NCBI GenBank assembly: GCA_964531785.1
Contig: CAZHFF010000001.1
Location: forward strand, 7,880-71,879
DNA: 64,000 nucleotides
DNA from: an uncultured Candidatus Saccharibacteria bacterium
GTDB lineage: Bacteria > Patescibacteriota > Minisyncoccia > Phycocordibacterales > UBA12088
Direction: 5' to 3'
Of the stretch, positions 1 to 64,000 are shown one piece after another. The notes below the pieces were generated by a model. The model made no database searches and was not told the origin of the DNA. It saw only the letters and a list, made by a program, of their open reading frames with translations. The translations under genes were made by a program, and so were the position numbers. Numbering within the stretch: the stretch's first letter is position 1; every line of letters starts with the position of its first letter.

Positions 1-809
1 TCCTTAAGCCATCCGCACTGTTCGGCCTCAGGTACTGCGGAGAACGCGCTCCAGTAGTGATCTATCTCCTCCTGCGTGTCGCACCGCACCATGAGCGAAA
101 TGCCTTCGGAAAAGGCAAAGTCATGGATGGGTGCGCCATCCATTGCCGCAAACCATTGTCCCAAAAGCGCAACGTCAGTGTACATGATCCTGCCCTCCAT
201 TCCAGGTTCGCTCTCTTTTGGGTAGCGCAGGAGCGCGCCTCGTCTCGTCTCGGATGCGTTGCTCCCGGGCGCGTTCCGAAAGGTTGAGAGGTAGAGCTCG
301 GTCGCCTCCTCAGCCTTACTGGATCGGTCACCGGTAAAGAGGAGCGCAGGCATGATAAAGGGTGGTGGTTCGAACGCCGGATCGGTGAGTGCTAGCTGCC
401 ATGAGACCCCGTACCGGTCTTCGACCCAACCGTACTGCTCGCTCCATGGATAGGCACTAAGCGGCAGGAGTACCTTCCCGCCCTTGAAGAGCGCGTCCCA
501 GAACGTGTGCAGGAGCGGGGAAGCGTCTGTGTCGACGGAAGGGTCGAAGTTGAGCATGAACGAGATGGACGGGTTTGGCGCGAAGAGCGGCCCGGCGCTT
601 ATGGCCGTGAACGAGTATCCGCAGAGCGAAAAGGATACCATGTCTGTTTCGCCGGACGGTGTCCCGGTCAAGGGCGTGACCTGCTCTACTCTGGAGGGCC
701 CACTGGTGCTCCGTTTAGAAAACAGTTCCGTATAGAATACCGCAGCATCGCGTGCCTCGGTGTCGAACCAGAGGTGGAGAACGATGCGTTGTGGCGTGGC
801 GTTGCTCAT
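1..809 (-). CDS. VOC/glyoxalase-superfamily protein of the PhnB / 3-demethylubiquinone-9 3-methyltransferase-domain type (two tandem halves). The C-terminus runs off the left edge, so the CDS is partial.
   Basis: Absent from the supplied ORF track because it has no in-window stop. My own translation of the minus strand from ATG 809-807 stays open to position 2: MSNATPQRIVLHLWFDTEARDAAVFY..SFSLCGYSFTAISAGP..YPWSEQYGWVEDRYGVSWQL..MYTDVALLGQWFAAMDG..DHYWSAFSAVPEAEQCGWLK. YGVSWQ and CGWLK are hallmark motifs of this family. Confidence 0.75.
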   Translation of the reverse strand, partial: MSNATPQRIVLHLWFDTEARDAAVFYTELFSKRSTSGPSRVEQVTPLTGTPSGETDMVSFSLCGYSFTAISAGPLFAPNPSISFMLNFDPSVDTDASPLLHTFWDALFKGGKVLLPLSAYPWSEQYGWVEDRYGVSWQLALTDPAFEPPPFIMPALLFTGDRSSKAEEATELYLSTFRNAPGSNASETRRGALLRYPKESEPGMEGRIMYTDVALLGQWFAAMDGAPIHDFAFSEGISLMVRCDTQEEIDHYWSAFSAVPEAEQCGWLK

Positions 810-821
810 AATAAGGTTTGA

Positions 822-1220
822 TCAGAGTCCGCCCCCTACCTCGACGGTGAAGCCGCCGTAGGACATCCTGGTCACATCGAACGGCATGGGCAGGTTATGC
901 ATTTCCGGGTCATTCATACGCGGGTCGCTCATGACCTTGGCGTTCACCTCGTCGCGGTGCTCTTTCGAGCGGAACACGATGAACGAGAACCATACGGACT
1001 CGTCCTCTGCCGCTCCTGCCGTGTCCATGAACGATCGAGCTTTCATATCCTCCATTCCCTCCGGAACCTTTGGATAGAGATCGTCCCCTCTGCACTCCAG
1101 GTAGGCGAGCGCACCATGCTCAAGCCACGTTTCTTTGCCCAAGGTTGCCATGTTCTTGTACGCATCACTGTTTGCTTTTGGCACAACCACTAAAAACCCA
1201 TCAACATATGTTCCTTTCAT
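822..1220 (-). CDS. DUF1428 (YbaA-like) family protein
   Basis: ORF 822..1289. I start it at the internal ATG 1220 (MKGTYVDGFLVVVPKANSDAYKNMATLGKETWLEHGALAYLECRGDDL..), which matches the usual N-terminus and ~130-aa size of DUF1428. The upstream 23 codons overlap an AT-rich palindrome. Confidence 0.7.
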   Translation of the reverse strand: MKGTYVDGFLVVVPKANSDAYKNMATLGKETWLEHGALAYLECRGDDLYPKVPEGMEDMKARSFMDTAGAAEDESVWFSFIVFRSKEHRDEVNAKVMSDPRMNDPEMHNLPMPFDVTRMSYGGFTVEVGGGL

Positions 1221-1426
1221 GGTACTGAAATGGTTAATGATCATTGATAATGCTGCGCGTAGTATGTTGAACGGTTTCCTGGTACGCACGCAACATACTC
1301 ACCATACTTAAGTATTCGCGACGAGGCGAGTTGCGCCCATCACACCCATTATCATGCTCGCACGCCGTGAACACAGGGTGAAGTGACGCGTGCTGCGCTA
1401 CGTGTCGCGTGTGTTAGGATATGCGT

Positions 1427-1819
1427 ATGGACCTCGTAACACAGCATTGCGTGCCGTGCGAAGGCGGTGCGCCTGCGCTCACCCGCGAGGAAGTGCTGCT
1501 CTTGTGCCGCAACGTGCCGGGATGGGCGCCCTCAGGCGAGGGCACGCGTATCTGTCGCGACTACACCTTCCCTGACTTTGCGCGCGCGCTCGCTTTCATG
1601 AACGAGGTCGGTGCGCTCGCCGAAGTTGAGGGGCACCACCCCGATCTGCATCTTACGAACTACAAGCACGTACGCATCGAGTGTATGACCCATGCGATCG
1701 GCGGTTTGTCGCGGAACGACTTCATCCTCGCAGCAAAGATCGATACTCTCGGCTCAGTGCAAAGCACTGGTGGTGTACGTACGGAGAAAGACCGAGCTCA
1801 GAAAAGTACAGCCGCATAA
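1427..1819 (+). CDS. Pterin-4-alpha-carbinolamine dehydratase (PCD/DCoH family)
   Basis: MDLVTQHCVPCEGG.. with the EVEGHHPDLHL..Y..V.I..TH core typical of PCD. The track ORF starts at 1421. ATG 1427 lies 6 nt after a TAGGAT hexamer (1415-1420), so I prefer it. Confidence 0.85.
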   Translation: MDLVTQHCVPCEGGAPALTREEVLLLCRNVPGWAPSGEGTRICRDYTFPDFARALAFMNEVGALAEVEGHHPDLHLTNYKHVRIECMTHAIGGLSRNDFILAAKIDTLGSVQSTGGVRTEKDRAQKSTAA

Positions 1820-1835
1820 GGACCGACGTTTTGTG

Positions 1836-2306
1836 ATGACGCGAAACCAGCTATTTACGGTCGGATTCATCTTCGACACGACACGCACCAAGGTGCTCTT
1901 GGTGCACAAGCAGAGACCTGCGTGGCAAAAGGGCAAACAAAACGGTGTGGGCGGGAAATATGAACCAGATGAGTCGCCCGAGGCGTGTATCAAGCGAGAG
2001 ACGGAAGAGGAAACAACACTTGTTATAGATGAGTCCGCGTGGGCCTACGTCGGAACCATAGAGCAGGACGAGGGCGATGTCGGGGTGCTTGCAACGGTCT
2101 ATGGAGGAGCGCTCAGCGACGCGCGTGCAAGCGGCTACGAGGATATCGAATGGTTCTCGGTCAATGCGTTACCTCAGACGGTAGTGCGTAACCTTCGATG
2201 GCTCATACCGCTCGCGCTTGAGAAGCTCGATACCGGCCTCGATCGGTTTTCAGTTCGGTATGTCGGGGAAGCTGCTCAACGTTACGTTAGCGACGCGCAG
2301 CAGTAG
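1836..2306 (+). CDS. Nudix hydrolase
   Basis: Nudix box GGKYEPDESPEACIKRETEEETTL. I start at ATG 1836 (MTRNQLFTVGFIF..) because the track start at 1692 would overlap the PCD gene. Confidence 0.8.
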   Translation: MTRNQLFTVGFIFDTTRTKVLLVHKQRPAWQKGKQNGVGGKYEPDESPEACIKRETEEETTLVIDESAWAYVGTIEQDEGDVGVLATVYGGALSDARASGYEDIEWFSVNALPQTVVRNLRWLIPLALEKLDTGLDRFSVRYVGEAAQRYVSDAQQ

Positions 2307-4389
2307 TATGCTGTTCCAGCACTCGTACTATCGACTGTGCGTCCACCGGCTTCGTGAAGTGGTGATCAAAACCAGCCTCGCGCGCTTTTCTCTTGTCCTC
2401 CTCCTGGCCGTACCCGGTGACCGCAATGAACGTTGTTTCGCGTAATGCTTCAGCGCTCTGCATAGCCAGGAGCGTTTCATACCCATCCATGCCGGGCATG
2501 CGAATGTCGAGGAAGACGTAATTCGGCAGGAAGGCGCGGAGCGCCGCGATCGCCTCCTCACCGTTAGAAGCGGTCTTTACATTACCGTACCCGGTGAAGG
2601 TAAGGTACGAGGCAAGGGCGTTTGCAGCGTCCTCGTTATCATCAACGATCAGTATGGCGGGCCCTGACGGGTCTTTGCGCATGTCGGTTGCGATCGGCAA
2701 TGTGACTACGAATTCCGCACCCTTGCCCTCACCCTTGCTCGATGCGCTGAGCGTACCGCCGTGCAGCACAACCAGGTCTCTTGAGAGCGCAAGGCCGATG
2801 CCGAGGCCCCCTCGTGTCTCGCGCCCTTCACCTTGAACGAATAGCGAGAAGATGCTTTCAAGGACATCGGGATGAATACCCAAACCGTCGTCACGTACCC
2901 GAATTGCTACGTCACGGTCGGTGTGAACAGCCGTGATCCAAATGTTTCCGCCCGCGCGGTTATATTTCGCGGCATTGTTGAGCAGGTTCACGATGACCTG
3001 TTCGATGCGGAGGGGGTCGGCATATATGGACAGGGGTTGGGCTGAGACATGTTGGTGCAGGGTGACCCCGTACTGCTCGAAGAGCGGCTTCGCTGTCTCG
3101 AGGGCGCGTTCGATGATGGTGGCAACGTCAAGGAGTTCTTTCTTCAGCGCTATCTTGCCACGCATGAGGCGTGACATGTCGAGCAGGTCGTCCAGAAGCC
3201 TTGCCATGGTCTTTGCTTGTCGTTCCACGATATGAGCGGTTTCCTCGAGCACAGGTTCGTTCTTTCCGTGCTGTACCGAATACCTTTGCAGGAGCTGGGC
3301 GCGGAGCAAGAGCGGCGCGAGCGGGTTACGCAGTTCATGAGCGAGCGTGGCGATGAGATCATCCTTGCGACGGTCAGCGGTCTGAAGTTCTTCATAGAGT
3401 CGTGCATGCTCAATCGCTACACCTGCCCGTTTTCCGATCTCCTCTGCAAGTTCAAGTGAGTCCGCTGTGTAGCGCTCACGTCCTTCTGCCCTCGCGAACG
3501 TGATGACACCATCCATTCGCTCCCTGCACATGATCGGTACACGCAACAACGAGCGGAACGAAAGCCGTTCCTGCAGTTCGCGCTGCTCGTCTGCGGCGGT
3601 GCCCGTTCGGTCGAGTGATCCGTTCGAGAGTTCGGGCAAAAACTCGCTTTGTCCTGTTTCGAACACTTTCTGTGGACCGTAACGTTTGTTCGTCGCGTTG
3701 AGGTGCGTCTGTTCGTGTAAGCGGTCAGCGATCGTGAGTATCAATGGATCCTTGTGCTTTGTAGCAACCTTCCGGAGCGCGCTCGGGCGCGCCTGGTTCG
3801 TAGCAAGATCGATCGCGCACCAGTCGGCAAAGCGCGGAACCATGAGGTCTGCAAGGCGGCGGAGCATGGCTTCATAGTCGAGCGATGAAGCGAGTGTGAC
3901 CGTCGCGTCGGCAAGAAGTTCCGAGTCGTCCTTGCGCTTGTGCAGTTCCTCTTCGATCTGCTTACGTTCGGTTATCAAGAAGCGCACCGACACATACTTC
4001 TCTGGTTTGGTGCTGGTGCCGAAGATGGGAGCGATGCTCGTGTCCACCCAGTAGTAGGTACCGTCCTTAGCGCGGTTCTTGATCTCACCACGCCAAACCC
4101 TGCCGCTTATAATGGTCTTCCAAAGTTCGCGGTAAAAATCGGGATCATGGGCTCCAGATTTCAAAATCCGATGGTTCTGGCCGATGAGCTCAGCTTTGCT
4201 ATACTTCGAGACCTCTACGAACCTATCGTTCACGTAGATGATGGTGCCCCGCGCATCGGTCGCCGAGGCGATGACGTGGCTGCCGAGGGTCTCAAAGAAC
4301 TCTTTGTAATCCTCCAGACGCAACGTACCCGACGCACCGTCATGGTGCGTCGTGGCGTTCCGGGCGTGGTTTTTCCTGCGTCGTTTCAT
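2287..4389 (-). CDS. Hybrid sensor histidine kinase (PAS - GAF - HisKA - HATPase_c - receiver)
   Basis: PAS: ..TIIYVNDRFVEVSKYSKAELIGQNHRILKSG..DGTYYWVDTSIAPIFG. H-box: LIATLAHELRNPLAPL. ATPase: NLLNNAAKYN..DDGLGI..GGLGIGLALSRDLVVLHGG. C-terminal receiver: ILIVDDNEDAAN..FLDIRMPGMDGYE..TGYG.. Confidence 0.9.
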   Translation of the reverse strand: MKRRRKNHARNATTHHDGASGTLRLEDYKEFFETLGSHVIASATDARGTIIYVNDRFVEVSKYSKAELIGQNHRILKSGAHDPDFYRELWKTIISGRVWRGEIKNRAKDGTYYWVDTSIAPIFGTSTKPEKYVSVRFLITERKQIEEELHKRKDDSELLADATVTLASSLDYEAMLRRLADLMVPRFADWCAIDLATNQARPSALRKVATKHKDPLILTIADRLHEQTHLNATNKRYGPQKVFETGQSEFLPELSNGSLDRTGTAADEQRELQERLSFRSLLRVPIMCRERMDGVITFARAEGRERYTADSLELAEEIGKRAGVAIEHARLYEELQTADRRKDDLIATLAHELRNPLAPLLLRAQLLQRYSVQHGKNEPVLEETAHIVERQAKTMARLLDDLLDMSRLMRGKIALKKELLDVATIIERALETAKPLFEQYGVTLHQHVSAQPLSIYADPLRIEQVIVNLLNNAAKYNRAGGNIWITAVHTDRDVAIRVRDDGLGIHPDVLESIFSLFVQGEGRETRGGLGIGLALSRDLVVLHGGTLSASSKGEGKGAEFVVTLPIATDMRKDPSGPAILIVDDNEDAANALASYLTFTGYGNVKTASNGEEAIAALRAFLPNYVFLDIRMPGMDGYETLLAMQSAEALRETTFIAVTGYGQEEDKRKAREAGFDHHFTKPVDAQSIVRVLEQHTTAARR

Positions 4390-4628
4390 GGTGGTTCTGC
4401 TCGAGTATCGCTACGCGCAGGGACACGCGGGCACCAGGGTAGCCCACGTGCCTTGTCTGTAGCACAGGGATGAGCGATCCCCGTGCCTGGTATACATCAA
4501 AGCATTAGTACCACTCTATCACAGGTCGTTCTCGTCTATCTATACCGCACCTCGTATAGTGCGCGCCAGGTATAGAGCAGGGAACATACTGGGCGACGTC
4601 GTTCCTGTACAGGTTCGTGCTTTCGTGG

Positions 4629-4634
4629 TATGCT
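4629..4634 (+). promoter_or_regulatory. -10-like hexamer TATGCT (preceded by TGG) 6 nt upstream of the rlmB ATG, suggesting a leaderless transcript
   Basis: Sequence ttcgTGGTATGCTcgttccATG. There is no Shine-Dalgarno. Confidence 0.45.
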
Positions 4635-4640
4635 CGTTCC

Positions 4641-5384
4641 ATGCCTGCACAGCAGACCACGTATATCTATGGACGGCACCCCGTTGCCGAAGCGCTCAAA
4701 CACCTGCCCGGTGCGGTACGTCATGTGTACTTCGTCGGCCGAGGTGACGAAACGGTTGAGCTCAGGGAACTGGTACAGAGGCTGAACATACCGTTCGATC
4801 GCTGCGAGGAAACGCATCTCCCCCGAGGCGTGGACCGCGATGCGGTGCACCAGGGTGTCGTCGCTATCGTGTCACCTGGGAAGATTCTCAGGACCTATAA
4901 GTCGTTCATCGATGGACTCACCATCACGAACGACACAGCGCTCATCCTCCTCGATGAACTCGAAGACCCACACAATGTCGGCGCGGTGATACGGAGTGCC
5001 GCAGCGCTCGGTGTCGCGGGCGTGCTCATTCCGGAGCATCGGCAAGCACCGGTCACCGGTACCGTCGTGAAGGTTTCCGCCGGCATGGCATTTCTTGTAC
5101 CGCTCATTACGATCGGTAACGTGAACACCGTTCTGCGTGACCTTAAAGACCGGGGCTTCTGGGTCTATGGCCTTACTGAGAACGGAAAGAACCCGCTGCC
5201 GGCGGAGGTCTTTGATCGTCCTTCCGTGTTCGTGCTCGGCAATGAAGGTCGCGGCATACGGGAAAAGACGCTCGAGCTCTGTGATATTCCATTGCGCATC
5301 CCGCTTTCGCCCGGATGTGACTCGCTCAATGCGTCCGCTTCTGCAGCGATCACCCTCTACGCGTGGAAGACGCAACGAGCATAG
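4641..5384 (+). CDS. rlmB: 23S rRNA 2'-O-ribose methyltransferase, SpoU/TrmH family (RlmB-like)
   Basis: N-terminal substrate-binding region YIYGRHPVAEALKH. SpoU motifs LILLDELEDPHNVGAVIRSAAALG, FVLGNEGRGI and IPL..G.DSLNASASAAITLY. Confidence 0.85.
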   Translation: MPAQQTTYIYGRHPVAEALKHLPGAVRHVYFVGRGDETVELRELVQRLNIPFDRCEETHLPRGVDRDAVHQGVVAIVSPGKILRTYKSFIDGLTITNDTALILLDELEDPHNVGAVIRSAAALGVAGVLIPEHRQAPVTGTVVKVSAGMAFLVPLITIGNVNTVLRDLKDRGFWVYGLTENGKNPLPAEVFDRPSVFVLGNEGRGIREKTLELCDIPLRIPLSPGCDSLNASASAAITLYAWKTQRA

Positions 5385-5457
5385 GGACAGGCAACCACAG
5401 AGGTTTGAGCCACGCGGCGTTCTTGTATCAAAGCGATGCGCACGCTATCATTACTAC

Positions 5458-5742
5458 ATGGCAGCGCGTAAACAAACCCCCGCAGTGACGCTTGAATCGC
5501 TTAATGAAACGTTGGAAAAGCTTGTAACTGTTGTTGCGACAAAAGACGAGCTGTTGCAGGTGGACGAAAGATTGACAGAACAATCAGACTTGCTTCAAAG
5601 GATCATGCAAGCAACGGACGCCATGGTAGGCAATTATGATAAGCTGTATGTTGAGTACGCGGCGATAAAGCTCCAGCTTTCTCGCTACGAGCGGTGGTTC
5701 GAGCAGCTTGCAAAAAAGACAGGTACGCGCCTTGAATATTAG
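5458..5742 (+). CDS. Hypothetical 94-aa coiled-coil protein
   Basis: Inner part of track ORF 5137..5742. ATG 5458 lies 6 nt after a TATCAT hexamer (5446-5451). The heptad-like sequence is LESLNETLEKLVTVVATKDELLQVDERLTEQSDLLQRIMQ... I recognise no family. Confidence 0.45.
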   Translation: MAARKQTPAVTLESLNETLEKLVTVVATKDELLQVDERLTEQSDLLQRIMQATDAMVGNYDKLYVEYAAIKLQLSRYERWFEQLAKKTGTRLEY

Positions 5743-6172
5743 TCTTTCATAAAGATAACGGTGACATGACACCCCACCTTCAGCACTAGCTGCAGGTGAG
5801 CACTGCAAGGCTGTGGAGGGGACGGGGGACACGTTCACTGGAGCCTACACTTCGGTGTCATGGTATTTCACGTGTCTCGGCAGGTAACGTACCGTATTAC
5901 GTACCTGACCGTGGGATCGAGACGCGACCACGTACCAGGACCTAGGCACCCCCGCAAGATAGCGAGCGCATCGGCTGCGTTAGTGCTAACGACGGTGCCA
6001 ACGTGAAGTTGTGCCTGTCCCGAACACCACAGTGCAGGTAGTGAAGTGGGACGTGTCTCATATCGTTTGTGCATGGTACAGAAGTGGTGTACCGTTCCAT
6101 GTATGGTCGCGACAACCTCTTGTAAACGTTATCAGCGATCACTTTGGGGACGTTCCGTCTAATCATGGGCCT

Positions 6173-6556
6173 ATGTTAAAGCTTATACACTATTTCTTCA
6201 CTGCGCTCGGGGTCATCTTCTTCTGTTTGATCCTCGGTGCTGCGTACCTCTGGTTCGCAGACCCGTGGAACCTCCGACCGCTCGTGAGCGCGTTCGTTTC
6301 GCCCCAGCTCAAGTCCCAGATGCCGCGCTCGATCGACCGAGGTGACCGACCACAAGCGCCGGCGTACCTCAGCGATCAGCAGGTCATGATGCTCGAGACG
6401 GCCGGTATCGATACGTCCGCACTGCCGAGCACGATCTCACCGGAGACGGAAGCCTGTTTGGTCGGCGTGGTCGGGGACGAACGTGCGGCCGAGATACGTG
6501 GAGGGAGCGCACCTTCCGCTCGCGAGCTCTTTGAAGCGCGGGCGTGCCTCGAGTAA
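6173..6556 (+). CDS. Hypothetical membrane-anchored protein (one N-terminal TM)
   Basis: MLKLIHYFFTALGVIFFCLILGAAYLWF.. is the inner part of track ORF 6011..6556. The 54 codons upstream look non-coding. Confidence 0.5.
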   Translation: MLKLIHYFFTALGVIFFCLILGAAYLWFADPWNLRPLVSAFVSPQLKSQMPRSIDRGDRPQAPAYLSDQQVMMLETAGIDTSALPSTISPETEACLVGVVGDERAAEIRGGSAPSARELFEARACLE

Positions 6557-6567
6557 TGCAGGGCACC

Positions 6568-7452
6568 ATGAGCAAAACGATCCGTATTGCTGTCCTTGCG
6601 GAAGAGGACAGTCCCACGCTCAGGGACCATATCGTACCGGCTGCGAGCAGGCGGGGCCACACGCTCGATGTGATCAACCTTCCGACGGTCGATCTACGGA
6701 TGCTCTTCAGCGACCCCCGAGTAACGCAGCTTCTCTCGTATGACGTGGTGTACTACCGGACCGGCCTTGGTCCGTTCGGCTCTTTCCTGCTTGGCGAGTA
6801 CCTGCGCGAGCATGGCGTTCCGACGGTGAACTTCACGTCGGCACAGCATCCTTACCTCGCACAGAAGGTCTACCAGGTCGCGCGCGTTGCGCCTTTGGGC
6901 ATACGGACACCTCGCACTCTCATGGATGTTTCCGATTCGTACCCGACGATCGTTCAGTATCTCGGGTCCCCGTTCATCATGAAAGCGGACGTGAGCTCAC
7001 AGGGGCGGGACGTGCACCTGATTGGTACGGAGGAGGCATGGCAGGAGCTGGTCGTGTACCGGAAGGAAAAGGCATACTTTTACCAAGAGTACGTAGCGCA
7101 CGAGCATGACTGTCGCGTCCACGTGATCGGTGGTATGGCGGTCTTTCCGTACCGGCGCATTCCGACCGGGGATGACTTCCGCGCGAACGTGAGCCGGGGC
7201 GGCTCCATGGAAACGCTCACCGGCGAAGAAGCTGTCGAAGTGAGCGCGCTCGCCGAGCGCGTTGCGGCGCATTTCGCGTGGGACGTCTGCGCCGTTGACT
7301 TCTTGCCGCACCAAAAGACCGGCGAGCTCTACTTCACCGAAATAAACATGAACCCTGGCTGGCAGGGTGTGAGAGCGGTGCTCGGGGGTGACCCGAGCGA
7401 GGCGGTTATCGACCTCCTTGAAGCGCGTGTGCTCCGTGCGGACACGAAGTAG
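6568..7452 (+). CDS. ATP-grasp enzyme, RimK-like (alpha-L-glutamate ligase family)
   Basis: PFIMKADVSSQGRDVHLI, YFYQEYV..HDCRVHVIGG, FRANVSRGG, AVDFLPH..GELYFTEINMNPG. Confidence 0.75.
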   Translation: MSKTIRIAVLAEEDSPTLRDHIVPAASRRGHTLDVINLPTVDLRMLFSDPRVTQLLSYDVVYYRTGLGPFGSFLLGEYLREHGVPTVNFTSAQHPYLAQKVYQVARVAPLGIRTPRTLMDVSDSYPTIVQYLGSPFIMKADVSSQGRDVHLIGTEEAWQELVVYRKEKAYFYQEYVAHEHDCRVHVIGGMAVFPYRRIPTGDDFRANVSRGGSMETLTGEEAVEVSALAERVAAHFAWDVCAVDFLPHQKTGELYFTEINMNPGWQGVRAVLGGDPSEAVIDLLEARVLRADTK

Positions 7453-7454
7453 GG

Positions 7455-7460
7455 TATACT
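7455..7460 (+). promoter_or_regulatory. -10-like hexamer TATACT 6 nt upstream of ATG 7467 (leaderless-type promoter)
   Basis: Sequence gtagGGTATACTatcgccATG. No Shine-Dalgarno. Confidence 0.5.
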
Positions 7461-7466
7461 ATCGCC

Positions 7467-8804
7467 ATGTCTCGCACGATCCTCGCACAGTTCGCTGCTC
7501 TTGCGCTCGTACTCGCCGGCTGTTCGTTCGGCGTCGGGTACTACCTTGGCGAGGGTAACGTGCCTGCGGTAGCACAGGTCGCCGGTATAGCGAACAAAGA
7601 GCGCGATACGTACTCGGAGCCGGTGGGTCAGGTCGGTATCGACTTCACGCCGTACTGGCGTGTGTGGAATACGCTCGAGCGAAAGTTCATTCCGTTCGCC
7701 ACGACGACCGAGAACAGCATCCCTCAGGAGGAGCGACTCTACAGCTCGATCGAAGGACTGGTCGCGAGCTATAAGGACCAGTACACGGTGTTCATGCGAC
7801 CCGCACAATCCGAGGACTTCAAGGTGATGGTGAAGGGCGAGCTCGAGGGTATCGGCGCGCTCATCGGAGAACGCGAGGGTGGAATCGTCGTGGTCGCGCC
7901 ACTGCCGAACTCACCTGCGGAAGCGGCAGGTCTCAAGAGCGGCGACCGAGTGCTCCGCATCGACGGGGTGGCGACCGAGGGTATGCAGGTCAATGCTGCG
8001 GTCGACCGTATCCGGGGACAGGGAGGTACGGAGGTCGTCCTTTCGATCGGAAATGCTGAGGGTGAGCGCGATGTCGCGATCGTGCGTGGCCGGATCGAGA
8101 TACCCTCCACCGCACATGCGGTCGTGACGCGAGACGTGCCGGTCATTGCTGCTGCGTCCGAACCGCCGTCGGGTGCGGAACCTGGCACTGCGGGCACCGG
8201 GCCGGTCCCGCCCAAAACGGAAAAGAAGGACTTCTATGTGCTCCGCTTGTTCAACTTTTCTGAGAGCTCGGTCACACAGTTCGAGCGCGAGCTTCGTGAA
8301 TACGTAAAGAACGGAACCGATCGACTGATCATTGACCTGCGCGGCAATCCGGGTGGGTACATGGATGCAGCGGTTGCGATCGCTGGGTGGTTCTTGCCCG
8401 AAGGCAGTCCGGTGGTCCGTGAGTACACAGGACCCGAGAAACGCGAGCGCGTCCTCCGCACGAAGGATCAGCCGCTCTTTACCGAACCGCCACGGCTTGC
8501 GATACTCGTCGACAAGGGTAGTGCGTCCGCTGCCGAGATCCTTGCCGGGGCGCTCCAGGAGGAAGGGCGGGCGGTCCTCATTGGCCAGACCACGTTCGGC
8601 AAAGGCTCGGTCCAGGAGCTCGTGAACATTACCGATACGCTCTCGCTCAAGGTCACGGTCGCTCGCTGGTTCACACCGAGCGGCGTTTCGATCTCCGAGC
8701 GGGGACTCACGCCGGATATCCTCATCGATGATGAGCAGCTGGCGAGCGCGACCTCAACGGACCCGTTCGTCGAAGCGGCTATTACGCACCTCACCCAGAG
8801 CTGA
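7467..8804 (+). CDS. S41 family C-terminal processing peptidase (Ctp/Prc) with PDZ domain
   Basis: N-terminal TM/signal. PDZ: GIGALIGEREGGIVVVAPLPNSPAEAAGLKSGDRVLRIDG. Catalytic regions: LIIDLRGNPGGYMDAAV and ILVDKGSASAAEILAGALQE. Confidence 0.9.
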   Translation: MSRTILAQFAALALVLAGCSFGVGYYLGEGNVPAVAQVAGIANKERDTYSEPVGQVGIDFTPYWRVWNTLERKFIPFATTTENSIPQEERLYSSIEGLVASYKDQYTVFMRPAQSEDFKVMVKGELEGIGALIGEREGGIVVVAPLPNSPAEAAGLKSGDRVLRIDGVATEGMQVNAAVDRIRGQGGTEVVLSIGNAEGERDVAIVRGRIEIPSTAHAVVTRDVPVIAAASEPPSGAEPGTAGTGPVPPKTEKKDFYVLRLFNFSESSVTQFERELREYVKNGTDRLIIDLRGNPGGYMDAAVAIAGWFLPEGSPVVREYTGPEKRERVLRTKDQPLFTEPPRLAILVDKGSASAAEILAGALQEEGRAVLIGQTTFGKGSVQELVNITDTLSLKVTVARWFTPSGVSISERGLTPDILIDDEQLASATSTDPFVEAAITHLTQS

Positions 8805-8806
8805 TC

Positions 8807-9418
8807 ATGTCCGGGGTCCAACGTATCGCGTACGTGCACGGCGGCATGACCTATCGGACGGACGATGAGTACCGGCAGAGTCTCGCGAGAAGCGAGATCA
8901 CCCTCGAGCGTTTGCGCGCCACGCGTGACTGGAAAGACCGGCTCGAAGAGGTGCTCGGCCCAGCATTCGAGGTGTATGCGCCGCGCATGCCGCTCGGCGG
9001 CAATGCACGGTACAAGGATTGGGAGCTGTACTTTTCGCGCTGCTTGCCGCTCTTCGGTGACGGTATCGTGCTGATCGGGCACTCGCTCGGCGGTGTGTTC
9101 TTGGCACGCTACCTTGCAGAGCATGAGTCACCGGTCAGGATCAACGCGACACTCCTCGTTGCTGCGCCCTATGGTGAGGATGCCGGGGAGTACCTGGGAG
9201 GTTTTGTTGCACCCGCATCCCTCGCGACGTTCGCAGCACGCGCGGGCCAGGTCTTTCTCTACCACAGCACCGACGACCCGGTGGTGCCCTATGAGCATGT
9301 CCTGCGCTACGCTAAGGCGCTCCCGGATGCCGTGGTGCGTACCGAGACGAGCTTGGGACACTGCAATGCCGCGTCGTTCCCGCGCCTCGAAGCGGACCTG
9401 CGTGGGCTGGCTGCCTAG
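8807..9418 (+). CDS. Alpha/beta hydrolase (YdeN/RBBP9-like serine hydrolase)
   Basis: Nucleophile elbow VLIGHSLGGVF, later acid/His region YHSTDDPVVP..LGHCN. Size is ~200 aa. Confidence 0.7.
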   Translation: MSGVQRIAYVHGGMTYRTDDEYRQSLARSEITLERLRATRDWKDRLEEVLGPAFEVYAPRMPLGGNARYKDWELYFSRCLPLFGDGIVLIGHSLGGVFLARYLAEHESPVRINATLLVAAPYGEDAGEYLGGFVAPASLATFAARAGQVFLYHSTDDPVVPYEHVLRYAKALPDAVVRTETSLGHCNAASFPRLEADLRGLAA

Positions 9419-9457
9419 CTCTTGTTTGCGCTCCGCTGCTCCTGTACCATTCTGTCC

Positions 9458-10066
9458 ATGGCATACCTCATACTCGTCCGCCACGGACATTCCGCATGGA
9501 ACGAGCTCGGGCTTTGGACCGGGCAGACAGATGTTGCACTGACCGAGCGGGGACATGCCGAGGCCGAGCGTGCGGGTCGTGCGGTCAAGGACCTTCCGAT
9601 CCACCACGTTCAGGTCTCGCACCTTTCGAGGACCCATGAGACAGCACGATCGCTCCTCAAGGCTCATGGCACCGAGCATGACCTGGTGCCCCATGCTGCG
9701 CTCAACGAACGGCACTACGGGATCCATACCGGCAAGAACAAGTGGCAGGTGAAAGAGGAGGTCGGTGAATCGATCTTTATGCGCATACGGCGTGGGTGGG
9801 ATGAGCCGATACCGGAAGGTGAGACCCTAAAGGACGTACACGCCCGGGTCGTGCCGCACTATGAGGAGCACGTGCTGCCTCACGTGCGTGCAGGGAAGAA
9901 CGTCCTCCTGGTCTCCCACGGCAACACCCTTCGTGCGCTGGTCAAGCATCTCGATGAACTCGGCGAGGACGAGGTGGCTGAGATCGAGATAGCGACCGGC
10001 GAGGTGCACTGTTACGAGATCGATACGGAAGGTCGTGTACTTGGCAAAGAGGTGCGAAAGGGCTGA
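9458..10066 (+). CDS. gpmA: 2,3-bisphosphoglycerate-dependent phosphoglycerate mutase / histidine phosphatase family
   Basis: LILVRHGHSAWN (RHG motif), LNERHYG, LLVSHGNTLRAL. ATG 9458 lies 7 nt after TACCAT (9445-9450). Confidence 0.8.
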   Translation: MAYLILVRHGHSAWNELGLWTGQTDVALTERGHAEAERAGRAVKDLPIHHVQVSHLSRTHETARSLLKAHGTEHDLVPHAALNERHYGIHTGKNKWQVKEEVGESIFMRIRRGWDEPIPEGETLKDVHARVVPHYEEHVLPHVRAGKNVLLVSHGNTLRALVKHLDELGEDEVAEIEIATGEVHCYEIDTEGRVLGKEVRKG

Positions 10067-10151
10067 GGCCGGTGTAGCACGAACGAAACGCAAGCACCCG
10101 GGTTTGTGCGGGTCCTTTGCATGCGGTGTGGTCCGTAGTACCATTACACAC

Positions 10152-11090
10152 ATGGACAGCGCCCGTGACATGCTGAACTCGTTCTCACTTGAGACCCTGC
10201 CTGACCTTGATGTCGCGGTTGCTGGTGCGCTCGAACTCTTCGCTGACCCGGCCACGGAGCTGCCGAGTCTGCCTAAGAACACCTATGCGCGGCCGCTCGT
10301 CGTAGGTTCCGGGAACGCAGAGGCGACCGGCAGGCTCATGTTCGAAAGGGAAGACGCCGTGTTCGCGTCAGAGAGCAACTACGCACAGAAGCTCTCACAG
10401 ATCATTGATATCGACGGGGTCTACCTCATCTCCGCTTCGGGCGGCAAACACGCGCCGTACATAGCACAGCGCGCGCGTATGCTCGGGAAACCAGTGACGC
10501 TTATCACGGCGAATCCGGACGCACCCGCCCGCGCGTTCGTTGACCCTGACCATGTTTTCGTCTATCCCAAGAACCGTGAACCGTACACCTACAACACGTC
10601 CACCTACCTCGGCATGCTGCTCTCAAGAACGCACGAGGACCCCACTACCATCCTCGCGTACCTCAAGGAACATATCGAAACGCTCGAATTGCCCGGCCTC
10701 AGTGCGTACGATAAGTTCTTTCTGATCGTTCCGCCGCACCTTGCAGGGATCACCCGCATGCTCACGGTAAAGTTCATCGAACTCTTCGGTCGACGGATCG
10801 CGCGCGATGTGGAAACGAGCGAGTACATGAAGCATGCGGTCACGGTGGTGCCGGGCGGGGAACTGTTCATGAGCTTCGGCGTAGAGAACCGTGTGTGGGG
10901 TGAGCCGGGGAACCGAGTCGAGGTGCCGCTCCCCGAGCACGCGGGCTACGGCATGATGCTCGCCGTCGGGTACACGCTCATCGGGAAGATCCAGCGAGCG
11001 CACCCGCCCTACTTCAAGGATAACCTTCTCACCTACACGCAAGCAGCCTCGGAAGCGTTCAACGAGAGCATTCTCCCTATCGTTGAATAG
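10152..11090 (+). CDS. Hypothetical protein, possibly a SIS-like (sugar-phosphate binding) fold
   Basis: PLVVGSGNAEATG..GVYLISASGGKHAPYIAQRARMLGKPVTLITANPDAPA resembles SIS-domain topology, but this is tentative. ATG 10152 lies 7 nt after TACCAT (10139-10144). Confidence 0.55.
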   Translation: MDSARDMLNSFSLETLPDLDVAVAGALELFADPATELPSLPKNTYARPLVVGSGNAEATGRLMFEREDAVFASESNYAQKLSQIIDIDGVYLISASGGKHAPYIAQRARMLGKPVTLITANPDAPARAFVDPDHVFVYPKNREPYTYNTSTYLGMLLSRTHEDPTTILAYLKEHIETLELPGLSAYDKFFLIVPPHLAGITRMLTVKFIELFGRRIARDVETSEYMKHAVTVVPGGELFMSFGVENRVWGEPGNRVEVPLPEHAGYGMMLAVGYTLIGKIQRAHPPYFKDNLLTYTQAASEAFNESILPIVE

Positions 11091-11094
11091 CAGG

Positions 11095-11122
11095 AAGCCG
11101 CGACATCAGTGTGTCGCGGCTT
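11095..11122. terminator. Bidirectional stem-loop between convergent genes
   Basis: AAGCCGCGACA-tcagtg-TGTCGCGGCTT, a perfect 11-bp stem. Confidence 0.6.
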
Positions 11123-11127
11123 GAGGC

Positions 11128-11868
11128 TCATGCCCGCTTTGCCTCGAGGAGCGCTTGTCTGCGCTCCTGCTGGATTTTCACCAGCAGTTTTCGGTACGCT
11201 CGGAGCGGGGCCTCGGCCCAGTACCCGAGGATACCGATCGGAAGACAGGCAAGATCTGCAATGGCCTCGACCAGCGTACCCTCGCGGATCGGGATCCGGA
11301 GGTCGCGCGTGCCGTCGACCATCTTGTAGGTGCTGCCAGGATGCTCCTGGTGCAGCCGGTAGAGCGATTTTGTCATGGCGGTGTTCTCGCAGAGGGCGGT
11401 CGCCTCGAGCTCGACACCAACCCATCGCTCTTTGCACAGCTCGAGTGCAGCTTCGGTGAGTCTACGGGTAAGGCCTTGCCCACGCCATTCCGGCGCGGTC
11501 ACGAACGCAGCTTCGACCACGTCCGTCGGGACCAGCTTGTTGTCCCGAGCACGGACCCTGCCGCACCCGAGCCAGCAGACCGCCGCAATCTCGCCGTGAG
11601 GGGTGAGTGCGGCCAAAACCAGCCAGGTGTGCTTGTGGTTCTGCCGTTCCGCCTTCGCTACATCCCGAACCGGGGCGAAGTAGCGGTAGCGGCGCTCCTC
11701 GAGGTTCTGCAGCGAGTGCTCGACGAAACCCGTGAGCTTTTCGCTCCAGCCGGGGCAACCGCACAGCGTGCGGCCGTTGCACAGACTTCGAATTTCAAGG
11801 GGCTCGCCATTTTTAGCGAAGATCTTTGTTATGAACGTGCCTCCCTGCGCACAGGTTGGTGTGTACAT
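11128..11868 (-). CDS. GNAT-family N-acetyltransferase with a Cys-rich N-terminal extension
   Basis: Acetyl-CoA motif A: FVTAPEWRGQGLTRRLTEAALE. The N-terminus carries C6, C30, C35 and C37 (LCNGRTLCGC). The plus-strand ORF 11155..11907 is the antisense shadow. Confidence 0.6.
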   Translation of the reverse strand: MYTPTCAQGGTFITKIFAKNGEPLEIRSLCNGRTLCGCPGWSEKLTGFVEHSLQNLEERRYRYFAPVRDVAKAERQNHKHTWLVLAALTPHGEIAAVCWLGCGRVRARDNKLVPTDVVEAAFVTAPEWRGQGLTRRLTEAALELCKERWVGVELEATALCENTAMTKSLYRLHQEHPGSTYKMVDGTRDLRIPIREGTLVEAIADLACLPIGILGYWAEAPLRAYRKLLVKIQQERRQALLEAKRA

Positions 11869-11906
11869 CGGGTCGCCCTTTCTTCTTGTTACGCAGGTCA
11901 GCCTTA

Positions 11907-11935
11907 AAATTAGCATATAACAGCATAAATGTCAA
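11907..11935 (-). promoter_or_regulatory. Consensus-like sigma70 promoter for the GNAT gene (TTGACA-17-TAATTT)
   Basis: Minus strand reads TTGACAtttatgctgttatatgcTAATTT, about 40 nt upstream of ATG 11868, inside an AT-rich intergenic region. Confidence 0.5.
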
Positions 11936-11944
11936 TCTCAAGTA

Positions 11945-11972
11945 TTGACAAAATACACTAAAAGCGTACAAT
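11945..11972 (+). promoter_or_regulatory. Consensus-like sigma70 promoter (TTGACA-16-TACAAT) firing toward the nuclease gene at 12204
   Basis: Sequence agtaTTGACAaaatacactaaaagcgTACAATat. This implies a ~225-nt leader. Confidence 0.5.
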
Positions 11973-12064
11973 ATAGGTGTATATCGCGCTGCAAAGATGG
12001 AAAGACCGCTGCTCGCGCAAAGTGAGGACGTGTGACCCGGACCCTGCAGTGGCCACCTATGATC

Positions 12065-12097
12065 AAAAAAGCCGCCGAGCAGCAAATGCCGGCGGCT
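12065..12097 (-). terminator. Intrinsic-terminator-like hairpin oriented for the minus strand
   Basis: Stem AGCCGCCG (12070-12077) / CGGCGGCT (12090-12097). The A6 run at 12065-12070 gives a U-tract only on the minus-strand transcript. Confidence 0.4.
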
Positions 12098-12203
12098 GTT
12101 CGTGTATGCCTGCGCTCCTGTCCTGTACAGGTAACAACCTGTACAATGGTTACGTGCGAACGTTGCTACTGGGAGTAACTCCTTTACCCGCCCTATCACT
12201 CGT

Positions 12204-12983
12204 ATGTCCGACTACCATACTGCCAAACGAACACGGAACCTCTACACGCCCGGTGCCAAGGAGCCGTTCAAGCTCTCGCGGTCGAAGATCGACCTTGCGC
12301 TCGAGTGTCCACGCTGCTTCTATCTCGATCGCCGACTTGGTGTCGGACGGCCGCCGAGCTTTCCGTTTAACCTCAACAATGCGGTCGACGCGCTCTTGAA
12401 ACGGGAGTTCGACCTGCACCGAAGCGCGGGAAGCAAACATCCGCTCCAGGAGCACTACGGGATCGACTGCGTGCCGGTCGTCCATGAAGAGCTTGCTGTA
12501 TGGCGTCATAACTTCACAGGTGTGCAGTACCGCCATGCTCCGACCAACCTATTGGTATATGGGGCGATCGACGATCTCTGGGAGAACGGGAAGGGCGAGT
12601 ACGTCGTCGTTGATTACAAGGCAACGTCAAAAGAGGGGAGCATCGAGGCGCTCGATGCACCCTGGCACAGAGGCTACAAACGCCAGATGGAGGTCTACCA
12701 GTGGCTCTTGCGAAGGCGAGGTCACCAGGTTTCCTCCACCGGGTACTTCGTGTACGCGAACGGCCGGGCAGACGCGGTTGCGTTCGATGCGCGTCTCGAG
12801 TTCGAGGTCACGCTCATACCGTATGAGGGGGACGATGCTTGGGTCGAACGGGCGCTCACGGACATCAAGGCGCTCTTAGAAAGTCACATCGTGCCCAAAG
12901 CAAGCGATGTGTGTGATTACTGTGCGTACGCCACGGCTCGACGTGACGTGCTTACCGCGATCGATCCACGCGGCGACGCCTAA
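12204..12983 (+). CDS. PD-(D/E)XK nuclease, Cas4/AddB-like with a 4-Cys cluster
   Basis: LECPRCFY (N-terminal Cys), GAIDDL..YVVVDYKAT (D..D/ExK), RQMEVYQWLL (QxxxY), C-terminal CDYCAY. Confidence 0.75.
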   Translation: MSDYHTAKRTRNLYTPGAKEPFKLSRSKIDLALECPRCFYLDRRLGVGRPPSFPFNLNNAVDALLKREFDLHRSAGSKHPLQEHYGIDCVPVVHEELAVWRHNFTGVQYRHAPTNLLVYGAIDDLWENGKGEYVVVDYKATSKEGSIEALDAPWHRGYKRQMEVYQWLLRRRGHQVSSTGYFVYANGRADAVAFDARLEFEVTLIPYEGDDAWVERALTDIKALLESHIVPKASDVCDYCAYATARRDVLTAIDPRGDA

Positions 12984-13036
12984 GTGCATGAGCTAATGCA
13001 AACCGGTACGGATGAGGTACAATGGGTACACGACCT

Positions 13037-13687
13037 ATGACCGTGAGCAAGATCGGTATCATCGGCAGTAGCACCGTCGGCCAGACGCTTGCGGCCGGCT
13101 TCTTGGACCGGGGGTATGAGGTCATGGTAGGGAGCCGGAGCGGAACGCTCGCAGCGCTCGTTGACGAAGCGTTCGGGACGGACATTTCGACCGGCACCTT
13201 TGCCGAGGTCGCCGCATGGGCAGAACTCGTTGTGCTCGCGGTAAAGGGGGGCGCGGCGGAAGGGGTCGCGGGTGACCTCGCTGACCTGCTTCGCGGCAAG
13301 GTGGTGATCGACGTGACGAATCCGATCAGCGACGCACCACCCGAGAAAGGCGTCCTCAGGTTCTTCACTAGTCTTGAGCGGTCGCTCGGGGAAATGGTGC
13401 AGGACGCTGCTCCCGACGCGAAGGTGGTCAAAGCGTGGAACAGTGTCGGGCATCGGCACATGGTCGACCCTGACTTCGGTTTGACGCCAACGATGCCTAT
13501 ATGTGGGAACGATGCCGAGGCTCGCGCACTCGTTAGCGAGCTCCTCGCTGAGTTTGGGTGGGAAGCGGAAGATCTGGGAAGCATGACCGCGGCACGTGCG
13601 ATCGAACCGCTCTGCATACTCTGGTGCATACCTGGTTTCTTGCATAACGACTGGGACCACGTATTCAAACTGGTCCGCAGGCCGTGA
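13037..13687 (+). CDS. NADPH-dependent F420 reductase-like / NAD(P)-binding oxidoreductase
   Basis: Rossmann N-terminus KIGIIGSSTVGQTLA, plus VLAVKG, VIDVTNP, VKAWN. The track start 13022 overlaps a TACAAT hexamer (13018-13023), so I prefer ATG 13037. Confidence 0.8.
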   Translation: MTVSKIGIIGSSTVGQTLAAGFLDRGYEVMVGSRSGTLAALVDEAFGTDISTGTFAEVAAWAELVVLAVKGGAAEGVAGDLADLLRGKVVIDVTNPISDAPPEKGVLRFFTSLERSLGEMVQDAAPDAKVVKAWNSVGHRHMVDPDFGLTPTMPICGNDAEARALVSELLAEFGWEAEDLGSMTAARAIEPLCILWCIPGFLHNDWDHVFKLVRRP

Positions 13688-13712
13688 ACATCGGTCCATA
13701 TTCGCGATTCCC

Positions 13713-14144
13713 ATGCAGCACTACGAACGACCCAAAGGTATACCGACCGGCCCGCTCCCGCCGGGTGCGGATGAGCTGTTGCGCCAGGAAGAGCTGCGCG
13801 AACGGTTGCATCGCCAGTACCCCCATCACAGCGACCCGGCTGTCGAAGCTCTCTATCAGAAGGCGCACGCACGAACCGAGACGGAGCGCCCGGCGGAAGA
13901 TCTGGTCCCGCCTCTGTTGCACGCATGTACCACGTACAAGCAGATCATGTATTGGGCGCTCAAGCATTACGACCGCGATCATCCGAGCAGGACGGCGCAC
14001 GCGATACAGGGCCGCCTACGGGAGATAGGTGATCGGAGCGATGCGGAAGGCTTGACCACGGAGGAGGTGCGGTTCCTCGATCGGTACGCCGGCAGGCGAG
14101 CCCCGGAGACTGATGCCGATTTCAAGAGGCTTCGGCTCCACTAG
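13713..14144 (+). CDS. Hypothetical protein
   Basis: Inner part of track ORF 13596..14144, starting at MQHYERPKGIPTG.. I recognise no family. Confidence 0.45.
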   Translation: MQHYERPKGIPTGPLPPGADELLRQEELRERLHRQYPHHSDPAVEALYQKAHARTETERPAEDLVPPLLHACTTYKQIMYWALKHYDRDHPSRTAHAIQGRLREIGDRSDAEGLTTEEVRFLDRYAGRRAPETDADFKRLRLH

Positions 14145-14158
14145 GTACAACAAGAGAA

Positions 14159-14179
14159 CGGCCCCTCTGGTAGGGGCCG
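14159..14179. terminator. Stem-loop between convergent genes
   Basis: CGGCCCCT-ctggt-AGGGGCCG, a perfect 8-bp GC-rich stem. Confidence 0.55.
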
Positions 14180-14185
14180 CTCCGT

Positions 14186-14791
14186 TCACGCGAGCTGTCG
14201 ATCCGACCGGAGGCAGCAGCTCCCGATAGCGACGCTTTGTATGAAAAGCTGTGCCGGTAGCAGTATGCCGCCCGTATCATCGGGATACATCAGGTTGTTC
14301 TGTATGGTGCACAGGCACGCGCAAGCCCAGAGCAACCAGGGAAGCGGTGCTTCGCACAACGGTTCGCGCCGGACCGTTCGAAAGGTCGGCAGGAACGCCA
14401 AGAACGTCGTGCCGTGAACCGTGATATCGCGTGCGGTTTCTCCCGATAGGGTCGATCCGCTCCAGAGCGGTCCGTCACCAAGGAACACCACGACACTCAG
14501 TGCGGTGAACGCCAAGGCCATCAGGTGCCAATCCGAGGCCCGTGGCCGTTCGAGGCGGCAGTGGAACAAAAGCCATGCGAACGTGAACGTGCATAAGCAT
14601 GCGCTCACCATGAACTGTGCCGCGGCGAGGTAGCTTGGGGCGCTCCCGAGGTAGTAGTACAGGTTGACCGACGCGAGCACCGCGCTGGTGCCCCAAGTGG
14701 TTCCGTTCGGACGTGTCCGTCGATTGCAAAGGTACGTAACGAAGGCAGCCGCACTCAAACCCGCGGCCGCCACAGCAAGAGGATCATCCAT
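14186..14791 (-). CDS. Hypothetical polytopic membrane protein
   Basis: Five to six hydrophobic segments (e.g. AVLASVNLYYYLG, FMVSACLCTFTFAWLLF, LMALAFTALSVVVFLG). Start chosen at MDDPLAV (14791). Confidence 0.5.
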   Translation of the reverse strand: MDDPLAVAAAGLSAAAFVTYLCNRRTRPNGTTWGTSAVLASVNLYYYLGSAPSYLAAAQFMVSACLCTFTFAWLLFHCRLERPRASDWHLMALAFTALSVVVFLGDGPLWSGSTLSGETARDITVHGTTFLAFLPTFRTVRREPLCEAPLPWLLWACACLCTIQNNLMYPDDTGGILLPAQLFIQSVAIGSCCLRSDRQLA

Positions 14792-14850
14792 TACGAGCTC
14801 CGTATTAGCCGCTGTGATGACGGCCTGGCGGCGCAATTCTTACGTTTTTA

Positions 14851-15648
14851 CTACGCGAGCCCAAACCCGTCCGGGAGCGGTAGCTCCTCTTCCTCGTGCT
14901 CATGGGGTGCGAGGAATGAGACCGTGAACATCAATCCGATACCACACAAGAGCGCCACGGCATATCGCGTCGGTCTTCCATCCTGCTTCACCTGGCGAAC
15001 GACGCTCGGTACGAGGTCGCGCAGGACGATATAGAGGAAACTACCAGCCGAGAATGCGATGAGCGGGTGCGCCAGCTCCTCTACGGAGACGAGCAGCAGT
15101 GCGAGCACGACGCCGAGCAGGATCGTTGCCGAGGTGAACAGGTTCAACAGGAGCGCCTTTTTTGCGCTGTATCCTGCTTCTCGGTAGACAAAGTACTCCG
15201 AGATCTCTTGCACGAGCTCGTGGAAGAATATCCCAGCCGTGGTCGCAAAACCGACGACCGGTGAGACCAGGAACGCAGGTACCAGGATAAGGCCGTCGTG
15301 CACGTTGTGTACGCTGTCGCCGATAAGAAGACGGCGCGCATCGATGCGGCTGTGCGTATGTTCGGGGTGTGGGCCATGGTGGTGATGTGTCTGGGGAAGC
15401 AGTCTCGTCACGCCCTCAAGTATGAGCACACCGAAGAGGAATGCGACTACCACCTCGAGCGAGAAGCCATCGTGGAGGGCTTCTTCGGTCAGGTGCCAGA
15501 ACACGACGACGAAGACACCGATCGCGAACGCGACAAGGATGCGGAGCCGCGGCTCTACCCAACCGGCGAGGTAGCGCGCAGTGAACAAGACGCCAGCAAG
15601 CGATGCCAGCATGATGGCTATGGCCGCGAGCGTTACATAGACGAGCAT
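14851..15648 (-). CDS. ZIP family metal (zinc) transporter
   Basis: His-rich loop HHHHGPHPEHTH. Metal-site motifs HNVHDGL and FFHELVQEISEY. About 8 TM segments. Confidence 0.9.
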   Translation of the reverse strand: MLVYVTLAAIAIMLASLAGVLFTARYLAGWVEPRLRILVAFAIGVFVVVFWHLTEEALHDGFSLEVVVAFLFGVLILEGVTRLLPQTHHHHGPHPEHTHSRIDARRLLIGDSVHNVHDGLILVPAFLVSPVVGFATTAGIFFHELVQEISEYFVYREAGYSAKKALLLNLFTSATILLGVVLALLLVSVEELAHPLIAFSAGSFLYIVLRDLVPSVVRQVKQDGRPTRYAVALLCGIGLMFTVSFLAPHEHEEEELPLPDGFGLA

Positions 15649-15657
15649 AGGTTCATA

Positions 15658-15674
15658 AATTATTGCAAATAATT
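15658..15674. promoter_or_regulatory. Putative Fur/Zur-type operator, a 7-3-7 inverted repeat in the ZIP/fur divergent intergenic region
   Basis: AATTATT-gca-AATAATT is a perfect inverted repeat. It overlaps the TAATTT -10-like hexamer of the ZIP gene (15657-15662, minus strand) and lies 11 nt upstream of TACTAT (15686-15691) of the regulator gene. Confidence 0.55.
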
Positions 15675-15699
15675 CTTATCTACGATACTATCACGTCAT

Positions 15700-16164
15700 A
15701 TGGAAAAGGCAAGGGACCGTACGTGTCGGTCGGAACGTTCGGTGAGCGACCACCAGGCGAGTCTTCGGAGCGCCGGTCTTCGGGCGACCGCACAGCGTGT
15801 CGACATCCTCACAGCCCTCGAACACGCTGGTAGACCGCTCTCGCTCGAGCAGGTGCATGCGCGACTCCCGGGTCGGGTCGACCTATCGACCCTCTATCGG
15901 AACATGCGCGAGTTCTCGGAGGCGGGGTTGGTGCGGAGCGTCGACCTGCGGCATGGACATGCACACTATGAGCTTGTGCAGGGTGAGGAGCATCACCATC
16001 TAATATGCACGAGCTGTGGCCATGTCGAGGCGTTCACCCTACCGCTCTGCGACGACCTCGAACGTGTCGTGCTCAGGCGCGCGGTCTCGTTCGATTCGGT
16101 CATGGATCATGCGCTTGAGCTCTACGGTACGTGCGTGTCCTGTGCGGGTGGTGTGCAGCGTTAG
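15700..16164 (+). CDS. Fur family transcriptional regulator (likely Zur)
   Basis: LRATAQRVDILTAL..LSTLYRNMREFSEAGLV (winged helix), HHHLICTSCG and C-terminal CVSC (two CxxC pairs). Divergent from the ZIP transporter. Confidence 0.85.
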   Translation: MEKARDRTCRSERSVSDHQASLRSAGLRATAQRVDILTALEHAGRPLSLEQVHARLPGRVDLSTLYRNMREFSEAGLVRSVDLRHGHAHYELVQGEEHHHLICTSCGHVEAFTLPLCDDLERVVLRRAVSFDSVMDHALELYGTCVSCAGGVQR

Positions 16165-16177
16165 TAGTGCGTTCTGT

Positions 16178-16183
16178 TATACT
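16178..16183 (+). promoter_or_regulatory. -10-like hexamer TATACT 6 nt upstream of ATG 16190 (leaderless-type)
   Basis: Sequence ttcTGTTATACTggctgcATG. Confidence 0.45.
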
Positions 16184-16189
16184 GGCTGC

Positions 16190-17314
16190 ATGCGACCGCT
16201 CTTCCTGGTGCTCGTGGTCCTCGGCATGTCGTGCGGCTCTAGTGCGCCCGTGCTCCACGCACAGGAGCTCTATGACGATGTTGCAGAGACCGTGCGCGCG
16301 GTCGTGGTCTCGGTCGAGGGGACCGAGGAGCGGCTCATACCGGGTACTGACACGCCCCACCGCTATCAGACGATCCGCGCACGGGTCGAGACCGGAAGCC
16401 AAGCAGGGGCGCTCGTGACGATCGAGAACGATTTTCTGGAGCTTGCGCCGGGTGACCGGTTCCTCGCCATCCGTCATGAGGATGTCGGTGGGTTCGAGAC
16501 CTATTCGGTGCAGGATGTCGATCGACGTTCTTCACTCGTCCTTTTGCTGTTCCTGTTCGTATTCGTCGTGATCCTGTTCGGCGGCTGGTACGGGGCACGA
16601 TCGCTCCTTTCGCTCATTGGTTCGCTGCTGGTCCTGGCGTATGTGCTCGTGCCCGGTATACTCGGCGGCTGGGATCCGCTCTTTGCTTCGTTCGTGATCG
16701 CATCGCTCATCCTTATTGGCGTGCTGTTCCTTACCCACGGGGTGAATCGTGAATCGGTGATAGCGGTCGGCGGTACGATACTTGCCGTCCTGCTCACCCT
16801 CATCATCGCTGCCTGGGCCGTATCGTTCACGAGTCTCTCCGGGTATGCGGCGAGCGAGAGCGTCTATCTCAACTTCAATACGCGAGGTACGCTTGATCTC
16901 GTCGGGCTCTTGATCGGCGGGATCGTGATCGGTGCGCTCGGTGTGCTCGATGACGTTGCGATCACCCAAGTTTCGGTCGTGCGCGAGCTCCTTGTTGGTA
17001 CCAGGTACACGCGACGTGAGGTGTTCTTCCATGCGATGCGCGTGGGGCGCGAGCATGTCGGCGCGGTCGTGAACACGCTCGCGCTCGCGTATATGGGCGT
17101 TTCGCTTCCGCTCGTGCTCCTTATGCACCTGTCCCCGACCTCGACCGATCTACTGTTCAACATGGAGGTGTTCGCGACCGAGATCGTGCGTACTGTCGTC
17201 GGGTCGATCGGTATCGTGGCTACCGTACCGCTCGTGACGCTCCTCGCGGCCAGGTACCTGGTGCGTCAGGCAGCTACCCAAGAGCCCGGCAGTGTGGCAC
17301 ACTACCACTGTTAG
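16190..17314 (+). CDS. YibE/F-like membrane protein
   Basis: Signal/TM MRPLFLVLVVLGM, a soluble N-terminal domain, then 6-7 TM segments with GALGVLDDVAITQVSVV and VVNTLALAYMGVSLPL, as in the YibE/F family. Confidence 0.75.
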   Translation: MRPLFLVLVVLGMSCGSSAPVLHAQELYDDVAETVRAVVVSVEGTEERLIPGTDTPHRYQTIRARVETGSQAGALVTIENDFLELAPGDRFLAIRHEDVGGFETYSVQDVDRRSSLVLLLFLFVFVVILFGGWYGARSLLSLIGSLLVLAYVLVPGILGGWDPLFASFVIASLILIGVLFLTHGVNRESVIAVGGTILAVLLTLIIAAWAVSFTSLSGYAASESVYLNFNTRGTLDLVGLLIGGIVIGALGVLDDVAITQVSVVRELLVGTRYTRREVFFHAMRVGREHVGAVVNTLALAYMGVSLPLVLLMHLSPTSTDLLFNMEVFATEIVRTVVGSIGIVATVPLVTLLAARYLVRQAATQEPGSVAHYHC

Positions 17315-17335
17315 CAGTAAGACCCACTTTGCGCT

Positions 17336-17740
17336 ATGAAAGCCTTCATCCATGAATTCAAATCGTTCGCGATGCGGGGGAACGTGGTCGACCTGGCGGT
17401 AGCGGTCGTGATTGGCGGCGCGTTCGGGAAGATCACGACGTCGCTTGTTGACAAGGTGCTCATGCCGCTCCTCAGCATGCTCACCGGCGGCATCGACCTT
17501 GCCCACCTCAGCTGGACCATTCGAGCGGCAGAAGAAGCGCGACCGGCGCTCGTCTTGGGGTACGGAGCGTTCCTCCAGAGCGTGGTCGATTTCCTCATCA
17601 TCGCGTTCGCGATCTTCATCGTCATGAAGCAGATGAACCGCTTCTTGAAGAAGGAGAAGGAAACGCCGTCCGAGCCACCGGTGCCAACGAAAGACCAGGA
17701 GCTCCTCATGGAGATACGTGACCTGCTCAAGAACAAGTAG
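17336..17740 (+). CDS. mscL: Large-conductance mechanosensitive channel
   Basis: MKAFIHEFKSFAMRGNVVDLAVAVVIGGAFGKI..FLQSVVDFLIIAFAIFIVMK. Confidence 0.95.
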   Translation: MKAFIHEFKSFAMRGNVVDLAVAVVIGGAFGKITTSLVDKVLMPLLSMLTGGIDLAHLSWTIRAAEEARPALVLGYGAFLQSVVDFLIIAFAIFIVMKQMNRFLKKEKETPSEPPVPTKDQELLMEIRDLLKNK

Positions 17741-17743
17741 CGC

Positions 17744-18541
17744 ATGGGCTCCGCACCACTTGAGCGAGCGCGTGAGGTGGAACGTGCGCTCGCTGCACAT
17801 GCTTCACCCAAGAAGGCAGCATCTTCCTCGTGGTTCTTTAAGACAGGACCAGGTCAGTACGGCGAGGGAGAGGTCTTCATCGGGGTGACGGTGCCCGAGC
17901 AGCGAAAGGTCGCCAAAGCGTTTTGCGGGCTCCCGCAGAGCGAGCTCGCAAAGCTCCTTAAGAGTCCGGTACACGAGCACCGGCTCACTGCGCTCCTCAT
18001 CCTCACCTACCAGGTCGAGCGTCTCGATCGGTCAGAGGCAGAGGTATGCAAGGAAAAGGGCAGAGCAAGATCGAGCGGCCGATCTCGCGACACGAAGGGA
18101 CTGGAAGGACTCGTGCGCTTCTACCTCGCACACCTTGACCGCGTGAACAACTGGGACCTGGTCGACCTATCGGCGCCGAGCCTGCTCGGGACCTGGTGCG
18201 TGCGAACGGGGACGTATCACAAGCTCTACACGTTTGCACGATCAAAAAACCTCTGGCACAAGCGTGTGGCCATCGTCGCGACCCTTGCGTGCATCCGTGC
18301 CGGCGACCTTTCGCATACGTTCGCGCTTGCTCGGATACTGCTTTGCGACCAGCACGATCTTATCCATAAAGCGGTCGGGTGGATGCTCCGTGAGGCGGGG
18401 AAGCGCGACCAGGCCGCCCTGCGACAGTTCCTGGCCGAGCATGGTTCGGACATGCCGCGCACCATGTTCCGGTATGCGATCGAGCGCTTCCCAAAGGAAG
18501 AGCGAGTGCGGTTACTTGCTGCGAGCAAAGGCCGGCCGTGA
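17744..18541 (+). CDS. DNA alkylation repair protein (AlkD-like HEAT-repeat family)
   Basis: WFFKTGPGQYGEGEVFIGVTVPEQRKVAK, NNWDLVDLSAP, LWHKRVAIVATL, HKAVGWMLREAGK. Confidence 0.85.
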   Translation: MGSAPLERAREVERALAAHASPKKAASSSWFFKTGPGQYGEGEVFIGVTVPEQRKVAKAFCGLPQSELAKLLKSPVHEHRLTALLILTYQVERLDRSEAEVCKEKGRARSSGRSRDTKGLEGLVRFYLAHLDRVNNWDLVDLSAPSLLGTWCVRTGTYHKLYTFARSKNLWHKRVAIVATLACIRAGDLSHTFALARILLCDQHDLIHKAVGWMLREAGKRDQAALRQFLAEHGSDMPRTMFRYAIERFPKEERVRLLAASKGRP

Positions 18542-18629
18542 GCCGAGGAGGGAACGGAGCACTAGGTTGTTTTCGTGTGGTACACTGAGCGTCTACTCGA
18601 TCACCACTATTCAGTAACCTCAACATGCT

Positions 18630-19331
18630 ATGAAGTACACGCTCATCGGAATAGGTTTGCTAGGTATGCTCGGTATCGGCTATGCCCTGTGGGACCCCGG
18701 GGACATTACTCTGACCGTCCCGCTGGAGCAAAGCGAAGCCCAGGCTAGCGACGAGGTCGATCGTGCAGTGGTCGGCGAGGGTACGTACCGTGTGCGTACG
18801 GGCGAGAGTACGGTGCGTTGGGCGGGTCAGAAACCGCTCATCAGCGGATACGTCAATGCCGGTTCGATCGGTATCAGTGAGGGATCGATACGAGTGGAAC
18901 GTGAAGCGGCGACCGGTTCGTTCACGATCGCCATGGACACGCTCTCGGTTTCCGAGACACCCACGAAACCCGGCCAGGAGTCAGCGCTCGAGGGTCATTT
19001 GAAGGGCGAACGATGGTTCAACGTCGAGGGTTTTCCGACCGCGACGTTCAGCATACTCGAGGTCACGCCACGTATCGACAGTGACACCACGTTCGTCTAC
19101 GATGTGCGCGGCGAGCTCACCTTGAAGGGCGAAACGGGAGAGCTGGTCTTTCCGGCGACCATATTCGAAGATGGCGAAGGGCTGCTTCGGGCACAGGCCG
19201 CGTTCGAGTTCGACAGGACCAAGTGGGGCATCACTGCCGGTTCCGGTTCGTTCTTCGACAACCTGGCCGACAACGCGATCGCTGATATGGTAGCGCTTAG
19301 CTTCTCGCTCGTCGCCGAACCTGTGGAGTAG
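18630..19331 (+). CDS. YceI family periplasmic/lipid-binding protein with N-terminal anchor
   Basis: VRWAGQKP.., HLKGERWFNVEGFPTATF, GELTLKGETGELVFPATI, FEFDRTKWGI. Confidence 0.85.
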   Translation: MKYTLIGIGLLGMLGIGYALWDPGDITLTVPLEQSEAQASDEVDRAVVGEGTYRVRTGESTVRWAGQKPLISGYVNAGSIGISEGSIRVEREAATGSFTIAMDTLSVSETPTKPGQESALEGHLKGERWFNVEGFPTATFSILEVTPRIDSDTTFVYDVRGELTLKGETGELVFPATIFEDGEGLLRAQAAFEFDRTKWGITAGSGSFFDNLADNAIADMVALSFSLVAEPVE

Positions 19332-19345
19332 CACCGAGAGCTGAG

Positions 19346-19771
19346 CTACTCGAAGTCGATCTGGAAGTGGTACATCGCCATCGAGCACATGCCCTTGAGC
19401 GTACCCTGCGTCTTTTCGACCGGTACCGGGATCTCGACCGTGTCGGTCGGCTTGAGGTAGCTCTGGTACCCGAGGTCCGGTATGACGAGCGCGATGGAGC
19501 AATCGTAGGTGTTCTCGGTCTTCATGCGTATCACGGTCGGCACCCCGGCTGCCGCTTTGATCACACGCGGTGAATAGCCACCGCGCGCGGTTATGTCGAC
19601 GTACTGAACGTCGCCCTCACGGGTCGCGGTGCCGAACTCAACCACGCCCGGTCGCACGAACGGGCCGGCTTCATCGACGTCACGCCCCTTGCTGCCGAAG
19701 AGCACTGCACCGCCTATCACGGCAAGGCCCAGGATGAGCGCCAGGATCGTGTAACGGGTTTCTTTGGTCAT
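19346..19771 (-). CDS. Membrane-anchored cupredoxin-like domain protein (copper cluster)
   Basis: N-terminal TM YTILALILGLAVIGGAVLF. The domain ..GYSPRVIKAAAGVPTVIRMKTENTYDCSIALVIPDLG..LKGMCSMAMYHFQIDF parallels the C-terminus of the protein at 26367..27779. Confidence 0.7.
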   Translation of the reverse strand: MTKETRYTILALILGLAVIGGAVLFGSKGRDVDEAGPFVRPGVVEFGTATREGDVQYVDITARGGYSPRVIKAAAGVPTVIRMKTENTYDCSIALVIPDLGYQSYLKPTDTVEIPVPVEKTQGTLKGMCSMAMYHFQIDFE

Positions 19772-19774
19772 GAG

Positions 19775-20794
19775 CTAAAAGGTTAGGATCGGGCTGATAA
19801 TGCCGAATACCACCAGTGCACCGTAGAGGTTCGTGAGCGCAAAGAGGATCACGACGAGACCTGCGGTCTTGAAAAAGACGCCGCGGTATCTGCCTTTCGC
19901 CAGGTCGAGCGAGCCGAACGAGAGGAGTGCTAAGACCGGCAGCGTGCCGAGCGCGAACACGAGCATGGTGAGTGCGCCGGTCACCGCGCTTCCAGAGGAC
20001 AAGCTCATGACCTGCATCGACTGGGTAAAGCCGCAGGGCAGGAAGAACGTGAAGGCGCCGAGGAGTATCGGGGCAACACTCCCCGCACGCTCTGCCACAG
20101 CTGTGAGCCTTTCGGAGATGCTGCGAGGCAGCGTCCATGCGCGTACCTTTTTCGTGATATCAAGAAGGTGTATACCGAGGATGAGCATGACAAAGCTCGC
20201 GAGCGCACCTAAGACCGCGCTCCCATAGACCCCGATCTGCATGACCTCGCCGAGCGCACCGAGCAATCCTCCAAGCACGAAGAAGCCGGCCAAACGACCT
20301 GCATGAAAGAGGATCTGGGGTCGTGCGCCTGCATTGCTCTGCGCGTAGGTCGCACTGACCGAGAGTACGAGGCCCCCAACTACCGCAAGACAGGTCGAGA
20401 CAGAAGCGACGAGGCCGACCACGAGCGCGGTCGTGAGGGTTGCTTCGCTCGATCCGATGAGGGAGGTTATGCCGGCTCTGTGAAGGAGCACAAAGCCAAA
20501 CACAAGCAGAACGACGACCGGTAGTGCTGTGAGCCACTCGCTCCAGTTCGTCTGCGCAAGCGGAGGTGTCGCATGTACGGTATACCCGTGTGTCGAGATA
20601 AGGCCGGTCAACCGAGCACTGAGCGACTCCGCATCTACGTGGCGCTCTGTTGTAAGGGTGATCGTCTCGCTTGTGAGGGAAACGGAGACACTGCTTACGT
20701 CAGGCTCTTTTTGAAGCGTGGCCTCGATCAGGTGCTTACAGGCGCTACAGTGCGTGCCGGTAACGTAGAGGGTGTGCGTGCGGGTCTCGGTCAT
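19775..20794 (-). CDS. HMA (heavy-metal-associated) domain fused to a DsbD/CcdA/TauE-like polytopic membrane domain
   Basis: LYVTGTHCSACKHLIEATL (HMA CxxC), then ~7 TM segments with FFLPCGFTQSMQ. ATGA start/stop overlap with copA at 20791-20794. Confidence 0.8.
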   Translation of the reverse strand: MTETRTHTLYVTGTHCSACKHLIEATLQKEPDVSSVSVSLTSETITLTTERHVDAESLSARLTGLISTHGYTVHATPPLAQTNWSEWLTALPVVVLLVFGFVLLHRAGITSLIGSSEATLTTALVVGLVASVSTCLAVVGGLVLSVSATYAQSNAGARPQILFHAGRLAGFFVLGGLLGALGEVMQIGVYGSAVLGALASFVMLILGIHLLDITKKVRAWTLPRSISERLTAVAERAGSVAPILLGAFTFFLPCGFTQSMQVMSLSSGSAVTGALTMLVFALGTLPVLALLSFGSLDLAKGRYRGVFFKTAGLVVILFALTNLYGALVVFGIISPILTF

Positions 20795-23016
20795 AGGGTC
20801 GTTGCGCGCAAACGCAGGGAATTAGTAACGACCGATACGCTCGAAAGTGCCATGGCTGCACCCGCAAATGCAGGGGAGAGCATGATGCCGAGGGTGGGGT
20901 AGAACAGGCCCGCAGCAAGGGGGATGCCGAGGAGGTTGTAGATGAACGCCCAGAACAGGTTCTGCTTGACGGTGCGCATCGTCTTTTTTGCAAGCACGAC
21001 GGCAAGTACGAGCTTTCGTATCTCACCACGCAGGAGCGTCAGGTCGCTTGCCTCGATCGACACGTCGGTCCCGGTCGCCATTGCTACCGACACATCGGCG
21101 GCTGCAAGCGCCGGGGCATCGTTCACCCCGTCACCGACCATAGCCACACGCTTGCCTTTCGCCTGCTCTTGTTTTACCAGCTCGAGCTTGGTTTCCGGAT
21201 AGATGCCCGCATGGACCGTTTCGATCCCGACCGCATGCGCCACCGCTTGTGCGGCGCCCTGGTGGTCGCCGGTCGCGAGGATCACCCGGATGCCAAGCTT
21301 CTTAAGCGTGGCGACCGCGTCCTTGGCCCCGAGCTTGAGCGGGTCACCAAGGCCGAGCGTTGCCACATGGGTCGCGCCGCGCGCAACGACGACCGGCGTC
21401 TCCCCGGCCCGTGTCACGGCACCGATCGCGCTCGTGTTCAGTGCTACGCCCAGCTCTTCGAGGTACTCGATGCGACCGACCGCATAGGCAAAGCCGCCGA
21501 CCTCTCCGCGTATGCCCTTGCCCGGAACGGACAGAAGGTCCGTGACCGGTACCTCATCGATGTTCCGGTCACGCAGGTAGTGCACCACGGCTTCAGCGAG
21601 CGGATGCTCGGAACGTCGCTCGAGCGCATAGAGCGCACGCAAGAGATCCTCTTCGTCATGAATATGGAGGTTCCAGCTCTGGACCGTCGGTTTGCCCTCG
21701 GTCAAGGTCCCGGTCTTGTCGAGGATGATCGTATCGATCTTCGCGAGTGTTTCGATCGCTGCCGCGTTCTTCACAAGAACACCATGCCCGGCGCCCTTGC
21801 CGACCCCGACCATGATGGCGGTCGGGGTGGCGAGTCCCAGGGCACAGGGGCATGCGATAACGAGGACCGAGACGAATGCGACAAGCGCGTAGGGCAGTGC
21901 ACCGCCTACGGTTGCGCTACCGAACACGAGCCAGAGGAAGAACGCGGTCACGGCGATACCGAGCGCGATAGGCACGAATACGGCAGAAATGCGGTCGGCA
22001 AGCCGTTCGATGGGAGCCTTCGAGCCCTGTGCGTCGCTAACGAGCTGTACGATGCGCGCGAGGAGCGTGTCGCTCCCAATGCCGTCGACACGCATGAGGA
22101 ATGCTCCGGTCGTGTTCATCGTGCCGGCACGGACGGTGGATCCCGGCTCGCGGAACACGGGCACCGGCTCGCCGGTCAGCATGGATTCGTCGATGTTCGA
22201 GGTGCCCTCAAGCACCGTACCGTCGACTGGTATGCGCGAACCCGGCTTGATGACGACTGTGTCCCCCACAAGCACCTCACTGATCGGTCGGAGCGTCTCC
22301 TGTCCGTCGCGTATGACAAGTGCGCTCTTCTCCTGGAGCCCCACCAACTTCTTGAGCGCGTCTTTGGTGTGCGCCTTAGCACGGACCTCTAGGTACTTGC
22401 CGAGCGTGATGAGGCCGATCACCACGATGGTCGCGTCGAAGTACGTGACGCTCGTGTCGAGGTAGGGAGCAAGCGGCACGGCGAACACGGTGACGATGAG
22501 GCTGTAGAGGTATGCCGCGCCGGTACCAAGACCGACGAGCGTGTCCATGTTCGCCTTTCGGTAGCGCGCGAACCGGGCAACGCCAGCAAGGTACCGACGT
22601 CCGACCACGAAGAGCATATAGGTTGCAGCTATGAGGAGCACGAGACGCATCGGCATCATGAGCATTTCCGGCACGCGGGGGATGAGCCGCAGGGTCTCGC
22701 CAAGTATCTCCCAACCCATGCCGATCGTGGCGATGGCGACGAGCGGCATACCGGTTACGGTATGCAGGTAGAGCTGCCGCTCTTCCTCGCTCGTCTGTTC
22801 CTGGACCTCTGTGCGTGTGCTGAGGGAATACCCGAGCGGTACGAGCACCTCGGAGAGTGCGGCGAGCGAGGTCTTGTCGGTGTCGAACTCGATCTGTGCC
22901 GTCTCGGAACCGAAACTTGCCGTAGCGCTCGTCACACCCGGCACCTTACGAAGCGTGCTCTCGATGACGCTTGCGCAAGATGCGCAGTGCATGCCATTTA
23001 TTGTGTAGGTTGTCAT
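20791..23016 (-). CDS. copA: Copper-translocating P1B-type ATPase (host-like GC)
   Basis: MTTYTINGMHCASCASVIE (HMA), TGEP, CPCALGLATP, DKTGTLT, GDGVNDAPAL. I prefer ATG 23016 over the track's GTG 23025. Confidence 0.95.
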   Translation of the reverse strand: MTTYTINGMHCASCASVIESTLRKVPGVTSATASFGSETAQIEFDTDKTSLAALSEVLVPLGYSLSTRTEVQEQTSEEERQLYLHTVTGMPLVAIATIGMGWEILGETLRLIPRVPEMLMMPMRLVLLIAATYMLFVVGRRYLAGVARFARYRKANMDTLVGLGTGAAYLYSLIVTVFAVPLAPYLDTSVTYFDATIVVIGLITLGKYLEVRAKAHTKDALKKLVGLQEKSALVIRDGQETLRPISEVLVGDTVVIKPGSRIPVDGTVLEGTSNIDESMLTGEPVPVFREPGSTVRAGTMNTTGAFLMRVDGIGSDTLLARIVQLVSDAQGSKAPIERLADRISAVFVPIALGIAVTAFFLWLVFGSATVGGALPYALVAFVSVLVIACPCALGLATPTAIMVGVGKGAGHGVLVKNAAAIETLAKIDTIILDKTGTLTEGKPTVQSWNLHIHDEEDLLRALYALERRSEHPLAEAVVHYLRDRNIDEVPVTDLLSVPGKGIRGEVGGFAYAVGRIEYLEELGVALNTSAIGAVTRAGETPVVVARGATHVATLGLGDPLKLGAKDAVATLKKLGIRVILATGDHQGAAQAVAHAVGIETVHAGIYPETKLELVKQEQAKGKRVAMVGDGVNDAPALAAADVSVAMATGTDVSIEASDLTLLRGEIRKLVLAVVLAKKTMRTVKQNLFWAFIYNLLGIPLAAGLFYPTLGIMLSPAFAGAAMALSSVSVVTNSLRLRATTL

Positions 23017-23104
23017 TTGATGCACGTTTTACTGATGCACCTTCAGTATCTCCTCATGGGTCATTCCTAATGACTTCGGTGCCTGTTATTGTACTAAGCG
23101 TACA

Positions 23105-23329
23105 CTACTCCGCTCTAAACGCATACCCGTGTTGGGAGAGTTGCTTCGTGAACAGCTCCGCAAGTTGAGGAGCATTTTCGTCTCGGTCAGCCTTAACGAC
23201 CGCCTTTTGGAGTGCCTCGTCCACACTGACCGATCTAACGCCGGGCAGCTCTGAAAGTTCTTCCGTGATCAGGATACTGCACGACGTGCAGTGCATGCCG
23301 GTAACGGTAAAAGTGTGTGTTTGAGCCAT
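23105..23329 (-). CDS. copZ: CopZ-like copper chaperone (single HMA domain)
   Basis: MAQTHTFTVTGMHCTSCSILITEEL.., 74 aa. Confidence 0.85.
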   Translation of the reverse strand: MAQTHTFTVTGMHCTSCSILITEELSELPGVRSVSVDEALQKAVVKADRDENAPQLAELFTKQLSQHGYAFRAE

Positions 23330-23366
23330 GGTGGTTATGTAAGAGTTAGTGTTTTTATACAGTTAC

Positions 23367-25679
23367 TTAACGTGTAGAAGCGCGTTTTTTGCTGAGCCTC
23401 AACGTTTTCAACCGCAGTGAATTCGTAAGGACCGACACGCTCGATCCGGCCATAGCAAACCCTGCGAAGACCGGGTTGAGGAGTATTCCCCAGAACGGGT
23501 ACAGTACGCCTGCAGCGATAGGGATACCAATGAGGTTGTATATGAACGCCCAGAACAGGTTCTGCTTCACGGTGCGCATGGTTCGTCGAGCAAGAATAAG
23601 TGCCTGTGGCAGTTTGGCTATGTCGCCGCCTAAAAGTGCTATGCCCGCTGACTCGATCGCAATGTCCGTGCCGGTTGCCATGGCTATGCCCACATCCGCC
23701 TGTACCAGAGCCGGCGCATCATTGATACCATCACCCACCATCGCGACTTTTTTGCCGCTCTGCTGTAATTCGACGATCTTATCTGCTTTTTCGCTCGGCA
23801 AAACCTCACTGATCACGGTATCGATGCCAACGGAAGTCGCAATGAATTGTGCGGCACGTGCATTGTCTCCGGTAAGCATGACCGTAACGATCTTCTGTTT
23901 TTTGAGCAATGCTATCGTTTCGTGCGCCCCCTCTTTAACGGTATCGCTGATCGCTACAAGTGCAATGGGTGTTTCGTTTTGCACGATCACCACAACCGTC
24001 TTGCCTTCGCTTTCGAGACGTTCTGTCCCCTCAGGTTTACTTGCCAGCACTTGTGGCTTAACGACAGAAACACGGTTACCATTTATCGACCCTTCAACAC
24101 CGACACCTTCCAACGCACGGAAATCAAGCACATCCATGAGACCAGCTGTGCCTCCCTGACGTGCTACTATCGCTTGCGCTAATGGGTGTTCTGAGTGCCG
24201 CTCAAGACTGGCCGCCAGTTTAAGTGCCTCCGCTTCGTTCGTTGAGCCGAGTGTGACGATATCGGTTACGGAAGGTGTACCATTCGTTATGGTCCCCGTC
24301 TTATCGAATACGATCGTCGATACGGTGCTTAGCGTTTGCAGACTCTCTGCATCTTTGATGAGCATGCCGTGCTCCGCCCCTTTTCCAACACCTACAATGA
24401 TAGCTGTTGGTGTCGCAAGGCCTAGCGCGCAAGGACAAGCGATCACAAGGATGCCCACGAATGAAAGGATTCCGTAGGTGAACGCGAGCGTAAAGCCAAG
24501 ATAACTCGTGCCGACGGTGAGCCACACGCCAAATGTCAAAACAGCAATGACCAGGACGATGGGTACGAACACGCTCGAGATGCGGTCTGCAAGTGCCTGT
24601 ATCGGTGCCCGTGAACCCTGTGCACGCTCCACCATCTTGATTATTTGAGAGAGCATCGTGTCAGCTCCCACTTTGGTCGCGCGGAATCGTATGCTTCCTT
24701 GTTTGTTCAATGTGGACCCTACGACCAAGTCGCCAGGCTTCTTGTCAACGGGAACTGGTTCGCCGGTGATCATTGCCTCGTCGATCGATGTGGTACCCTC
24801 CACGATCTCACCATCGACCGGTACTTTTGCGCCCGGCTTGACTATGACGATATCATCAAGCACCACATCGGAGATAGGTACCTCGACCTCTTCACCGTTA
24901 CGGATCACCAGTGCGGTCTTAGCCTGTAATTCCATGAGCTTCTCGATCGCTTCACCGGTTTTCAGTTTTGATCGTGCTTCAAGGTATTTGCCAAGCGTGA
25001 CAAAACCGATGACCACGATCGTAACGTCAAAATACACATACTCAGGCAGGCCAAGAAGTTCTCGTACTGGTGGAAATAAGACGATGATGGAACTATAGAG
25101 GTACGCTGTGAACGTTCCTATGCCAATGAGCGTGTCCATGTTTGCGACCCGATACTGCAAGAAACGGAGCACTCCCTGAAGGAATGGTTGACCGATCCAG
25201 AACATAACGATGCTAGCTAATATGAACATGATCATGTTCAGAAGCTCCATAGGTATGGGGAGTGTGGGAAGAGAAGGCAGCACTTTTGCGAGGATGTCCC
25301 ACATCATGATCGCAAAGATCAACAAGGAGAGCGGAAGTACGAACTCAACCTTTCCTTTTTCTTTCGCGAGTTCCTTGAGCTTTGCTGCTTTGGTCTGTGA
25401 TAGGCCCGTATGCTCGCTGTGGTCGTTTACAGCCATTGCCGCATGTGCCTCATTGTTATGTTGACGCTGCGCATCGGGGGTGAGGCTATACCCAAGCGGT
25501 GCGATAGCTTCGTTCAGGACAGTATCAGCAAGATACTGTCCGCTAAAGGTAACCGTAGCTTTTTCGTTTGCGAAGTTTACCTCGGCGTCGCTAATGCCGT
25601 CGAGCTTTTTGAGACGTTTCGTGATTATTGCAGAGCAACTTGCGCAATGCATGCCCTGTACTGTGTAGGTATGTGTCAT
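23367..25679 (-). CDS. copA: Copper-translocating P1B-type ATPase (lower-GC paralog)
   Basis: MTHTYTVQGMHCASCSAIITKRL (HMA), TGEP, CPCALGLATP, DKTGTIT, GDGINDAPAL. Confidence 0.95.
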   Translation of the reverse strand: MTHTYTVQGMHCASCSAIITKRLKKLDGISDAEVNFANEKATVTFSGQYLADTVLNEAIAPLGYSLTPDAQRQHNNEAHAAMAVNDHSEHTGLSQTKAAKLKELAKEKGKVEFVLPLSLLIFAIMMWDILAKVLPSLPTLPIPMELLNMIMFILASIVMFWIGQPFLQGVLRFLQYRVANMDTLIGIGTFTAYLYSSIIVLFPPVRELLGLPEYVYFDVTIVVIGFVTLGKYLEARSKLKTGEAIEKLMELQAKTALVIRNGEEVEVPISDVVLDDIVIVKPGAKVPVDGEIVEGTTSIDEAMITGEPVPVDKKPGDLVVGSTLNKQGSIRFRATKVGADTMLSQIIKMVERAQGSRAPIQALADRISSVFVPIVLVIAVLTFGVWLTVGTSYLGFTLAFTYGILSFVGILVIACPCALGLATPTAIIVGVGKGAEHGMLIKDAESLQTLSTVSTIVFDKTGTITNGTPSVTDIVTLGSTNEAEALKLAASLERHSEHPLAQAIVARQGGTAGLMDVLDFRALEGVGVEGSINGNRVSVVKPQVLASKPEGTERLESEGKTVVVIVQNETPIALVAISDTVKEGAHETIALLKKQKIVTVMLTGDNARAAQFIATSVGIDTVISEVLPSEKADKIVELQQSGKKVAMVGDGINDAPALVQADVGIAMATGTDIAIESAGIALLGGDIAKLPQALILARRTMRTVKQNLFWAFIYNLIGIPIAAGVLYPFWGILLNPVFAGFAMAGSSVSVLTNSLRLKTLRLSKKRASTR

Positions 25680-25690
25680 AGAGTCTATGC

Positions 25691-26248
25691 TTATCCATTA
25701 AACCAATCATTCCTCCAAGACCTTAGCGTCACCAGGTCTCGTGCAAGCGCTTCTTCGAGTGCACGTGCATCTTGCCTCACCTTTGCTCGAACAGGACTTG
25801 AAGCAACACTCTGCACAATGGCAAGTGTTGCTTCTTGGTGCGCTATGAGGGCGTCCAGATACCGTACGTCGAACGCACCATCCTCGTCTGTGCCAAGATC
25901 GGGTATCTTCGGCTCACGTACTTGCTGAGTATCATCGAACCAGTCACGTTTGAGCACAAGAATATCGGCCACGCGTTGTGTTTCGGCGCGTATGATGTTC
26001 GCTGCAAACTCATGCAATTCTGGTCGATGCGTTTCCCGTACCTGTCGAGCGAGCCCGATTGCTATTTTGCTCTGGGTGATCTGTGCGTCAAAATATGCCG
26101 CCTCGACCTGCTCGGAGGCCGATTCGTTCACGTTCATACTTTTTTCTGGTCCGGCATATGCGGGTGCGAGATACGCCCCAACACCGATGCCGATAGTCAA
26201 GGTCATGATGCTAATGGCGAGGGACAGTGGGAGTGAGAGCTTGATCAT
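25691..26248 (-). CDS. DUF305 family protein (four-helix, copper-resistance associated), secreted
   Basis: Signal/TM at the N-terminus. Duplicated helical motif ..FDAQITQSKIAIGLA.. and ..DVRYLDALIAHQEATLAIVQ.., as in DUF305. Confidence 0.7.
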   Translation of the reverse strand: MIKLSLPLSLAISIMTLTIGIGVGAYLAPAYAGPEKSMNVNESASEQVEAAYFDAQITQSKIAIGLARQVRETHRPELHEFAANIIRAETQRVADILVLKRDWFDDTQQVREPKIPDLGTDEDGAFDVRYLDALIAHQEATLAIVQSVASSPVRAKVRQDARALEEALARDLVTLRSWRNDWFNG

Positions 26249-26366
26249 ACGTACGTAGTTTATAAGTTCTTAATTACCGTTTTTATCGTGCAACAGCTTA
26301 TGTCTGATGCTTGTAACGGACCATGTCGCAAGCTTAGACCAAGTATGTTGGGTTCGTGGACAATGG

Positions 26367-27779
26367 TTACGGAATCACCGTAAATGTGCCCGAGTACATA
26401 CCCATGGAGCAGGTGAACCTGATCGTGCCGATCTTGGTCGGTGTGAACTCGATCACATTTTCCCCCTCTTTGAGCCCTTGTCTAATACCGTAGGTAGGCA
26501 TTGCAATGAACGCGGCGCAGCTGTATTGCGTCTTCGAGGTTATGATCCACCTGACCGGTACGTTGTTCTTGATCGTAAACTGGTTCGGTCTATACCCACC
26601 TCCTAGTTGGTCCATACGGACGATCTGTACGCCGTTCTGCTGCTCTGCAACAGCAGTATCATTATTTCCTTTTCGGCTTTGGGAAGTGCCAGTCCTGCCG
26701 GTGTCGTCACCAGCTTCACTCGATCCGAAACTGAAGATCGCTGGCGCCGGAATACCGGCGAGTGTGAGTCCGGTCTGAAGGTTGAACAGGCCGAATACGA
26801 TGACCGCAAGGCCGGTAAATTTGAAGAAGTAGCGTGCAAACTGACCTTTGACGAATGACGTAAGACCGCCGATACCGAGAAGTCCAGGAGTTGTACCCAG
26901 CGCAAATAGGCCCATGATGAGTGCTCCCTCGGTGAAGCTTCCCGTCGACACCGCGTAGATCTGCATTGCTTGGGTGAAGCCGCAAGGAAGGAAGAAGGTC
27001 GCCGCTCCGGTAAGAATGGCTCCCCGATGGCTATATTCTTTCCGATCATCCTCTGCGCGTATCAGTCGCATACTCAATGACTTAGGCAGGAGCAGAGCCG
27101 CTTTGCTTATCCCTGGCATAATGCCAATGAGTCGAATACCAAGGATGAACATTACCACGCCAGCAGCGGCCACAAAGAGGCCCATACCCGAGCCGGAAAG
27201 ATTTATCGCTCCACCAACAGTGCCGATAACGCCACCGAGGACTGTATAGGAGACCAAGCGACCCAGGTTAAAGAATAGGTTCGGACGAAACTTCTGCATG
27301 ATGGTCGCCTCAGGGTGTAGTTTGGCGTGCTGTGCGGTTATGCCAAGGACAAGTCCGCCCACGAGCGCCATACAGGTGGAGACACCGGCAACGAGACCTA
27401 TAACGAATACCAGTGAGAGTGCAGGTGTTGAGCCAAAGTCGACTGAGCGGTCCATAAGGCCAGACCCAGCGAGGAAAAGCCAGAGCATGATAAGGATGCT
27501 CGCTGCGATCAAAAGCTCAAAGTAATCTGCAGGGTCTTTCGAGAAGAAGGTACGCCCATGTCGTGTTTCCGCTACCGCGTAGCCTGCTTCTCTCACAGCT
27601 TCCGCAAGTTCCTCATGCGATGGAGGTGTTTTGCTATACAGTACTTTTGCTAGGCCAGTAGCATGGTTGACCGAGACCTTGAGAACGCCTTCAACTTTGC
27701 TTATTTTTTTCTCCAGTAGTATTTCGCAGGATTTGCAGTGCATTCCGGAGATCGGAACGGTAAGTGTTCTTTGTTCCAT
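26367..27779 (-). CDS. Tripartite fusion: HMA domain - DsbD/CcdA/TauE-like membrane domain - C-terminal cupredoxin-like domain
   Basis: LTVPISGMHCKSCEILLEKK (HMA), FFLPCGFTQAMQ (membrane core), C-terminal ..GYRPNQFTIKNNVPVRWIITSKTQYSCAAFIAMPTYG..RFTCSMGMYSGTFTVIP. Confidence 0.8.
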   Translation of the reverse strand: MEQRTLTVPISGMHCKSCEILLEKKISKVEGVLKVSVNHATGLAKVLYSKTPPSHEELAEAVREAGYAVAETRHGRTFFSKDPADYFELLIAASILIMLWLFLAGSGLMDRSVDFGSTPALSLVFVIGLVAGVSTCMALVGGLVLGITAQHAKLHPEATIMQKFRPNLFFNLGRLVSYTVLGGVIGTVGGAINLSGSGMGLFVAAAGVVMFILGIRLIGIMPGISKAALLLPKSLSMRLIRAEDDRKEYSHRGAILTGAATFFLPCGFTQAMQIYAVSTGSFTEGALIMGLFALGTTPGLLGIGGLTSFVKGQFARYFFKFTGLAVIVFGLFNLQTGLTLAGIPAPAIFSFGSSEAGDDTGRTGTSQSRKGNNDTAVAEQQNGVQIVRMDQLGGGYRPNQFTIKNNVPVRWIITSKTQYSCAAFIAMPTYGIRQGLKEGENVIEFTPTKIGTIRFTCSMGMYSGTFTVIP

Positions 27780-27895
27780 AGGTGTAAGGATTAAGTAATG
27801 TTTCTATGCAGGACCGTGCGTCTAATGCTGTGTTCGTCAGAACAGACAGCACAGTACCTGCCCGCGCGTGCGAGTTGAACTGCTTAGAGCTAGCT

Positions 27896-28339
27896 TCAAC
27901 GATAGAGACAGTACACCTTCGGATGGATGATGCCGCTTGAGAACGCATCATGAAGTGGCCTACTGGGGACGATATGCATTCTGTGCACGTATTGCAGGGC
28001 AATACGTGGCAGCATGGATCGTTTCCATGGTATGCGAAATCGAAATGTTGGTTGCATTGAAAAACGCGCCAGAATTACGAGTAGTATGAGGTACGTAAAT
28101 AGCGCAAACGGAACAACAGCGAGGTCTGCAAACCATTGCCAGGCCGAGTCTATCCACTTGAATGGGCAAATAACCCCTTCGTTATGGAATGACATTGTGC
28201 AGGTCAGGATATCGCCCTCTGCGTGGCTCGTGGACATGAACTGAAAAACACCAAAAAGCTGGAGGCTGACCAGTAGCATAAAAGCCGCCATCATCAAGGT
28301 TCGTGCAAGCTGTTTATGAAAATACGACAAATGGTACAT
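27896..28339 (-). CDS. Hypothetical membrane protein in the cop operon
   Basis: Two TM segments (MMAAFMLLVSLQLFGVF, VVPFALFTYLILLVILA) and a Cys/His-containing loop HAEGDILTCTMSFHNEGVICPF. I recognise no family. Confidence 0.5.
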   Translation of the reverse strand: MYHLSYFHKQLARTLMMAAFMLLVSLQLFGVFQFMSTSHAEGDILTCTMSFHNEGVICPFKWIDSAWQWFADLAVVPFALFTYLILLVILARFSMQPTFRFRIPWKRSMLPRIALQYVHRMHIVPSRPLHDAFSSGIIHPKVYCLYR

Positions 28340-28385
28340 GAAATGTTGTTATCACCTACGCATGCGTGTTCTCGAACGCATCGCC

Positions 28386-28655
28386 TTAACGTCGTTTTAG
28401 CTGATACACTTTTAATATTTCCGCCTGCGCTTTGCGTACCTTGCCACCCTGTATCTGATCGATGACACAGTGCGAGAGGTGGTCTTCAAGCAAGAGGTCC
28501 TCAAGGTTCGAGAGCGCCTGCTTAACGGCGCTCGTTTGCGTAATGATGTCGATGCAGTAGGTGCCCTCCTCGATCATGCGCTGGAGGCCGCGCACCTGTC
28601 CCTCGATGAGTCTAAGCCGCCGCACGAGCTTCGGCCTACCGGTGTCGTGTTTCAT
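28386..28655 (-). CDS. csoR: CsoR/RcnR family copper-sensing transcriptional repressor
   Basis: LVRRLRLIEGQVRGLQRMIEEGTYCIDIITQTSAVKQALSNLEDLLLEDHLSHCV (C-H-C ligand pattern). I prefer start ATG 28655 because the longer ORF would cover its own operator. Confidence 0.9.
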   Translation of the reverse strand: MKHDTGRPKLVRRLRLIEGQVRGLQRMIEEGTYCIDIITQTSAVKQALSNLEDLLLEDHLSHCVIDQIQGGKVRKAQAEILKVYQLKRR

Positions 28656-28662
28656 AGCTTGC

Positions 28663-28691
28663 AGCCTATACCCCCTAGGGGGTATAGTCAA
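28663..28691 (-). promoter_or_regulatory. csoR/cop promoter with an embedded CsoR operator
   Basis: Perfect 20-bp palindrome TATACCCCCTAGGGGGTATA (28667-28686). It lies between TTGACT (-35, 28691-28686, minus strand) and TAGGCT (-10, 28668-28663) with 17-nt spacing. The ATG is 7 nt after the -10. Confidence 0.8.
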
Positions 28692-28784
28692 CCACAGCCT
28701 GGGGATAGTGGAAGATGATCTGGAAGTGACAAAGCCAGCTCTGCATAATAGAAAACACCCGGAGCCATTGCCCCAGGTGCCCGC

Positions 28785-28898
28785 CTAGTCTTTTCGCATG
28801 AGCTCTCGCAGGAGGGTCTTGACCATGTTTCGCCCCAGCACAAGCATCAGCACAGCTGGCATGAGCACCAGCAACAGTACATACAGGTTGATCTCCAT
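28785..28898 (-). CDS. Possible 37-aa hydrophobic micro-protein
   Basis: MEINLYVLLLVLMPAVLMLVLGRNMVKTLLRELMRKD. GAGGA lies 13 nt upstream and a strong promoter ~40 nt upstream. It is very short, so confidence is low. Confidence 0.3.
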   Translation of the reverse strand: MEINLYVLLLVLMPAVLMLVLGRNMVKTLLRELMRKD

Positions 28899-28938
28899 TT
28901 TTCCGCGTGTCCTCAAGCTAAAGCGAAGCCTGTAATTA

Positions 28939-28967
28939 ATTATACCATGCATATGAATAAGCAACAA
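28939..28967 (-). promoter_or_regulatory. Near-consensus extended -10 sigma70 promoter (TTGTTG-17-TGGTATAAT region), minus strand
   Basis: Minus strand reads TTGTTGcttattcatatgcaTGGTATAAT. Confidence 0.55.
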
Positions 28968-28984
28968 GTACCAGAAATAAAGAG

Positions 28985-29013
28985 TTGACACATGCTAATA
29001 GATATTGTAGATT
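28985..29013 (+). promoter_or_regulatory. Near-consensus sigma70 promoter (TTGACA-17-TAGATT), plus strand, back-to-back with the previous one
   Basis: Sequence agagTTGACAcatgctaatagatattgTAGATTc. Confidence 0.5.
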
Positions 29014-29300
29014 CATACGCGTGGTCGCATGACCATGAGGTACGAAAGGAGAAAGCTTTGTCGATCCGTTGTCAAATTCAACCACCGAACGTCGTGCTCG
29101 AGGACCTGTTGGCTGCGCTCGGGACAGGCAAGAGACTCTCTGGGTATTTTGAGACCGATCAGGTCACGATCGGACCCATGGACCATGAGCCACCGCAACG
29201 GCTCGGCGATTTCAGCCGCATCTCGGCACATATACTAAGTGAACGTCTTGTTGCGCTGCCTCAGAATGCGCGGTACCTGGTCATCACAGAGATCCGGTAG
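28992..29300 (+). CDS. Hypothetical protein; the true start may be TTG 29058
   Basis: Track ORF of 102 aa. ATG 28992 lies inside the predicted promoter, whereas TTG 29058 is preceded by AAGGAG (29046-29051). An intrinsic terminator follows. I recognise no family. Confidence 0.4.
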   Translation: MLIDIVDSYAWSHDHEVRKEKALSIRCQIQPPNVVLEDLLAALGTGKRLSGYFETDQVTIGPMDHEPPQRLGDFSRISAHILSERLVALPQNARYLVITEIR

Positions 29301-29324
29301 ATCGGTTCGAAAACGGTAACCCTA

Positions 29325-29354
29325 GAGCTCGGCACGTGCGCCGAGCTCCTTTTT
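29325..29354 (+). terminator. Rho-independent terminator
   Basis: GAGCTCGGC-acgtgc-GCCGAGCTC followed by CTTTTTAT. Confidence 0.75.
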
Positions 29355-29439
29355 ATCGGTGTACTGTCGATGGTTCGTGCTTGCTTAGCGAGCGGATGGT
29401 CTCGGGGTTGCGGCGTCTGCCATGGTACACTGGGTGTCT

Positions 29440-30357
29440 ATGGAGCACGCGCTTGCCATTACCGACCTCAAGAAGACGTACGAGAACGGTACGGTGGCGC
29501 TCTCCGGTATCGACCTTACTGTCGCGAAGGGAGACTTCTTTGCGCTCCTCGGTCCTAACGGTGCCGGTAAGTCAACGACGATCGGCATCATCACCGGTCT
29601 TACGAAAAAGTCCTCCGGAACGGTCGAGGTGTTCGGCACGTCGATCGATGCGGACCACGACAAGGCAAAGACGTACATCGGGCTCGTGCCGCAGGAGATG
29701 AACTTCAATATCTTCGAGAAGGTGGTCGACATCGTCTGTACCCAGGGCGGGTACTATGGTTTGCCAAGGAAGCTCGCGCGCGAGCGTGCGGAGAAGTACC
29801 TGACCGCGCTCGGTCTCTGGGAGAAGCATAACGACAAGAGTCAAACGCTCTCCGGCGGCATGAAACGCCGCCTCATGATAGCCCGGGCACTCGTCCATGA
29901 GCCGGAGCTCCTGATCCTCGACGAGCCGACCGCGGGAGTCGATGTCGAACTCCGGCGTGGTATGTACGACTTTTTGCGCGAACTCACGAAAGCGGGAAAG
30001 ACCATCATCCTCACCACGCACTACCTGGAGGAAGCGGAAGAGCTAGCGAAGGAGCTCGCGATCATCGATACAGGGAAGATCGTCGCGAAGGGCAAGGTCA
30101 AAGAGCTCTTGGCGGGCATGGACACGGCGGTCTATGTGCTTGACCTGGGGCGAGCGGTTACGGAAGGTCAGCTTGCGGTCATAAGCACGTACCGCCCACT
30201 GGCGCGTGATGCTGATACGGTCGAGATCACGGCCACTAAAGCATTGCCGCTCGGTAAGGCTGTGTCGCTGCTCGAGAGGTCGGGCATTCCGGTCGTGAGC
30301 ATCCGGCCGAAGGGGAACAGGCTGGAAGAGCTGTTCGTGAAGCTCACGAAAGGGTAA
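29440..30357 (+). CDS. ABC transporter ATP-binding protein (YadG/DrrA-like, ABC-2 type)
   Basis: Walker A GPNGAGKST, signature LSGGMKRRL, Walker B LLILDEPTAGVD. ATG 29440 lies 8 nt after TACACT (29426-29431). Confidence 0.9.
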   Translation: MEHALAITDLKKTYENGTVALSGIDLTVAKGDFFALLGPNGAGKSTTIGIITGLTKKSSGTVEVFGTSIDADHDKAKTYIGLVPQEMNFNIFEKVVDIVCTQGGYYGLPRKLARERAEKYLTALGLWEKHNDKSQTLSGGMKRRLMIARALVHEPELLILDEPTAGVDVELRRGMYDFLRELTKAGKTIILTTHYLEEAEELAKELAIIDTGKIVAKGKVKELLAGMDTAVYVLDLGRAVTEGQLAVISTYRPLARDADTVEITATKALPLGKAVSLLERSGIPVVSIRPKGNRLEELFVKLTKG

Positions 30358-30514
30358 TGTATCGTAAGCACCAGATAACAAATAGCAAGTTCCAAATAAA
30401 TCACAAATCCCTCATCTCAAACAGAACCACACTCAAGATCAATTTTATTTGGAGCATGCAATTTTGAATTTGGTGCCGAGCAAAACGACGATATCGAGTT
30501 ACACACCTCACCGT

Positions 30515-31285
30515 ATGACCCAACGAACGTACATCGCTTTCCAAACCATTGTCCGCAAAGAAGTGGTGCGATTCATGCGCATCTGGACCCAGACGCTCTT
30601 GCCGCCGGTCATCACCGCGACCCTCTATTTTCTTGTGTTCGGCGCGTTCCTGGGCGAGCGCATCGGCGTGGTCGAAGGGGTGCCCTACATCGCGTTCATC
30701 GTGCCGGGTCTCGTCATGATGGCGGTCATCACGAATAGCTATAGCAACGTCGCATCGAGCTTCTTTGGCGCGAAGTTCATGAAGAACCTCGAGGAGCTCA
30801 TGGTCTCGCCCGTACCGCACGCGGTCGTGATCGCCGGCTTCGTCGTGGGCGGTGCGCTGAGGGGGCTCCTGACCGGTGTGCTCTCGCTTATGGTCGCGCT
30901 CTTTTTCACCCAGCTTCCTGTTGTGCACCTTGGCGTCATCCTGCTCTTCTTTGTGCTCACCTCGATCCTCTTTTCGCTCGGGGGCCTCATCAATGGGGTG
31001 TATGCCAAGACCTTTGATAGTGTGATGATCTTTCCCACGTTCGTGCTCACACCGCTCATCTACCTCGGCGGGGTGTTCTATCCGATCTCCGTCCTGCCTT
31101 CGTTCTGGCAGACAGTGTCCCTGGCGAACCCGATACTCTACATGATCAATGGTTTTCGCTATGGCTTTTTAGGTACCTCTGACATGAACGTCGTGCTCTC
31201 GCTTTCGGTGCTTGTGACGTTCATCGGTATTGCGCTCGTCTGGGTCAAGTACCTCTTCAGCAATGGCCGCGGCTTGCGCGCATAA
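30515..31285 (+). CDS. ABC-2 type transporter permease (YadH-like)
   Basis: MTQRTYIAFQTIVRKEVVRFMRIWTQTLLPPVITATLYFLVFG is collinear with the YadH-type N-terminus. Six TM segments. Confidence 0.85.
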   Translation: MTQRTYIAFQTIVRKEVVRFMRIWTQTLLPPVITATLYFLVFGAFLGERIGVVEGVPYIAFIVPGLVMMAVITNSYSNVASSFFGAKFMKNLEELMVSPVPHAVVIAGFVVGGALRGLLTGVLSLMVALFFTQLPVVHLGVILLFFVLTSILFSLGGLINGVYAKTFDSVMIFPTFVLTPLIYLGGVFYPISVLPSFWQTVSLANPILYMINGFRYGFLGTSDMNVVLSLSVLVTFIGIALVWVKYLFSNGRGLRA

Positions 31286-31290
31286 GGAAA

Positions 31291-31312
31291 ACCGCGGCTT
31301 GGGAGCCGCGGT
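31291..31312. terminator. Stem-loop between convergent genes
   Basis: ACCGCGGCT-tggg-AGCCGCGGT, a perfect 9-bp stem. Confidence 0.6.
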
Positions 31313-31318
31313 CCGGGT

Positions 31319-32098
31319 TCAGCGCAGGATGCGTGTCCCCTGGAACTTTGCTGGTCTAAGGACGAATGGTACGATGTCGTGACGAGAGCCGATGCCAACG
31401 TTCGGCACCCGGTCTGCGCATTTGTCGGCGGCATAGAGCTTCGGCAGGATCCCGTTCTGATCGGTGCCGCCGCGGGTGCGGTCCATCGCTTCGTACATGC
31501 CCAGTTTGAGCTCCGGATGATCATCCAGACGCAGGGAAGGTATACGCACACCTTCACAATTGTAGCCGCCGGCGCCGGTGACGAACAGGACGTGTGACAC
31601 AGGGCTGTGCTGCCCAATGCATTCGCAGAGGAGCACCGTATGGAGGTCGTTCTCGCCGCGCCCTCTGCGCACCTCGTCCATCGCCTCGTGGCTCACGAAG
31701 TCGTTCCAGTTGGCGACCACGATGGTGTGGGGATTGTAGGTCATGCGCACGGTGCGCTCACCGACCGATGCAGACTCACCGTCGTGGAGGAAGTTCGTGT
31801 GGGTCGGCAGGAGCTGGGCAACGAGTACTCCATGCACTTCGAACGCATCGGTCCATTCCCGAAATAGGAGGGATGAACCCAGTGCGGCGAGCTCTGCGGC
31901 ACTGTAGGGGCTGCTGTCGTCCTCCTTCCGCTTGGAAAGCCAGGCTTCCGCGCGTGCGCGTGCGCCTGACGACACGATGATCGGGAAGTAGCCTTGCTCG
32001 CGCAGGAGCATGCAATCGTCCGCTATGGCGGCGATCGCGCCAGGCGTCTTCAGTGTTTCGGTGCCGAACTTGACGATAACGATGCCTCTGGTGTTCAT
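31319..32098 (-). CDS. Amino-acid kinase (AAK) family protein, glutamate-5-kinase-like
   Basis: IVIVKFGTETL..FPIIVSSGARARAE resembles the ProB/ArgB N-terminal nucleotide-binding pattern, but the rest is divergent. AAAGGAA lies 5 nt upstream of the ATG. Confidence 0.55.
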   Translation of the reverse strand: MNTRGIVIVKFGTETLKTPGAIAAIADDCMLLREQGYFPIIVSSGARARAEAWLSKRKEDDSSPYSAAELAALGSSLLFREWTDAFEVHGVLVAQLLPTHTNFLHDGESASVGERTVRMTYNPHTIVVANWNDFVSHEAMDEVRRGRGENDLHTVLLCECIGQHSPVSHVLFVTGAGGYNCEGVRIPSLRLDDHPELKLGMYEAMDRTRGGTDQNGILPKLYAADKCADRVPNVGIGSRHDIVPFVLRPAKFQGTRILR

Positions 32099-32176
32099 AG
32101 GTTCCTTTCCTTCCGGTCTGCCCGCAGTGTATACGCGTCGATGTCAAGCCGCAACCGTTCGTGGTACTGTGTACGT

Positions 32177-32389
32177 ATGGAACCTGAACCGGCTCTAGAC
32201 GACGCTCACGCACAGCTCGATCGGCTCGAGCGCAAGCTCGATACGATCCAGCAAACGGTACAGCAGTTGAAGCTGTACTTTACCATCATGGTCTGGGTCA
32301 GTGTCGGCATGGTGCTCCTGCCGCTCCTCGGTATCGTCGTCCTCCTGCCGATGCTGCTCTCGACGCTCACGAGCGTTGCCGGGCTCTAG
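32177..32389 (+). CDS. Hypothetical 70-aa protein, coiled-coil plus C-terminal TM
   Basis: MEPEPALDDAHAQLDRLERKLDTIQQTVQQLKLYFTIMVWVSVGMVLLPLLGIVVLLPML.. ATG lies 6 nt after TGGTACTGT (hexamer 32165-32170). Confidence 0.45.
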   Translation: MEPEPALDDAHAQLDRLERKLDTIQQTVQQLKLYFTIMVWVSVGMVLLPLLGIVVLLPMLLSTLTSVAGL

Positions 32390-32402
32390 TAGGCAAACAG
32401 AG

Positions 32403-32423
32403 CACCCGCCAAGGAGGCGGGTG
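32403..32423. terminator. Stem-loop between convergent genes
   Basis: CACCCGCC-aagga-GGCGGGTG, a perfect 8-bp stem. Confidence 0.55.
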
Positions 32424-32429
32424 TAAGGT

Positions 32430-33038
32430 TTAGCGGTATTCACCGTGCTCGTAGATGAGCAGACGGCCTCGGTATTTGGGTCTCTGCAGTTCTTTCCTGA
32501 GAACGGTGCGCTCCGCACGGTCTGGGACCGCTCCATCGAGCAACAGATCGAGCGTGGCGAGCAGTTCTTGGAACGCGGGTGTCGGTACCTCAGGTCGGTC
32601 GCCTGCGTTCGCTGTGTCGCTGTGGTACTCGATCGGCAGCGGCAGCACGCCGGGAAGTGCATTGTACTCGGCCTTGAGCGGCTGCAGGTTGCTGCCACCT
32701 ATGTGCGAGTGTGCAACGACCAGGCCGTTATGCAGGAATGCGCCTACGTCGGCGACCGAGCGTGTCTCAAGGTTCCCCCTGCCGTACCGTGCATGGGTCA
32801 CCGGGGTGCGTGCATACCACACGAGCATGGCAGCAACGAGGAAGACCTGCTGACGCCTACTTTGACGCACGATATCCGAGAGTGCCCGTGTCTGCTCGAT
32901 CACGAGGGAAGCCTGGTCGTTCTTGATCGTCAGGTACCAGTTCCGAGCAAAAAGCTCAGCGTAGGCGGCTCGGGAGAACCGCGGATTCCGGGCGCGGGCC
33001 AAGAGTCGTATCCGCTGGAGCAGCAGTGCAGCGTCCAT
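32430..33038 (-). CDS. Hypothetical protein
   Basis: The minus frame has high GC3 and a canonical Shine-Dalgarno (GGGAGGTGA ending 3 nt before ATG 33038). The equally long plus-strand ORF 32445..33053 is Cys/Arg-rich and looks like a shadow. Confidence 0.5.
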   Translation of the reverse strand: MDAALLLQRIRLLARARNPRFSRAAYAELFARNWYLTIKNDQASLVIEQTRALSDIVRQSRRQQVFLVAAMLVWYARTPVTHARYGRGNLETRSVADVGAFLHNGLVVAHSHIGGSNLQPLKAEYNALPGVLPLPIEYHSDTANAGDRPEVPTPAFQELLATLDLLLDGAVPDRAERTVLRKELQRPKYRGRLLIYEHGEYR

Positions 33039-33168
33039 TCGTCACCTCCCTAGTGTCTGTGCGCACTCTGGACCACAGAAACGACTGTGTCAAGGGCCAT
33101 GACGTAGTGTACGCTGGGGAGATATCTTCCGCGCGAAGCGCAACTAGTAACCTAACACGACGACCAGT

Positions 33169-34467
33169 ATGTCATTTCTCACCAGTGTTGAACGATCCAT
33201 AGAGCGAGCGAGCACCCTTCTTGCGCTCGGACCAGCTGCACAGCAGCTTGTCGCGGCGCCAAAGAACGTGATCGAGGTAACCTTCCCCGTACGCCTTGAT
33301 TCCGGTGAGACGGAGGTGTTCACGGGGTGGCGGATCCAGCACAATGACGCACTCGGCCCGTATAAGGGCGGCATTCGGTTCGCACCGCAGGTCGACCGGG
33401 AGGAGGTGCAGGCGCTTGCGACCACGATGAGCATCAAGAACGCTGCACATGGGCTCCCGTATGGCGGCGCGAAGGGCGGGGTTCGCATTGACCCGCTCAA
33501 GTATTCCACGCGTGAGCTCGAGATGGTCGCACGGCGCTATGTTGACGCGATCTTCAAGATGATCGGACCCGAGGTCGATGTGCCCGCTCCCGATGTCAAT
33601 ACGAACCCCATGCTCATGGGGTGGATGATGGATGAGTATTCGCGCCTGGCAGGGAGGACCGTCCCAAACAGTTTTACTGGGAAACCCTTGGTCCTCGGCG
33701 GGACCTCGCTTCGCGAGGAGGCGACCGGCTACGGCGGATATGTCATCCTGCGTGAGGCGCTTGCTGACAGTGGTTTCGACAAGGCACCTGCAGATACCAC
33801 GGTCGCGATACAAGGGTTCGGCAACGTCGGCGCGACGCTCGCAAAGATCATGTCCGAGGAAGGTTTCAGGGTCGTTGCGGTGTCCGACAGTAAGGGAGGC
33901 ATATACGACGAGGGTGGGCTTGATATCGAAGAGATCATCCGGGCACAAGAGCAAGCGGGTACGATCGAGAAGAACCGGTGCTATCCGAAAGCGCTCACGA
34001 ATGGCGTGGCGCGTGAGGTCGACTGTACAACGGTCACGAACCGTGAGCTCCTCGAGCTGCCCGTCGACATTTTAGTACCGGCTGCGATCGAGAGCGTGAT
34101 CACCAAGGAGAACAGTGCGAAGGTGCAGGCACCGGTGATCCTAGAGATGGCGAACGGCGCCCTTGATGAGCATGCGGAGTCAGAGCTACTTGCGCGAAAC
34201 GTATCCATCGTGCCCGACGTGATCGCAAACGGCGGCGGCGTAGCTACGAGCTACCTTGAGTGGGTGGAGAACCGACAGGGAAAACGGTGGCATGAACACG
34301 AGGTCAAAGCCATGCTCGACGAGCTTATGAAGACGGCGTACCGCGAGACCAAACAGCGGAGCGACAAACACACGACCTCGCTCCGGACCGGCGCCTATAC
34401 GGTCGCCCTCGACCGGATCACGAGCGCCATGGTCGCACGCGGATGGCTGGGATCGACCTCGCGGTAA
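33169..34467 (+). CDS. gdhA: Glutamate dehydrogenase (Glu/Leu/Phe/Val dehydrogenase family)
   Basis: GPYKGGIRF, GLPYGGAKGGV, Rossmann VAIQGFGNVG. Confidence 0.95.
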   Translation: MSFLTSVERSIERASTLLALGPAAQQLVAAPKNVIEVTFPVRLDSGETEVFTGWRIQHNDALGPYKGGIRFAPQVDREEVQALATTMSIKNAAHGLPYGGAKGGVRIDPLKYSTRELEMVARRYVDAIFKMIGPEVDVPAPDVNTNPMLMGWMMDEYSRLAGRTVPNSFTGKPLVLGGTSLREEATGYGGYVILREALADSGFDKAPADTTVAIQGFGNVGATLAKIMSEEGFRVVAVSDSKGGIYDEGGLDIEEIIRAQEQAGTIEKNRCYPKALTNGVAREVDCTTVTNRELLELPVDILVPAAIESVITKENSAKVQAPVILEMANGALDEHAESELLARNVSIVPDVIANGGGVATSYLEWVENRQGKRWHEHEVKAMLDELMKTAYRETKQRSDKHTTSLRTGAYTVALDRITSAMVARGWLGSTSR

Positions 34468-34486
34468 GCATGTGCACAGAGTGTTG

Positions 34487-34566
34487 ATAACCTGTGGATA
34501 ACTATTGCATAACCTGTGTGTGGACAAGTGCCTGAGCCATATATTGTCCAGTTGATACAATATATG
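34487..34566. promoter_or_regulatory. Motif cluster in the 400-bp region upstream of the surface locus: two ATAACCTGTG..TGGAYAA repeats (one a perfect DnaA-box nonamer) plus a 10-bp inverted repeat
   Basis: ATAACCTGTG at 34487-34496 and 34509-34518. TGTGGATAA at 34493-34501 and TGTGGACAA at 34519-34527. CATATATTGT (34538-34547) / ACAATATATG (34557-34566). Confidence 0.4.
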
Positions 34567-34869
34567 GGAAAGAAGTAACACTCGGAGGAGCGTCTTCTTT
34601 GTCGGGTCATGCAGGAGCACGAGCGTCCGTACACACACAAGAGCCCCACCATCGTCTTACAGAAAAGGCGTACCGTTGCGTTTGAAGCGCAAAATAATGG
34701 CCTAAAAACAGGATGTTTTGTGGAGCGGGCACACGCTCCACCGGCCTATCAGGTGCGGCAGAGCGCGCGCGCCGGTCCCTCTGTGCGCGGACCGACCGAG
34801 ATACGCCGGGCGCAGCAACAAGATCCACAACGAGAAGCCGACCTCCTCGTGCGTTTTGGTATTGACACG

Positions 34870-36261
34870 ATGCTGGGACGCATGGTGACACGCATGCTCG
34901 TCATGCTGCTCCTTTTGCAGCCGGTCTATGTCGCGCTCGCGGTCGAGCTCGATCAGGTACCCGAGGATGTGTCGCTTGCTGAAGCTACTGCGGTTTCGGC
35001 AAGCACCGACCTGGATGAAGGGACGACGGTTGCAGTATCGGACCTCGAGTCAGACGAGGGCGCCGTGGTTTCCGGGGACGAAGCACTGCTGCCAGATAGT
35101 GCTCCTGTACCGAGCGAGCTGGTGCCCCAAGAGCATGCCGACCTGGCGGGCAACGGTACGGCGGATGCTGTGCTGCCATTGTCCGAGGAGGAGGCAGCAA
35201 GTTCGACCGAACCGGACGGAAGTGACGATACGTCATCCGCAGTACTGCCGGATCTGTCGTTGCTTGCGTCCACGACCGTATCCGACGAAGGCGCTCCGTC
35301 AGGCGCAGAGGCTACCGAACCGGGGCACGTGCACGACGCGAGCAGTACGACCGACGCGCTTCCTGCCACATCGGACGAGCACGCGTCGACGACCGAAGAC
35401 CTCCCCGTAGACGAGGTCGAGGAACGATCCAACCGATACACCTTCGGCGAAGGGGATTGTACGCTCGTTGCCGATGGCGAGTTCTACTGCATCGCGACCG
35501 ATGTGCGTCGACATGTTCCGGGGGACCCGCGTGTCTATGCGGAGAAGGACCGTGAAGGCGATCGAGAGATCTACTACTTCGATGGGGTCGAGGTCAAGCG
35601 CATCACCAACAACGGGTACGACGATCTCGCGCCCATGATCGACGCGGACGGGAAGCGTATCGTGTGGCAGGCGATGATCAATGATCGGCTCCAGATCATG
35701 GTACACGAGCTTGGCTCCGGGGTGACGCGGCAGGTGACACAGGGTCGCTCGAACTCTTCGAATCCGTTCATCCTGGGCGATAAGGTCGTTTGGCAGGAGT
35801 GGGTCGATACCAACTGGGAGATCATGCTCGCCGACGTCTCGAGTACCGACGGTGACTACCGGGTGGAGCAACTCACTGACAATGTGGTGCATGACATGTT
35901 CCCACAGCTCTACCAGGGTCTGGTGACGTGGCAGCGGGAAAAGGGTAACAGCTGGGAGGTTATCGTTTACGACCTGCGGACAGGGTCTGCGCACGCGTTG
36001 CCGAAACAGGATGACACCAAGTACGAGAATCCTCGCTTCGTACTCTTGTTCGACTCTCGCCATGAGAACGGCGACGTTGCTACGATCGGGTACGAGCTTG
36101 AATCGGGAGAGATGGTGGAGCTCGGTACGCGCGCCCGTCCCATTCCCGCAAACCCGCAGACCCCCGACGACGAGACACCGGATGCATTGCCTCGCACCGC
36201 GTCGAGCACCTCTGAGCAGAAGCCGGTTCGGGAGGACGGCGACGATGACCAGGGTCTTTAG
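34870..36261 (+). CDS. Secreted protein: signal peptide, ~190-aa acidic Ser/Thr/Asp/Glu-rich spacer, then 4-5 beta-propeller-like ~45-aa repeats
   Basis: MLGRMVTRMLVMLLLLQPVYVALA (signal). Repeats: ..GKRIVWQAMINDRLQIMVHELGSG.., ..GDKVVWQEWVDTNWEIMLADV.., ..QGLVTWQREKGNSWEVIVYDLRTG... The track ORF begins at 34609, but a signal peptide must be N-terminal. Confidence 0.6.
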   Translation: MLGRMVTRMLVMLLLLQPVYVALAVELDQVPEDVSLAEATAVSASTDLDEGTTVAVSDLESDEGAVVSGDEALLPDSAPVPSELVPQEHADLAGNGTADAVLPLSEEEAASSTEPDGSDDTSSAVLPDLSLLASTTVSDEGAPSGAEATEPGHVHDASSTTDALPATSDEHASTTEDLPVDEVEERSNRYTFGEGDCTLVADGEFYCIATDVRRHVPGDPRVYAEKDREGDREIYYFDGVEVKRITNNGYDDLAPMIDADGKRIVWQAMINDRLQIMVHELGSGVTRQVTQGRSNSSNPFILGDKVVWQEWVDTNWEIMLADVSSTDGDYRVEQLTDNVVHDMFPQLYQGLVTWQREKGNSWEVIVYDLRTGSAHALPKQDDTKYENPRFVLLFDSRHENGDVATIGYELESGEMVELGTRARPIPANPQTPDDETPDALPRTASSTSEQKPVREDGDDDQGL

Positions 36262-36267
36262 TAAAGC

Positions 36268-39200
36268 ATGCAGCTTCCTATCATAGAAAAACTGGTCGCT
36301 CGTCTGTGCACGCTCCAAGCGTTCTGCGAAAAGCAGGGCCTCTCTGCCGGGCCGCTTTTCGTTACGGGCGGTGTGCTTTTGGGACTTGTTGGAGTGGTCC
36401 TGGTGCTGTGGCCGTACCTCGGTTTCGACCGTGCCCAAGCTGCCGGGTACCAGATGCAGACGGGGTACTACGTCGGCGATGGCGCATCGAAAGAGATATC
36501 CGGCCTGGGGTTCTCGCCGGAGCTTGTCATCATCAAGGCGGATACGGCAGCCGGTGTTGGTGCGGTCATGAAAACGATCGCAATGCCCCAGAATAACGTT
36601 GCCTACCTCGGCACTGCCACTGCAGATGATGTCGCAGCGCAGATACAGCTCACCGATGATGGTTTCATCGTGACCGGCACGCTCACGGACACGATCAACA
36701 ATCGCTATACGTGGGTCGCGTTCTCCGGTTCCGATTGTTCCTCCGGCGGGACATTTTGTGTCGGCGCGTACACCGGTGACGGGACCGGGTCCAAAGCGAT
36801 AACGACCGGCTTCGATCCCGATCTGGTGTGGGTGAAGCCTGCGACTGCTGCGTTCGCCACATGGCGCTCGAGCACCATGAGCAACAACCACGCGCAGTTC
36901 TTCAGCGCAACCGCAGAGGATACGAGCGGTGTCTACTTCACGACACTCGACAGTAACGGCTTCACCGTCGGGAGTTCCAATAACACCAGTGCGACCCGTT
37001 ACTACTACGTGAGCTTCAAGGAGGCGAGCGGCTTCATTGATGTAGGCACCTACACCGGAAACGGTATCGACAACAGGAGCATCACGGGGGCCGGTTTCAA
37101 GCCCGACTACCTGTTCACCAAGCAAGGTGGCGCTATTGCCGCGGTCGCGAACATAAGCGAAAGTTACGGCGACTCATCGCTCTACTTTACCGATACCGCG
37201 AACCTGGTGAACGCGGTGCAGGCACTCGAAAATGATGGCTTCCAGGTTGGTACGAGCGATCGTGCGAATGCGAACGGCATCACGTATCACTATGCTGCTT
37301 TCGGTGGGGCGACCGCGCACACCTCGACCGGCACCTTCGAGGCGATATCGGGGACCTATCTCGGGAACGGTAATTCGCAGACCATCACGAACCTCGGGTT
37401 CGAACCCGATCTTGTGATCGTTACCGCGAGCGGTACGGAGCACGCGGTCTTCTCCACGAAAATGATGGGTGGTGACTCGACCGCGTACTTTGCGAACAAC
37501 GTCGCTAACTTCGCTGGTGGTATCACGACACTTTCTCCCAATAGCTTCACGGTCGGTAGCCATGCGACCGTGAACAGTCCCGGGGTCGAGTACCACTTTA
37601 CCGCATACGGCAACGCCTGGGACCCAGAGACCCATACCGGCGCCACGGATTTTGTGATCGGTGCATACTACGGCAACGGTATCAATCTGCGCACGCTCAC
37701 GCGGGTGCCGTTTTCGCCCGACATGCTCGTGATCAAACAGAATGGTACCGCGCTCGGTACATGGAGGACGAGCGAACACGTGGGGGACAGTTCAAGTTAT
37801 TTTCATGCACTGGCCGATGGTGTGAACCTGATCGAGGAGTTCACGGGAGACGGCTTTATTCTCGGCAATGCAGCGAACGTGAACACGAGCGGCAGCTTGT
37901 ACTGGTACTTCGGCTTCGCGACGAGCAGCAACTTTTCCGTCGGGACCTATAGCGGGACGGGTGCGCCGCAGAACATCGAGACGCCATTTGAGCCTGATGC
38001 AGCTTGGGTGAAGCGGACGGGTGCCACCCAGGGTGTCATGCGCATGGCGAGCACGACCGGCTCAAGTTCGTACCCGTTCTTGAACGCCGCGACCGTGCAG
38101 ACCGGTGCGATCGAGGGCTTTTACGACGCGGGTTTTGCCGTTGGCGCCGCGCCCGAAGCGAACACGAGCGGTGTCGATAACTACCGGTATGCCGTTTGGC
38201 GCGATACGACCGAGCGGGGCACCTCGACCTACCGAATGCAGACCGGGTACTACGTCGGGGATGGCGGCGCGAAGGAGATCTCGGGCCTCGGATTCACGCC
38301 GGACCTGGTGCTCATTAAGGCAGATACTACGGCCGGTATTGGGGTGACCTGGAAATCGATCGCCATGCCCCAGAACACAGCTGCGTACCTTGGTTCTGCG
38401 ACGGCAGATAATACCGCAGGTCAAATAACCCTTGAGCCCGCCGGGTTCCGGGTCGCGGGCACGAACACGAACACCGCGAACACGCGCTATACGTGGATAG
38501 CATTCACGGGCTCCGATTGTACGGCGACGGGGCAGTTCTGTGTCGGACGCTACAGTGGAGATGGAGCGGGAAGTAAAACAATCGATACCGGCTTTGCACC
38601 TGACCTTGTCTGGGCAAAGCACGCGACCTCGACCGTGGTGCCACCCTCGTGGCGCTCGAGTCTCATGCCGGTCGACTATGCCCAGTTCTACAGTGCGGCT
38701 GCACAAGATACGACAGGCGCCTATTTCCGGACGCTGGACGGGAGCGGCTTTACGGTCGGGAGCAGCAACACCCTCAACTTCGGCGTCTACTACTTTGCTG
38801 CGTTCAAGGAGGTGGCAGGCAGTATCGATGTGGGCACATACCTCGGCAACTCGACGGTCGGCCGGTCGATCACCGGAGTCGGGTTCCGGCCCGACTGGGT
38901 GTTCACCAAGAACTCGACCGGTGCGGTCGCTGCGGTCTACAACCTGCAAGAATCTTATGGTAATCACTCGAGCTACTTCAGTGACACCAATAATCTCACA
39001 GGCGCGATCCAGGCGCTTGAAAGTAATGGGTTCCAGGTGGGGAGTAACAGTACCGCGCACAGCAACGGGGTGACGTACTACTATGCAGCGTTTGGCGGCG
39101 CGGAAGCCCCAACTCCAAGCGGCACGTATCAGATGCTCTCCGGTTCCTATGTCGGAACCGGTGACGTGCGGGTGATCAGTGATCTTGGCTTTGCACCCGA

Positions 39201-42200
39201 CCTCGTCATTGTGAAGGGCAATACCGGACAGCCGGGCATCTTCACGACGCGAATGATGGGAGGGGATTCGAGCGTCTACCTCGATGCGCCGACAGGGAAC
39301 ATAGCGAACGCGATCACGGCGCTTAGGCCCGACAGTTTCGCTCTCGGAACCGATGCGACCGTGAACAGCCCGGGCGTGACGTACCACTGGACCGCGTTCG
39401 GCAATGCATGGAAGCCCGATACCAATTCAGGTGCGGCGGATCTCATGATCGGCGCCTACTACGGCAATGGCCTTGATGGCCGCGACATCGGTCGCTTGCC
39501 GTTCTCGCCCGACATGCTTACCATTAAACGGAACGGTACGACCCAGGGTACCTGGCGTACGAGCGAGCACACGGGCGACTCTTCGAGCTTCTTTACCGCG
39601 ACCGCAGACGGTGCGAACCGTATTCAGGCGTTCAAAACGAGCGCGTTCGAGATAGGAACTAACGCAGAGGTGAACACTGCGAACAGTGTCTACTGGTACT
39701 TTGCGTTCGCCACCTCGAGCACGTTCACGGTCGGCACCTATAGCGGTAGCGGTTCGGCTCAGGATATCGACGTCGGTTTTTCTCCGTACCATACATGGGT
39801 CAAGCACACCGGAGCGACGCGTGCGGTCATGCGCCCTAACACGGTCGTGGGAGACGGGGCACTGCCGTTCATCAATGCATCGCTCGTCACAGGAGCGATC
39901 GCTGGAACCGCAGGCACCGGCTTTTCGGTCGGCACTGCCGCAGAGACCAATACGAGCGGGTCGAATAACTACCGGTATGCCGCATGGAAACAGCTGTCCC
40001 TGGCCCAGGAGCACTACCACTTTCGTGCCGACGACGGAACGGAGGCGAGTGCGTCATCGCTCACTGGCGGCACCGAAGACACGCCGCTTGGTGATGTGCG
40101 CGAAGGACGACCCTACCGATTGCGTCTCGCCGTGTCGAACCGTGCGACCGTTGCGGCAAGCACGACCGGGCTACGGCTCGAGTATGCCGAAAAGGTGACG
40201 ACCTGCAGCGCGGCTAGTTCCTGGACACGGATCGACGCCGACAGTGATGCCTGGAGGATGTACGATTCGCCGAACCTCACCGACGGAGCGGACACGACGA
40301 ACATAGCGCTGGGAGACGGTGGCGTGAGCGATCCCAATCCGACCTTTCTCACCCCGAACGGTGGCGTGAAGGACGCTTCGGACGAGATTTCCCCTATCGC
40401 TCTGAGCGCGGGTGCGTTCGTTGAGGTCGAGTATGCGATAACCCCTACGGTCCACGCGGGGGATGGGACCACGTACTGCTTCCGCGTGTCTGCCCAGGGC
40501 GAGCCGCTCTCGGTGTATGGCACCTACCCGGAGGCGACCTTCGCGGTCCACTTGATCGCGACCACGACCGGGTCGCTCGTGAGCGAGGTGGTCGTGCCAA
40601 GTGAGGATGTGCACGTCGGCGGCGCATTCGTGCTCAGTGATCTGGGTGGAGGTGATACCCATGCGATCACCGATATCGTAGTGACCGAGTCAGGGACGGT
40701 CCATGCATCAACCGGATTGGCGAACGTAAGGCTGTTCTACGAGTACGATACGAGCGCACCCTACGACTGTGCGAGCGAGTCATTTGGTGGCACAGAGACC
40801 CAGTATGGCCTCACCGTAGCGGGCGGCTTTAGCGGTGCGGACGGCACTGCGGCGTTCGCAGGGTCCGTTCAGGCGAGCAGTACGCAATCGGTCTGTCTGT
40901 ACGTGGTGCTTGATGTCGAGGAGTCCGCACTTTCGGGAGAAACGATCGCGCTTTCGATAGCAGAGGCGAGCGACCTGACCGCAAGCAATAATGACCAGGT
41001 GCGTCTTGTAGCAACTCCGCTCGTTATCCCCGGTACGCTTAGCCTCCGTGATGCGCGGCTCACCCAAGCGCACTACCATTTCCGGCTCGACAACGGGAGC
41101 GAGGCGGGGGCATCGAGCGCGACGGCAGGGAGCGAAGACACGCCGCTCATGAACCTGCCGAAGGCTTCACCACGGAGGATCCGGCTCGGCATCTCGAACG
41201 AGGGTTCCGCAACCTCGAGCGCGACGGCGTATCGTCTCGAGTATGCAGAGCGGCAAGGGACCTGTGCCGCGACCGAGGTAGGCTGGACCGATGTCGGGGA
41301 GAGTGGCGGTTCGTGGGACATGTACGATTCGACCAACCTCACCGAAGGCGATGATACGACCAACGTAGCTATCTCGAACGGTGGCGTGAGCGATGAAAAT
41401 ACCGATTACCTGGTGGTGAACGGTGGCGTGAAGGACACCTCATCAGAGACCGGAGCCCTCGTGCTCGGTCCGACCGAGTTCGTCGACCTTGAATACTCGG
41501 TGGTGGCCCTCTCTGGAGCGTCCGATGGTGCGACCTACTGTTTCCGGGTGACCGATGCCGGGGTGCCGCTCAAGGACTACTGGACCTACCCCGAGGCGAC
41601 CATAGCCGCCGATGTCCTCGTTTCGGCGCTCGGCGCACATCAGAGTGCGGTCAAGGCGAGCTCGACCTCGGTCCTCGTCGCGGGTGCGTGGGTGATCGCT
41701 GACCAGGCCGGTTCACGCAATGTGACGTCGGTCACGCTTACCGAGAGTGGAAGCATTAATGCGGCCGCCGACCTTGCGAACATACGTCTGCACTATGAGC
41801 TTGATACGTCCGCCCCGTATGACTGCGCGAGCGTCTCCTACAGTGGCGGCTCGCCACAGTTCGGCACGACCCAAGGTGCGTTCACCGGACCCAATGGCAC
41901 TGCGACCTTCACCGATACCGTGGGCATCAGTACCACGCAAACGCTCTGCCTGTTTGCGGTCATGGACGTGACCTCGAGCGCTGAAGATGGGGCAACGATA
42001 GCGCTTATGATCGCCGACCCGAGCGCCAATGTCGTCGTTTCGAGCGGTACCGTGAACCCGAACACGAGCGTTGCGCCGACCGGTTCCACGACGGTCCAAA
42101 AGGCGACTCTATCGCTCGTGCACTACCACTTCAGGAATGATGATGGGTCGGAAGCGCTTGCGACCAGTAAGACGGGCGGCGTCGAGGATGTTCCCGTAAG

Positions 42201-45200
42201 TGGCGCACAGCCGGGCCTGGTCGAACGTCTGCGCCTCGGCGTTTCGAATGAAGGGAGCACCACCTCCGATCAGACCACACTGCTTCTCCAGTATGCGGAG
42301 AAGGTATCGACCTGTGGTGCTGCCGATGCTTGGCAGGAAGTGGGTACCCCGGGTTCGCACTGGAGCCTCAGTGAATCGGCATACCTGACCGACGGGAGTG
42401 ACACGACGAACATAGCGCTTGCACTGGGCGGTGTGACCGACGAGAATCCGAGCTTCCTCACCCCAAATGGTGGCGTCCACGAGCACCGCCCGCTTTCGGA
42501 CGAGCTCGTTCTTGATGATGACGAGTTCGTTGAGCTCGAGTACGTGATCGAACCGAACACCGATGCGCTTCCCGGCACGACGTACTGTTTCCGGGTTACC
42601 GATCAGTACGGGCCACTGCCAAGCTACCTATCCTACCCGGAAGCAACGCTCAAGGCCAAGCGCGACTTTTTCATACAGCGCGGCGTGGTCGACATAGCGA
42701 ACGGCACGAGCACCGCCTCGATCCTGGCCGGGACGCATTACACGGCACCTGGGGCGAGCACCTCGGCCTTCATCAGGATCACGAATGCGCTCGCGACCGG
42801 AGCAGGCGCGACCGCTGGAGGCGGTACCCAGAACGCGAATAACGTCACCGTGGGTATCCTAAACCCGAGCGACATCGAGAGCGGCGTGACCTTCATACGT
42901 TCGGGTACATCGAACAGTACGCGCATATATTGGGAATTGATCGAGTATGTCGGGTTGCCGGGCGGTGACAACGAGATCAAAGTGCGTGCACAGGAACGGG
43001 CTACCTATGGGAGTAGCGACCTTCAGGTTACTACCGGTACGGTTTCCGGTGTGAACGAGGACGGTCAGGTCGTGGTCTTCATCACGGGCCAGCAGAACCC
43101 GGCCGCGAACACGACAGGCTACCACGCCGGGCTTTCGACCGCCGAGTGGAACGGCGGCAGTGACACGGCGACGTTCACCCGTGGAGCGACCACGTCGGTT
43201 GCCGCGGTCGTGAGCTATGCGGTCGTTGAGTTTACCGGCGCCAACTGGCGCATACAGCGCAGTGAGCATACCTACGTGACGCCCGGCGCGACCGAGACCG
43301 AGACCATTACCCCGGTGAACAGCGTCGCGCGCGCGTTCCTGCACACCCAGAAGCGGACCGGGGCGAACCAGGTCGACGAGCTGGGACATCAGGTGTGGCT
43401 CGAGGGCGTCGGCGAGGTACGCTACAGCATACCCTCGACTGCCGCCTTGGCGAGCACGCACGTGTCGGTCGCATGGGTCATCGAGAACACGCAGACCAAC
43501 GGTTCGCCGATGGTCGTATACCGTTCGAACAGTTCGCAGGGGGCAGGTGGTCCTGAGCCCTCCACGTATCCGATCTCCATAAACGGCACAGTATCTGCCG
43601 TGAATAATGCGTCGATCTTCATGAACATGTGGGGACTTGGAGACACCCTGAACCATCCGCGTGCGATCATGGGTGCCGGCATCACCTCGACGACGTTTTA
43701 CGAGCTCTGGATATCGGACACCGGCAGCGGCCGCGCGTACCGCACTGAGGTCGTCGACTGGCCGACCGCCGAGCTTTCGTTCGAGCAGTACTACTATGCA
43801 TGGTATGTGGATAACGGGCTTCTGACACCGAGCGACATGTGGCCTGCCGGACCCTCAGGAATTGGCGAGAACACCGCGATCACCTCGTACGATAAACCGC
43901 CAAGCTCTGGAGAGGTGCTCCGTCTGCGCATGGCGGTTCGGGTGCATGGGTCGAGCATTTCACGCGAAACCAAATCATGGAAGCTGCAGTACGGCGTGCG
44001 CACCGCGACCTGTGACGCTGTAGATATGTGGTTCGATACGGGCGACAGTGCGTCGACGACCGCGCTCTGGCGCGGGTACAATGCGGTACCTGAGGACGGT
44101 ACGCCACTCTCGACAGATCCGCCCACCCTGGGTGACCTGAAGCTCTCGGTCTCGATAACGGGACGCGCGGGTACCTATGAGGAGGCGAACCCGTCCGCAC
44201 CGAACCCGTACAAGACAGCGATCGGCGAGAGTATCGAGTACGACTGGATACTTGAAGCGAACGGTGTGCCGGATGAGACGAGCTACTGTTTCCGCATGGT
44301 TGAGGACAGCGACGACCTGTTCGGAACGTACACGTACTACCCGACGCTGACTACAGCCGGGTTCGAGGTCGAACAGAAAGCCTGGCGCTGGTACGATGAC
44401 GAGGAAAGCCTGACGCCTGTCGTGCCGCTTGCGGCGACCAATACCGCCCCGGTCGACGTTAGCATGGGGGCGGTACTCAAGCTCCGGGTGCTCTTACAGG
44501 AGCTTGCTGGTAAGGCGGGGAGCGGGGTCAAGTTCAAGCTGCAGTTCTCGGAGTCCTCCGACCCAGGAACCTTCACCGACGTCGCGTCACAGGATGCGTG
44601 CACGACCGGGTCGCGCTTCTGTTACACTGATGGTGCGGGTGAGGACAATGCGACGATAACCGCGAGCGTCATATTCGGTGCAGACAGCTGTGTCGCGGGG
44701 GTGGGTCCCGGATGTGGTACCCATAACGAGCTTCCCTATACCCCGGAGGTGGTGGGTGAGGTGGGTACGACGACCACGGACTTGGCAGGCACGACGGTCA
44801 CGCTCCTCCACACGTACACCGACCCGATCTTCATCGTTGAAGCGATAACCGGAGATAGTGGCGGCGGAAGTGCGAACCGGCCAGCGGCGGCGATGATTAC
44901 CGCGACCACCACGTCGAGCTTCACGGTGCGTATCCAGGAGACCGACGATGAAGCGGACGACCATGGTGAGGAGCTCATCGCCTATCTCGTCATGGAGCGC
45001 GGTGCGTACCTGCTTCCCGACGGGCGGCGCGTCGACGTGAACTCGACGACCACGCTCGCGTACCGGAACAATGTGCTGCCGGGGACCGGAAACGATACCT
45101 GCGCGTTCGAACAGGCGTTCGACGAATCGCCGATCGTCTACACATCGCTCCAGAGCAACAACAATGCGGGCACGCCCGACTTCCTGACCGCGACCCAGGA

Positions 45201-46305
45201 GAGCATTTCTGCCGAAGCGTTCTTATGCGCGATCGAGGTGCCTGATGCGGTAAACACGGCACCTACTGCCGCTGAGACGATCGGGTGGGTGGCGATCGAG
45301 GGAGGTTCCTTCAAGAACGGCGGTATCGCGCTCCTTGCGACCACGACCGGGACGGTCATTACGGGTTGGGGCAATACGCCATGGTACGAGTATCTCTTCC
45401 CCTATGCGTACTTCACGCAGGTACCAGGCATCGTCGCAAGCAAGCAGACACGCTTTGGTGCCGATGGTGGGTGGGTCCGGTACGCTAACGTAAGCCCGGT
45501 ATCCGCCCGGTTCGCTATCGATGAGGCTGATGGTGGGAACCGCGTGCACACAGCGGAAACGGTCGGCATTCTCGGCTTCTCGCAGAGCGGGCTCCTGTAC
45601 CGGAGCACGAGCTCAAGCTGGGTCTTCCCGGCGTACGCCAAGCAGGAGTACGAGTTCACCATTACGCAGTATGACGCCCGCCCGGGCCGCACGTACTTCT
45701 TCCGGCTCTATGACGTTGACGCTGATCTTCCGGTCATGGCCTCGTCGACCGTAGCCGGTTACCCCTCGCTCGTCACTGAGAGCGGGACGCTATCGTTCAC
45801 GGTCACCGGTCTCCCCATGGGGACCACGACCGAAGGCGTCACGACGGACGTGACTGCGAACGCGTTTTCGATCCCGTTTGGCAACCTTGCGCTGGGGGTG
45901 GATCGGACCGCGGGGCAACGGCTGAGCGTAAGCACGAACGCGACGCGGGGGTACCAGGTCTTCCTCTATGAACTCTTTGACATGACCGCCGGTGTCGGGG
46001 CGGTCATCCAGGACATCACTTCGACCAATGCGTCGCCACAGCCCTGGAGCACTGCGTGCACCATAGGTGCAGCAAGTTGCTTTGGTTACCACGCGGGTGA
46101 CAACACGCTCGCCAGTGGATCTACCAGGTTCCTCGTTGACGACACGTTCGCGGCACTTACCACCGCACCCGCCGAGGTCGCGTACAGTAGCGTGCCGGTC
46201 GTCAATGAGCATACAGACATTATATATAGGATACGCGTGGGGAGCAGCCAACCTGCGGGCTACTATGAGAGCCGCATGGGCTACGTGATCGTACCGGTGT
46301 TCTAG
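36268..46305 (+). CDS. Giant (3,345 aa) N-terminally membrane-anchored multi-repeat surface protein with a C-terminal domain shared with the 58242..59438 product
   Basis: Single uninterrupted ORF. TM at aa ~28-50 (GPLFVTGGVLLGLVGVVLVLWPYLGF), 12 ~100-aa modules, five HYHFR-type domains, C-terminus ..YYESRMGYVIVPVF. It starts 6 nt after the previous stop. Confidence 0.85.
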   Translation: MQLPIIEKLVARLCTLQAFCEKQGLSAGPLFVTGGVLLGLVGVVLVLWPYLGFDRAQAAGYQMQTGYYVGDGASKEISGLGFSPELVIIKADTAAGVGAVMKTIAMPQNNVAYLGTATADDVAAQIQLTDDGFIVTGTLTDTINNRYTWVAFSGSDCSSGGTFCVGAYTGDGTGSKAITTGFDPDLVWVKPATAAFATWRSSTMSNNHAQFFSATAEDTSGVYFTTLDSNGFTVGSSNNTSATRYYYVSFKEASGFIDVGTYTGNGIDNRSITGAGFKPDYLFTKQGGAIAAVANISESYGDSSLYFTDTANLVNAVQALENDGFQVGTSDRANANGITYHYAAFGGATAHTSTGTFEAISGTYLGNGNSQTITNLGFEPDLVIVTASGTEHAVFSTKMMGGDSTAYFANNVANFAGGITTLSPNSFTVGSHATVNSPGVEYHFTAYGNAWDPETHTGATDFVIGAYYGNGINLRTLTRVPFSPDMLVIKQNGTALGTWRTSEHVGDSSSYFHALADGVNLIEEFTGDGFILGNAANVNTSGSLYWYFGFATSSNFSVGTYSGTGAPQNIETPFEPDAAWVKRTGATQGVMRMASTTGSSSYPFLNAATVQTGAIEGFYDAGFAVGAAPEANTSGVDNYRYAVWRDTTERGTSTYRMQTGYYVGDGGAKEISGLGFTPDLVLIKADTTAGIGVTWKSIAMPQNTAAYLGSATADNTAGQITLEPAGFRVAGTNTNTANTRYTWIAFTGSDCTATGQFCVGRYSGDGAGSKTIDTGFAPDLVWAKHATSTVVPPSWRSSLMPVDYAQFYSAAAQDTTGAYFRTLDGSGFTVGSSNTLNFGVYYFAAFKEVAGSIDVGTYLGNSTVGRSITGVGFRPDWVFTKNSTGAVAAVYNLQESYGNHSSYFSDTNNLTGAIQALESNGFQVGSNSTAHSNGVTYYYAAFGGAEAPTPSGTYQMLSGSYVGTGDVRVISDLGFAPDLVIVKGNTGQPGIFTTRMMGGDSSVYLDAPTGNIANAITALRPDSFALGTDATVNSPGVTYHWTAFGNAWKPDTNSGAADLMIGAYYGNGLDGRDIGRLPFSPDMLTIKRNGTTQGTWRTSEHTGDSSSFFTATADGANRIQAFKTSAFEIGTNAEVNTANSVYWYFAFATSSTFTVGTYSGSGSAQDIDVGFSPYHTWVKHTGATRAVMRPNTVVGDGALPFINASLVTGAIAGTAGTGFSVGTAAETNTSGSNNYRYAAWKQLSLAQEHYHFRADDGTEASASSLTGGTEDTPLGDVREGRPYRLRLAVSNRATVAASTTGLRLEYAEKVTTCSAASSWTRIDADSDAWRMYDSPNLTDGADTTNIALGDGGVSDPNPTFLTPNGGVKDASDEISPIALSAGAFVEVEYAITPTVHAGDGTTYCFRVSAQGEPLSVYGTYPEATFAVHLIATTTGSLVSEVVVPSEDVHVGGAFVLSDLGGGDTHAITDIVVTESGTVHASTGLANVRLFYEYDTSAPYDCASESFGGTETQYGLTVAGGFSGADGTAAFAGSVQASSTQSVCLYVVLDVEESALSGETIALSIAEASDLTASNNDQVRLVATPLVIPGTLSLRDARLTQAHYHFRLDNGSEAGASSATAGSEDTPLMNLPKASPRRIRLGISNEGSATSSATAYRLEYAERQGTCAATEVGWTDVGESGGSWDMYDSTNLTEGDDTTNVAISNGGVSDENTDYLVVNGGVKDTSSETGALVLGPTEFVDLEYSVVALSGASDGATYCFRVTDAGVPLKDYWTYPEATIAADVLVSALGAHQSAVKASSTSVLVAGAWVIADQAGSRNVTSVTLTESGSINAAADLANIRLHYELDTSAPYDCASVSYSGGSPQFGTTQGAFTGPNGTATFTDTVGISTTQTLCLFAVMDVTSSAEDGATIALMIADPSANVVVSSGTVNPNTSVAPTGSTTVQKATLSLVHYHFRNDDGSEALATSKTGGVEDVPVSGAQPGLVERLRLGVSNEGSTTSDQTTLLLQYAEKVSTCGAADAWQEVGTPGSHWSLSESAYLTDGSDTTNIALALGGVTDENPSFLTPNGGVHEHRPLSDELVLDDDEFVELEYVIEPNTDALPGTTYCFRVTDQYGPLPSYLSYPEATLKAKRDFFIQRGVVDIANGTSTASILAGTHYTAPGASTSAFIRITNALATGAGATAGGGTQNANNVTVGILNPSDIESGVTFIRSGTSNSTRIYWELIEYVGLPGGDNEIKVRAQERATYGSSDLQVTTGTVSGVNEDGQVVVFITGQQNPAANTTGYHAGLSTAEWNGGSDTATFTRGATTSVAAVVSYAVVEFTGANWRIQRSEHTYVTPGATETETITPVNSVARAFLHTQKRTGANQVDELGHQVWLEGVGEVRYSIPSTAALASTHVSVAWVIENTQTNGSPMVVYRSNSSQGAGGPEPSTYPISINGTVSAVNNASIFMNMWGLGDTLNHPRAIMGAGITSTTFYELWISDTGSGRAYRTEVVDWPTAELSFEQYYYAWYVDNGLLTPSDMWPAGPSGIGENTAITSYDKPPSSGEVLRLRMAVRVHGSSISRETKSWKLQYGVRTATCDAVDMWFDTGDSASTTALWRGYNAVPEDGTPLSTDPPTLGDLKLSVSITGRAGTYEEANPSAPNPYKTAIGESIEYDWILEANGVPDETSYCFRMVEDSDDLFGTYTYYPTLTTAGFEVEQKAWRWYDDEESLTPVVPLAATNTAPVDVSMGAVLKLRVLLQELAGKAGSGVKFKLQFSESSDPGTFTDVASQDACTTGSRFCYTDGAGEDNATITASVIFGADSCVAGVGPGCGTHNELPYTPEVVGEVGTTTTDLAGTTVTLLHTYTDPIFIVEAITGDSGGGSANRPAAAMITATTTSSFTVRIQETDDEADDHGEELIAYLVMERGAYLLPDGRRVDVNSTTTLAYRNNVLPGTGNDTCAFEQAFDESPIVYTSLQSNNNAGTPDFLTATQESISAEAFLCAIEVPDAVNTAPTAAETIGWVAIEGGSFKNGGIALLATTTGTVITGWGNTPWYEYLFPYAYFTQVPGIVASKQTRFGADGGWVRYANVSPVSARFAIDEADGGNRVHTAETVGILGFSQSGLLYRSTSSSWVFPAYAKQEYEFTITQYDARPGRTYFFRLYDVDADLPVMASSTVAGYPSLVTESGTLSFTVTGLPMGTTTEGVTTDVTANAFSIPFGNLALGVDRTAGQRLSVSTNATRGYQVFLYELFDMTAGVGAVIQDITSTNASPQPWSTACTIGAASCFGYHAGDNTLASGSTRFLVDDTFAALTTAPAEVAYSSVPVVNEHTDIIYRIRVGSSQPAGYYESRMGYVIVPVF
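36448..38229 (+). repeat. Super-repeat copy 1 (six ~100-aa modules, aa 61-654 of the giant protein)
   Basis: Starts YQMQTGYYVGDGASKEISGLGFSPELVIIKADTAAG and ends ..GVDNYRYAVWRDTTERGTST. Collinear with copy 2. Confidence 0.8.
38230..40011 (+). repeat. Super-repeat copy 2 (six modules, aa 655-1248)
   Basis: Starts YRMQTGYYVGDGGAKEISGLGFTPDLVLIKADTTAG and ends ..GSNNYRYAAWKQLSLAQE. Confidence 0.8.
40012..42640 (+). repeat. HYHFR-type tandem units (starts at 40012, 41071 and 42121); the first two are ~350 aa two-domain units
   Basis: HYHFRADDGTEA.., HYHFRLDNGSEA.., HYHFRNDDGSEA... Each has RLRL..SN, Y/LRLEYAE/LLLQYAE, TC, TTN[IV]A, TYCFRV and YPEAT. Confidence 0.8.
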
Positions 46306-46359
46306 CGGTGGATAGCGTACCGCTTAGCCGGTCCTGAGGTGGTATAGTACGGATACCGT

Positions 46360-49300
46360 ATGCGCGAACGACCAGTTCCAGTACCCGTTGAGGAGGCCCA
46401 GCCTACGCGCGGCTTGGTCTTGAGCGAGATACCGACGAGCGGTGAGCTTGAAGCGCTCACAAGTAGTGAGCTGCTCGCACGCATGCGCTCGCTCGAGGAT
46501 TGGAAGGGGGCCGCGCACATGCTCATCACCACAGAGGAGCTCGACGCAGATCCGAAGCAGCGGTCGGCGGTGGAGACCCGAGTAGCCGAACTCGTGAGCG
46601 AGCTGGTGAAGCAGGGCAAGCTCTATCCGGGACAGGAGTACGTGATTGATCCTCTGACCGGGGTCGGAGCGTGGCTTCCGCACCAAGCGTCAAGCGAGGC
46701 ACAAGGTGTGGAAACGACCGATCTGTCGCCGAGTCCATCGAAAGGGGTACCAAAGCCGGAGCGTGTCATATCGACCGAGCATAAGCTGCTCGAGGTGCTC
46801 GGCTTCAAGAAGCAACAGAAAGACCTCGTGAACGCGTCGAACGGCGAACTGATCGCGGCGGCGCAGGAGCTCGCGCACCTCGACCCGAACATATTCAAGG
46901 TGGACGTCGGCGCGTTTCCGCACGACCTCGATGCGCTCACGGTCGAAGACCTGACCTCGCGGCCGGATGATGCGCCGGATGTCATGCGTCGCAAGATCGC
47001 GCTCAGAAAGGAGCTCGTCGATTGGATAGCTGCTGAAACGACCCACTTCGAGCAGCGTGAAGTATCTGGAGCACCCGAGTTGTCGCGCTCGGGAGCGCCC
47101 GCTGCGGTGCCACCGACCACCGAAGCCGGGGTGCCGCCCGTGCCGCCTAAGGCGGAAGGTAGTACCGAGCCGCATGAACCGAGCGAGACCGAACGTGCCG
47201 CGTACCAGGCGCGGGTTCGTGACGAGCTGGATCACCTGCCTCGGGAAGAGCTCGGTTCACCTGAGCAGCTCGCAGCGAACGAGCTCTTGGGTCGCTTGGA
47301 ACGTCAGACTGATCCTAAACGTATTGATGACCTGCGTGTCGGTATCGACAAGAACTTGAAACGTATGCGCGAGCGCATCAGCGCGCGCCGGGGTACGAGC
47401 ACTACGGGCGAGTCCGGCACAGCCGTAGTGCCGGAACCGGTCGCGACCGAAGACCTGGAAACGGTCGCGCGTTCGCTCGAGTCGCTCACAGACGTAGATG
47501 AGATCCGTACCGGACGCAAGCGCCTCGTGCTCATGTATGCCGACCTCGTCCTCAATGCGCTCCATACGCACAGTACGACCGATGCGCACTTCGCAGAACC
47601 AATGGGGATAACGCTCATGCGCAAGATCGTCGAGAAGCTCCGGAGCACGACCGAAATGACCGAGCAGACCGATCGGCTGGCCGAACTCATTTTGGAAGCG
47701 ATAGAGCGCAATCATGAAGAGATCACTCGGTATGGCATAGTGTTGCCGCCGTTGCCGAAACTCCCCGCGATACCTGAGACACCAACCGAACCCATGTCCG
47801 ATGCGGCCGCGGAAGGAGTGGTCGAAGAACCGCCAGCAGCGGAGCCGACCGCAGAACCAGCGGCACCCCGGCTGGCGGCAGAGACTGCGGGTGAGACGAA
47901 GCCAGACGTGAGCGAAACGTTCGAGACGGGCCTCGAGCAGGCGCTCGAACATAACGCGGCACTCCCCAATGCGGACACCTCCTCGGCTGACCGTTCGGTG
48001 AACATAACCTACAACATCGGTGATGGTGCCCAGGTCGGTGTCGTTGCCCATGAGGGTGTACACAACAGCATGATAGGTATAGCCGCGCAGCCGGGTACGG
48101 CGGCGGGTGTACCTGCCGAACGGACCGAACCATCGGTGCCGGAGCGGGTGCAGCAGACTTCGTCGGCGCCTGAGGCAGTGACCGAAAAACAGGATGCTCC
48201 AACAGCTCTGCCAGCGCATGAGCCGACCCCCGTAGCAGAACCGGCACCGGAGACGCCCACACAACCCAAGGCAGTACCTGCGGGTGCACCGGAGACAGAT
48301 GCCGCAGAAACCGCACCGACCCCGCCGGAGACAGCGTCCGATCGGACGGGCGAGGAAGCAGCTGCTCTCGCTGCACCAGCAGACATGGTGCCTAGCGAAG
48401 CCGCCGGAGAATCAGTATCGTCGCCTGGTGTGACTGCACCAGAAGCCACCCCGGCTGAGCCGACACCTGAAGCAGCTCCATCAGATCCGTACCAGCAGAC
48501 ACGTGCCGAGTACCACGAGTTCACGAGCCGGCTCCGTGAGGCGGGGAAGGAGTATCAGGCGGCGCTTATGGCGCTTACGACCCGGCGCAACGAGCTAGGT
48601 TTGCTGAAGCGGGCAAAAAATGCAAAGGAGCTCGTTCTGCTTGCGAAGGTTAGAGATGAGAAAGAGGCGGCGTATGACGCCCTCCTCGGCGAGGTTCGCA
48701 CGAAACGCACCGAGCGGGTCACAAAGATCGTCGAGGCCGTGAAAGCGCGACGCGAACGACGAGGCGATCTGGAAGAGGCGGTCTCGCGAGATCCCGCGGC
48801 GCATATCCTTGCGTGGCACGAGGCGATCCTCTACGCGCAGACTATGCGTCACGCAGCGACCATAGAGCAGCTGCAAGGCGTTGGGGCCCAAAAGGAACAT
48901 GGTCCGCTGGTACGGCGCATGCAAGCGGTCGCCGAGTACTACCGTAAGATACCTCTTGCGAACAAGCTCACCCTCCGCGTCGTTGGGGCGGGTGCGATCG
49001 GTGCGGGAGCAGCGCTCCTTGCCGCACCGACAGCAGCGGCTGCGGCGTTCTGGGCAGGTGGCGCAGCGGCCACCCGCGCAGGCGTCGGTTTCCTGACCGG
49101 TATGGGGGCAGCCGTCGGTACGAAGAAAGGACTCGATTCCGTTATCGAGAAGCGGGCCGCGCGAAAGACCGGGGAGCTCAAGAAGGATTTTGCCGGCAAG
49201 CACCTTGCAGATACACGGAAACAGTTGCTCGCGATACGCAAGCAAGAGCGCCAGCTGAAAACCGGTGCAACGGTGGTCGCGGGAGCAGCAGCGTTCGGCG

Positions 49301-51669
49301 CGGGCGCGACCGCAGGTCAAGCGGCTGCGCATGTCGTTGATGGCGGATCGCTCGCAGACGCCGAGGCATATACGGGCGTGCCCCGTGCGCTCGGCAACCT
49401 CAAGCGCGCGGCTGATTGGGTCGATGAGAAGGTCGGCCTCAGGGGTGTTCCCGAGACACCTGATGTGGCAGAGTCTGAGGTAGCCGGAATACCGGAAACA
49501 GAAAAGACGGCCTCGGTCAGTGAACCAAGCGTGCAGCCTGAGGACGCACCGATCAGCGAGCCGGCACGTTCGCCTGCGCCCGAAGTGGGAGAACAGGTAG
49601 AGCCGGATGCACAGCGTGCGGAACAGCCCGAGGCGAACCCGATCGAGTCGCGCGGCGTTTTCCGGCCGGAGGGTACGCTTGAAGTGCGGCTCGAGGATGA
49701 TTCCATCATGCTCCGTGATCCGAGCGATCCCCGTGTTGTCTACACCTGCTTCGACTCAGGTCGATGCTACCGCACCACACTGAACGATCCTACCGCGCCG
49801 GGTTACCGCAATAGCGACGGACCCCAGGATTCACCTGAGATCGAGAAGCACGAGCTCCCCCCGGCTATGCGTGAGCGGGTCATGCGGTGGGATCGTGAGC
49901 ACGACCTGCAAGCGGCGCTCGATCGCGAAGTACGGGAAGGAGCTATCCCGCACGCGGCCCCAAGAAGCGAGGAGGGGCGCGTCTGGTTGAACGACGAGCA
50001 AATGTTTAGTGAGGTAGAGCCGCAGGTCGGGCAACGCACGCCTCTAGCGCAGCCTGAAACGGCGCTACAGGTCGGTGCGATTGATACAACCTATGCACAG
50101 GGCGAGAGTCCAGTGAGCGTCATTCAGGATATGGTGCGAAAGCTCGACCCATCGCTCACCGAAGAGCAGGTCGGACGCGTTGCGTACCGACTGTTCCTTG
50201 AGATCCAGCATGACGGTGCGGCACAAGAGGCATTCAATGTACACGAGGGGAAGTGGAACCTGGTACGACCGGGAAGTACGGCCCGATACAGATTCGACGA
50301 GGCCCTTCTTGAGCGAGAGCTGCAGTCGGTGCGCGGAACACCGGCGACCGAACCTGCTCCGATCGAAGCACGTACAGAGGAACCTGTTGTCCTGCGCGAG
50401 AAGCAGGAACCGGCGCGTGTGGCCGCTCCGGAGCCTGTGCGTTACCGGCCGGGTGACTTCCCACGAACGCCGGAGCTTTTCAATAATCTTGAGAACCTGG
50501 GGCAGGTACCGGACCACCTGGGCGCAGGGACTCGGCCGGCGCTTGAGTACCTGTTCTCGTCCGGTGCGTGGAGCGCCGAGGTGACCGCACTCAGGCCGCG
50601 CATCCTCAGTGCATGGGGTGCGCTCAGCCAGGTGCCCGTAGCCAAGCTCATCGACGAAACCCCTGGGGCAGAGTTCGAGCTTGCGGGCGGCTCGGTACGG
50701 CTCACGCCCGAGACGGAGCAGCTGCTCGTCGTCCTTTCACACCAGCTTGAGCGAATGCCAGGCGCACGCGGGTTGCTCGAAGTGCACGCAGCTGCGGGCG
50801 GGACGTTCGGCGCGCTCTTACAGGACATCGCGCGTGAACAGAGCGGTGTCGCTGCACCTCCACAGCAGGTCGCGCCTAGTATACGCACACCCGCATACAA
50901 GCCGGGCGGCCGCATGGGCCTGGTGCTGCGCGACCCAGGTCGAGTAGCGGTGGAGATGATCGCCGATAACCGGCAGCAGGCAGAGATCGACCGTGCACGA
51001 GCCATTGCCGCATCTCGGGGGTACGAGCATGGGCGAGGCGGGTACGGCCGTCATACGCCGCTCGTGCCGGGGAGGGCAGGGGTCGGCGTGTATGGTGAGG
51101 CGGTCGGGGAGGTCCCGATCTCCCGGAACGGTTCGCTCCGGATAGGTGGGCGCGCGGGTGCTGAGGTCACCGTACAGGGCGGGCCGACGCTGCGTGCACC
51201 TGGAGCAGCAACGCCCGAAGCACTCGCGCAGGTCGAAGGCGACCTCCTGCGTGATCTGCGTTCAGGCTGGTTCAACGCCCCGAACTTGACCGACGCTGAG
51301 ATCACCCGGTTCCGCACTATCGATACTATTAGCGCTGAAGAGCTCGCGCTCTATACACCCAAGGCACAGCAAGCACTCATTGATGCTGGGCTCGCGGAGC
51401 AAGGAGAAGCACTGAGCCGGTACATGCGCAGCCTCATGCGCCAGGGGATCGATCGCCTCGAGGCGAACGCGGCAGCAGGGGTGAGGCGAGCGCCGGGGTA
51501 TAAGGTGGTGGGCGGACCCGACGCGAGCGCGCTCAGTCCGTTCGAGTATGCGCACCATATGAAGGGTATCAATGCGCGCGACCTGCCCGTCGGCGCAGCA
51601 CGCAACCGTCCTCTTAGGCAGCAGGGTTTCGGTATTCGCCGGGGCAGACCGTATAACTTAAATCAGTAG
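46360..51669 (+). CDS. 1,769-aa orphan protein: no signal peptide, Pro/Glu/Ala/Thr-rich spacers, coiled-coil segments, central Gly/Ala-rich hydrophobic hairpins
   Basis: Single ORF. TATAGT hexamer (46343-46348) lies 11 nt upstream. Hydrophobic G/A-rich segments are encoded at ~48960-49340 (LRVVGAGAIGAGAALLAAPTAAAAAFWAGGAA..GFLTGMGAAVG; ATVVAGAAAFGAGATAG). I recognise no catalytic motifs. Confidence 0.75.
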   Translation: MRERPVPVPVEEAQPTRGLVLSEIPTSGELEALTSSELLARMRSLEDWKGAAHMLITTEELDADPKQRSAVETRVAELVSELVKQGKLYPGQEYVIDPLTGVGAWLPHQASSEAQGVETTDLSPSPSKGVPKPERVISTEHKLLEVLGFKKQQKDLVNASNGELIAAAQELAHLDPNIFKVDVGAFPHDLDALTVEDLTSRPDDAPDVMRRKIALRKELVDWIAAETTHFEQREVSGAPELSRSGAPAAVPPTTEAGVPPVPPKAEGSTEPHEPSETERAAYQARVRDELDHLPREELGSPEQLAANELLGRLERQTDPKRIDDLRVGIDKNLKRMRERISARRGTSTTGESGTAVVPEPVATEDLETVARSLESLTDVDEIRTGRKRLVLMYADLVLNALHTHSTTDAHFAEPMGITLMRKIVEKLRSTTEMTEQTDRLAELILEAIERNHEEITRYGIVLPPLPKLPAIPETPTEPMSDAAAEGVVEEPPAAEPTAEPAAPRLAAETAGETKPDVSETFETGLEQALEHNAALPNADTSSADRSVNITYNIGDGAQVGVVAHEGVHNSMIGIAAQPGTAAGVPAERTEPSVPERVQQTSSAPEAVTEKQDAPTALPAHEPTPVAEPAPETPTQPKAVPAGAPETDAAETAPTPPETASDRTGEEAAALAAPADMVPSEAAGESVSSPGVTAPEATPAEPTPEAAPSDPYQQTRAEYHEFTSRLREAGKEYQAALMALTTRRNELGLLKRAKNAKELVLLAKVRDEKEAAYDALLGEVRTKRTERVTKIVEAVKARRERRGDLEEAVSRDPAAHILAWHEAILYAQTMRHAATIEQLQGVGAQKEHGPLVRRMQAVAEYYRKIPLANKLTLRVVGAGAIGAGAALLAAPTAAAAAFWAGGAAATRAGVGFLTGMGAAVGTKKGLDSVIEKRAARKTGELKKDFAGKHLADTRKQLLAIRKQERQLKTGATVVAGAAAFGAGATAGQAAAHVVDGGSLADAEAYTGVPRALGNLKRAADWVDEKVGLRGVPETPDVAESEVAGIPETEKTASVSEPSVQPEDAPISEPARSPAPEVGEQVEPDAQRAEQPEANPIESRGVFRPEGTLEVRLEDDSIMLRDPSDPRVVYTCFDSGRCYRTTLNDPTAPGYRNSDGPQDSPEIEKHELPPAMRERVMRWDREHDLQAALDREVREGAIPHAAPRSEEGRVWLNDEQMFSEVEPQVGQRTPLAQPETALQVGAIDTTYAQGESPVSVIQDMVRKLDPSLTEEQVGRVAYRLFLEIQHDGAAQEAFNVHEGKWNLVRPGSTARYRFDEALLERELQSVRGTPATEPAPIEARTEEPVVLREKQEPARVAAPEPVRYRPGDFPRTPELFNNLENLGQVPDHLGAGTRPALEYLFSSGAWSAEVTALRPRILSAWGALSQVPVAKLIDETPGAEFELAGGSVRLTPETEQLLVVLSHQLERMPGARGLLEVHAAAGGTFGALLQDIAREQSGVAAPPQQVAPSIRTPAYKPGGRMGLVLRDPGRVAVEMIADNRQQAEIDRARAIAASRGYEHGRGGYGRHTPLVPGRAGVGVYGEAVGEVPISRNGSLRIGGRAGAEVTVQGGPTLRAPGAATPEALAQVEGDLLRDLRSGWFNAPNLTDAEITRFRTIDTISAEELALYTPKAQQALIDAGLAEQGEALSRYMRSLMRQGIDRLEANAAAGVRRAPGYKVVGGPDASALSPFEYAHHMKGINARDLPVGAARNRPLRQQGFGIRRGRPYNLNQ

Positions 51670-51672
51670 TAC

Positions 51673-52026
51673 ATGGACACCGACCAACAGAACGAACAGG
51701 AAGCGTTCATTGACCTTGGGGGCGTGCCCGAGTCTGAGCAGCATGAGCTCCTTGAGGAGCTCGGCAGTGTCCTGTTCGAAGGTGTCATGGAGCGCGTGTT
51801 TGCACAGCTCGACGAGGAGCAGGGGAAAGCGTTGACCCTGCTCATTGAGGTGTCGAACCAGGACCCGGAGAGTGAAGAGAAGCGCACGCTCGTTGCACAG
51901 TACCTTGACGAGCACGTGCCGGACCTCGAGCAGCTCGTCATCGAGGAGGCACAGCTCCTCCATGAGGCTCAGGAAACCGTACTTGCTGAGCTTGGAGTAG
52001 CAGAGGAGAAGCCGGGCACCAGCTAG
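51673..52026 (+). CDS. Small (117 aa) highly acidic helical protein, translationally coupled to the 1,769-aa gene
   Basis: Starts 3 nt after the upstream stop. MDTDQQNEQEAFIDLGGVPESEQHELLEELGSVLFEGVMERVFAQLDEEQ... A 21-bp-stem hairpin follows. Confidence 0.55.
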   Translation: MDTDQQNEQEAFIDLGGVPESEQHELLEELGSVLFEGVMERVFAQLDEEQGKALTLLIEVSNQDPESEEKRTLVAQYLDEHVPDLEQLVIEEAQLLHEAQETVLAELGVAEEKPGTS

Positions 52027-52033
52027 CCCGCCA

Positions 52034-52078
52034 TCACTTAGGGACCCGGAAGCTATAAGCTTCCGGGTCCCTAAGTGA
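52034..52078. terminator. Very stable hairpin (21-bp perfect stem, 3-nt loop) ending the giant-gene operon; no U-tract
   Basis: TCACTTAGGGACCCGGAAGCT-ata-AGCTTCCGGGTCCCTAAGTGA. Confidence 0.6.
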
Positions 52079-52140
52079 GTAGCGCAGAGCAGCAGCTACG
52101 CGCTTGGACGAGCACAGGGTTGTGTAGTATCGTAGCTTGC

Positions 52141-53442
52141 ATGCGCAACAACATCGTCCATCCCGGTGCCGACGAGCTCACGTACGAGATACGCGGGATC
52201 GTCGCTGCTGCCGAAAAGCTCCGTGATCTCGGTGTGCCGATCTACTGGGAGAACATCGGCGACCCGGTCGCGAAAGGAAATCCGGTGCCGACATGGATCA
52301 AGGACATCGTTTCCGACCTGACGACGAACTGCGATGCGTCATACGGGTACTCGCCGACCAGAGGCATGCTCGAAACACGAAAGTTCCTGGCCGCTATGCG
52401 TAATGCTGAGGGCGGTGCCCAGATCACGGAGGACGATATCCTCTTTTTCAACGGCCTGGGGGACGCGATACAGACGTCGTTCATGTACCTGCATCCGACC
52501 GCACGGGTCCTGGGGCCCAACCCAGCCTACCCGACCCACTCGAGCGCAGAGGCCGCCCATGCGAAGAGTCCGCATCTCACCTATGACCTACTCCCAGAGC
52601 GTGGATGGCAGCCGGACCTCGAAGATATTCGTAATAAGGTCAAGTACAATCCGCAGGTAAGCGGCGTCCTGATCATAAACCCGGACAATCCGACCGGTAC
52701 CGTGTATTCACGCGAAACACTCGAGGGTATCGTTGCGATAGCGCGTGAGTACGACCTGTTCATGATGAGCGATGAGATCTATGCGAACATAACCTATAAC
52801 GGGCAGCGCATGGTGCCGCTCTCCGAAGTGCTCGACGGGGTGCCGGGCATAGCGCTCAAAGGTCTCTCCAAAGAGGTGCCCTGGCCGGGTGCTCGATGCG
52901 GCTGGATGGAGGTCTACAACCGGGATCGCGATATGAACTTCAGCCGCTACATGAAAGCGCTCGTCGATGCGAAGATGCTCGAGGTCTGCTCGACCACGCT
53001 GCCACAGATGGCACTTCCACGCATCTTTTCGAACCCGGAGTACGGGAAACACCTCCGGAGCGTGGCAGCGACGTATGGCAAGAAAGCGCTCCTGTTCGAG
53101 GAAGCATTCCGGCAGGTGAACGGGGTTATCGCGAACAAACCGAGCGGCGCGTTCTATGCCGCTGTGGTCTTTAAAGACGGCATGCTCCGGGACGACCAAA
53201 CGCTGCCGCTGCCTGATCAGGCGGTGCGCTCATACATCGAGGAACTCGTGGTCGGCATGCCCAACGATAAGCGGTTCGTACACTACCTCATGGCGGCGAC
53301 CGGTATCTGTGTCGTGCCGCTCTCCGGAATGAACTCGCACCTCGACGGCTTTCGGATGACCCTGCTTGAACCGGACACCGAGCGTTTCAGGGCAATGCTC
53401 ACGACCCTTGTTACCAGTATAGACGCATACCTAACCTCATAA
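52141..53442 (+). CDS. Class I/II PLP-dependent aminotransferase (alanine/aspartate aminotransferase-like)
   Basis: IVHPGADELTYEIRGIV.., NPDNPTG, LSKEVPWPGARCGWM (PLP Lys region). I prefer ATG 52141 (10 nt after TAGTAT) because the track start 52075 lies inside the hairpin. Confidence 0.9.
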   Translation: MRNNIVHPGADELTYEIRGIVAAAEKLRDLGVPIYWENIGDPVAKGNPVPTWIKDIVSDLTTNCDASYGYSPTRGMLETRKFLAAMRNAEGGAQITEDDILFFNGLGDAIQTSFMYLHPTARVLGPNPAYPTHSSAEAAHAKSPHLTYDLLPERGWQPDLEDIRNKVKYNPQVSGVLIINPDNPTGTVYSRETLEGIVAIAREYDLFMMSDEIYANITYNGQRMVPLSEVLDGVPGIALKGLSKEVPWPGARCGWMEVYNRDRDMNFSRYMKALVDAKMLEVCSTTLPQMALPRIFSNPEYGKHLRSVAATYGKKALLFEEAFRQVNGVIANKPSGAFYAAVVFKDGMLRDDQTLPLPDQAVRSYIEELVVGMPNDKRFVHYLMAATGICVVPLSGMNSHLDGFRMTLLEPDTERFRAMLTTLVTSIDAYLTS

Positions 53443-53448
53443 ACCACC

Positions 53449-54864
53449 ATGAAGCTACTCCTTGAAGCAACGCAGCCCGCTCCCTCGCGCCCCGACCATG
53501 TTACGGTCGCGTTCGACACGGCTACCGACCTGACCGATGTGCGCACGACGCCTGCGCGGGAGCTCGTACTCGGTGTCGAGGGTGAGCTGCCGCTCACGCG
53601 ACGCAAGCTCGTCACCTTGGTCCGCCGCATGGTGCTCGAGGCGAAAGCGCGCAGGTACCGCCGCCTCGTGCTCGATTTCGATGCGCTGCATGCGCTCGTA
53701 CCTACGTTCGAGCGAACCGAGCTTGCGCGTCAGATCGGCGAGAATGTCCACCTCGCGAACCACGAGTACAGCAAATTCCGCGAGGAACCCAAGAAAGGCT
53801 GGGCATTCCTTGATGAGCTCGTCGTCCGTGCGCCGGATGCCGAGGTCCTTCGAGCATCGCTTGTCCTTGGTGAGATCGTGGCACGTGAGGTGAACGATTG
53901 TCGCGATCTTGCGAACACGCCCGGGGGTGACATGACACCGCTCGTGCTGGCGAACCACGCTAAGAAGGCTGCACGCGGGACCGGTGCCACGGTGCGCGTC
54001 CTCGGGCGCACCGATATCGAGAAGCTCAAGATGGGGGCACTTCTTGGTGTCGCGCGCGGGTCGGTCCACGAGCCCAAGTTCATCATAGCGGAGTACTGGG
54101 GCGGCAAGCGAAAAACCGCACCCGTCGTCCTCGTAGGCAAAGGAGTTACGTTCGATACCGGCGGTCTCTCCATCAAACCGGCAGACTATATGTATGAAAT
54201 GCACCTTGACATGTCCGGCGGTGCTGCGGTGCTTCATGCGCTCTTTGCCGCAGCAAGGCTCAAGCTGCCAGTCAATGTCGTAGCACTCGTGCCTGCGGTC
54301 GAGAACATGCCCGGAGGCGAGAGCTATCGACCCGGCGACATCTTGCGGAGCATGAGCGGGAAGACCATCGAGGTCCTGAACACCGACGCGGAGGGCCGGC
54401 TCATTCTAGCCGACGCGCTCACCTATGCAGTGCGCTACAAACCCACCGCAGTGATCGACGTGGCAACGCTTACCGGCGCTGCGCTCGTTGCGCTCGGTAC
54501 CAAGGCGACCGCGCTCATGACCAAGGAAGACGCGTTCGCAGAAACACTGCTCGCGCTCGGTGAGGAGAGCGGCGATTACCTCTGGCGCCTACCGCTCTGG
54601 GACGAGTACAAGGGTATGGTAAAGGGAAAGTTCGCCGACCTTGCGAACGTGCCTCATGAGCAGTCCCGATTCGCGGGCAGTATCGGCGGCGGCATGTTCC
54701 TTGCCGAGTTCGCGACCGGTTACCCTGAGGGGACGCCGTGGGCGCACCTCGATATAGCGCCACGTATGACGAGCGACAAGGGCGACCAGTTGGCACCCGG
54801 GGCTGCTGGCGCACCGGTCCGTTTACTTGTGCGTTACCTCGAGCACGTCGGCAGGACTTCGTGA
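53449..54864 (+). CDS. pepA: Leucyl aminopeptidase (M17)
   Basis: VGKGVTFDTGGLSIKP, NTDAEGRLILADAL, ATLTGA. Confidence 0.95.
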   Translation: MKLLLEATQPAPSRPDHVTVAFDTATDLTDVRTTPARELVLGVEGELPLTRRKLVTLVRRMVLEAKARRYRRLVLDFDALHALVPTFERTELARQIGENVHLANHEYSKFREEPKKGWAFLDELVVRAPDAEVLRASLVLGEIVAREVNDCRDLANTPGGDMTPLVLANHAKKAARGTGATVRVLGRTDIEKLKMGALLGVARGSVHEPKFIIAEYWGGKRKTAPVVLVGKGVTFDTGGLSIKPADYMYEMHLDMSGGAAVLHALFAAARLKLPVNVVALVPAVENMPGGESYRPGDILRSMSGKTIEVLNTDAEGRLILADALTYAVRYKPTAVIDVATLTGAALVALGTKATALMTKEDAFAETLLALGEESGDYLWRLPLWDEYKGMVKGKFADLANVPHEQSRFAGSIGGGMFLAEFATGYPEGTPWAHLDIAPRMTSDKGDQLAPGAAGAPVRLLVRYLEHVGRTS

Positions 54865-54877
54865 TAGAATACACACC

Positions 54878-55417
54878 ATGTACCCGTTCCTCTTGCGTAA
54901 GGGGGTCCACAGCATTACAGCGGTCCTGCTTGCGTTCATCGGCGTGACCTATGGGCTCGTGCCAGTCGTTGCGATCGGCCTGGTGCTGCTCGGCGTCTTC
55001 CTGCTTACGAGGCAGCGTGCGGTCCTTGATGTCCTCGGTCTTGTACAGAAAGCGTCCTACGGAGAGCTCTTTCTCGCGCTCGGCGTGATCCTGTCCGCGC
55101 TCCTCTACCTCACTGGTGGCCCGGATGCGTTCGTCGGCAGCATCCTCGTACTCGCGTTCGCCGACCCGCTTGCAGCCATCGTCGGTACTCGGTATGGCAA
55201 GCGGGAGTACCGGGTGTTCGGCGAGCGACGAACCTTCGAGGGGAGTGCCGTATGCCTTGCAGTTGCTGCGTTCATCCTCATGGCCTTCGGTATGTACTGG
55301 CCCTACGCGCTTCTCGGCGGGCTCGTACTTGCGGTGGTCGAAGCGTTTGCCCCCCGTGGTTCGGACAACTTGTTGCTGCCGCTCGTTGCGGGTCTTCTGC
55401 TTGGTTTCATCGGCTGA
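54878..55417 (+). CDS. Polyprenol/dolichol/phytol kinase-like membrane protein (CTP-dependent kinase family)
   Basis: Polytopic, with LAFADPLAAIVGTRYGK..F..RTFEGS and VEAFAPRGSDNLLLPL. ATG lies 7 nt after TAGAAT (54865-54870). Confidence 0.65.
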   Translation: MYPFLLRKGVHSITAVLLAFIGVTYGLVPVVAIGLVLLGVFLLTRQRAVLDVLGLVQKASYGELFLALGVILSALLYLTGGPDAFVGSILVLAFADPLAAIVGTRYGKREYRVFGERRTFEGSAVCLAVAAFILMAFGMYWPYALLGGLVLAVVEAFAPRGSDNLLLPLVAGLLLGFIG

Positions 55418-55460
55418 GCGCTATCCACTGCTCCTGCTCTACACGTAGCGCGCTCTGCGC

Positions 55461-55466
55461 TACAAT
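55461..55466 (+). promoter_or_regulatory. -10-like hexamer TACAAT 6 nt upstream of ATG 55473 (leaderless-type)
   Basis: Sequence ctgcgcTACAATagtgctATG. Confidence 0.5.
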
Positions 55467-55472
55467 AGTGCT

Positions 55473-56705
55473 ATGCGATGGTACCTGTCGCGGGTGCGTT
55501 CCGGTGCGGCTGTTTTGGCTGTAGGCGTGTTGACCATGCTCGTTGCCGCGCCAGCCATTGTCGTATGGGCAGAGGATGACCATGGCACCGAGAGTCAGCT
55601 TCCGCCCGGGCACACCGGTTCAGGGCCGTTCACAGTGACCCCTATCGTGGCGAACGAGAAGGCGAAGCCGCGGGACATCATCAAGAAAGAGCTCCTGATC
55701 GTCAACACGTCGAACGAACGAAAGAGCCTGCGGGCGACCGTCGAGAACCTGGACCCGAACTCGGGTGCGCAGGCGATCGTTTCGCCCGGGGTCGCCGATC
55801 TGTCACAATCGCTCGCGAACTGGATCGAGATCACCCGTGGGGTGATCACACTTGCTCCGGGCGAGAGCCGCAAGGTGCCGTACCTGATCCATGTTAACCT
55901 CTCGGCAAAACCGGGAAGCTACTTTGCGCGCATCAGCTTTACCGATGGGACGATAGGTGTGCCGGGGAGCGGACAGAGCCTGCCTGACGGGACGAGCCTC
56001 GTGCTCAACCTTGAGGTGCAGGATGATGCCCGGGAACGGCTCCAGCTCGGGAGCTTCACCGCAGAAAGAAGCCTTATCTTGGGAGGGGAGGTAACCTTCG
56101 CGTACCTCCTCGAGAACGTCGGCAACCGTAAGCTAGAGCCGCGCGGTTCGATACGGATCTTCAACCGCCGCGGCGAAGAGGTCGGGAGCGTGCCCTTAAA
56201 CGCTGATGGCAAAGAGATCACCCCCGAGAATCGCGAGCAGCTCGCCGCGGCATGGACGGCTTCCGGCAGGTTCGGTAAGTACAAAGCGTTCCTCGACCTC
56301 GAGTACGGTGATAAGCAGCTCGCAAGCGTTCAAGATTCAGTCTACTTCTGGGTCTTTCCGTGGAAAGAGATCATGGCGACCCTGGTCGGTGTATTCGTCC
56401 TTGCGGTTCTGGGCACCTACGTGATCCACCTGCGCACCGTCGCCCGCCCTATCAGGGTGCACCAACCAGCGTATGCTGCCGAGGGTACGCGCGAGCATCC
56501 TCGCTCACGCGGTATCCATATGCCTTCCCAGGATACCCATCCGCGTCCCGAGCCTCAGCAACCCGCACCCGTCGCTCTGGCTCGCGTCACCGTTCCCCCG
56601 CTCGAGCGGTCCGGCCCCGAGGTGCGGGGTGCCACGATCGCGCTCACCCGAACCCCGCGTGCATCGACCCAAGGCAATGTCGTACAACTTCCCGCACGCA
56701 GGTAG
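55473..56705 (+). CDS. Surface-locus paralog 1: signal peptide, two beta-rich ectodomains, TM, Pro/Arg-rich tail (DUF916/DUF3324-like, tentative)
   Basis: ANWIEITRGVITLAPGESRKVPYLIHVNLSAKPGSYFARISF. Second half: ..FAYLLENVGNRKLEPRGSIRIFNRRGEEVGSVPLN... TM: IMATLVGVFVLAVLGTYVI. Confidence 0.7.
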   Translation: MRWYLSRVRSGAAVLAVGVLTMLVAAPAIVVWAEDDHGTESQLPPGHTGSGPFTVTPIVANEKAKPRDIIKKELLIVNTSNERKSLRATVENLDPNSGAQAIVSPGVADLSQSLANWIEITRGVITLAPGESRKVPYLIHVNLSAKPGSYFARISFTDGTIGVPGSGQSLPDGTSLVLNLEVQDDARERLQLGSFTAERSLILGGEVTFAYLLENVGNRKLEPRGSIRIFNRRGEEVGSVPLNADGKEITPENREQLAAAWTASGRFGKYKAFLDLEYGDKQLASVQDSVYFWVFPWKEIMATLVGVFVLAVLGTYVIHLRTVARPIRVHQPAYAAEGTREHPRSRGIHMPSQDTHPRPEPQQPAPVALARVTVPPLERSGPEVRGATIALTRTPRASTQGNVVQLPARR

Positions 56706-56718
56706 TTCGCTCGTACAC

Positions 56719-58056
56719 ATGCGACGCATGCTCCGTGCCCGTGCGTCGGTGTCCTGGTACCCTATAGGCGTCGTGATGTTGTTTGGCGCAAGTTTCGCAC
56801 TGCTACCTCTGCCTGCTGTCGCACAGGAGAGCCTATCGCTTACGGTTACGCCGCCCCTCTTTCAGGTGAGCCTCAATCCGGGCGAGATCTGGAGCACCAC
56901 CGTCAGGGTCGTGAACGGCGGTGTCGTGCCCGTCATGCTCTATGCGGATCCGGTGCCGTTTTCGCCTCTGGGTGAGGCCGGCCGGCCGCGGTTCGACCTC
57001 ACGGCCCGAGCAGGTGAGGGTTCGGACGATCGGGAGCTGCTCGCCGATTGGATCGAGACGCTCGAAGCACCGCTTGAGGTGCGCGGTGAGCAAACGGTCG
57101 AGGTGCCGATCACCATACGGGTACCTGCGGACGCCTCGCCGGGTGGCCACTACGCAGCGGTCCTCATCGGGAACCGGGCGCCTGAAGCGCAAGGCGAGAG
57201 CACGGTGAGCGTCGCGAGCTCGATAGCGACCCTGTTCCTCGTGACCGTTGCGGGCGACATCGACGAGCGGGCGAGGATACGCGATTTCGTGAGCGACGAA
57301 CGGCTCTACGAGAAGCCGGAGGCGCGGTTCTCGCTCCGGTTCGAGAACCAGGGCAACGTCCACCTCATGCCCCAGGGCGTGATCACGATCTACAACATGT
57401 TCGGCAAAGAACGGGGCAGGGTCACGTTCAATGAGGGCGAGCACTTCGGCAATGTCTTGCCGGGCAGTATTCGCAAGTTCTCCTTTAGCTGGAAAGCCGA
57501 TTCGGGGGTATGGGACATCGGGCGCTACCGGGCGGAAGCGGTCCTTGGCTATGGCCGGGAAGCCAAGCGGTTCACCCAGGCGACGACATATTTTTATGTG
57601 CTGCCGATTCTGCCGCTTGCCGGTGCGCTCGGCGGAACGCTTTGCTTCGTACTCTTGCTCCTCTGGGGGGTTAGGGCGTACATTCGCCGGGCACTCCTCC
57701 TTGAGACCGCGCACCTCGTTGACCGGCCGGTCGCAGAGCCCGTGTCCGTACCGATCGTGCGAGCGCATATCGCGCTCGAGCCCCGTACGCTCCTGCGACC
57801 GATCTCGGAAGGTATGGTCGACCTCAGGCGTATCGCACGGCCGACGAGTATGCCCGAAGCATCGAACGTGCCGACAGAGCCCGTGTTCGGTACGATCGGT
57901 TTTCTCACAAAGTACCGCTACTTCTTTCTGTTCATCGCGCTTGCCGGTCTCGGATGGGTCCTCATATCCGCGCTCCTTACCGACGTGCTCACCTATGAGC
58001 GATCGTTCGAGGTTTCGGTCGACGAGGCAGCATCTGAGGTGCACGACCTTGACTGA
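56719..58056 (+). CDS. Surface-locus paralog 2 (DUF916/DUF3324-like, tentative) with a second C-terminal TM
   Basis: Signal VVMLFGASFALLPLPAVAQE. ADWIETLEAPLEVRGEQTVEVPITIRVPADASPGGHYAAVLIG. FSLRFENQGNVHLMPQGVITIYNMFGKERGRVTFN. TMs: LAGALGGTLCFVLLLLWGV and YFFLFIALAGLGWVLISALL. The track start 56473 overlaps paralog 1. Confidence 0.7.
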   Translation: MRRMLRARASVSWYPIGVVMLFGASFALLPLPAVAQESLSLTVTPPLFQVSLNPGEIWSTTVRVVNGGVVPVMLYADPVPFSPLGEAGRPRFDLTARAGEGSDDRELLADWIETLEAPLEVRGEQTVEVPITIRVPADASPGGHYAAVLIGNRAPEAQGESTVSVASSIATLFLVTVAGDIDERARIRDFVSDERLYEKPEARFSLRFENQGNVHLMPQGVITIYNMFGKERGRVTFNEGEHFGNVLPGSIRKFSFSWKADSGVWDIGRYRAEAVLGYGREAKRFTQATTYFYVLPILPLAGALGGTLCFVLLLLWGVRAYIRRALLLETAHLVDRPVAEPVSVPIVRAHIALEPRTLLRPISEGMVDLRRIARPTSMPEASNVPTEPVFGTIGFLTKYRYFFLFIALAGLGWVLISALLTDVLTYERSFEVSVDEAASEVHDLD

Positions 58057-58241
58057 TCGGCATGCCGTGCGGTTATCCACAGGAGCCCACCTACCTCGTC
58101 GGTAAACCACGGTATACTGGTTCATGAATGCATGCCCCCTGTATTCCAACATAAGGTATGTGTTCGCACCATCACCGCGCGCCTCTGTGCACGATCGGTT
58201 TTTTCGTAGCTTTTTATTAACTTATCGGTAATACAACCACA

Positions 58242-59438
58242 ATGAATTCGTTAGCACATGTACTTACTTTGCCGGTGCGATCCATAGCGATCGTCACCGC
58301 GCTCGCACTTCTTGCCTGGAGCATGGGCCTGCCGGCCTGGATACACACCGCACAGGCAGCAACCCTCGAGGAGGTGAGCGACACGCTCTCGGTCGGACCT
58401 TCCGCGACCGAAGGTGCGTCCTCGCCCGGTGCCAACGCCGCGCACCGCATCCGCTTCACCACACCGAGCGGTATGGTGGGAGGCCAGAATCTCCGCGTCA
58501 CGTTCGATCCGGAGAATAGCCTGTTCGACCTTACAAATGTTGCCGTTGGGGATATCTACATCGTAGCGGGCGCTACTAAGGTGGACGCTGTCGGTAGCTG
58601 TACCGGTGGTGATACAAGCGAGATATACCCGACCATGAACCCTGACAGCATTGATTTCACCGTCTGTTCGGGTGACACGATCGCGTCGACGACCGACTTC
58701 ATCATCGATGTCGGCACCTCGACGGGCGGTAACCTGATCAATAACCCGGCAACTCCCGGTTCGTACGTGATCCAGATCGGCGGCGACCCGGCAAGCACCG
58801 CGGCCGACTCTGGCGATACCCGCGTGGTGATCCTCAACGAGGTCACCGTGACCGCGGCGGTCAATACGATCTTCACCTTCAGCGTGAACCCGGTCATTGA
58901 GGGTGTCACGGTAAACGGCGACGCCGTGCAAACCTCGACCACGACGACCGCGACCGCTATACCGTTCGGCGTGCTGTCACCGAATACGGCAAAGCTTGCA
59001 GCACAGGAGCTTCGCGTCGACACGAATGCCCTCAACGGCTTCAGCGTCACGGTCCAGGCGGACCAGACCCTGACCGCAGGGAATGGCGCAACCATCGATG
59101 AGTTTACGGACGGTACAGCCGACGCGACCCCGACCGAATGGGCTGGTCCGACCGGCACGATGGGTGCGGACGACACCTATGGCCACTGGGGACTCACCAC
59201 CGATGATACTGCGCTCTCGAGCCTCCTCGATTTCTTCCCGGACCCGGAGCCGCGCTATGTCGGCAACTTCATCGACAACCCGGTCGAGGTCTTCTATCAC
59301 AATACTGCGGTCGAACAAACTGCGGGAACCGGTGTGGGCTCGACCACGGTCGCGTACAAGATCGAGATCATGGAGCTGCAGGAAGCGGCAAAGGATTATA
59401 CTGCGACGCTCACCTACATCGCGACCCCGGTCTTCTAA
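58242..59438 (+). CDS. Secreted 398-aa protein. Its C-terminal ~190 aa is homologous to the C-terminus of the giant protein (WxL-like, tentative). Its N-terminal domain is related to that of the 61275..63149 product.
   Basis: Signal ..IAIVTALALLAWSMGLPAWIHTAQA. C-terminal IFTFSVNP..ATAIPFGVL..LRVDTNALNGFSVTV..YGHWG..VAYKIEI..YTATLTYIATPVF parallels LSFTVTG..AFSIPFGNL..LSVSTNATRGYQVFL..FGYHAG..IIYRIRV..YESRMGYVIVPVF. Confidence 0.7.
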   Translation: MNSLAHVLTLPVRSIAIVTALALLAWSMGLPAWIHTAQAATLEEVSDTLSVGPSATEGASSPGANAAHRIRFTTPSGMVGGQNLRVTFDPENSLFDLTNVAVGDIYIVAGATKVDAVGSCTGGDTSEIYPTMNPDSIDFTVCSGDTIASTTDFIIDVGTSTGGNLINNPATPGSYVIQIGGDPASTAADSGDTRVVILNEVTVTAAVNTIFTFSVNPVIEGVTVNGDAVQTSTTTTATAIPFGVLSPNTAKLAAQELRVDTNALNGFSVTVQADQTLTAGNGATIDEFTDGTADATPTEWAGPTGTMGADDTYGHWGLTTDDTALSSLLDFFPDPEPRYVGNFIDNPVEVFYHNTAVEQTAGTGVGSTTVAYKIEIMELQEAAKDYTATLTYIATPVF

Positions 59439-59468
59439 GTCCACAGAGAGTACATCGTGCTTCATTGG

Positions 59469-59506
59469 CAGAACGCCGCAGCTATGCGGCGTTCTGTTTA
59501 TTGTTT
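59469..59506 (+). terminator. Rho-independent terminator
   Basis: CAGAACGCCGCA-gcta-TGCGGCGTTCTG (12-bp stem) followed by TTTATTGTTT. Confidence 0.85.
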
Positions 59507-59586
59507 CCCCAGCCCGTGCATAGGTTCCGGTGCCGAGTTCGCTATGTGCATGGTATACTCTTCGTCATATACGCTAGCAACACGCC

Positions 59587-60660
59587 ATGTTCCAAACGGT
59601 TTTTCGCGTTTCGCGTCCGCTCGTACTCATTGCCCTGGTATTGTTTGCGATACTTAGCTCGGCATCGGAGCTTTTCGCTCAAGGCTTGGGAGTCACCATT
59701 GCACCTGCAACGATCGATGAGCGGGTCGACCCGGGTGGCAGTCTGACAGGCGCGCTCACGGTGACCAATGTGAGCAATGAGCGCGAGACTTACGTGATCG
59801 GCACACGTAACGTGACCGGCATGGAAGCGAAAGGGACGCCGCTCTTCGAGCGTGGCCCGAGCGCAGACCCGCTCGCGTCGGCGAGCTGGATCAAGCTCGA
59901 GGTTACCATGCTTGAGCTGGGACCCGGCGAGAGCGGACAGGTGCCCTACCGGATCGAGGTACCCGTGGATGCGGAGCCGGGAGGACACTTTGCGGCGTTC
60001 TTTATTACCCGCGAGGCTGATACGGTGCTCGAGTCCGGTGCTGGGGTCGGGTTCCACGTCGCATCGCTCGCGAACCTGCGGGTGAGCGGCGAGGTGGTCG
60101 AAGATATCGTGTTCAAGGAGTTCTCGACCGGCAAACTGCTCTACACGAAGCCACCGGTCGACTTTTCGGTCCGGTTCGAGAATACCGGCAACGTACATGA
60201 ACGGCCCCAGGGCATCATTACGTTGACCGACCTCTTAGGGAACGAGGTGAGCCAGCTGCCGGTCAACGAGAACGCTGGGGCTATTCTGCCAAGGGCCGAG
60301 CGCCTGTTCGCAGAGGTGTGGGAGCATGAGGGGTTCCTCCTCGGTCGGTACCAGGCACGAGCAAGCGTCATGTTCGGCGATCGCGAGAAGAAGACGATCA
60401 CGCGGGAGACGACGTTCTGGGTCGTGCCACTGCGCGAGGTCGGCGTGGTGCTCGGTAGCATACTCGGCCTCGTCCTGCTCTTAGCGCTCGTGGTCCGCGC
60501 GTACGTACGGCGCATACTGAGGTCCGCTGGCGCTGACACGGCACGAACCAGTGCGGCACGCGCTCGGGCGAGCTTTGCGCAGAGGCTCTTACGGACTACG
60601 CTCTGGTTCGCTGCACTCGTTGCCCTCGGTGTGATAAGCCTCATCGTGTTCTTTGCCTAG
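59587..60660 (+). CDS. Surface-locus paralog 3 (DUF916/DUF3324-like, tentative) with two C-terminal TMs
   Basis: Signal LVLIALVLFAILSSASELFAQ. ASWIKLEVTMLELGPGESGQVPYRIEVPVDAEPGGHFAAFFIT. FSVRFENTGNVHERPQGIITLTDLLGNEVSQLPVN. TMs: VGVVLGSILGLVLLLALVV and LWFAALVALGVISLIVFF. Confidence 0.7.
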   Translation: MFQTVFRVSRPLVLIALVLFAILSSASELFAQGLGVTIAPATIDERVDPGGSLTGALTVTNVSNERETYVIGTRNVTGMEAKGTPLFERGPSADPLASASWIKLEVTMLELGPGESGQVPYRIEVPVDAEPGGHFAAFFITREADTVLESGAGVGFHVASLANLRVSGEVVEDIVFKEFSTGKLLYTKPPVDFSVRFENTGNVHERPQGIITLTDLLGNEVSQLPVNENAGAILPRAERLFAEVWEHEGFLLGRYQARASVMFGDREKKTITRETTFWVVPLREVGVVLGSILGLVLLLALVVRAYVRRILRSAGADTARTSAARARASFAQRLLRTTLWFAALVALGVISLIVFFA

Positions 60661-60758
60661 CCTGGTGACTACTACCCTTGCTCGGGATACGTCCCGCTGG
60701 TACGCTAGAGGTACGGAAGGTAAGTGGTCGCATCCGTGCTCGTTTTCACAGCTTGTTT

Positions 60759-61115
60759 ATGCTTTGGCAGTACACACGACGTGATACCAAGGTGCTTCTC
60801 CTTGCGGTGCTCGCAACGTTTTCGGCGTATGGTTTCCTGGTCGGCGAAGGCTGGCGGACCGCGAGCAGCGGCATGCACCTCACGGCGAACACGGTCGCGG
60901 TCATGGCCGGGGTCGAGGAAAACCGGACGAACACGCTGCTCGCGGAACTGAACGCGCGCGAACGAGCCCTGGCTGCACGCGAGGCGGCCGCAGGCGCTGG
61001 TCTTCGTAGTGATGATGGGATACTGCTTGTCGTCACGCTCATCGGCACGTCGCTCCTAGGTCTTATTCTGCTCAACTTCTATCTTGACAGCCGGCGGCGG
61101 TTCACGTTCAAGTAG
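60759..61115 (+). CDS. Small 2-TM protein with an intervening coiled-coil
   Basis: MLWQYTRRDTKVLLLAVLATFSAYGFLV..NTLLAELNARERALAAREAA..ILLVVTLIGTSLLGLILLNFYL. Inner part of track ORF 60678..61115. Confidence 0.4.
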   Translation: MLWQYTRRDTKVLLLAVLATFSAYGFLVGEGWRTASSGMHLTANTVAVMAGVEENRTNTLLAELNARERALAAREAAAGAGLRSDDGILLVVTLIGTSLLGLILLNFYLDSRRRFTFK

Positions 61116-61274
61116 CAGAGACGTCCGTGCTTCGGTCTTCGCGGTGTGGTGGATAAGCCACGGCCCTAAGCCACGGGACGCGTTACAATAGCGCTACAGA
61201 CGTTCTGTGGCAGTGCGATCGTGCACGCACCACGCACGGCTTCGGTGGTGCCTGTACCACCGCTTCTTACGATC

Positions 61275-63149
61275 ATGAGTCCCCGCTTCACTCGTTCTGC
61301 TCCTCTCCTTTTCCTCTTCGTGATAGGTATGCTGCTCGGAATGGGGAGTCACGGTGCGGCGCAGACCACCTCGTACCTGTCGAACATTCGCAACCTGCTC
61401 TCCACGTCGGCACCGAATACGCCGACCGACCAGACGCTCACCTTCACGCTGGGCCAGTCGATACCGCCCAATGGCGCGATCGAGCTCATGTTCAACGAGG
61501 GTGGGTTCACCATACCCGCGCTCCTCAACTTCAGCGACGTCGATGTGGCGTTCGGGCCGCCGGGCGGTCCTTACACCGAGCGGCCGCTTTCCTCTGCACA
61601 GACCGCCGGTTCGGACCGGATCGTAGTGACATCGGGCACTGCTGGTAAGGTGCGCGTCGACCTCAATACCTCGGTCGGTATCGGGGCGGGGAACGAGGTG
61701 CGTATCAAGATCGGTCACCACGCGACGTTCGGTGCGTTCGGTGACCAGCGAATGGTGCTCGGCACGACGACCAAGTCCTACCCGGTGACGATCTACACCT
61801 ATGATGCGGCCGATGCCGAGCTCGAGTACGGGCGCACCATGATAGCTATCGTTGATCGGGTCGGCGTGGGTCCGGTCGACACCGACGATGTCACTCCGCC
61901 GGTCATACTGAGCGCCGAACCCTCAGGACTCCTCCAGGTCGGGACCCGTGCCGTGCAGCTCTGGGTCGTGACCGACGAGCGTTCCCGCTGTCGTTGGGCG
62001 ACCTCAAGCATCAGCTACGTGACGATGCCGTACCAGTTTACCTCGACGAGCACCTCAGGGCTGGCGTTCTGGAACTTCGGGATCTACAGCGGACTCGAGG
62101 ATGATACCGACTACGAAGTCTACGTCAGCTGTCGGGATTTCCGTGACAATACCATCGACCCACCCTACCTCCTTGAGTTCACGGTCGGTATCGAGCCCGG
62201 GAGTGCTTCCTCGACCGCGACTTCGACGGGAACCGGGACCGGCACAGGCACGTCGACCGCGACCTCAAGCTGCGTCGGCCCGGAGTGTACCGGCAGCGGC
62301 ACAGGGAGCGGCACCGGTGCATCGGGAAGCGGCAGCGGCTCGAGCCCTTCCGGGGGTGACGGATCGGGAAGCGGCAGCGGGAGCACGGGAACCGGGTCTG
62401 GCGCCGGTACGAAGCTCCCCCAGGCCTCTGTCCGTATCGACGGGTACGCGTACCCGGGCGCGACGGTCTCGATACTCCAGGACGGGGCACTCTCACGTGC
62501 GATCGTTGCCGGGAGCGATGCGCGCTTCGCGCACACGATCGACGGTCTGGATCGCGGTTCGTACTCGTATGGTGTCTTTGCGGTCGACACAGCGGGAGTG
62601 CGAAGCGCGACGTATGCGACGACGATGTGGCTCCGTTCGGCCAGCTTGAGCACCTTGTCGAACATCATGCTGCCGCCCACGCTCAGTGTTGCTGCGACGA
62701 AAGTAGACCCGGGTGTGCCGATCGCTGTGTCGGGCTTCAGTGCGCCCGGTGCGCTCGTAACGGTGTGGCTGCGTCCGCGACTTGCGGTGGTTACGACCGC
62801 TGACGTCGTGGCAACAACGACCGCAGCCGCAAGCGGCAGCTACACGCTCACGCTCGCAACGGACACGCTGCCTCAAGGAACCTACGAGCTTGTCGCACAG
62901 GGAAGCATCGCCGAGGCCGGTATAGAGAGCGATAAGAGCGCACGGAAGACGATCGGTGTCGGTGTCGATGTAGGACCCTCGGAAGGAGCAGGACAGGGGG
63001 ATCTCAACGGCGACGGGTTCGTGAACCTCGTTGACTTCTCGATCTTGCTCTTTAACTGGAACACCGCGAACGCGGTTGCAGACATCAACAAGGACGGAAT
63101 CGTGTCGCTTCCCGACTTCTCGATCATGTTGTTCTACTGGACCGGATAA
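61275..63149 (+). CDS. Secreted 624-aa surface protein: N-terminal domain related to the 58242 product, Ig-like middle domains, Gly/Ser/Thr linker, C-terminal dockerin-like module
   Basis: Signal MSPRFTRSAPLLFLFVIGMLLGMGSHGAAQ. Linker STGTGTGTGTS..GSGTGSGTGASGSGSGS..GSGSGSGSTGTGSGAG. C-terminus listed separately. Confidence 0.7.
   Translation: MSPRFTRSAPLLFLFVIGMLLGMGSHGAAQTTSYLSNIRNLLSTSAPNTPTDQTLTFTLGQSIPPNGAIELMFNEGGFTIPALLNFSDVDVAFGPPGGPYTERPLSSAQTAGSDRIVVTSGTAGKVRVDLNTSVGIGAGNEVRIKIGHHATFGAFGDQRMVLGTTTKSYPVTIYTYDAADAELEYGRTMIAIVDRVGVGPVDTDDVTPPVILSAEPSGLLQVGTRAVQLWVVTDERSRCRWATSSISYVTMPYQFTSTSTSGLAFWNFGIYSGLEDDTDYEVYVSCRDFRDNTIDPPYLLEFTVGIEPGSASSTATSTGTGTGTGTSTATSSCVGPECTGSGTGSGTGASGSGSGSSPSGGDGSGSGSGSTGTGSGAGTKLPQASVRIDGYAYPGATVSILQDGALSRAIVAGSDARFAHTIDGLDRGSYSYGVFAVDTAGVRSATYATTMWLRSASLSTLSNIMLPPTLSVAATKVDPGVPIAVSGFSAPGALVTVWLRPRLAVVTTADVVATTTAAASGSYTLTLATDTLPQGTYELVAQGSIAEAGIESDKSARKTIGVGVDVGPSEGAGQGDLNGDGFVNLVDFSILLFNWNTANAVADINKDGIVSLPDFSIMLFYWTG
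62991..63146 (+). other. Dockerin-like duplicated Ca-binding (EF-hand-like) module at the C-terminus of the 61275..63149 product
   Basis: GDLNGDGFVNLVDFSILLFNW and ADINKDGIVSLPDFSIMLFYW, two D-x-N-x-DG-x-[VI]-x(3)-D-F segments ~30 aa apart. Confidence 0.7.
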
Positions 63150-63361
63150 CGACCCGACCGATGACGCGTGAGTGCGCTACGTCAGACACCTCGCAGCTTT
63201 ATGTTATCTTGAATTGCCAAGTGATAAGGGCACCAGCGTGCGCAACGCGGACCTGCGTATCCGTTCGATCGATCACCTGGCGGTGCTGCATGAGCGCATC
63301 AGTGATCTTCGTTTTATCCACATCATGCTTCGCACGTGTTGCGCTCGCATCGTGTTGCTAG

Positions 63362-63370
63362 TGGTATACT
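63362..63370 (+). promoter_or_regulatory. Extended -10 promoter element TGGTATACT upstream of hsp20 (55-nt leader)
   Basis: Sequence gttgctagTGGTATACTgac. The same GGTATACT core also occurs upstream of 7467, 58242 (58111-58118) and 59587 (59552-59559). Confidence 0.45.
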
Positions 63371-63425
63371 GACAGTACTAACGCAGGAGGTTCGTCACGC
63401 GTTCTTTAGGGGTTAGCACATTCCT

Positions 63426-63911
63426 ATGGGCACATTCATGGATAAACTCAAAGGCAAAGGTATCGTCGACAAGGATGGCAATCCGTCTGCTACTCCTCCG
63501 CCTGCTGGCGGCCACCAGGAGGTGATCCCCGGGCACGCGCTCCAGCTTCCGGTCGACGTGTACCAGGCTGACCACGAGATCATCATCTACGCGCAGCTTG
63601 CGGGTATGGATATGCATACGCTCGATGTCTCGATATCGGGCGATAATGACGTGGTCACGATACAGGGCAGCTCACTTAGGCCGGAGCACCTCATGAAAGA
63701 GTCACACGCGGCGAACAGCGGTGAATTCACCCTTGAGGAGTGCCACTGGGGTGACTTCTATCGCCAGATCATCCTTCCGGACGAGATCGACCCTGAGCGC
63801 GCCGAGGCGAAGACAAAGGACGGCGTGCTCGTTCTCAGGCTTTCGCTTGCGGGGAAGGGTACCACCGGTCACAAGCTCAATATCGTACGTGCGGACGATC
63901 ACCAGGCATAG
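63426..63911 (+). CDS. Hsp20/alpha-crystallin family small heat-shock protein
   Basis: Alpha-crystallin core LPVDVYQADHEIIIYAQLAGMDMHTLDVSISGDNDVVTIQG..FYRQIILPDEIDPERAEAKTKDGVLVLRL. Confidence 0.9.
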   Translation: MGTFMDKLKGKGIVDKDGNPSATPPPAGGHQEVIPGHALQLPVDVYQADHEIIIYAQLAGMDMHTLDVSISGDNDVVTIQGSSLRPEHLMKESHAANSGEFTLEECHWGDFYRQIILPDEIDPERAEAKTKDGVLVLRLSLAGKGTTGHKLNIVRADDHQA

Positions 63912-64000
63912 GAGCGCACGAGCAAGCGCCATGTCCGCTCTCCGTACCGAAAAAACAAGCAAGACGCACGAACCTCGCTCGGGATGTATTTGGCTGAAGC

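Follow-up and report, generated by a model that had tools for sequence, protein, structure and literature searches.

How did two sets of copper-resistance genes come to be arranged in tandem behind one csoR gene, and which of them is foreign? These questions are raised by a locus in a 64,000-nt stretch of contig CAZHFF010000001.1 from an uncultured Candidatus Saccharibacteria bacterium, here called the window. Composition, phylogenies, synteny and a relic of csoR lead us to the answer, with a probability of about 80%, that a 5.4-kb cop set acquired horizontally interrupts a native four-gene CsoR operon, parting the repressor gene from the pump gene.

Gene content of the locus

Nine intact copper genes, all on the minus strand, span positions 19346–28655. 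The ORF coordinates are those of the initial annotation, all of whose ORFs were found in place and all of whose domain calls were borne out by Pfam and NCBIfam. The first gene, csoR (28655–28386; PF02583, 92.8 bits), is followed by five genes which we assign to a cassette. These encode a small membrane protein of 147 aa with two transmembrane segments, belonging to an unannotated family (27896–28339), a 470-aa fusion of HMA, DsbD_2 and CupA-like Cupredoxin_1 domains (26367–27779; Pfam), a CopM-like DUF305 protein (25691–26248; PF03713, 32.1 bits, cutoff 27), the P1B-1 Cu(I) ATPase CopA1 of 770 aa (23367–25679) and the HMA copper chaperone CopZ with the motif MHCTSC (23105–23329; PF00403, 53 bits). 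The resident genes behind them are copA2 for a second P1B-1 Cu(I) ATPase (741/744 aa; 20791–23016), a gene for a 339-aa membrane protein with HMA and DsbD_2 domains (19775–20794; Pfam), which overlaps copA2 by 4 nt, and one for a membrane-anchored, CupA-like cupredoxin of 141 aa (19346–19771; Cupredoxin_1 at 26.7 bits, just below the cutoff of 27).

Both ATPases combine E1-E2_ATPase, Hydrolase and HMA domains, carry the full set of signature motifs and pass the NCBIfam model TIGR01511 (CopA1 592 bits, CopA2 573 bits; cutoff 397). The transmembrane cysteines of DsbD_2 are Cys136 and Cys266 in the cassette fusion and Cys135 and Cys254 in the resident protein; the cupredoxin motifs read C421...C457-S-M-G-M and C91...C129-S-M-A-M, respectively. 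In the PDB the resident cupredoxin matches only CupA of S. pneumoniae (E 4.6e-4) and a CopA N-terminal domain, and the ligands align. The DUF305 protein begins with a hydrophobic segment and weakly matches the solved CopM (E 0.002). The 147-aa membrane protein has no match in Pfam or NCBIfam. For it 23 distant homologues were found; in an alignment of the family the motif C-x10-C-x-M-x4-H-x3-W is conserved and the C-terminus ends in a tail ...AFSxGIxHPK. The family adjoins copA in 15 other loci.

Base composition and codon usage

The cassette was delimited by its composition, by the phylogeny of CopA1 and by its absence from CopA2-family relatives to approximately 5.37 kb on the minus strand (23055–28421), with breakpoints uncertain within a repeat of about 30 nt. 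Its GC content is 0.510 compared with 0.601 in the rest of the window; per kb the values are 0.495–0.529 over 23001–29000 and 0.59–0.64 on either side, and the left GC edge, at approximately 23000, is sharp. The GC and GC3 shift supposed by the initial annotation, whose four counts by hand (31, 24, 19 and 35 of 60) were exact, proved to be large. GC3 lies at 0.51–0.60 in the genes for the membrane protein, the fusion, DUF305, CopA1 and CopZ, and at 0.70–0.83 in host genes, with 0.71–0.81 for copA2, its HMA-DsbD and cupredoxin neighbours and the flanking genes; the difference between the two cop sets is 0.18. In chunks of 88 codons it averages 0.723 ± 0.054 for the host (n=159) and 0.545 ± 0.061 for the cassette (n=16).

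The csoR gene departs from the five genes behind it. Its codon LLR of +0.074 is matched by none of the 16 cassette chunks (88-codon chunks: host +0.100 ± 0.050, cassette −0.076 ± 0.053), while copZ, at −0.078, is cassette-like. The GC3 of csoR is 0.70 over the whole gene and 0.78 over codons 1–78 (28422–28655, minus strand), but 0.18 over the last 11 codons. The earlier assignment of the first six genes to a low-GC group therefore holds for the five cassette genes and fails for csoR.

Origin of the two gene sets

The same domains (HMA, DsbD_2, cupredoxin, P1B-1 ATPase) occur in both sets, which could point to tandem duplication of one cop set within the genome and later divergence. However, identity is 45% between CopA1 and CopA2, 37% between the DsbD modules and 28% between the cupredoxin modules, the sets differ in gene order, fusion state and GC3, the two CopAs are sisters in 0 of 200 bootstrap replicates, and each is nearer to proteins of other genomes (61–70%). 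The divergence of the CopAs, their separate relatives and the bootstrap trees refute duplication, the chance of which we consider negligible. The initial annotation had proposed that the low-GC genes were gained by horizontal transfer as a second cop set, and this is supported by composition and CopA phylogeny.

In the trees, which are neighbour-joining with a simple distance correction and not maximum likelihood, CopA1 groups with L163 and L164 (99.5% bootstrap) within a clade of nine members (96.5%), and CopA2 with L021 and L101 (87.5%). The best relatives of CopA1 are 70, 68 and 68% identical. The CopA2 family comprises 17 proteins at 61–68% identity, followed by a drop to 53%.

The genomic contexts also differ. 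In six out of six contexts of the CopA2 family, csoR stands directly upstream of copA, always with the same operator; in five of these the two genes are 1 nt apart or share 4 nt, and in L172 they are separated by 92 nt. Four of the six show the exact order csoR, copA, HMA/DsbD, cupredoxin, and in none was a cassette found between csoR and copA. Identities to these loci amount to 66–78% for CsoR, 61–67% for CopA2, 55–66% for HMA-DsbD and 57–70% for the cupredoxin; in L166, L167, L170, L171 and L172 the HMA-DsbD_2 homologue follows copA with the same overlap. The full nine-gene array is not shared by the relatives compared. No genome near enough to display the empty site turned up; for the host operon the closest counterparts are just 61–78% identical.

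On the side of CopA1, L163 has the same succession of small membrane gene, fusion and copA, with identities of 62–68% and no csoR. The cassette fusion is 62–63% identical to the L163 fusion upstream of copA, compared with 37% to the resident HMA-DsbD. DUF305 is paired with copA in L010, L018, L030, L033 and L165. The CsoRs beside the closest relatives of CopA1 are very distant (distance 1.4–1.7) or absent. L163 may be just a moderately related genome and not the donor lineage, since its ABC-2 transporter is 62–65% identical to host-GC ABC genes of the window.

The csoR gene, its operator and the proposed insertion site

Upstream of csoR lies a promoter/operator (28663–28691, minus strand) in which a perfect 20-bp palindrome, TATACCCCCTAGGGGGTATA (28667–28686), fills the spacer between a −35-like TTGACT (28691–28686) and a −10-like TAGGCT (28668–28663); both boxes were assigned by reading the sequence and are absent from the list of the consensus scan. 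The ATG follows 7 nt past the −10-like element, which probably leaves the transcript with almost no leader. Within the window the 16-nt core of the operator is present once, even with three mismatches allowed, and the palindrome recurs 16–25 nt upstream of csoR in L166, L167, L169, L170, L171, L172 and many other relatives. The ligands of Cu(I) in CsoR would be C34, H59 and C63, a Cys/His/Cys set conserved on alignment to the solved CsoRs 4adz and 4m1p.

The live csoR ends in EILKVYQLKRR and a stop codon (28386–28421, minus strand), an AT-rich, cassette-like segment of GC 0.278. A counterpart, ...EEILKVHQ and a stop codon with a 1-nt deletion, was detected in front of copA2 by its match to this end (23025–23053, minus strand). 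The two form a degenerate direct repeat of about 30 nt (28422–28393 and 23053–23025) with 24 of 30 aligned nt identical, a match that 2 of 2000 shuffles reach. In the six-frame translation the motif EI[LIV]KVxQ occurs at these two places only (expected 0.0008; 0 of 100 shuffles). From the relic's "cag" to the copA2 ATG there are 15 nt, plus the one deleted, compared with 16 nt in L166 and L169. Judged by these roughly 30 nt, on which the donor origin of the live csoR end is likewise based, the relic is a decayed sequence that adjoins copA2 at the ancestral spacing. Its matches in a cross-species DNA search were level with chance hits. The initial annotation, which had noticed no integrase, transposase or flanking direct repeat, was right on the first two and had overlooked this repeat; furthermore, no tRNA, Rfam match or IS-like terminal repeat was found.

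An assembly error that joined a low-GC fragment from a different member of the population into the contig has to be considered for a metagenome-assembled genome, all the more as a short motif is repeated in the four HMA domains (family D1, 64–83% identity over 36 nt). It is nevertheless very improbable. Contigs of the independent Logan assembly of run SRR9016294 agree with the window at 100% identity, and one of them, L082, crosses both compositional junctions, although this assembly may go back to the reads used for the MAG; the junctions lie outside the HMA repeats. On the left the csoR reading frame runs unbroken across the junction, and on the right the junction bears the csoR relic.

Because codon usage is host-like, the closest homologues (66–78%) abut CopA2-type genes and the csoR relic is fused to copA2, we judge csoR and its operator to be resident and outside the imported DNA. 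The initial annotation had instead placed a complete island with csoR and operator at 23030–29320, upstream of a copA2 operon lacking a regulator, with read-through bringing the native genes under foreign CsoR control. In favour of this, csoR heads the low-GC stretch, GC stays at 0.42–0.53 for about 400 nt upstream of it, and orf102 (28992–29300), in the low-GC region beyond the promoter (28700–29320), has cassette-like codon usage. Moreover, at least one locus of the CopA1 clade, L030, has a "typical" CsoR, 65% identical to that of the window, so that the donor could have had a similar csoR, and bootstrap support in the CsoR tree is weak (57% for the major clade). On the other hand, AT-rich intergenic DNA is usual in this host (GC 0.43 at 30300–30499), codons 1–78 of csoR show host usage, a resident operon without csoR would be atypical given the CopA2-family contexts, and the relic would require deletion of a resident csoR save its last 8 codons. 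We regard an imported csoR as improbable. The cassette instead lies inside the operon, between csoR and copA2, and the foreign genes would have come under resident CsoR rather than the reverse, since csoR and operator are resident and the native genes were already controlled by CsoR.

Proposed history and regulation

We infer the following course for the integration, the co-transcription and the biochemical roles. The ancestral locus would have been an autoregulated copper-efflux operon of the type usual in this lineage, csoR–copA2–(HMA-DsbD_2)–(CupA-like cupredoxin), with csoR abutting copA. DNA of a relative with lower GC content, probably a further Patescibacterium of the CopA1/L163 type, may then have entered the final ~30 nt of csoR, bringing the small Cys/Met/His membrane protein, the HMA-DsbD_2-CupA-like fusion, the DUF305/CopM-like protein, copA1 and copZ. 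The homologous csoR 3' end of the incoming DNA would now complete the live gene, and the original one, pushed 5.4 kb downstream, would be decaying next to copA2. All nine genes would thereby be headed by the resident promoter. At low Cu(I), CsoR would occupy the palindrome between −35 and −10; Cu(I) bound by C34/H59/C63 would release it from DNA and allow transcription through the cassette into copA2. The product would be a copper-inducible unit of two P1B-1 pumps, the CopZ chaperone and two membrane copper-handling modules.

A single nine-gene copper-inducible transcript is plausible, because no terminator-like structure is predicted at either junction, that is, in the csoR–membrane-gene spacer and the copZ–copA2 spacer; this is consistent with the tandem arrangement open to read-through that the initial annotation described. 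The same gene structure could, however, function otherwise: the insertion may be polar or uncoupling, with the cassette using its own promoter or promoters and the copA2 genes either independent of CsoR through a promoter at the cassette 3' end, or poorly expressed for want of translational coupling to csoR. The tight csoR/copA junction of the relatives is lost, no clear Shine-Dalgarno sequence precedes the copA2 ATG, there is just the one operator, and promoters or attenuators could reside in the cassette spacers of 116 and 118 nt or in the strongly structured element at 27775–27900 (−40.2 kcal/mol, z −2.6), which separates the membrane gene from the fusion. Against uncoupling, nothing in the copZ–copA2 spacer resembles a promoter or a terminator more than chance would allow. 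Furthermore, copA2, HMA-DsbD and the cupredoxin gene are still under purifying selection, as they are intact, keep their catalytic motifs and retain host codon usage. We consider uncoupling possible but rather unlikely, and prefer read-through from the csoR promoter.

Relation to known systems

Summarizing, insertion into the csoR 3' end would have put foreign copper genes under a resident repressor. The nine-gene array is a clear-cut case of resistance stacking and no new kind of system. In Staphylococcus aureus, acquired copper loci under the control of a core CsoR are already known.

Gene content of the copper-resistance array

The initial annotation described nine minus-strand genes between 28655 and 19346, in the order csoR, a membrane-protein gene, a fusion gene, a DUF305 gene, copA1, copZ, copA2, an HMA-DsbD gene and a cupredoxin gene. 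All nine ORFs are present at these positions and their domain identities are upheld by Pfam and NCBIfam. The csoR product carries the PF02583 four-helix-bundle repressor domain (92.8 bits in Pfam, cutoff 22.8) and has its best PDB matches in the CsoRs 4adz (1.8e-18) and 4m1p. Its residues C34/H59/C63 align to YCIDI and H-x3-C of these two structures and give the x-C-H-C fingerprint; in M. tuberculosis numbering the Cu(I) ligands of CsoR are Cys36/His61/Cys65. CopA1 and CopA2 score 592.3 and 572.7 bits with TIGR01511 (ATPase-IB1_Cu, cutoff 397), and both hold all the P1B-1 signatures, namely CPC in TM4, N-x6-YN-x4-P in TM5 and M-x2-SS in TM6, together with DKTGT, TGE, GDGxND and SEHP. The copZ product is a CopZ-type, 74-aa stand-alone HMA protein (PF00403, 53 bits) with the sequence GMHCTSC (M-x-C-x-x-C). 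According to Pfam the 470-aa protein is a fusion of HMA, DsbD_2 and Cupredoxin_1, the 339-aa protein consists of HMA and DsbD_2, and the 141-aa protein is cupredoxin-like; for the 147-aa membrane protein there was no family match in Pfam or NCBIfam. The main components of the array are all from known families. An assembly chimera was considered and rejected. Two Logan contigs from run SRR9016294 match the window at 100% identity, one of them covering the entire low-GC block and its flanks, so the arrangement is not an artefact of a single assembly.

Foreign origin of the low-GC genes

The array had been interpreted as a horizontally acquired low-GC set, headed by csoR, in front of a resident operon. 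As far as composition is concerned the four hand-made GC counts behind this reading are exact, and GC per kb is 0.495–0.529 over 23001-29000 and 0.59–0.64 on either side, with a sharp edge near 23000. The inserted segment, called the cassette here (about 28421-23055, ~5.37 kb), has a GC of 0.510 versus 0.601 in the rest of the window. GC3 lies between 0.51 and 0.60 in the five genes from the membrane gene to copZ, versus 0.71–0.81 in copA2, HMA-DsbD, cupredoxin and the flanks; counted by 88-codon chunk it is 0.723 +/- 0.054 for the host and 0.545 +/- 0.061 for the low-GC genes.

The two sets of genes are also distant in sequence, with identities of 45% for the pumps CopA1 and CopA2, 37% for the DsbD modules and 28% for the cupredoxin modules. 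In a neighbour-joining tree of 146 CopA sequences, taken from loci retrieved with CopA2, CopA1 clusters with the proteins of L163 and L164, two of the loci of relatives fetched for comparison, at 99.5% bootstrap and within a nine-member clade (96.5%), and CopA2 clusters with those of L021 and L101 (87.5%); the two were sisters in 0 of 200 bootstrap replicates. The best relatives of CopA1 in a large protein collection are 70, 68 and 68% identical to it, with many more at 60–65%; those of CopA2 form a separate set of 17 at 61–68%, after which identity falls to 53%. Deviant GC and GC3, the low identity of two pumps that never appear as sisters, and their separate relatives therefore bear out the foreign origin of the low-GC genes. 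An in-genome duplication was rejected, since the 45% identical copies are never sisters and each has closer relatives of its own. Named homologues of either CopA belong almost always to Patescibacteria, Paceibacterota, Nomurabacteria, Saccharibacteria or similar groups and, going by these names, the host is probably a candidate-phyla-radiation bacterium with unusually high GC.

In L163 a small membrane gene, an HMA-DsbD-cupredoxin fusion and copA follow each other in cassette order, at 62–68% identity and without any csoR, and the fusion is located upstream of copA also in L102 and L103. In contrast, the resident lineage has copA first, followed by split HMA-DsbD and cupredoxin genes. We considered whether L163, a single contig, simply comes from a close relative of the host, as it shares an ABC-2 transporter with the window at 62–65% identity. 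In the window this pair (ATPase and ABC2_membrane, 29422-31285, plus strand) is of host-like GC and divergent from csoR; its counterpart, L163:8582-10274, is located 2.5 kb downstream of the CopA1-like gene, and the identity is at the same level as that between the cassette genes and L163. The shared pair may reflect either general genome relatedness or a functional link between the transporter and the copper locus.

When genome and metagenome contigs were scanned with CopA2, all relatives among the matches listed were at most 52% identical and none of these matches was a genome with an empty site; the CopA2 family of 17 relatives was recovered through the protein database only. A near relative with an empty site was not found in the genome, metagenome or protein collections searched.

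Evidence that the repressor gene belongs to the resident operon

The initial annotation had assigned csoR and its operator to the island. Four independent lines, codon usage, similarity, synteny and a scar of the csoR 3' end, speak against this, and an island including csoR was rejected. First, a synonymous-codon log-likelihood ratio of host versus cassette, calculated per 88-codon chunk, is +0.074 for csoR, compared with +0.100 +/- 0.050 for host chunks and -0.076 +/- 0.053 for cassette chunks; none of 16 cassette chunks reached the value of csoR. Unlike csoR, copZ is cassette-like (-0.078). Second, across 56 loci the similarity of a CsoR to that of the window goes together with similarity to CopA2 (Spearman 0.63) more closely than with similarity to CopA1 (0.34). 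Of the loci nearest to CopA1, L164 and L165 have very distant CsoRs (distance 1.4–1.7) and L163 has none.

Third, csoR is found immediately upstream of copA in 6 of 6 CopA2-family contexts fetched. In five of these the two genes are 1 nt apart or overlap by 4 nt, and in L172 the gap is 92 nt; the cassette is absent from all six. Exactly the order csoR-copA-HMA/DsbD-cupredoxin, the latter of ~140 aa, occurs in four of them (L166, L170, L171 and L172), which also have in common with the window a 4-nt overlap of copA and the DsbD gene. The same TACCCC…GGGGTA operator as in the window is located 16–25 nt upstream of csoR in 6 of 6, and the genes flanking the operon differ in each locus. To these loci the window CsoR is 66–78% identical, which are its best matches anywhere, and the remaining resident genes are in step with it (CopA2 61–67%, HMA-DsbD 55–66%, cupredoxin 57–70%). 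Two of the six are peculiar in other respects. In L170 the HMA-DsbD gene (L170:7229-8247) was called as two overlapping ORFs of 192 and 160 aa, which could be due to a frameshift, a pseudogene or a sequencing error. In L169 (13527-20889) csoR and copA occur as a pair that is not accompanied by DsbD and cupredoxin genes, and a type IV secretion cluster (TrbC, VirB4, TrbL, VirB8, CagX, TrbI) is located 2.6 kb away.

The fourth line is a decayed copy of the csoR 3' end, GGAGATACTGAAGGTGCATCAG-TAAAACG, located at 23053-23025 inside the 88-nt spacer between copZ and copA2. It agrees with the live csoR 3' end (28422-28393) in 24 of 30 aligned positions, a score equalled by 2 of 2000 shuffles, and reads EEILKVHQ* in frame. 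In a six-frame translation of all 64 kb the pattern EI[LIV]KVxQ occurs at exactly two sites, this relic and the live CsoR C-terminus, with a chance expectation of 0.0008 and 0 of 100 shuffles. The distance from the relic 'cag' to the copA2 ATG is 15 nt, or 16 nt when one deleted base is added, as in L166 and L169. Its codons are GC-rich and host-like (gag, ctg, aag), and the live csoR has a GC3 of 0.78 in codons 1–78 and of 0.18 in the last 11, the switch lying exactly at the start of the repeat. A 1-nt gap hid the relic from gapless repeat finding, in which the repeats that encode GMHCxxC in the four HMA domains were the only ones obtained; in a cross-species blastn-short search with the csoR 3' ends of relatives the relic was matched at 11/11 and 15/17 positions, tied with chance hits. 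Judged from these lines together, csoR and its operator are resident and not island genes.

The relic is also part of a potential mini-ORF at 23028-23063 (minus strand; ATG-ACC-CAT-GAG-GAG-…-TAA, MTHEEILKVHQ*), which ends 12 nt before the copA2 ATG. It is pure speculation that, if translated, it could partly replace the lost translational coupling of csoR and copA2.

A model for the insertion

The ancestral operon would have been csoR-copA2-HMA/DsbD-cupredoxin; for other genomes of the genus or family, a csoR is predicted that abuts copA2 and has a GC-rich …EEILKVYQLKRK* end. The ~5.37-kb segment probably came in at the last ~30 nt of csoR, carrying a homologous csoR 3' end which would now complete the live gene, a step based on 11 codons. 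The CsoRs of this clade have a conserved C-terminus, EILKVY(K/R/Q)LKRK, which makes a donor locus of the type csoR'-membrane gene-fusion-DUF305-copA1-copZ plausible. Two routes can be envisaged that would produce such a pattern: a circular intermediate may have integrated by a Campbell-type single crossover, or recombination may have been facilitated by homology at one end and illegitimate at the other.

The earlier remark that no integrase, transposase or flanking direct repeats were found stands for the two enzymes, as no such genes are in or beside the cassette; the one repeat present, in which the csoR 3' end recurs imperfectly and in direct orientation over ~30 nt, had been overlooked. 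No match was obtained in tRNA and Rfam scans and there are no IS-like inverted repeats. Among the features of genomic islands the cassette shows deviant composition and patchy distribution and lacks the mobile-element hallmarks. One may go further and regard the conserved csoR 3' end (…EILKVYQLKRK), next to which copA begins in these streamlined genomes, as a recurrent landing pad for the integrase-free exchange, homology-facilitated or Campbell-type, of promoter-less copper cassettes between Patescibacteria, with the two-TM family of the 147-aa protein and the HMA-DsbD_2-CupA-like module as a new, radiation-specific system for extracytoplasmic copper handling. We regard this extension as quite improbable; if true, an incoming cassette would at once be coupled to the copper-sensing circuit already in place.

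Operator, promoter and transcription

The perfect 20-bp palindrome TATACCCCCTAGGGGGTATA (28667-28686) is located 11 nt upstream of the csoR ATG. It is a pseudo-palindromic operator of the G/C-tract type and overlaps the predicted promoter; its 16-nt core is unique in the window and the palindrome is conserved in relatives. Read by eye, a -35-like element TTGACT (28691-28686) reaches into the palindrome's left arm, and the palindrome fills the 17-nt spacer before a -10-like element TAGGCT (28668-28663). With the ATG 7 nt after this element, the transcript would be nearly leaderless. The promoters of relatives are laid out alike and have better -10 boxes. A consensus scan gave 7 promoter-like sites (6.4 expected) and 11 terminator-like sites (9.1 expected) and left the csoR promoter unscored. 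CsoR represses by occupying the core promoter and is released on Cu(I) binding; from this established biology, repression in the window would be exerted at the core-promoter palindrome and relieved by Cu(I).

At the two junctions between resident and inserted genes, the 46-nt spacer between csoR and the membrane gene and the 88-nt spacer between copZ and copA2, no terminator-like hairpin is found, and both fold no better than shuffles. In view of the missing hairpins, one copper-inducible transcript of nine genes is the simplest expectation from the sequence. It might instead be that internal promoters, attenuation or a reduced expression of copA2 complicate this scheme, as the insertion has destroyed the tight csoR-copA2 coupling of relatives and the cassette holds spacers of 116 and 118 nt, one of them strongly structured. 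We hold such a complication to be rather unlikely. The structured spacer is the 116-nt one between the membrane gene and the fusion (27775-27900, minus strand; -40.2 kcal/mol, z -2.6, 3 of 200 shuffles). Its hairpin at about 27862-27808 is not followed by a U-tract and could serve in attenuation, RNA processing or RNA stability. All resident genes are intact and have host codon usage, which speaks for their continued use.

Accessory proteins

The only solved structures matched by the cupredoxin modules are pneumococcal CupA (E 4.6e-4) and the N-terminal cupredoxin domain of CopA. At this E-value of 4.6e-4, the Cys and the C-x-M-x-M Cu(I) ligands are aligned with those of CupA (2mry/4f2e). With the Pfam model Cupredoxin_1 the split gene scores 26.7 bits, below the cutoff of 27, and the fusion 27.8; the 141-aa protein has one predicted TM segment, residues 8–26. 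The DsbD_2 domain (PF13386), characteristic of thiol-disulfide membrane transporters of the DsbD/CcdA type, is recognized in both HMA-DsbD proteins (109.9 and 108.5 bits), with the cysteine pairs Cys136/Cys266 and Cys135/Cys254 distributed one to each of two hydrophobic segments; a solved homologue of these proteins was not found by sequence search. Crude hydropathy gives one TM segment and about six following the cytoplasmic HMA domain, and from this count there is a weak hint that the fused cupredoxin may lie outside the cell. The DUF305 protein (PF03713, 32.1 bits, cutoff 27) matches CopM in the PDB weakly (E 0.002) and is poor in ligand residues; with 3 His and 3 Met a CopM-like Met/His copper binding is doubtful. 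We infer that the accessory proteins act in membrane-side Cu(I) handling or thiol protection.

The 147-aa protein (27896-28339, minus strand) belongs to a family of two-TM proteins of 128–154 aa that has no Pfam or NCBIfam model. Its homologues were collected by exhaustive HMMER search, as a word-index search matched the query protein alone. C47 and C58 are invariant, and M60, H65 and W69 nearly so, within the motif CPFMxH…C-x-M…H-x3-W; the C-terminal tail reads RPLQEAFSxGILHPKLF. The family is present in L163 (2009-2401), and its ORFs adjoin copA in 14 further fetched loci (L002, L005, L011, L015, L019, L025, L083, L084, L090, L091, L093, L094, L095 and L167). In cop loci of the Patescibacteria type its genes directly precede or follow copA and without exception share the strand of copA, and the protein is a candidate copper-binding membrane protein.

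Surroundings of the array

The region upstream of the csoR promoter (28700-29420) is also low in GC (0.42–0.53). It contains a 37-aa hydrophobic ORF (28898-28785, minus strand), followed by a terminator-like hairpin with a 13-bp stem (28782-28753), and a 102-aa ORF (28992-29300, plus strand) with cassette-like codons (LLR -0.047), followed by a strong terminator-like hairpin (29325-29348). None of the fetched loci has a homologue of the 102-aa ORF, and it matches no family in Pfam or NCBIfam. The region may go back to another small insertion, or it may simply be intergenic DNA of the usual AT-rich kind.

Just downstream of the operon (14851-19331) is a metal and stress neighbourhood, which consists of a ZIP transporter (14851-15648, minus strand), a Fur-family regulator (about 15700-16164, plus strand, a Logan gene call), YibE/F (16190-17314, plus strand), MscL (17336-17740), a DNA_alkylation protein (17744-18541) and YceI (18630-19331), the latter convergent with the cupredoxin gene, their stop codons 14 nt apart. 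YceI is near the cop operon also in L167 (62% identity) and L011. Positions 1-6556 of the window, with genes for DUF1428, NUDIX, a 700-aa PAS-GAF-HisKA-HATPase-receiver hybrid kinase and a SpoU methylase, have an intermediate GC3 of 0.51–0.66 versus 0.70–0.83 further in and may be another compositionally distinct segment. Two adjacent giant ORFs of 3345 and 1769 aa are located at 36268-51669 (plus strand).

Comparison with known copper systems

The canonical CsoR operons compared were M. tuberculosis cso, B. subtilis csoR-copZA and that of Streptomyces lividans CsoR; of solved CsoR structures, 2hh7, 4adz and 4m1p were used in the comparison. They share with the window a PF02583 repressor with C-H-C ligands, a G/C-tract pseudo-palindromic operator overlapping the promoter, a P1B-1 CopA and CopZ. 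The window is different in its csoR-first organization with predicted autoregulation, with a csoR that translationally abuts copA in the lineage, in the additional HMA-DsbD_2 and CupA-like modules and in having two pump sets in one array.

CupA of S. pneumoniae is a membrane-anchored Cu(I) chaperone of cupredoxin fold, encoded in the copY-cupA-copA operon; the structures compared were PDB 2mry/4f2e and 4f2f. CupA and the window cupredoxin have in common a single N-terminal TM anchor, the aligned Cys and C-x-M-x-M and a position next to copA. However, the similarity is weak (E 4.6e-4), the window cupredoxin is partnered with or fused to HMA-DsbD_2, and the fused domain may face outward, judged from the ~7 TM segments of crude hydropathy. 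The N-domain of CopA differs as well: in the pneumococcus it is a matching cupredoxin domain, in both window CopAs a classical HMA domain. Synechocystis CopM (PDB 5fej), a copper-binding DUF305 protein with copper sites rich in Met and His, shares with the window DUF305 protein the fold signature and the copper-operon context, at very weak similarity (E 0.002).

COG2836 proteins with HMA and DsbD_2 were predicted as CsoR regulon members in gut Firmicutes, with no function assigned (PMC4938975). The combination of domains and the regulatory association with CsoR and CopA are as in the window; the study describes neither a cupredoxin partner or fusion nor the setting in Patescibacteria (PMC4938975).

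The nearest documented analogue is copXL (copBL) of S. aureus USA300, which is located on ACME/COMER elements and repressed by the core-genome CsoR (PMC5947656). In both cases a second P1B ATPase with accessory protein(s) was acquired on top of an existing CsoR-controlled copA, the acquired genes are under the resident CsoR, which for the window is a prediction from sequence, and the operators are of the ATACC...GGGTAT type (PMC5947656). The S. aureus operon is carried by a mobile element at another genomic site, has a promoter and CsoR box of its own, and encodes a P1B-3-type CopX with the lipoprotein CopL (PMC5947656). In the window both pumps are P1B-1, the acquired genes are inside the resident operon, downstream of a single operator and without mobile-element genes, and an integration scar marks the csoR 3' end as the site of recombination. 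Acquired copper genes under a core CsoR are hence already known from S. aureus, and the array is a well-resolved example and not a new principle. It illustrates in unusual detail, down to a retained scar, how an uncultured bacterium with a reduced genome and without recognisable mobile-element machinery may double its capacity for copper efflux. Its position at the head of a low-GC block does not by itself make a regulator part of the block, and this natural misreading is corrected here. Two uncharacterised components found repeatedly in Patescibacteria cop operons, the small Cys/Met/His membrane family of the 147-aa protein and the HMA-DsbD_2/CupA-like module, merit experiments. Foreign genes placed between a resident repressor gene and its target would inherit copper-responsive control without a regulator of their own.

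Follow-up and report, generated by a model that had tools for sequence, protein, structure and literature searches.

The window analysed here (64,000 nucleotides, 59% G+C) comes from an uncultured Candidatus Saccharibacteria bacterium (GCA_964531785.1, CAZHFF010000001.1:7880-71879) and contains a giant gene whose product opens with a leader, followed by two six-module blocks (A and B) and a second repeat family. A TolB-like beta-propeller gene lies next to the giant gene at every locus that carries a giant orthologue, and the genes around it are those for glutamate dehydrogenase, a histidine kinase, P-type ATPases and peptidases. The window is assigned to the Patescibacteria by its nearest relatives: one, L006, has 58% G+C and neighbouring genes that are 77-78% identical; the others are orthologues in Parcubacteria MAGs. 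The features are as follows:

34609..36261, + strand: TolB-like beta-propeller gene, ending 6 nt 5' of the giant gene (Pfam, synteny)
36268..46305, + strand: giant ORF, 3345 aa (ORF call and full-length collinear orthologues)
36268..36447, + strand: N-terminal leader, aa 1-60 (read from sequence)
36448..38229, + strand: block A, aa 61-654, modules 1-6, forming half-blocks 1-2-3 and 4-5-6 (alignment, HMMs, AlphaFold2)
36448..36747, + strand: module 1, aa 61-160, ending with the GSDC...G-x-FC cysteine pair at the 1/2 boundary
36748..37029, + strand: module 2, aa 161-254, best match for Pfam DUF7361 and PHROG 19943
37030..37335, + strand: module 3, aa 255-356, best match for PHROG 24898 'tail fiber protein'
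37336..37644, + strand: module 4, aa 357-459
37645..37926, + strand: module 5, aa 460-553
37927..38229, + strand: module 6, aa 554-654, with a 10-residue linker
38230..39999, + strand: block B, aa 655-1244, modules 7-12, paralogue of block A (alignment, HMMs)
38230..38529, + strand: module 7, aa 655-754, 67% identical to module 1
38530..38817, + strand: module 8, aa 755-850, 60% identical to module 2
38818..39126, + strand: module 9, aa 851-953, 63% identical to module 3
39127..39435, + strand: module 10, aa 954-1056, 51% identical to module 4
39436..39717, + strand: module 11, aa 1057-1150, 63% identical to module 5
39718..39999, + strand: module 12, aa 1151-1244, 53% identical to module 6
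39988..42657, + strand: second repeat family, about 2.5 copies of a unit of about 353 aa, directly 3' of block B (sequence comparison)

The units of the second repeat family (aa 1241-1593, 1594-1943 and 1944-2130) open with HYHFR-x-DDGSE, are 46-50% identical to each other and are unrelated to the modules of blocks A and B; a Pfam search of this region (aa 1241-2130) returned no match.

The initial annotation had described each block as six modules of about 100 residues, twelve in all, and we indeed found twelve G-x-Y-x-G motifs (at aa 66, 166, 260, 362, 465, 559, 660, 760, 856, 959, 1062 and 1156) together with twelve F-x-P-[DEY] motifs. The longer core motif proposed at the same time recurs in the modules, with local departures: modules 4, 10 and 11 have S/A-F in place of G-F, module 9 reads GNS, and module 12 reads FSPYH. 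Comparison of the modules with each other by BLASTP gave E-values of 1e-10 to 1e-35. Each module is 51-67% identical to the one six positions further on, versus 21-41% for all remaining pairs.

When aa 61-654 and aa 655-1248 were globally aligned, they proved collinear end to end, with 349 identical residues over 597 columns (58%), only 6 gap columns, and a score of 1853 compared to -14 +/- 22 for shuffled sequences (z of about 86). The tandem doubling of a six-module block of about 594 residues, first noticed in the sequence, is therefore borne out, at 58% amino acid and 63% nucleotide identity. Its coordinates were correctly converted (aa 61-654 to nt 36448-38229, aa 655-1248 to nt 38230-40011), and the start of block B stands, but its end has to be moved: module 12 stops at about aa 1244, and the last 4-7 residues belong to the next repeat family, which begins at aa 1241. 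At the nucleotide level, the codon-aligned blocks are 62.7% identical (70%, 73% and 45% at codon positions 1, 2 and 3, respectively), with a dN of 0.35, a dS of 1.69 and a dN/dS of about 0.2. Divergence is greater over the full block than over its first 180 nt or so, where identity reaches about 77% (80% for codons 1-30, 74% for codons 31-60); the figure of roughly 70% previously given referred to the first 230 nt or so. These alignments indicate that the two copies arose when a single complete unit (1782 nt) was duplicated in tandem and in frame, and that both have since been under purifying selection, without recent gene conversion in the lineage of the giant gene.

Full-length orthologues are found in Patescibacteria MAGs; they are 3336-3358 aa long, collinear, and 56-64% identical to the giant protein. 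The A blocks of the window and of three other genomes (L004, L005 and L006) form one clade and their B blocks another, each with a bootstrap value of 100. Since A groups with A and B with B, the duplication predates the separation of these lineages, which places its origin, as judged from the tree, in the ancestor of the giant gene and its full-length orthologues. Saturated dS, a low dN/dS and the two clades agree with the initial view of an old duplication maintained in frame. A recent duplication, or an expansion of the repeat during assembly, was also considered, because assembler repeat handling is a real issue in this family: near-identical family proteins exist with one block or with two, and blocks A and B are 98-99% identical in eight other genomes, with exact runs of up to 1767 nt. 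In the window, however, the copies share 63% of their nucleotides (45% at third codon positions), the longest in-register identical run is 18 nt, and the split between A and B is common to the window and three independently assembled genomes. How far the two blocks have diverged, and the architecture shared with independently assembled orthologues, rule out an assembly artefact, as the initial annotation had anticipated; recent duplication is likewise refuted for the window, and we attach virtually no probability to either event.

At least 20 species-level genomes have the doubled arrangement (123456123456), the full-length orthologues of 3336-3358 aa being among its carriers. The nucleotide identity between A and B is bimodal: 11 genomes have 60-78% and 8 have 98-99%. 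L025 is a mosaic with a 587-nt run that is identical in A and B. Near-identity and mosaicism of this kind point to gene conversion or re-duplication, and indicate that in other lineages of the family the block has been repeatedly duplicated or homogenised. The family as a whole, from 60% identical to fully identical blocks and with one mosaic, constitutes a natural series for studying the concerted evolution of large intragenic repeats.

The giant protein is a direct member of a catalogued family. It matches DUF7483 (PF24299), a model of about 330 residues spanning three modules, with 159.5 bits (gathering cutoff 27; E-value 1.5e-46) over 7 stretches, the best of which (aa 657-945, modules 7-9) covers profile positions 6-327 of 330. 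It also matches DUF7361 (PF24060), a one-module model of 95 residues, with 47.6 bits for the whole protein (gathering cutoff 29.5; E-value 2.2e-12), although no single stretch passes alone and the best one covers profile positions 1-32 of 95. All close homologues share these two Pfam labels. At an E-value of 1e-3 or better, 3279 clusters (50% identity) match the block; the majority are proteins of the ultra-small Patescibacteria in which a predicted signal peptide is followed by modules 1-2-3-4-5-6. More than 650 homologues align over 98-100% of the block with 45-54% identity, and the block is conserved at 45-55% identity among Patescibacteria phyla. Using type-specific HMMs, we read the module order of about 95 proteins: nearly all are 123456 or, like the giant gene, 123456123456, and the variants 123123456 and 453453453456 reveal a three-module sub-unit. 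The GSDC...G-x-FC cysteine pair between modules 1 and 2 is invariant in the family, and both columns (C97 and C104) are present in the giant protein. The smallest members hardly extend beyond a leader, a single block and some 150 residues; many others carry variable domains after the block (Big_13, MG2, PG_binding, dockerin neighbours), and in some the block is distant from the N-terminus or behind other domains. By these matches, the block of the giant gene is the conserved core of the DUF7483/DUF7361 family rather than a peculiarity of the window, and the six modules make up a unit conserved throughout the family, in which its doubled form is common. The Pfam entry describes DUF7483 only as a domain of unknown function, and a full-text literature search retrieved no paper mentioning it; the position-specific six-module order, the doubling and the concerted evolution come from the present analysis and not from the family annotation.

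The module is also present in 29 phage genomes, including that of pelagiphage HTVC011P. The giant protein matches PHROG 24898 'tail fiber protein' (E-value 1.2e-40, 6 stretches), PHROG 19943 'virion structural protein' (E-value 2e-27) and 55 BFVD entries (best E-value 1.6e-42), and gp37 of Pelagibacter phage HTVC011P, annotated as 'tail fiber protein', consists of exactly three modules and nothing else. The likeness to phage structural proteins that had been tentatively suggested from the motif is therefore real. The phage module has about 100 residues and shares the G-x-Y-x-G-x-G ... F-x-P-D-hydrophobic-K motif; its arrays come in runs of three or six, namely 3 in gp37, 6+3 in the virion structural protein of Phage C72C1, and 6+2 in QBP06135 of Synechococcus phage S-B68 (one of these 8 matches being below significance, iE 1.6). 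We conclude from these profile matches that the modules share a distant ancestry with tail-fibre or virion proteins of pelagiphages and cyanophages, which have arrays of 3 and about 8-9 modules; the tail-fibre role of these phage proteins is a computational annotation and not an experimental result. The phage proteins differ from the giant protein in several respects: identity is only 15-30%, the arrays have neither the position-specific order of the Patescibacteria type nor its cysteine pair, and the proteins lack a leader peptide and are encoded within structural gene clusters. The same PHROG and BFVD similarities could suggest that the giant gene is itself a prophage or phage-like tail-fibre gene whose repeats form the fibre shaft. 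This is very improbable: phage genes are absent around the giant gene, which has housekeeping neighbours, different MAGs share its synteny with the propeller gene, phage proteins are no more than 24-30% identical to its product, a search of 2.9 million viral contigs (IMG/VR) with the cysteine-pair pattern found no relative of the CPR-type block, and a Sec-type leader would be unexpected on a virion protein. On this genomic evidence, the giant gene is cellular, not viral.

The initial annotation had also pictured the modules as a chain of beta-sandwich-like beads. The all-beta part of this picture agrees with the AlphaFold2 models, in which each module has 8 strands and no helices. By contrast, the 'beads on a string' do not: the models of six modules (pLDDT 94.8, pTM 0.92) and of modules 1-3 alone (pLDDT 96.7, pTM 0.93), the 330-residue Pfam model, the 123123456 and 453453453456 variants and the three-module phage protein all point to rigid three-module units. 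The six modules accordingly form two three-module halves, each predicted with high confidence to be a rigid body, where 'rigid' reflects the pTM values alone. Phage models superpose on three modules with an rmsd of 3.4 A over 298 columns, compared to about 10 A on six modules. When the predicted models were used in a Foldseek search, no solved structure was found to resemble them; the best whole-unit matches of the three-module model, with about 300 columns each, were the C-terminal domain of PCSK9 and the APC-beta domain of a Plasmodium perforin-like protein, which are three-subdomain pseudo-threefold beta folds.

The leader (aa 1-60) has a charged start, a hydrophobic stretch of about 25 residues (aa 27-52 or so) and AQA|A directly before module 1, and the family consensus keeps A-x-A-A at this place. 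It is likely a Sec signal peptide, or possibly a signal anchor. The hydrophobic leader and the conserved A-x-A would direct Sec export of the giant protein, and the invariant cysteine pair is compatible with an extracellular location. [quoted passage not shown]

We consider it reasonably probable that the giant protein is an exported surface fibre whose rigid, doubled N-terminal segment hypothetically contacts a surface ligand. The four three-module bodies would form this segment, at the N-terminus of a very long fibre on the surface of a Patescibacteria-type cell; the ligand would probably be a glycan, carried either by a partner cell or by the envelope of the producing cell itself, and two blocks in place of one would give twice the reach and avidity. 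Contact with a surface ligand appears the most likely job since the annotated relatives are all phage tail-fibre or virion proteins and cultivated Patescibacteria are host-attached. In a cultivated Saccharibacterium, several adhesins and glycan-binding envelope proteins are required for epibiotic growth (PMC10633639). Among the orthologues of the giant gene, the blocks are conserved at 52-69%, versus 47-75% for the rest of the protein; being no more variable than the rest, they show no sign of the diversifying selection expected of a host-recognition tip.

This even, moderate conservation without hypervariable patches would also suit a passive stalk, as the initial annotation had proposed, in which the twelve modules merely hold the functional C-terminal two-thirds of the protein off the membrane and the doubling lengthens the spacer. 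The array directly follows the hydrophobic segment, and would be membrane-adjacent if this segment were an uncleaved anchor; close relatives differ by exactly one block, as a length ruler would, and variable domains lie behind the block in many members. Giant-adhesin spacers usually consist of many near-identical, interchangeable Ig-like repeats. The modules, however, are position-specific, 21-41% identical and fixed in order across phyla, which argues for a specific assembled structure; the smallest members hardly exceed one block, so that in those proteins the block would itself have to be the functional part; the conserved A-x-A favours cleavage of the leader, and a phage protein is made of three modules only. 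A stalk therefore seems a weaker candidate than ligand contact, though the strongest of the alternatives.

An anchor in the cell envelope is a less likely reading still: by analogy, the three-module units would grip the cell's own wall polymer, with two blocks giving a firmer hold, a logic similar to that of the triple SLH repeat in surface proteins of Gram-positive bacteria. Thousands of otherwise variable secreted proteins have the block as their constant part, at a fixed place behind the leader, its 45-55% identity across Patescibacteria phyla is easier to reconcile with a conserved self-ligand than with a variable one on the host, and the same module occurs in phages that must bind cell surfaces. 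No likeness in sequence or fold was found, however, to SLH, LysM, WxL or other wall-binding domains, and those members in which the block does not directly follow the leader fit an anchor poorly.

Returning to the surface fibre with a ligand-contacting segment, we also put forward, as a doubtful extension, that the three-module DUF7483 unit may be a hitherto unseen fold arrangement, a rigid pseudo-trimer of three diverged beta-sandwich modules from a single chain that acts as a trimeric phage receptor-binding tip does. The Patescibacteria arrays (six modules as a standard, twelve here) would then be a general means of gripping glycans on the host cell surface, with reach and avidity tuned by gain, loss and homogenisation of the 1.8-kb block. 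If so, block turnover through unequal recombination and gene conversion would allow quick tuning, and phages and episymbionts would have one attachment module in common.

A large part of bacterial diversity belongs to the Patescibacteria, and to our knowledge little is known of how they recognize and hold their hosts apart from type IV pili. A domain of 'unknown function' now appears as a highly ordered six-module unit, with about 50% identity across Patescibacteria phyla and thousands of clusters, akin to phage tail-fibre modules and without a solved structural relative. For the window alone the result is modest: one further family member with an old, well-preserved doubling.

Among known systems, the giant protein can be likened, in how it would work, to adhesins of the RTX/Bap/SiiE/Ebh type, very large secreted proteins of the cell surface that owe their length to beta-sandwich repeats of about 100 residues whose number shifts by recombination. 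No Pfam or NCBIfam match to Ig-like, cadherin, Big or FN3 families was found anywhere in the 3345 residues. Unlike the repeats of Ig-like repeat adhesins, the modules of the giant protein are strongly diverged, position-specific and not interchangeable, the unit duplicated in the giant gene is six modules and not one, and the models predict rigid three-module bodies.

The giant gene opens with two collinear blocks, whose coordinates in the initial annotation proved exact and which both lie in a single ORF:

36268-46305, + strand, giant ORF, encoding 3345 aa
36448-38229, + strand, block A (aa 61-654, modules 1-6), aligned to block B
38230-40011, + strand, block B (aa 655-1248, modules 7-12), aligned to block A

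Global alignment of the two blocks gave 349 identities over 597 columns (58%) with six gap columns, and a score of 1853 as compared to -14 ± 22 for shuffled copies. Each block comprises six modules of 94-103 aa, and the two blocks together contain twelve regularly spaced occurrences of each of the G-x-Y-x-G and F-x-P-[DE] motifs. The proposal of a tandem duplication of a ~594-aa block made of six ~100-aa modules thus stands, with minor corrections. When all twelve modules are aligned, identity is 51-67% between module i and module i+6 and 21-41% in all remaining pairs; non-equivalent modules still match each other, with E values of 1e-10 to 1e-35 when overlapping 300-aa chunks are compared by BLASTP. 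Module 12 extends to about aa 1244, and an unrelated repeat family takes over from aa 1241. The codon-aligned DNA of the blocks is 62.7% identical (70%, 73% and 45% at codon positions 1, 2 and 3), with a dN of 0.35, a dS of 1.69 and a longest in-register identical run of 18 nt. The ~70% nucleotide identity suggested earlier is explained by the first stretch (~77% over the first 180 nt, 46-73% further along), but the value for the whole block is lower.

The giant protein belongs to two Pfam families: DUF7483 (PF24299), whose 330-residue model matches seven stretches with 159.5 bits for a cutoff of 27, and DUF7361 (PF24060), a 95-residue one-module model that is likewise matched. Neither the giant protein nor the neighbouring glutamate dehydrogenase had an exact match in a sequence index. 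Homologues were searched for with the 594-aa block and with the 1188-aa double block as queries. Block A retrieved more than 650 proteins, mostly of 750-1000 aa and from metagenome-assembled genomes (MAGs) of Patescibacteria (CPR), the best 120 of which align over 98-100% of the 594 residues, with 42-54% identity. With the double block, an exhaustive HMMER search retrieved 3279 clusters (50% identity level) at E<=1e-3, 542 of which reach E<=1e-30. Scanning one genome per species yielded 74 family loci (L-numbers hereafter; P-numbers denote homologous proteins), nearly all labelled Parcubacteria, Saccharibacteria, Paceibacterota, Dojkabacteria/WS6, Falkowbacteria or similar groups. Note that eleven loci (L011, L018, L021, L032, L035, L050, L052, L056, L061, L071 and L072) come from MAGs titled "uncultured Gammaproteobacteria" or "Pseudomonadales"; these carry typical Patescibacteria-type DUF7483 genes, with 36-40% G+C in the four for which it was computed (L011, L021 and L032 among them), and the labels of these co-assembly bins look unreliable.

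Module order was read with a separate HMM for each of the six positions. Nearly every protein displays the order 123456 or 123456123456, which indicates that the six modules form a fixed ordered set and are not interchangeable repeats. The exceptions are 123123456 (L064, L075 and P0140), 453453453456 (P0134) and 1123456-(~99 aa)-123456 (six proteins); P0121 has three blocks. These exceptions show 1-2-3 and 4-5-6 acting as sub-units, consistent with the three-module length of the DUF7483 model. Within a block, identity reveals no 3+3 periodicity (module 1 compared with 4, 2 with 5 and 3 with 6), so that the three-module unit is backed by architecture and structural models, and not by leftover sequence similarity.

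These models were built with AlphaFold2 from a 53-sequence alignment. The block A model has a pLDDT of 94.8 and a pTM of 0.92, and that of modules 1-3 alone a pLDDT of 96.7 and a pTM of 0.93. Every module is modelled with eight beta strands and no helix, in agreement with the beta-sandwich guessed from the sequence. By contrast, the models argue against the idea that the modules are beads: with a pTM above 0.9 over 594 residues, all modules are confidently placed relative to one another in the prediction, which is unexpected for beads on flexible linkers. Moreover, among predicted viral structures, phage proteins superpose on three modules with an rmsd of 3.4 A over 298 columns and on six with only ~10 A, which points to the three-module body as the predicted rigid unit.

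The doubled architecture is common in public genomes, the uninterrupted 123456123456 form being found in 20 of the scanned species, and the giant gene has close full-length orthologues:

L004, 3336 aa, 62% identity, collinear, full-length
L006, 3358 aa, 64% identity, collinear, full-length
L008, 3346 aa, 57% identity, collinear, full-length
L010, 3353 aa, 56% identity, collinear, full-length
L005, 63% identity, cut by the contig end

In a neighbour-joining tree (200 bootstraps), the A blocks of the window, L004, L005 and L006 form one clade and their B blocks another, each with 100% support. The doubling is therefore older than the split of these lineages, whose proteins are now ~63% identical, as anticipated by the description of the duplication as old and maintained in frame. 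At the start of the giant gene there is a tandem duplication, old and under selection, of a conserved six-module unit, itself made of two three-module bodies that are rigid in the models.

Not all lineages show this pattern. The nucleotide identity of A and B within one protein has a bimodal distribution, with eleven genomes at 60-78% and eight (L010, L011, L013, L020, L021, L026, L032 and L058) at 98-99%, the latter with exact runs of up to 1767 nt. The blocks of L025 are mosaic, with a 587-nt identical run inside an overall identity of 79.5%; judging from these alignments, the mosaic and the near-identical blocks of the eight genomes bear the signature of gene conversion. Sister orthologues differ in this respect: L010 equals the window gene in length, yet its blocks are 99% identical, against 66% in L008. 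The simplest reading is homogenisation of existing copies, via gene conversion or via loss and re-duplication by unequal crossing-over. Two pairs of near-identical proteins that differ by exactly one block (596-598 aa) were also found (L001 and L013, 100%/99.7% identity; L016 and L020, 92-95%); close strains may really differ in copy number, or else exact repeats may have collapsed in short-read assemblies. The window copies are untouched by this question, being far too diverged for an assembly artefact, in keeping with the initial annotation.

Beyond the blocks, the giant protein contains:

39988-42657, HYHFR-x-DDGSE repeat family, ~2.5 copies of a ~353-aa unit directly after block B, unrelated to the blocks
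45400-46305 (aa ~3170-3345), C-terminal ~175 residues, ending ...AGYYESRMGYVIVPVF

Identity among the HYHFR-x-DDGSE copies is 46-50%. Weaker copies occur around aa 2502-2680, with related W-R-W-Y-D-D-E and Y-Y-A-W-Y-V-D-N starts beyond. The same unit separates the blocks of P0121, and it has no match in Pfam, PHROG or NCBIfam. The C-terminus resembles those of many otherwise unlike family members (P0121, P0124-P0126, P0128 and P0131), whereas in shorter members the C-terminal domain is a different one, bearing two W-x-L-like motifs. Neither type of C-terminal domain matches Pfam at E<=1, and a WxL wall-binding domain, suspected from these motifs in the short members, was dropped as unsupported by Pfam. 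At the same threshold, the C-terminal domain, the HYHFR repeat and two middle segments together gave a single sub-threshold match, to PKD_5. At its other end, the giant protein starts with charged residues, continues with ~25 hydrophobic ones and reaches A-Q-A|A immediately before module 1. From this leader, from the A-x-A-A kept upstream of module 1 in the family consensus and from a cysteine pair that is invariant across the family at the module 1/2 junction, we infer that the giant protein is probably exported.

The suggested occurrence of a G-F-x-P-D-L-V-W-I-K motif in phage structural proteins was correct. The modules are matched by PHROG 24898 ("tail fiber protein", E 1.2e-40) and PHROG 19943 ("virion structural protein", E 2.2e-27), by 55 BFVD models at E<=1e-3, one of them an uncultured-phage "DUF7483 domain-containing protein", and, in tblastn searches, by 29 phage genomes at 24-30% identity, mainly Pelagibacter podophages and some Synechococcus and Roseobacter phages. 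HTVC011P gp37, encoded in a tail-fibre gene cluster, is composed of exactly three modules; there are 6+3 modules in the C72C1 virion protein, and 6+2 module matches, one below significance, in a 1444-aa protein of S-B68 adjoining baseplate genes. The relationship between phage and giant-protein modules is distant, and a search of 2.9 million viral contigs for Patescibacteria-type motifs found no relative.

The giant gene is cellular: its neighbours encode glutamate dehydrogenase, a hybrid histidine kinase, P-type ATPases, peptidases and ABC transporters. A phage tail fibre was rejected on this gene context, and a classical Ig-repeat adhesin because the giant protein lacks such domains. The giant gene is flanked by two ORFs:

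34609-36261, TolB-like beta-propeller gene, 550 aa, ending 6 nt upstream of the giant gene
46360-51669, 1769-aa ORF, directly after the giant gene

The propeller gene is syntenic in all loci with a giant orthologue and is conserved at the same position in L003-L006, L008, L010 and L068 (45-66% identity); it is probably a functional partner of the giant gene in the same operon. For the 1769-aa ORF, Pfam, PHROG and NCBIfam gave no match; it lacks a leader peptide and internal repeats, does not resemble the giant protein, and matches only weakly and partially in L004. Further downstream, two ORFs without Pfam match (55473-56705 and 56473-58056) overlap by 233 nt, which may result from a wrong start codon or a frameshift; their homologues are found near DUF7483 genes in nine or more other loci, among them L015, L019, L022, L023, L051, L054 and L066. 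A 642-aa ORF (61221-63149) carries a C-terminal dockerin type I domain, and in L001 a dockerin gene immediately follows the DUF7483 gene; a dockerin protein has been reported as essential to epibiotic growth in a cultivated Saccharibacterium (PMC10633639). The G+C content falls to 51-53% at 24-30 kb, compared to ~60% elsewhere in the window. This dip overlaps part of a cluster (20791-30000) encoding two copper-type P-type ATPases with HMA domains and a DsbD_2/HMA/cupredoxin protein, a region that may be a horizontally acquired metal-resistance island. The 64-kb window contains no tRNA gene or Rfam family.

As for function, we favour the view that the blocks would constitute the rigid, ligand-contacting segment of a surface fibre, in which doubling would provide greater reach and avidity. 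Indeed, cultivated Patescibacteria live as epibionts and depend on several adhesins and glycan-binding envelope proteins (PMC10633639), and the sole annotated relatives of the modules are phage attachment-apparatus proteins. The blocks vary no more among orthologues than the remainder of the protein does, and they are conserved across phyla, which disfavours a host-specificity tip. This even variability and broad conservation fit equally well a structural stalk and an anchor attaching to a conserved polymer in the cell's own envelope. Evidence against a mere spacer comes from the six modules, fixed in order and deeply diverged from each other, and from minimal family members made of little beyond the leader, one block and ~150 residues. 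Overall, the initial annotation is supported on the age of the doubling, the beta modules and the phage link, and not on the beads and the stalk.

A full-text literature search found no paper mentioning DUF7483, and the family-level picture appears undescribed, namely the ordered six-module block, a three-module sub-unit without solved relative, arrays of three-module units that phages share, and the concerted evolution of the blocks. Searched by sequence against PDB chains, the block profile had no match at E<=1. Foldseek searches of the PDB with the six- and three-module models gave no convincing match (best TM 0.28-0.32), none reaching E<=1e-3 with the three-module model; all scores being at chance level, the modules are left without a fold class. 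The Foldseek lists contain many double and triple jelly-roll capsid proteins, phage baseplate and tailspike proteins, cupins and pseudo-threefold domains, and the matches with the highest TM, the PCSK9 C-terminal domain and the APC-beta domain, are both pseudo-threefold folds of three subdomains.

Follow-up and report, generated by a model that had tools for sequence, protein, structure and literature searches.

A small, fast-evolving family of large Patescibacteria proteins that most likely span the cell membrane and are encoded beside a small acidic partner in a surface-protein locus

In a Patescibacteria window of 64,000 nucleotides, which is the whole stretch of DNA that we analysed, a 1,769-aa protein is encoded that, judged by its sequence relatives, is a member of a small, undescribed, very fast-evolving and clade-specific family. 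We tentatively propose, with a probability of roughly 0.4, that it serves as a trans-envelope scaffold and works with the products of the surface-protein locus around it. Patescibacteria have extremely small cells, depend on hosts and have mostly not been cultured, and knowledge of how their envelope is joined to host and cytoplasm is still limited. Here, an apparent orphan becomes a defined family with mapped modules, a fixed partner and a fixed place in a conserved surface-protein locus. The fixed partner ties the widespread DUF5663 family to one specific client, two of the domains are confidently modelled and have no relatives among solved structures, and work on topology, on interactions and by cryo-ET gains a concrete target in this clade. 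Because large uncharacterised proteins are common in CPR genomes, we see the result as useful and not as a surprise; the mechanism, including the scaffold role and the interaction with the partner, is inferred.

The gene is real. The ORF lies 54 nt after the 3,345-aa ORF, as the first-pass annotation had reported, and the other elements that it described (ORFs, gap, TATAGT and hairpin) were all found in their places (Table 1). Only frame 1 of the ORF matches the neighbouring genes in GC1/GC2/GC3 pattern and codon usage, and the ORF is kept across 11 divergent genomes. This clean coding signal and the conservation of the ORF with its three modules in those genomes argue against a spurious or decaying ORF, which, together with the idea of a tape-measure-like protein from a prophage or mobile element, we consider extremely improbable. 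Some tape-measure proteins have long helices and Gly/Ala-rich segments, which the 1,769-aa protein recalls, its giant neighbour matches tail-fibre PHROGs, and the gene diverges very fast; however, the protein itself has no PHROG match, no tblastn match in 50,697 phage records and no IMG/VR relatives, and its housekeeping neighbours stand in conserved chromosomal order. A phage origin was rejected on these grounds. No tRNA or Rfam element was found in the window.

Table 1. Features of the locus, given as positions in the window (aa, residues of the 1,769-aa protein)
Feature	Positions	Strand	Remarks
Giant surface protein, 3,345 aa	36268..46305	+	N-terminal hydrophobic anchor, 7 DUF7483 repeats, C-terminal ...PVF
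Extended -10-like element TGGTATAGT	46340..46348	+	Ends 11 nt 5' of the ATG of the 1,769-aa gene
Gene of the 1,769-aa protein	46360..51669	+	ATG start; ORF list, coding signal, HMMER family; undescribed clade-specific family
Variable N-terminal arm, aa 1-705	46360..48474	+	Acidic, helical/disordered; probably cytoplasmic
Module A, aa 706-1000	48475..49359	+	Long-helix bundle and hydrophobic segments
Gly/Ala-rich hydrophobic blocks 1 and 2, aa 874-921	48979..49122	+	Flank a conserved Arg; putative membrane hairpin
Basic amphipathic loop, aa 922-967	49123..49260	+	15 K/R vs 6 D/E; probably cytoplasmic
Gly/Ala-rich hydrophobic block 3, aa 968-986	49261..49317	+	Putative third span, then acidic sequence
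Acidic Pro/Glu-rich linker, aa 1001-1100	49360..49659	+	From sequence composition
Cys-pair segment	49651..49794	+	Holds C1130 and C1136, the sole cysteines of the protein
Module B, aa 1236-1330	50065..50349	+	Compact β-α-α-α-β-α domain
Module C, aa 1360-1480	50437..50799	+	Compact, mostly helical; invariant D, G, WG, D, E
Module D, aa 1580-1769	51097..51666	+	Rich in Gly, with a basic tail; in relatives, limited to P0004, P0005, P0007
Gene of the 117-aa acidic protein	51673..52026	+	Divergent DUF5663; 3 nt past the stop of the 1,769-aa gene
Perfect 21-bp hairpin, 3-nt loop	52034..52078	+	Closes the two-gene unit; no U-tract

The protein had been labelled an orphan, which is right only in part: an exhaustive HMMER search found about 30 homologous clusters, with 30 large relatives of 1,000–2,200 aa, all of them in one narrow Patescibacteria clade (Paceibacterota/Parcubacteria). 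Counted as representatives, 31 were matched at E ≤ 1e-3 and 22 at E ≤ 1e-10, nearly all again 1,000–2,200 aa in length. Word-indexed searches of a 5.8-billion-protein set gave self-matches alone among the candidates listed. The remark that no family could be recognised does hold for curated sets, as the protein has no family match in Pfam, NCBIfam, PHROG, PADLOC or the PDB. PADLOC models also failed to match the small, giant and propeller proteins, and a defence system was rejected because of the lack of a match.

Family members share the order variable N-terminal region, module A, module B (one or two copies), module C (one or two copies) and variable C-terminus. Module A is one of the two best-conserved parts, module C being slightly higher against the closest relative. 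The N-terminal arm is just 11–12% identical to that of the closest relative, and its length ranges from 90 to 1,130 aa across the family. The Pro/Glu/Ala/Thr spacer described earlier is present at about aa 561–712, with aa 561–705 inside the N-terminal arm, and is about 150 aa long rather than 180; the coiled-coil peptide quoted with it maps to aa 742–806. Self-BLAST of the protein gave no internal repeats, in agreement with the view that the C-terminal ~700 aa is repeat-free. In the AF2 model of module A, the helices have pLDDT above 85 and the Gly/Ala-rich segments below 50, and the best Foldseek match in the PDB has an E-value of 1.1, so that no PDB fold match was found for this module. The two α/β domains, modules B and C, gave confident AlphaFold models, and Foldseek found no structural neighbours for them in the PDB or BFVD.

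Module B may be LysM-like. In some relatives it opens with V-x-V-x-x-G-D-N-x-W-x-I, which matches the first 13–16 positions of LysM (PF01476), and its AF2 model has, as a further likeness, two strands flanking helices. The highest-probability BFVD match of module B is a phage LysM protein, with a Foldseek probability of only 0.23, and no LysM match was significant in Foldseek. With one helix more than LysM, module B is also roughly double its size. The Pfam LysM profile has no match in the window protein and matches relatives at sub-threshold E-values of 0.013 and 0.12 over profile positions 1–16 only. A LysM identity was therefore dropped, the similarity being sub-threshold and covering the first third of the profile.

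The reported absence of a signal peptide was borne out: the N-terminus (MRERPVPVPVEEAQ...) is charged, and there is no hydrophobic N-terminal segment or peak before aa 870. The Gly/Ala-rich hydrophobic segments were confirmed as well; they are a conserved feature, and their interaction with the membrane is probable. Summed over 27 members, the 20 aa before block 1 contain 156 K/R versus 13 D/E, the loop preceding block 3 contains 389 versus 225, and the 20 aa following block 3 contain 17 versus 82. These counts form the positive-inside pattern of a protein with its N-terminus and loop inside and its C-terminus outside. FtsK_gamma (PF09397) DNA-binding winged helices, found at 2e-10 in two of the 31 relatives and solely on the N-terminal side, fit a cytoplasmic N-terminal arm; the window protein has no Pfam match to FtsK_gamma and no HTH. 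The protein most likely spans the cell membrane, and we infer that about 870 aa are cytoplasmic and about 780 aa face the exterior, an arrangement that fits the conserved charge asymmetry. The first-pass annotation had suggested a cytoplasmic or membrane scaffold; the charge asymmetry favours the membrane-spanning form, with N-terminus in and C-terminus out, and the cytoplasmic option probably covers only half of the arrangement.

The hydrophobic segments themselves are weak. Their Kyte–Doolittle peaks in the window protein are 1.69 and 1.23, and crude Hessa sums come to +3.3 and +5.2 kcal/mol there, with family values between +1.3 and +8.7, compared with a median of +0.2 and a range of -4.0 to +4.1 for bona fide TM segments of other window proteins. 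As the Hessa sums are marginal and the pLDDT of the segments is below 50, constitutive insertion is not assured; the loop helices and the N-terminal helices have AF2 pLDDT of 86–97. The marginal hydrophobicity would also suit a wholly cytoplasmic, membrane-peripheral scaffold, whose C-terminal domains would be intracellular too; its segments would either anchor it monotopically or in the plane of the membrane, or pack as glycine-zipper helices. The lack of a signal peptide, the acidic and disorder-rich character of the protein throughout and a small partner without an export signal are consistent with such an arrangement. So is the cysteine content, which is about 1 per 1,000 aa on either side of the membrane segments family-wide; cysteine distribution was dropped as a topology marker, being too scarce and equal on both sides. 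We nevertheless regard this alternative as improbable, since the flanks switch sharply from basic to acidic over block 3 in a way that is conserved in 27 members, a Cys pair is present in a protein otherwise free of Cys, module B carries a weak LysM-like signature, and the gene sits among those of exported surface proteins. The pair C1130/C1136 is conserved in P0004 and P0005.

In the trans-envelope scaffold that we favour, the N-terminal arm, about 870 aa of variable and acidic sequence that is either helical or disordered, would stay in the cytoplasm and end in the conserved long-helix bundle. The first two Gly/Ala-rich segments would form a membrane hairpin that brings the basic loop back to the cytoplasmic face, and the third would cross the membrane. 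The ~780 aa outside would then comprise the acidic Pro/Glu linker, the Cys-pair segment, the α/β domains B and C, and the basic tail. As a scaffold or tether, the protein would join the cell interior to a surface apparatus formed by the upstream giant DUF7483 protein and the downstream signal-peptide proteins, with the small acidic protein as its cytoplasmic partner. The layout follows the same logic as that of RodZ-type bitopic linkers, which have a cytoplasmic HTH, a basic juxtamembrane region, a TM segment, a Pro-rich linker and an extracytoplasmic domain: here there are winged helices in the N-terminal arm (in some relatives), a basic region, membrane segments, a Pro/Glu-rich linker and outside domains. 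There is no similarity to RodZ in sequence or fold, however, and the window protein is far larger, has three marginal segments instead of one TM segment, and lacks an HTH.

The small partner is as strongly acidic as had been described (31 D/E versus 5 K/R, pI 4.05). Against DUF5663 (PF18908) it is similar in size and acidity and aligns to profile positions 18–80 of 84, but scores 15.0 bits (E 0.037), below the gathering cut-off of 23.7 bits. Its positional orthologues are 36–51% identical to it, with the most distant, in L007, at 21%, and those in L010, L093 and L095 match PF18908 strongly (E ≤ 1e-5); in our own scan, four of eight had a PF18908 match at E ≤ 0.1. By this transitive membership, the 117-aa protein is classed as a divergent DUF5663 protein, an assignment that names the partner and explains nothing, as DUF5663 has no known function. 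Searches on DUF5663, DUF7483 and DUF7361 found no papers in the literature collection consulted. The tight coupling of the two genes that had been noted extends to all 11 relatives, and the small partner is present in 14 of 14 family loci versus 0 of 78 further Paceibacterota loci, for which the same aminotransferase served as anchor. When a metagenome set was scanned with the small protein, a single contig came up, and it was already known. The partner has no export signal.

A tightly coupled small acidic partner, the lack of a signal peptide and a hairpin set within long helices are also what a conditional membrane-inserter would show. Such a protein, resembling a translocator or α-pore-former, would be soluble at first and exported by a non-Sec route, an option raised in the first-pass annotation, before its hairpin inserts; the DUF5663 protein would mask the Gly/Ala-rich hairpin as a chaperone, and the target might be the membrane of the episymbiont's host cell. 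We consider both the conditional insertion and the chaperone and host-membrane parts of this explanation possible but unlikely. Throughout the family, all three segments are only marginally hydrophobic, which would be typical of proteins that start out soluble, and three of the six PDB profile matches of module A, namely AopB, MakA and NheL1, overlap the hairpin and are the top matches to that region; at E 0.05–0.24 they are all non-significant and may reflect mere Gly/Ala-rich composition. ClyA itself is found further down among the Foldseek matches (rank 42, E 4.4). The T3SS translocator AopB, whose PDB entry was crystallised with its chaperone AcrH, and the ClyA family (MakA, NheL1, ClyA) share with the window protein a marginal Gly/Ala-rich hairpin of about 50 aa in long helices, a small acidic partner gene and the absence of a Sec signal; IpaB–IpgC is a related T3SS translocator–chaperone pair. 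In contrast to these proteins, the window protein, at 1,769 aa, exceeds the matched PDB chains of 219–396 residues five- to eightfold in length and has a third segment and large flanks, its partner is not TPR-like and hence not a TPR-type class II chaperone, and no T3SS genes, nor any other secretion-system genes, are found among the annotated cluster neighbours. The partner gene lies 3' of its putative client rather than 5', an order that contrasts with the chaperone–client gene order of typical T3SS loci. A resident membrane protein accounts better for the conserved positive-inside pattern and for the third segment, and the FtsK_gamma domains of relatives suggest that the N-terminal arm is cytoplasmic. 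A bolder version, which we hold to be very unlikely, would make this the first factor of translocator or pore-forming type in a CPR episymbiont, with the hairpin kept soluble by a DUF5663 chaperone and inserting into the host-cell membrane at the contact site; attachment would come from the outside domains B and C together with the giant DUF7483 protein. If a translocator or pore reading were true, DUF5663 would gain a function and a route for taking host material would be indicated.

The trans-envelope scaffold also has to be seen in its locus. The gene is embedded among surface-protein genes, as the first-pass annotation had put it, with signal-peptide proteins encoded downstream. The order of giant gene, family gene and small gene is intact in 11 of the 11 members examined, and it holds in L007 too, whose cluster lacks the housekeeping aminotransferase/M17 pair. 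The family proteins of the relatives are 20–47% identical to the window protein. Co-occurrence with the giant gene, proposed at the outset as a check, was found at every locus with enough upstream sequence. As all members come from one narrow clade, with aminotransferases 73–85% identical, the conserved order may partly reflect shared ancestry and not function. This adjacency, together with L009, where a 915-aa paralogue stands between the giant gene and the family gene, would agree with a dedicated assembly or anchoring factor of the giant DUF7483 protein, for example one that holds or exports it, as the first-pass annotation had also considered. We find such a role doubtful: the family gene has its own promoter-like element, so that co-transcription with the giant gene is not obvious, and the giant protein has a strongly hydrophobic N-terminal anchor of its own. 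Moreover, when the window is compared with L002, identity is 70% for the giant protein and 39%, over 63% of the length, for the 1,769-aa protein; such different rates argue against a tightly co-evolving large interface. The 1,769-aa gene is the fastest-evolving of its cluster, as expected for a component exposed to hosts or phages.

As for expression, the TATAGT that had been noted in the 54-nt gap was located at 46343–46348, 11 nt 5' of the ATG, and is part of the extended -10-like TGGTATAGT. The same element occurs 11–14 nt upstream of the ATG in relatives L002 and L004, and TAnnnT boxes precede the family gene in L006, L007 and L010; similar -10-like boxes are also seen 5' of other window genes. 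With 11 nt between the element and the start codon, the transcript would be leaderless or nearly so, and the 1,769-aa and DUF5663-type genes would be transcribed as a two-gene unit from their own promoter. A Paceibacteria transcriptome paper (PMC10936435) served as background. The 3-nt spacing suggests that the 117-aa gene is translationally coupled to the 1,769-aa gene. The reported hairpin after the 117-aa gene is strong (-45.9 kcal/mol, z = -10.5 versus shuffles), with no U-tract 3' of it. A consensus promoter and terminator scan found no enrichment and did not pick up either the TGGTATAGT box or the hairpin, as both fall outside its rules. Comparable hairpins are present in L004, L008 and L009, and none where the genes abut. 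Finally, ATG 52141 is the most likely start codon of the aminotransferase gene downstream, rather than the mechanically assigned GTG 52075, since gene callers chose 52141 and the relatives align there; a start at GTG 52075 would overlap the hairpin.

In the window, the large gene follows the gene for the giant DUF7483 surface protein after 54 nt, and this gap contains TATAGT (46343-46348), 11 nt 5′ of the ATG and inside TGGTATAGT, an extended −10-like motif. The ORFs, the TATAGT and the hairpin were all found where the first-pass annotation had placed them. The GC1/2/3 pattern and codon usage of the large ORF agree with those of neighbouring genes in the annotated frame only; for this gene, phage origin was rejected, as was the reading as a spurious ORF. 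TGGTATAGT occurs 11-14 nt before the ATG of the large gene in the window and at loci L002 and L004 of other genomes, with TAnnnT boxes at the equivalent position in more distant loci. Several other window genes have a −10-like box near the ATG without a Shine–Dalgarno sequence, suggesting that this organism commonly makes mRNAs whose leader is very short or absent. We infer for the large gene a promoter of its own and a nearly leaderless transcript, apart from the giant gene. Such TAnnnT boxes, 6-12 nt 5′ of the ATG and lacking a Shine–Dalgarno sequence, were seen at many genes (7440-7466, 46340-46359, 52120-52140, 55445-55472 and others).

The small gene starts only 3 nt past the large-gene stop codon, a spacing that suggests translational coupling, and its product has 31 D/E against 5 K/R (pI 4.05). 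The hairpin behind it has no U-tract. Strong hairpins occur 3′ of the small gene wherever intergenic space exists (window, L004, L008 and L009) and are absent from loci in which the genes abut. For the adjoining aminotransferase gene, the mechanical ORF start (GTG 52075) runs into the hairpin's right arm; ATG 52141, which TAGTAT precedes, is the start favoured by gene callers and by alignment to relatives.

Features of the locus and of the large protein, with protein identity between the window and L002 (genes) or family member P0004 (parts of the large protein)
Feature	Position	Strand	Identity	Basis or remark
Giant protein gene (3,345 aa)	36268..46305	+	70% over 3,301 aa	ORF; well conserved for a surface protein
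Large protein gene (1,769 aa)	46360..51669	+	39% over 63% of length	ORF
Small partner gene (117 aa)	51673..52026	+	51%	ORF
Hairpin, perfect 21-bp stem	52034-52078			folding energy −45.9 kcal/mol, z = −10.5
Aminotransferase			85%	
M17 peptidase			69%	
Downstream surface proteins			63-65%	
N-terminal arm			11%	variable, 90-1,130 aa across family
Module A	aa 706-1000		49%	
Module B	aa 1236-1330		36%	one or two copies in family
Module C	aa 1360-1480		55%	one or two copies in family
Module D	aa 1580-1769		36%	common only to P0004, P0005 and P0007

The large protein had been called an orphan, and this holds for curated families: it had no match in Pfam, NCBIfam, PHROGs, PADLOC or PDB sequences, and word-indexed protein searches gave only the protein itself among the matches listed. 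It does not hold more widely, as aa 740-1769, searched exhaustively with HMMER against 1.84 billion representatives, returned 31 proteins at E ≤ 1e-3, 22 of them at E ≤ 1e-10. Identity reaches 47% in the best relative, and almost all have lengths of 1,000-2,200 aa. Alignment and module HMMs gave a common order of variable N-terminal arm, module A, linker, module B, module C and variable C-terminus. The window protein has the P/E/A/T spacer (here aa ~561-712) and the Gly/Ala-rich hydrophobic blocks (here aa 874-921 and 968-986) of the first-pass annotation; it has neither a hydrophobic N-terminus nor internal repeats. A Pfam scan of all 31 members found nothing besides FtsK_gamma in two (2e-10); these appear to be P0004 (L002) and P0007 (L006), the latter with several copies. 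In P0004 and P0007 the FtsK-gamma-like winged-helix stretches sit in the N-terminal arm, and the window protein has no FtsK_gamma domain. In one genome, a 915-aa paralogue (L009 6542-9289) with module A (4e-08) and module B (9e-13) and without module C separates the giant gene from the family gene.

Gene context was examined in 11 members (window, P0004, P0005, P0006, P0007, P0009, P0016, P0022, P0024, P0030 and P0033). A gene of 97-121 aa directly follows the large gene in every one, the two overlapping by 4 nt at one extreme and lying 85 nt apart at the other, and a giant gene of 2,100-3,350 aa, usually DUF7483, lies upstream wherever upstream sequence exists, the 2,100 aa being a lower bound from a gene cut by a contig end; the expected co-occurrence with the giant gene is thus borne out. 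Downstream, the order is aminotransferase, M17 peptidase and a run of membrane and signal-peptide proteins, as in the window. At L007 the aminotransferase/M17 pair is gone from this position and the giant, large and small genes are still contiguous with the surface-protein run, which argues that these genes belong together. The small proteins align at 36-51% identity (21% for L007, the most distant). Three positional orthologues match PF18908 (DUF5663) solidly and the small protein of the window stays sub-threshold (15 bits, E 0.037); we therefore classify it, by profile and position, as a divergent DUF5663. This family has no known function, and the literature searched gave no paper on it.

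The distribution was scanned across GTDB species, one genome each, with the neighbouring aminotransferase as anchor. The closest loci (72-75% identity) come from MAGs whose labels read Parcubacteria group or Candidatus Paceibacterota, and one is auto-labelled Saccharibacteria; NCBI now places Paceibacterota in the phylum Minisyncoccota. Only one of 80 anchored loci (L012) has the large protein and two have the small partner (L012 and the truncated L013); at aminotransferase identities ≤ 64% the upstream genes are unrelated. In the genomes that carry the family, aminotransferase identity is 73-85%, and a metagenome scan with the small partner gave a single contig, one that had been known before. 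These scans therefore confine the family to one narrow clade and mark it as rare in public data. Neither the family nor its modules nor its fixed DUF5663 pairing is described in the databases and papers searched; in CPR bacteria, large envelope proteins specific to a lineage are a familiar general kind.

By the window–L002 comparison, the large gene is the fastest-evolving of the cluster, with its conservation concentrated in modules A-D. A role of the large protein in assembling specifically the giant protein is a possible reading, weakened by the very different rates of the two and by the putative separate promoter of the large gene.

Charge counts over 27 members give 156 K/R and 13 D/E in the 20 aa before block 1 (the blocks being the hydrophobic segments of module A), 389 and 225 in the loop before block 3, and 17 and 82 in the 20 aa after block 3. 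This is a positive-inside pattern, predicting N-in, a hairpin, the loop inside, a third span and C-out, and the N-side location of the FtsK_gamma domains is consistent with it. Cysteines are too rare across the family to inform topology; the only two of the window protein, C1130 and C1136, fall in the part predicted to be outside and are both kept in P0004 and P0005. Crude Hessa sums for the segments are +3.3 and +5.2 kcal/mol (family +1.3 to +8.7), compared with a median of +0.2 (range −4.0 to +4.1) for accepted TM segments in the window and +4.1 for a helix buried inside the soluble M17 peptidase. Such marginal hydrophobicity counts against a constitutive membrane topology, and the large protein could instead be a wholly cytoplasmic peripheral scaffold.

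AlphaFold2 predicted modules B and C (15-sequence alignment) as two compact domains joined by a disordered linker (mean pLDDT 79, most blocks 84-94). Foldseek against PDB and BFVD gave nothing better than E ~1 for them, the weak matches of highest probability being a PVC baseplate chain and a phage LysM protein. In two relatives, module B resembles LysM below threshold and over the first 13-16 profile positions only. In the module A model (18-sequence alignment, pTM 0.63), the long helices reach pLDDT 86-97 and the Gly/Ala-rich segments fall below 50, with only generic long-helix proteins found by Foldseek. The module A profile gave six PDB sequence matches, all non-significant (E 0.05-0.24), three of which overlap the hydrophobic hairpin: the T3SS translocator AopB, MakA (also deposited as VCA0883) and NheL1. 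This shared theme and the uniformly marginal hydrophobicity fit a further possible reading, in which the large protein is translocator-like, inserts into membranes conditionally and has a chaperone-like partner.

The most economical of these readings is the N-in/C-out resident model, to which we give a probability of roughly 0.4. Here the large protein would be an envelope protein that serves the surrounding surface-protein locus as a scaffold or tether. Its working parts would be the conserved juxtamembrane bundle and, on the outside, domains B and C; the long arms are poorly constrained, and the DUF5663 protein would be the cytoplasmic partner.

Several other features of the neighbourhood were observed. 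The giant protein, which matches phage tail-fibre and virion PHROGs via its repeats, shares the C-terminal end ...(I/V)x(T/V)PVF with a 398-aa protein (58242-59438). The products of 55473-56705 and 59587-60660 have a signal peptide and a 'TVTNxSNE'-type motif, at least the second with a C-terminal TM. Together these proteins are reminiscent of the WxL/DUF916 (csc-type) surface clusters of Firmicutes, a likeness that no Pfam match supports. The long + strand ORFs 55473-56705 and 56473-58056 overlap by 233 nt in different frames; because relatives have two adjacent genes here (~404-438 aa and ~414-479 aa), the second probably starts downstream of 56473. A type I dockerin at the C-terminus of a 642-aa protein (61221-63149) and a cohesin-domain protein adjoining HSP20 in the syntenic cluster of L007 (23070-23192) hint at cohesin–dockerin assembly at the cell surface in this CPR clade. 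Finally, 19775-27779 encodes two tandem heavy-metal P-type ATPases, each with an HMA-DsbD_2 fusion protein, and GC is 0.51-0.53 across 24-30 kb compared with ~0.60 elsewhere; this region may be an acquired metal-resistance island.
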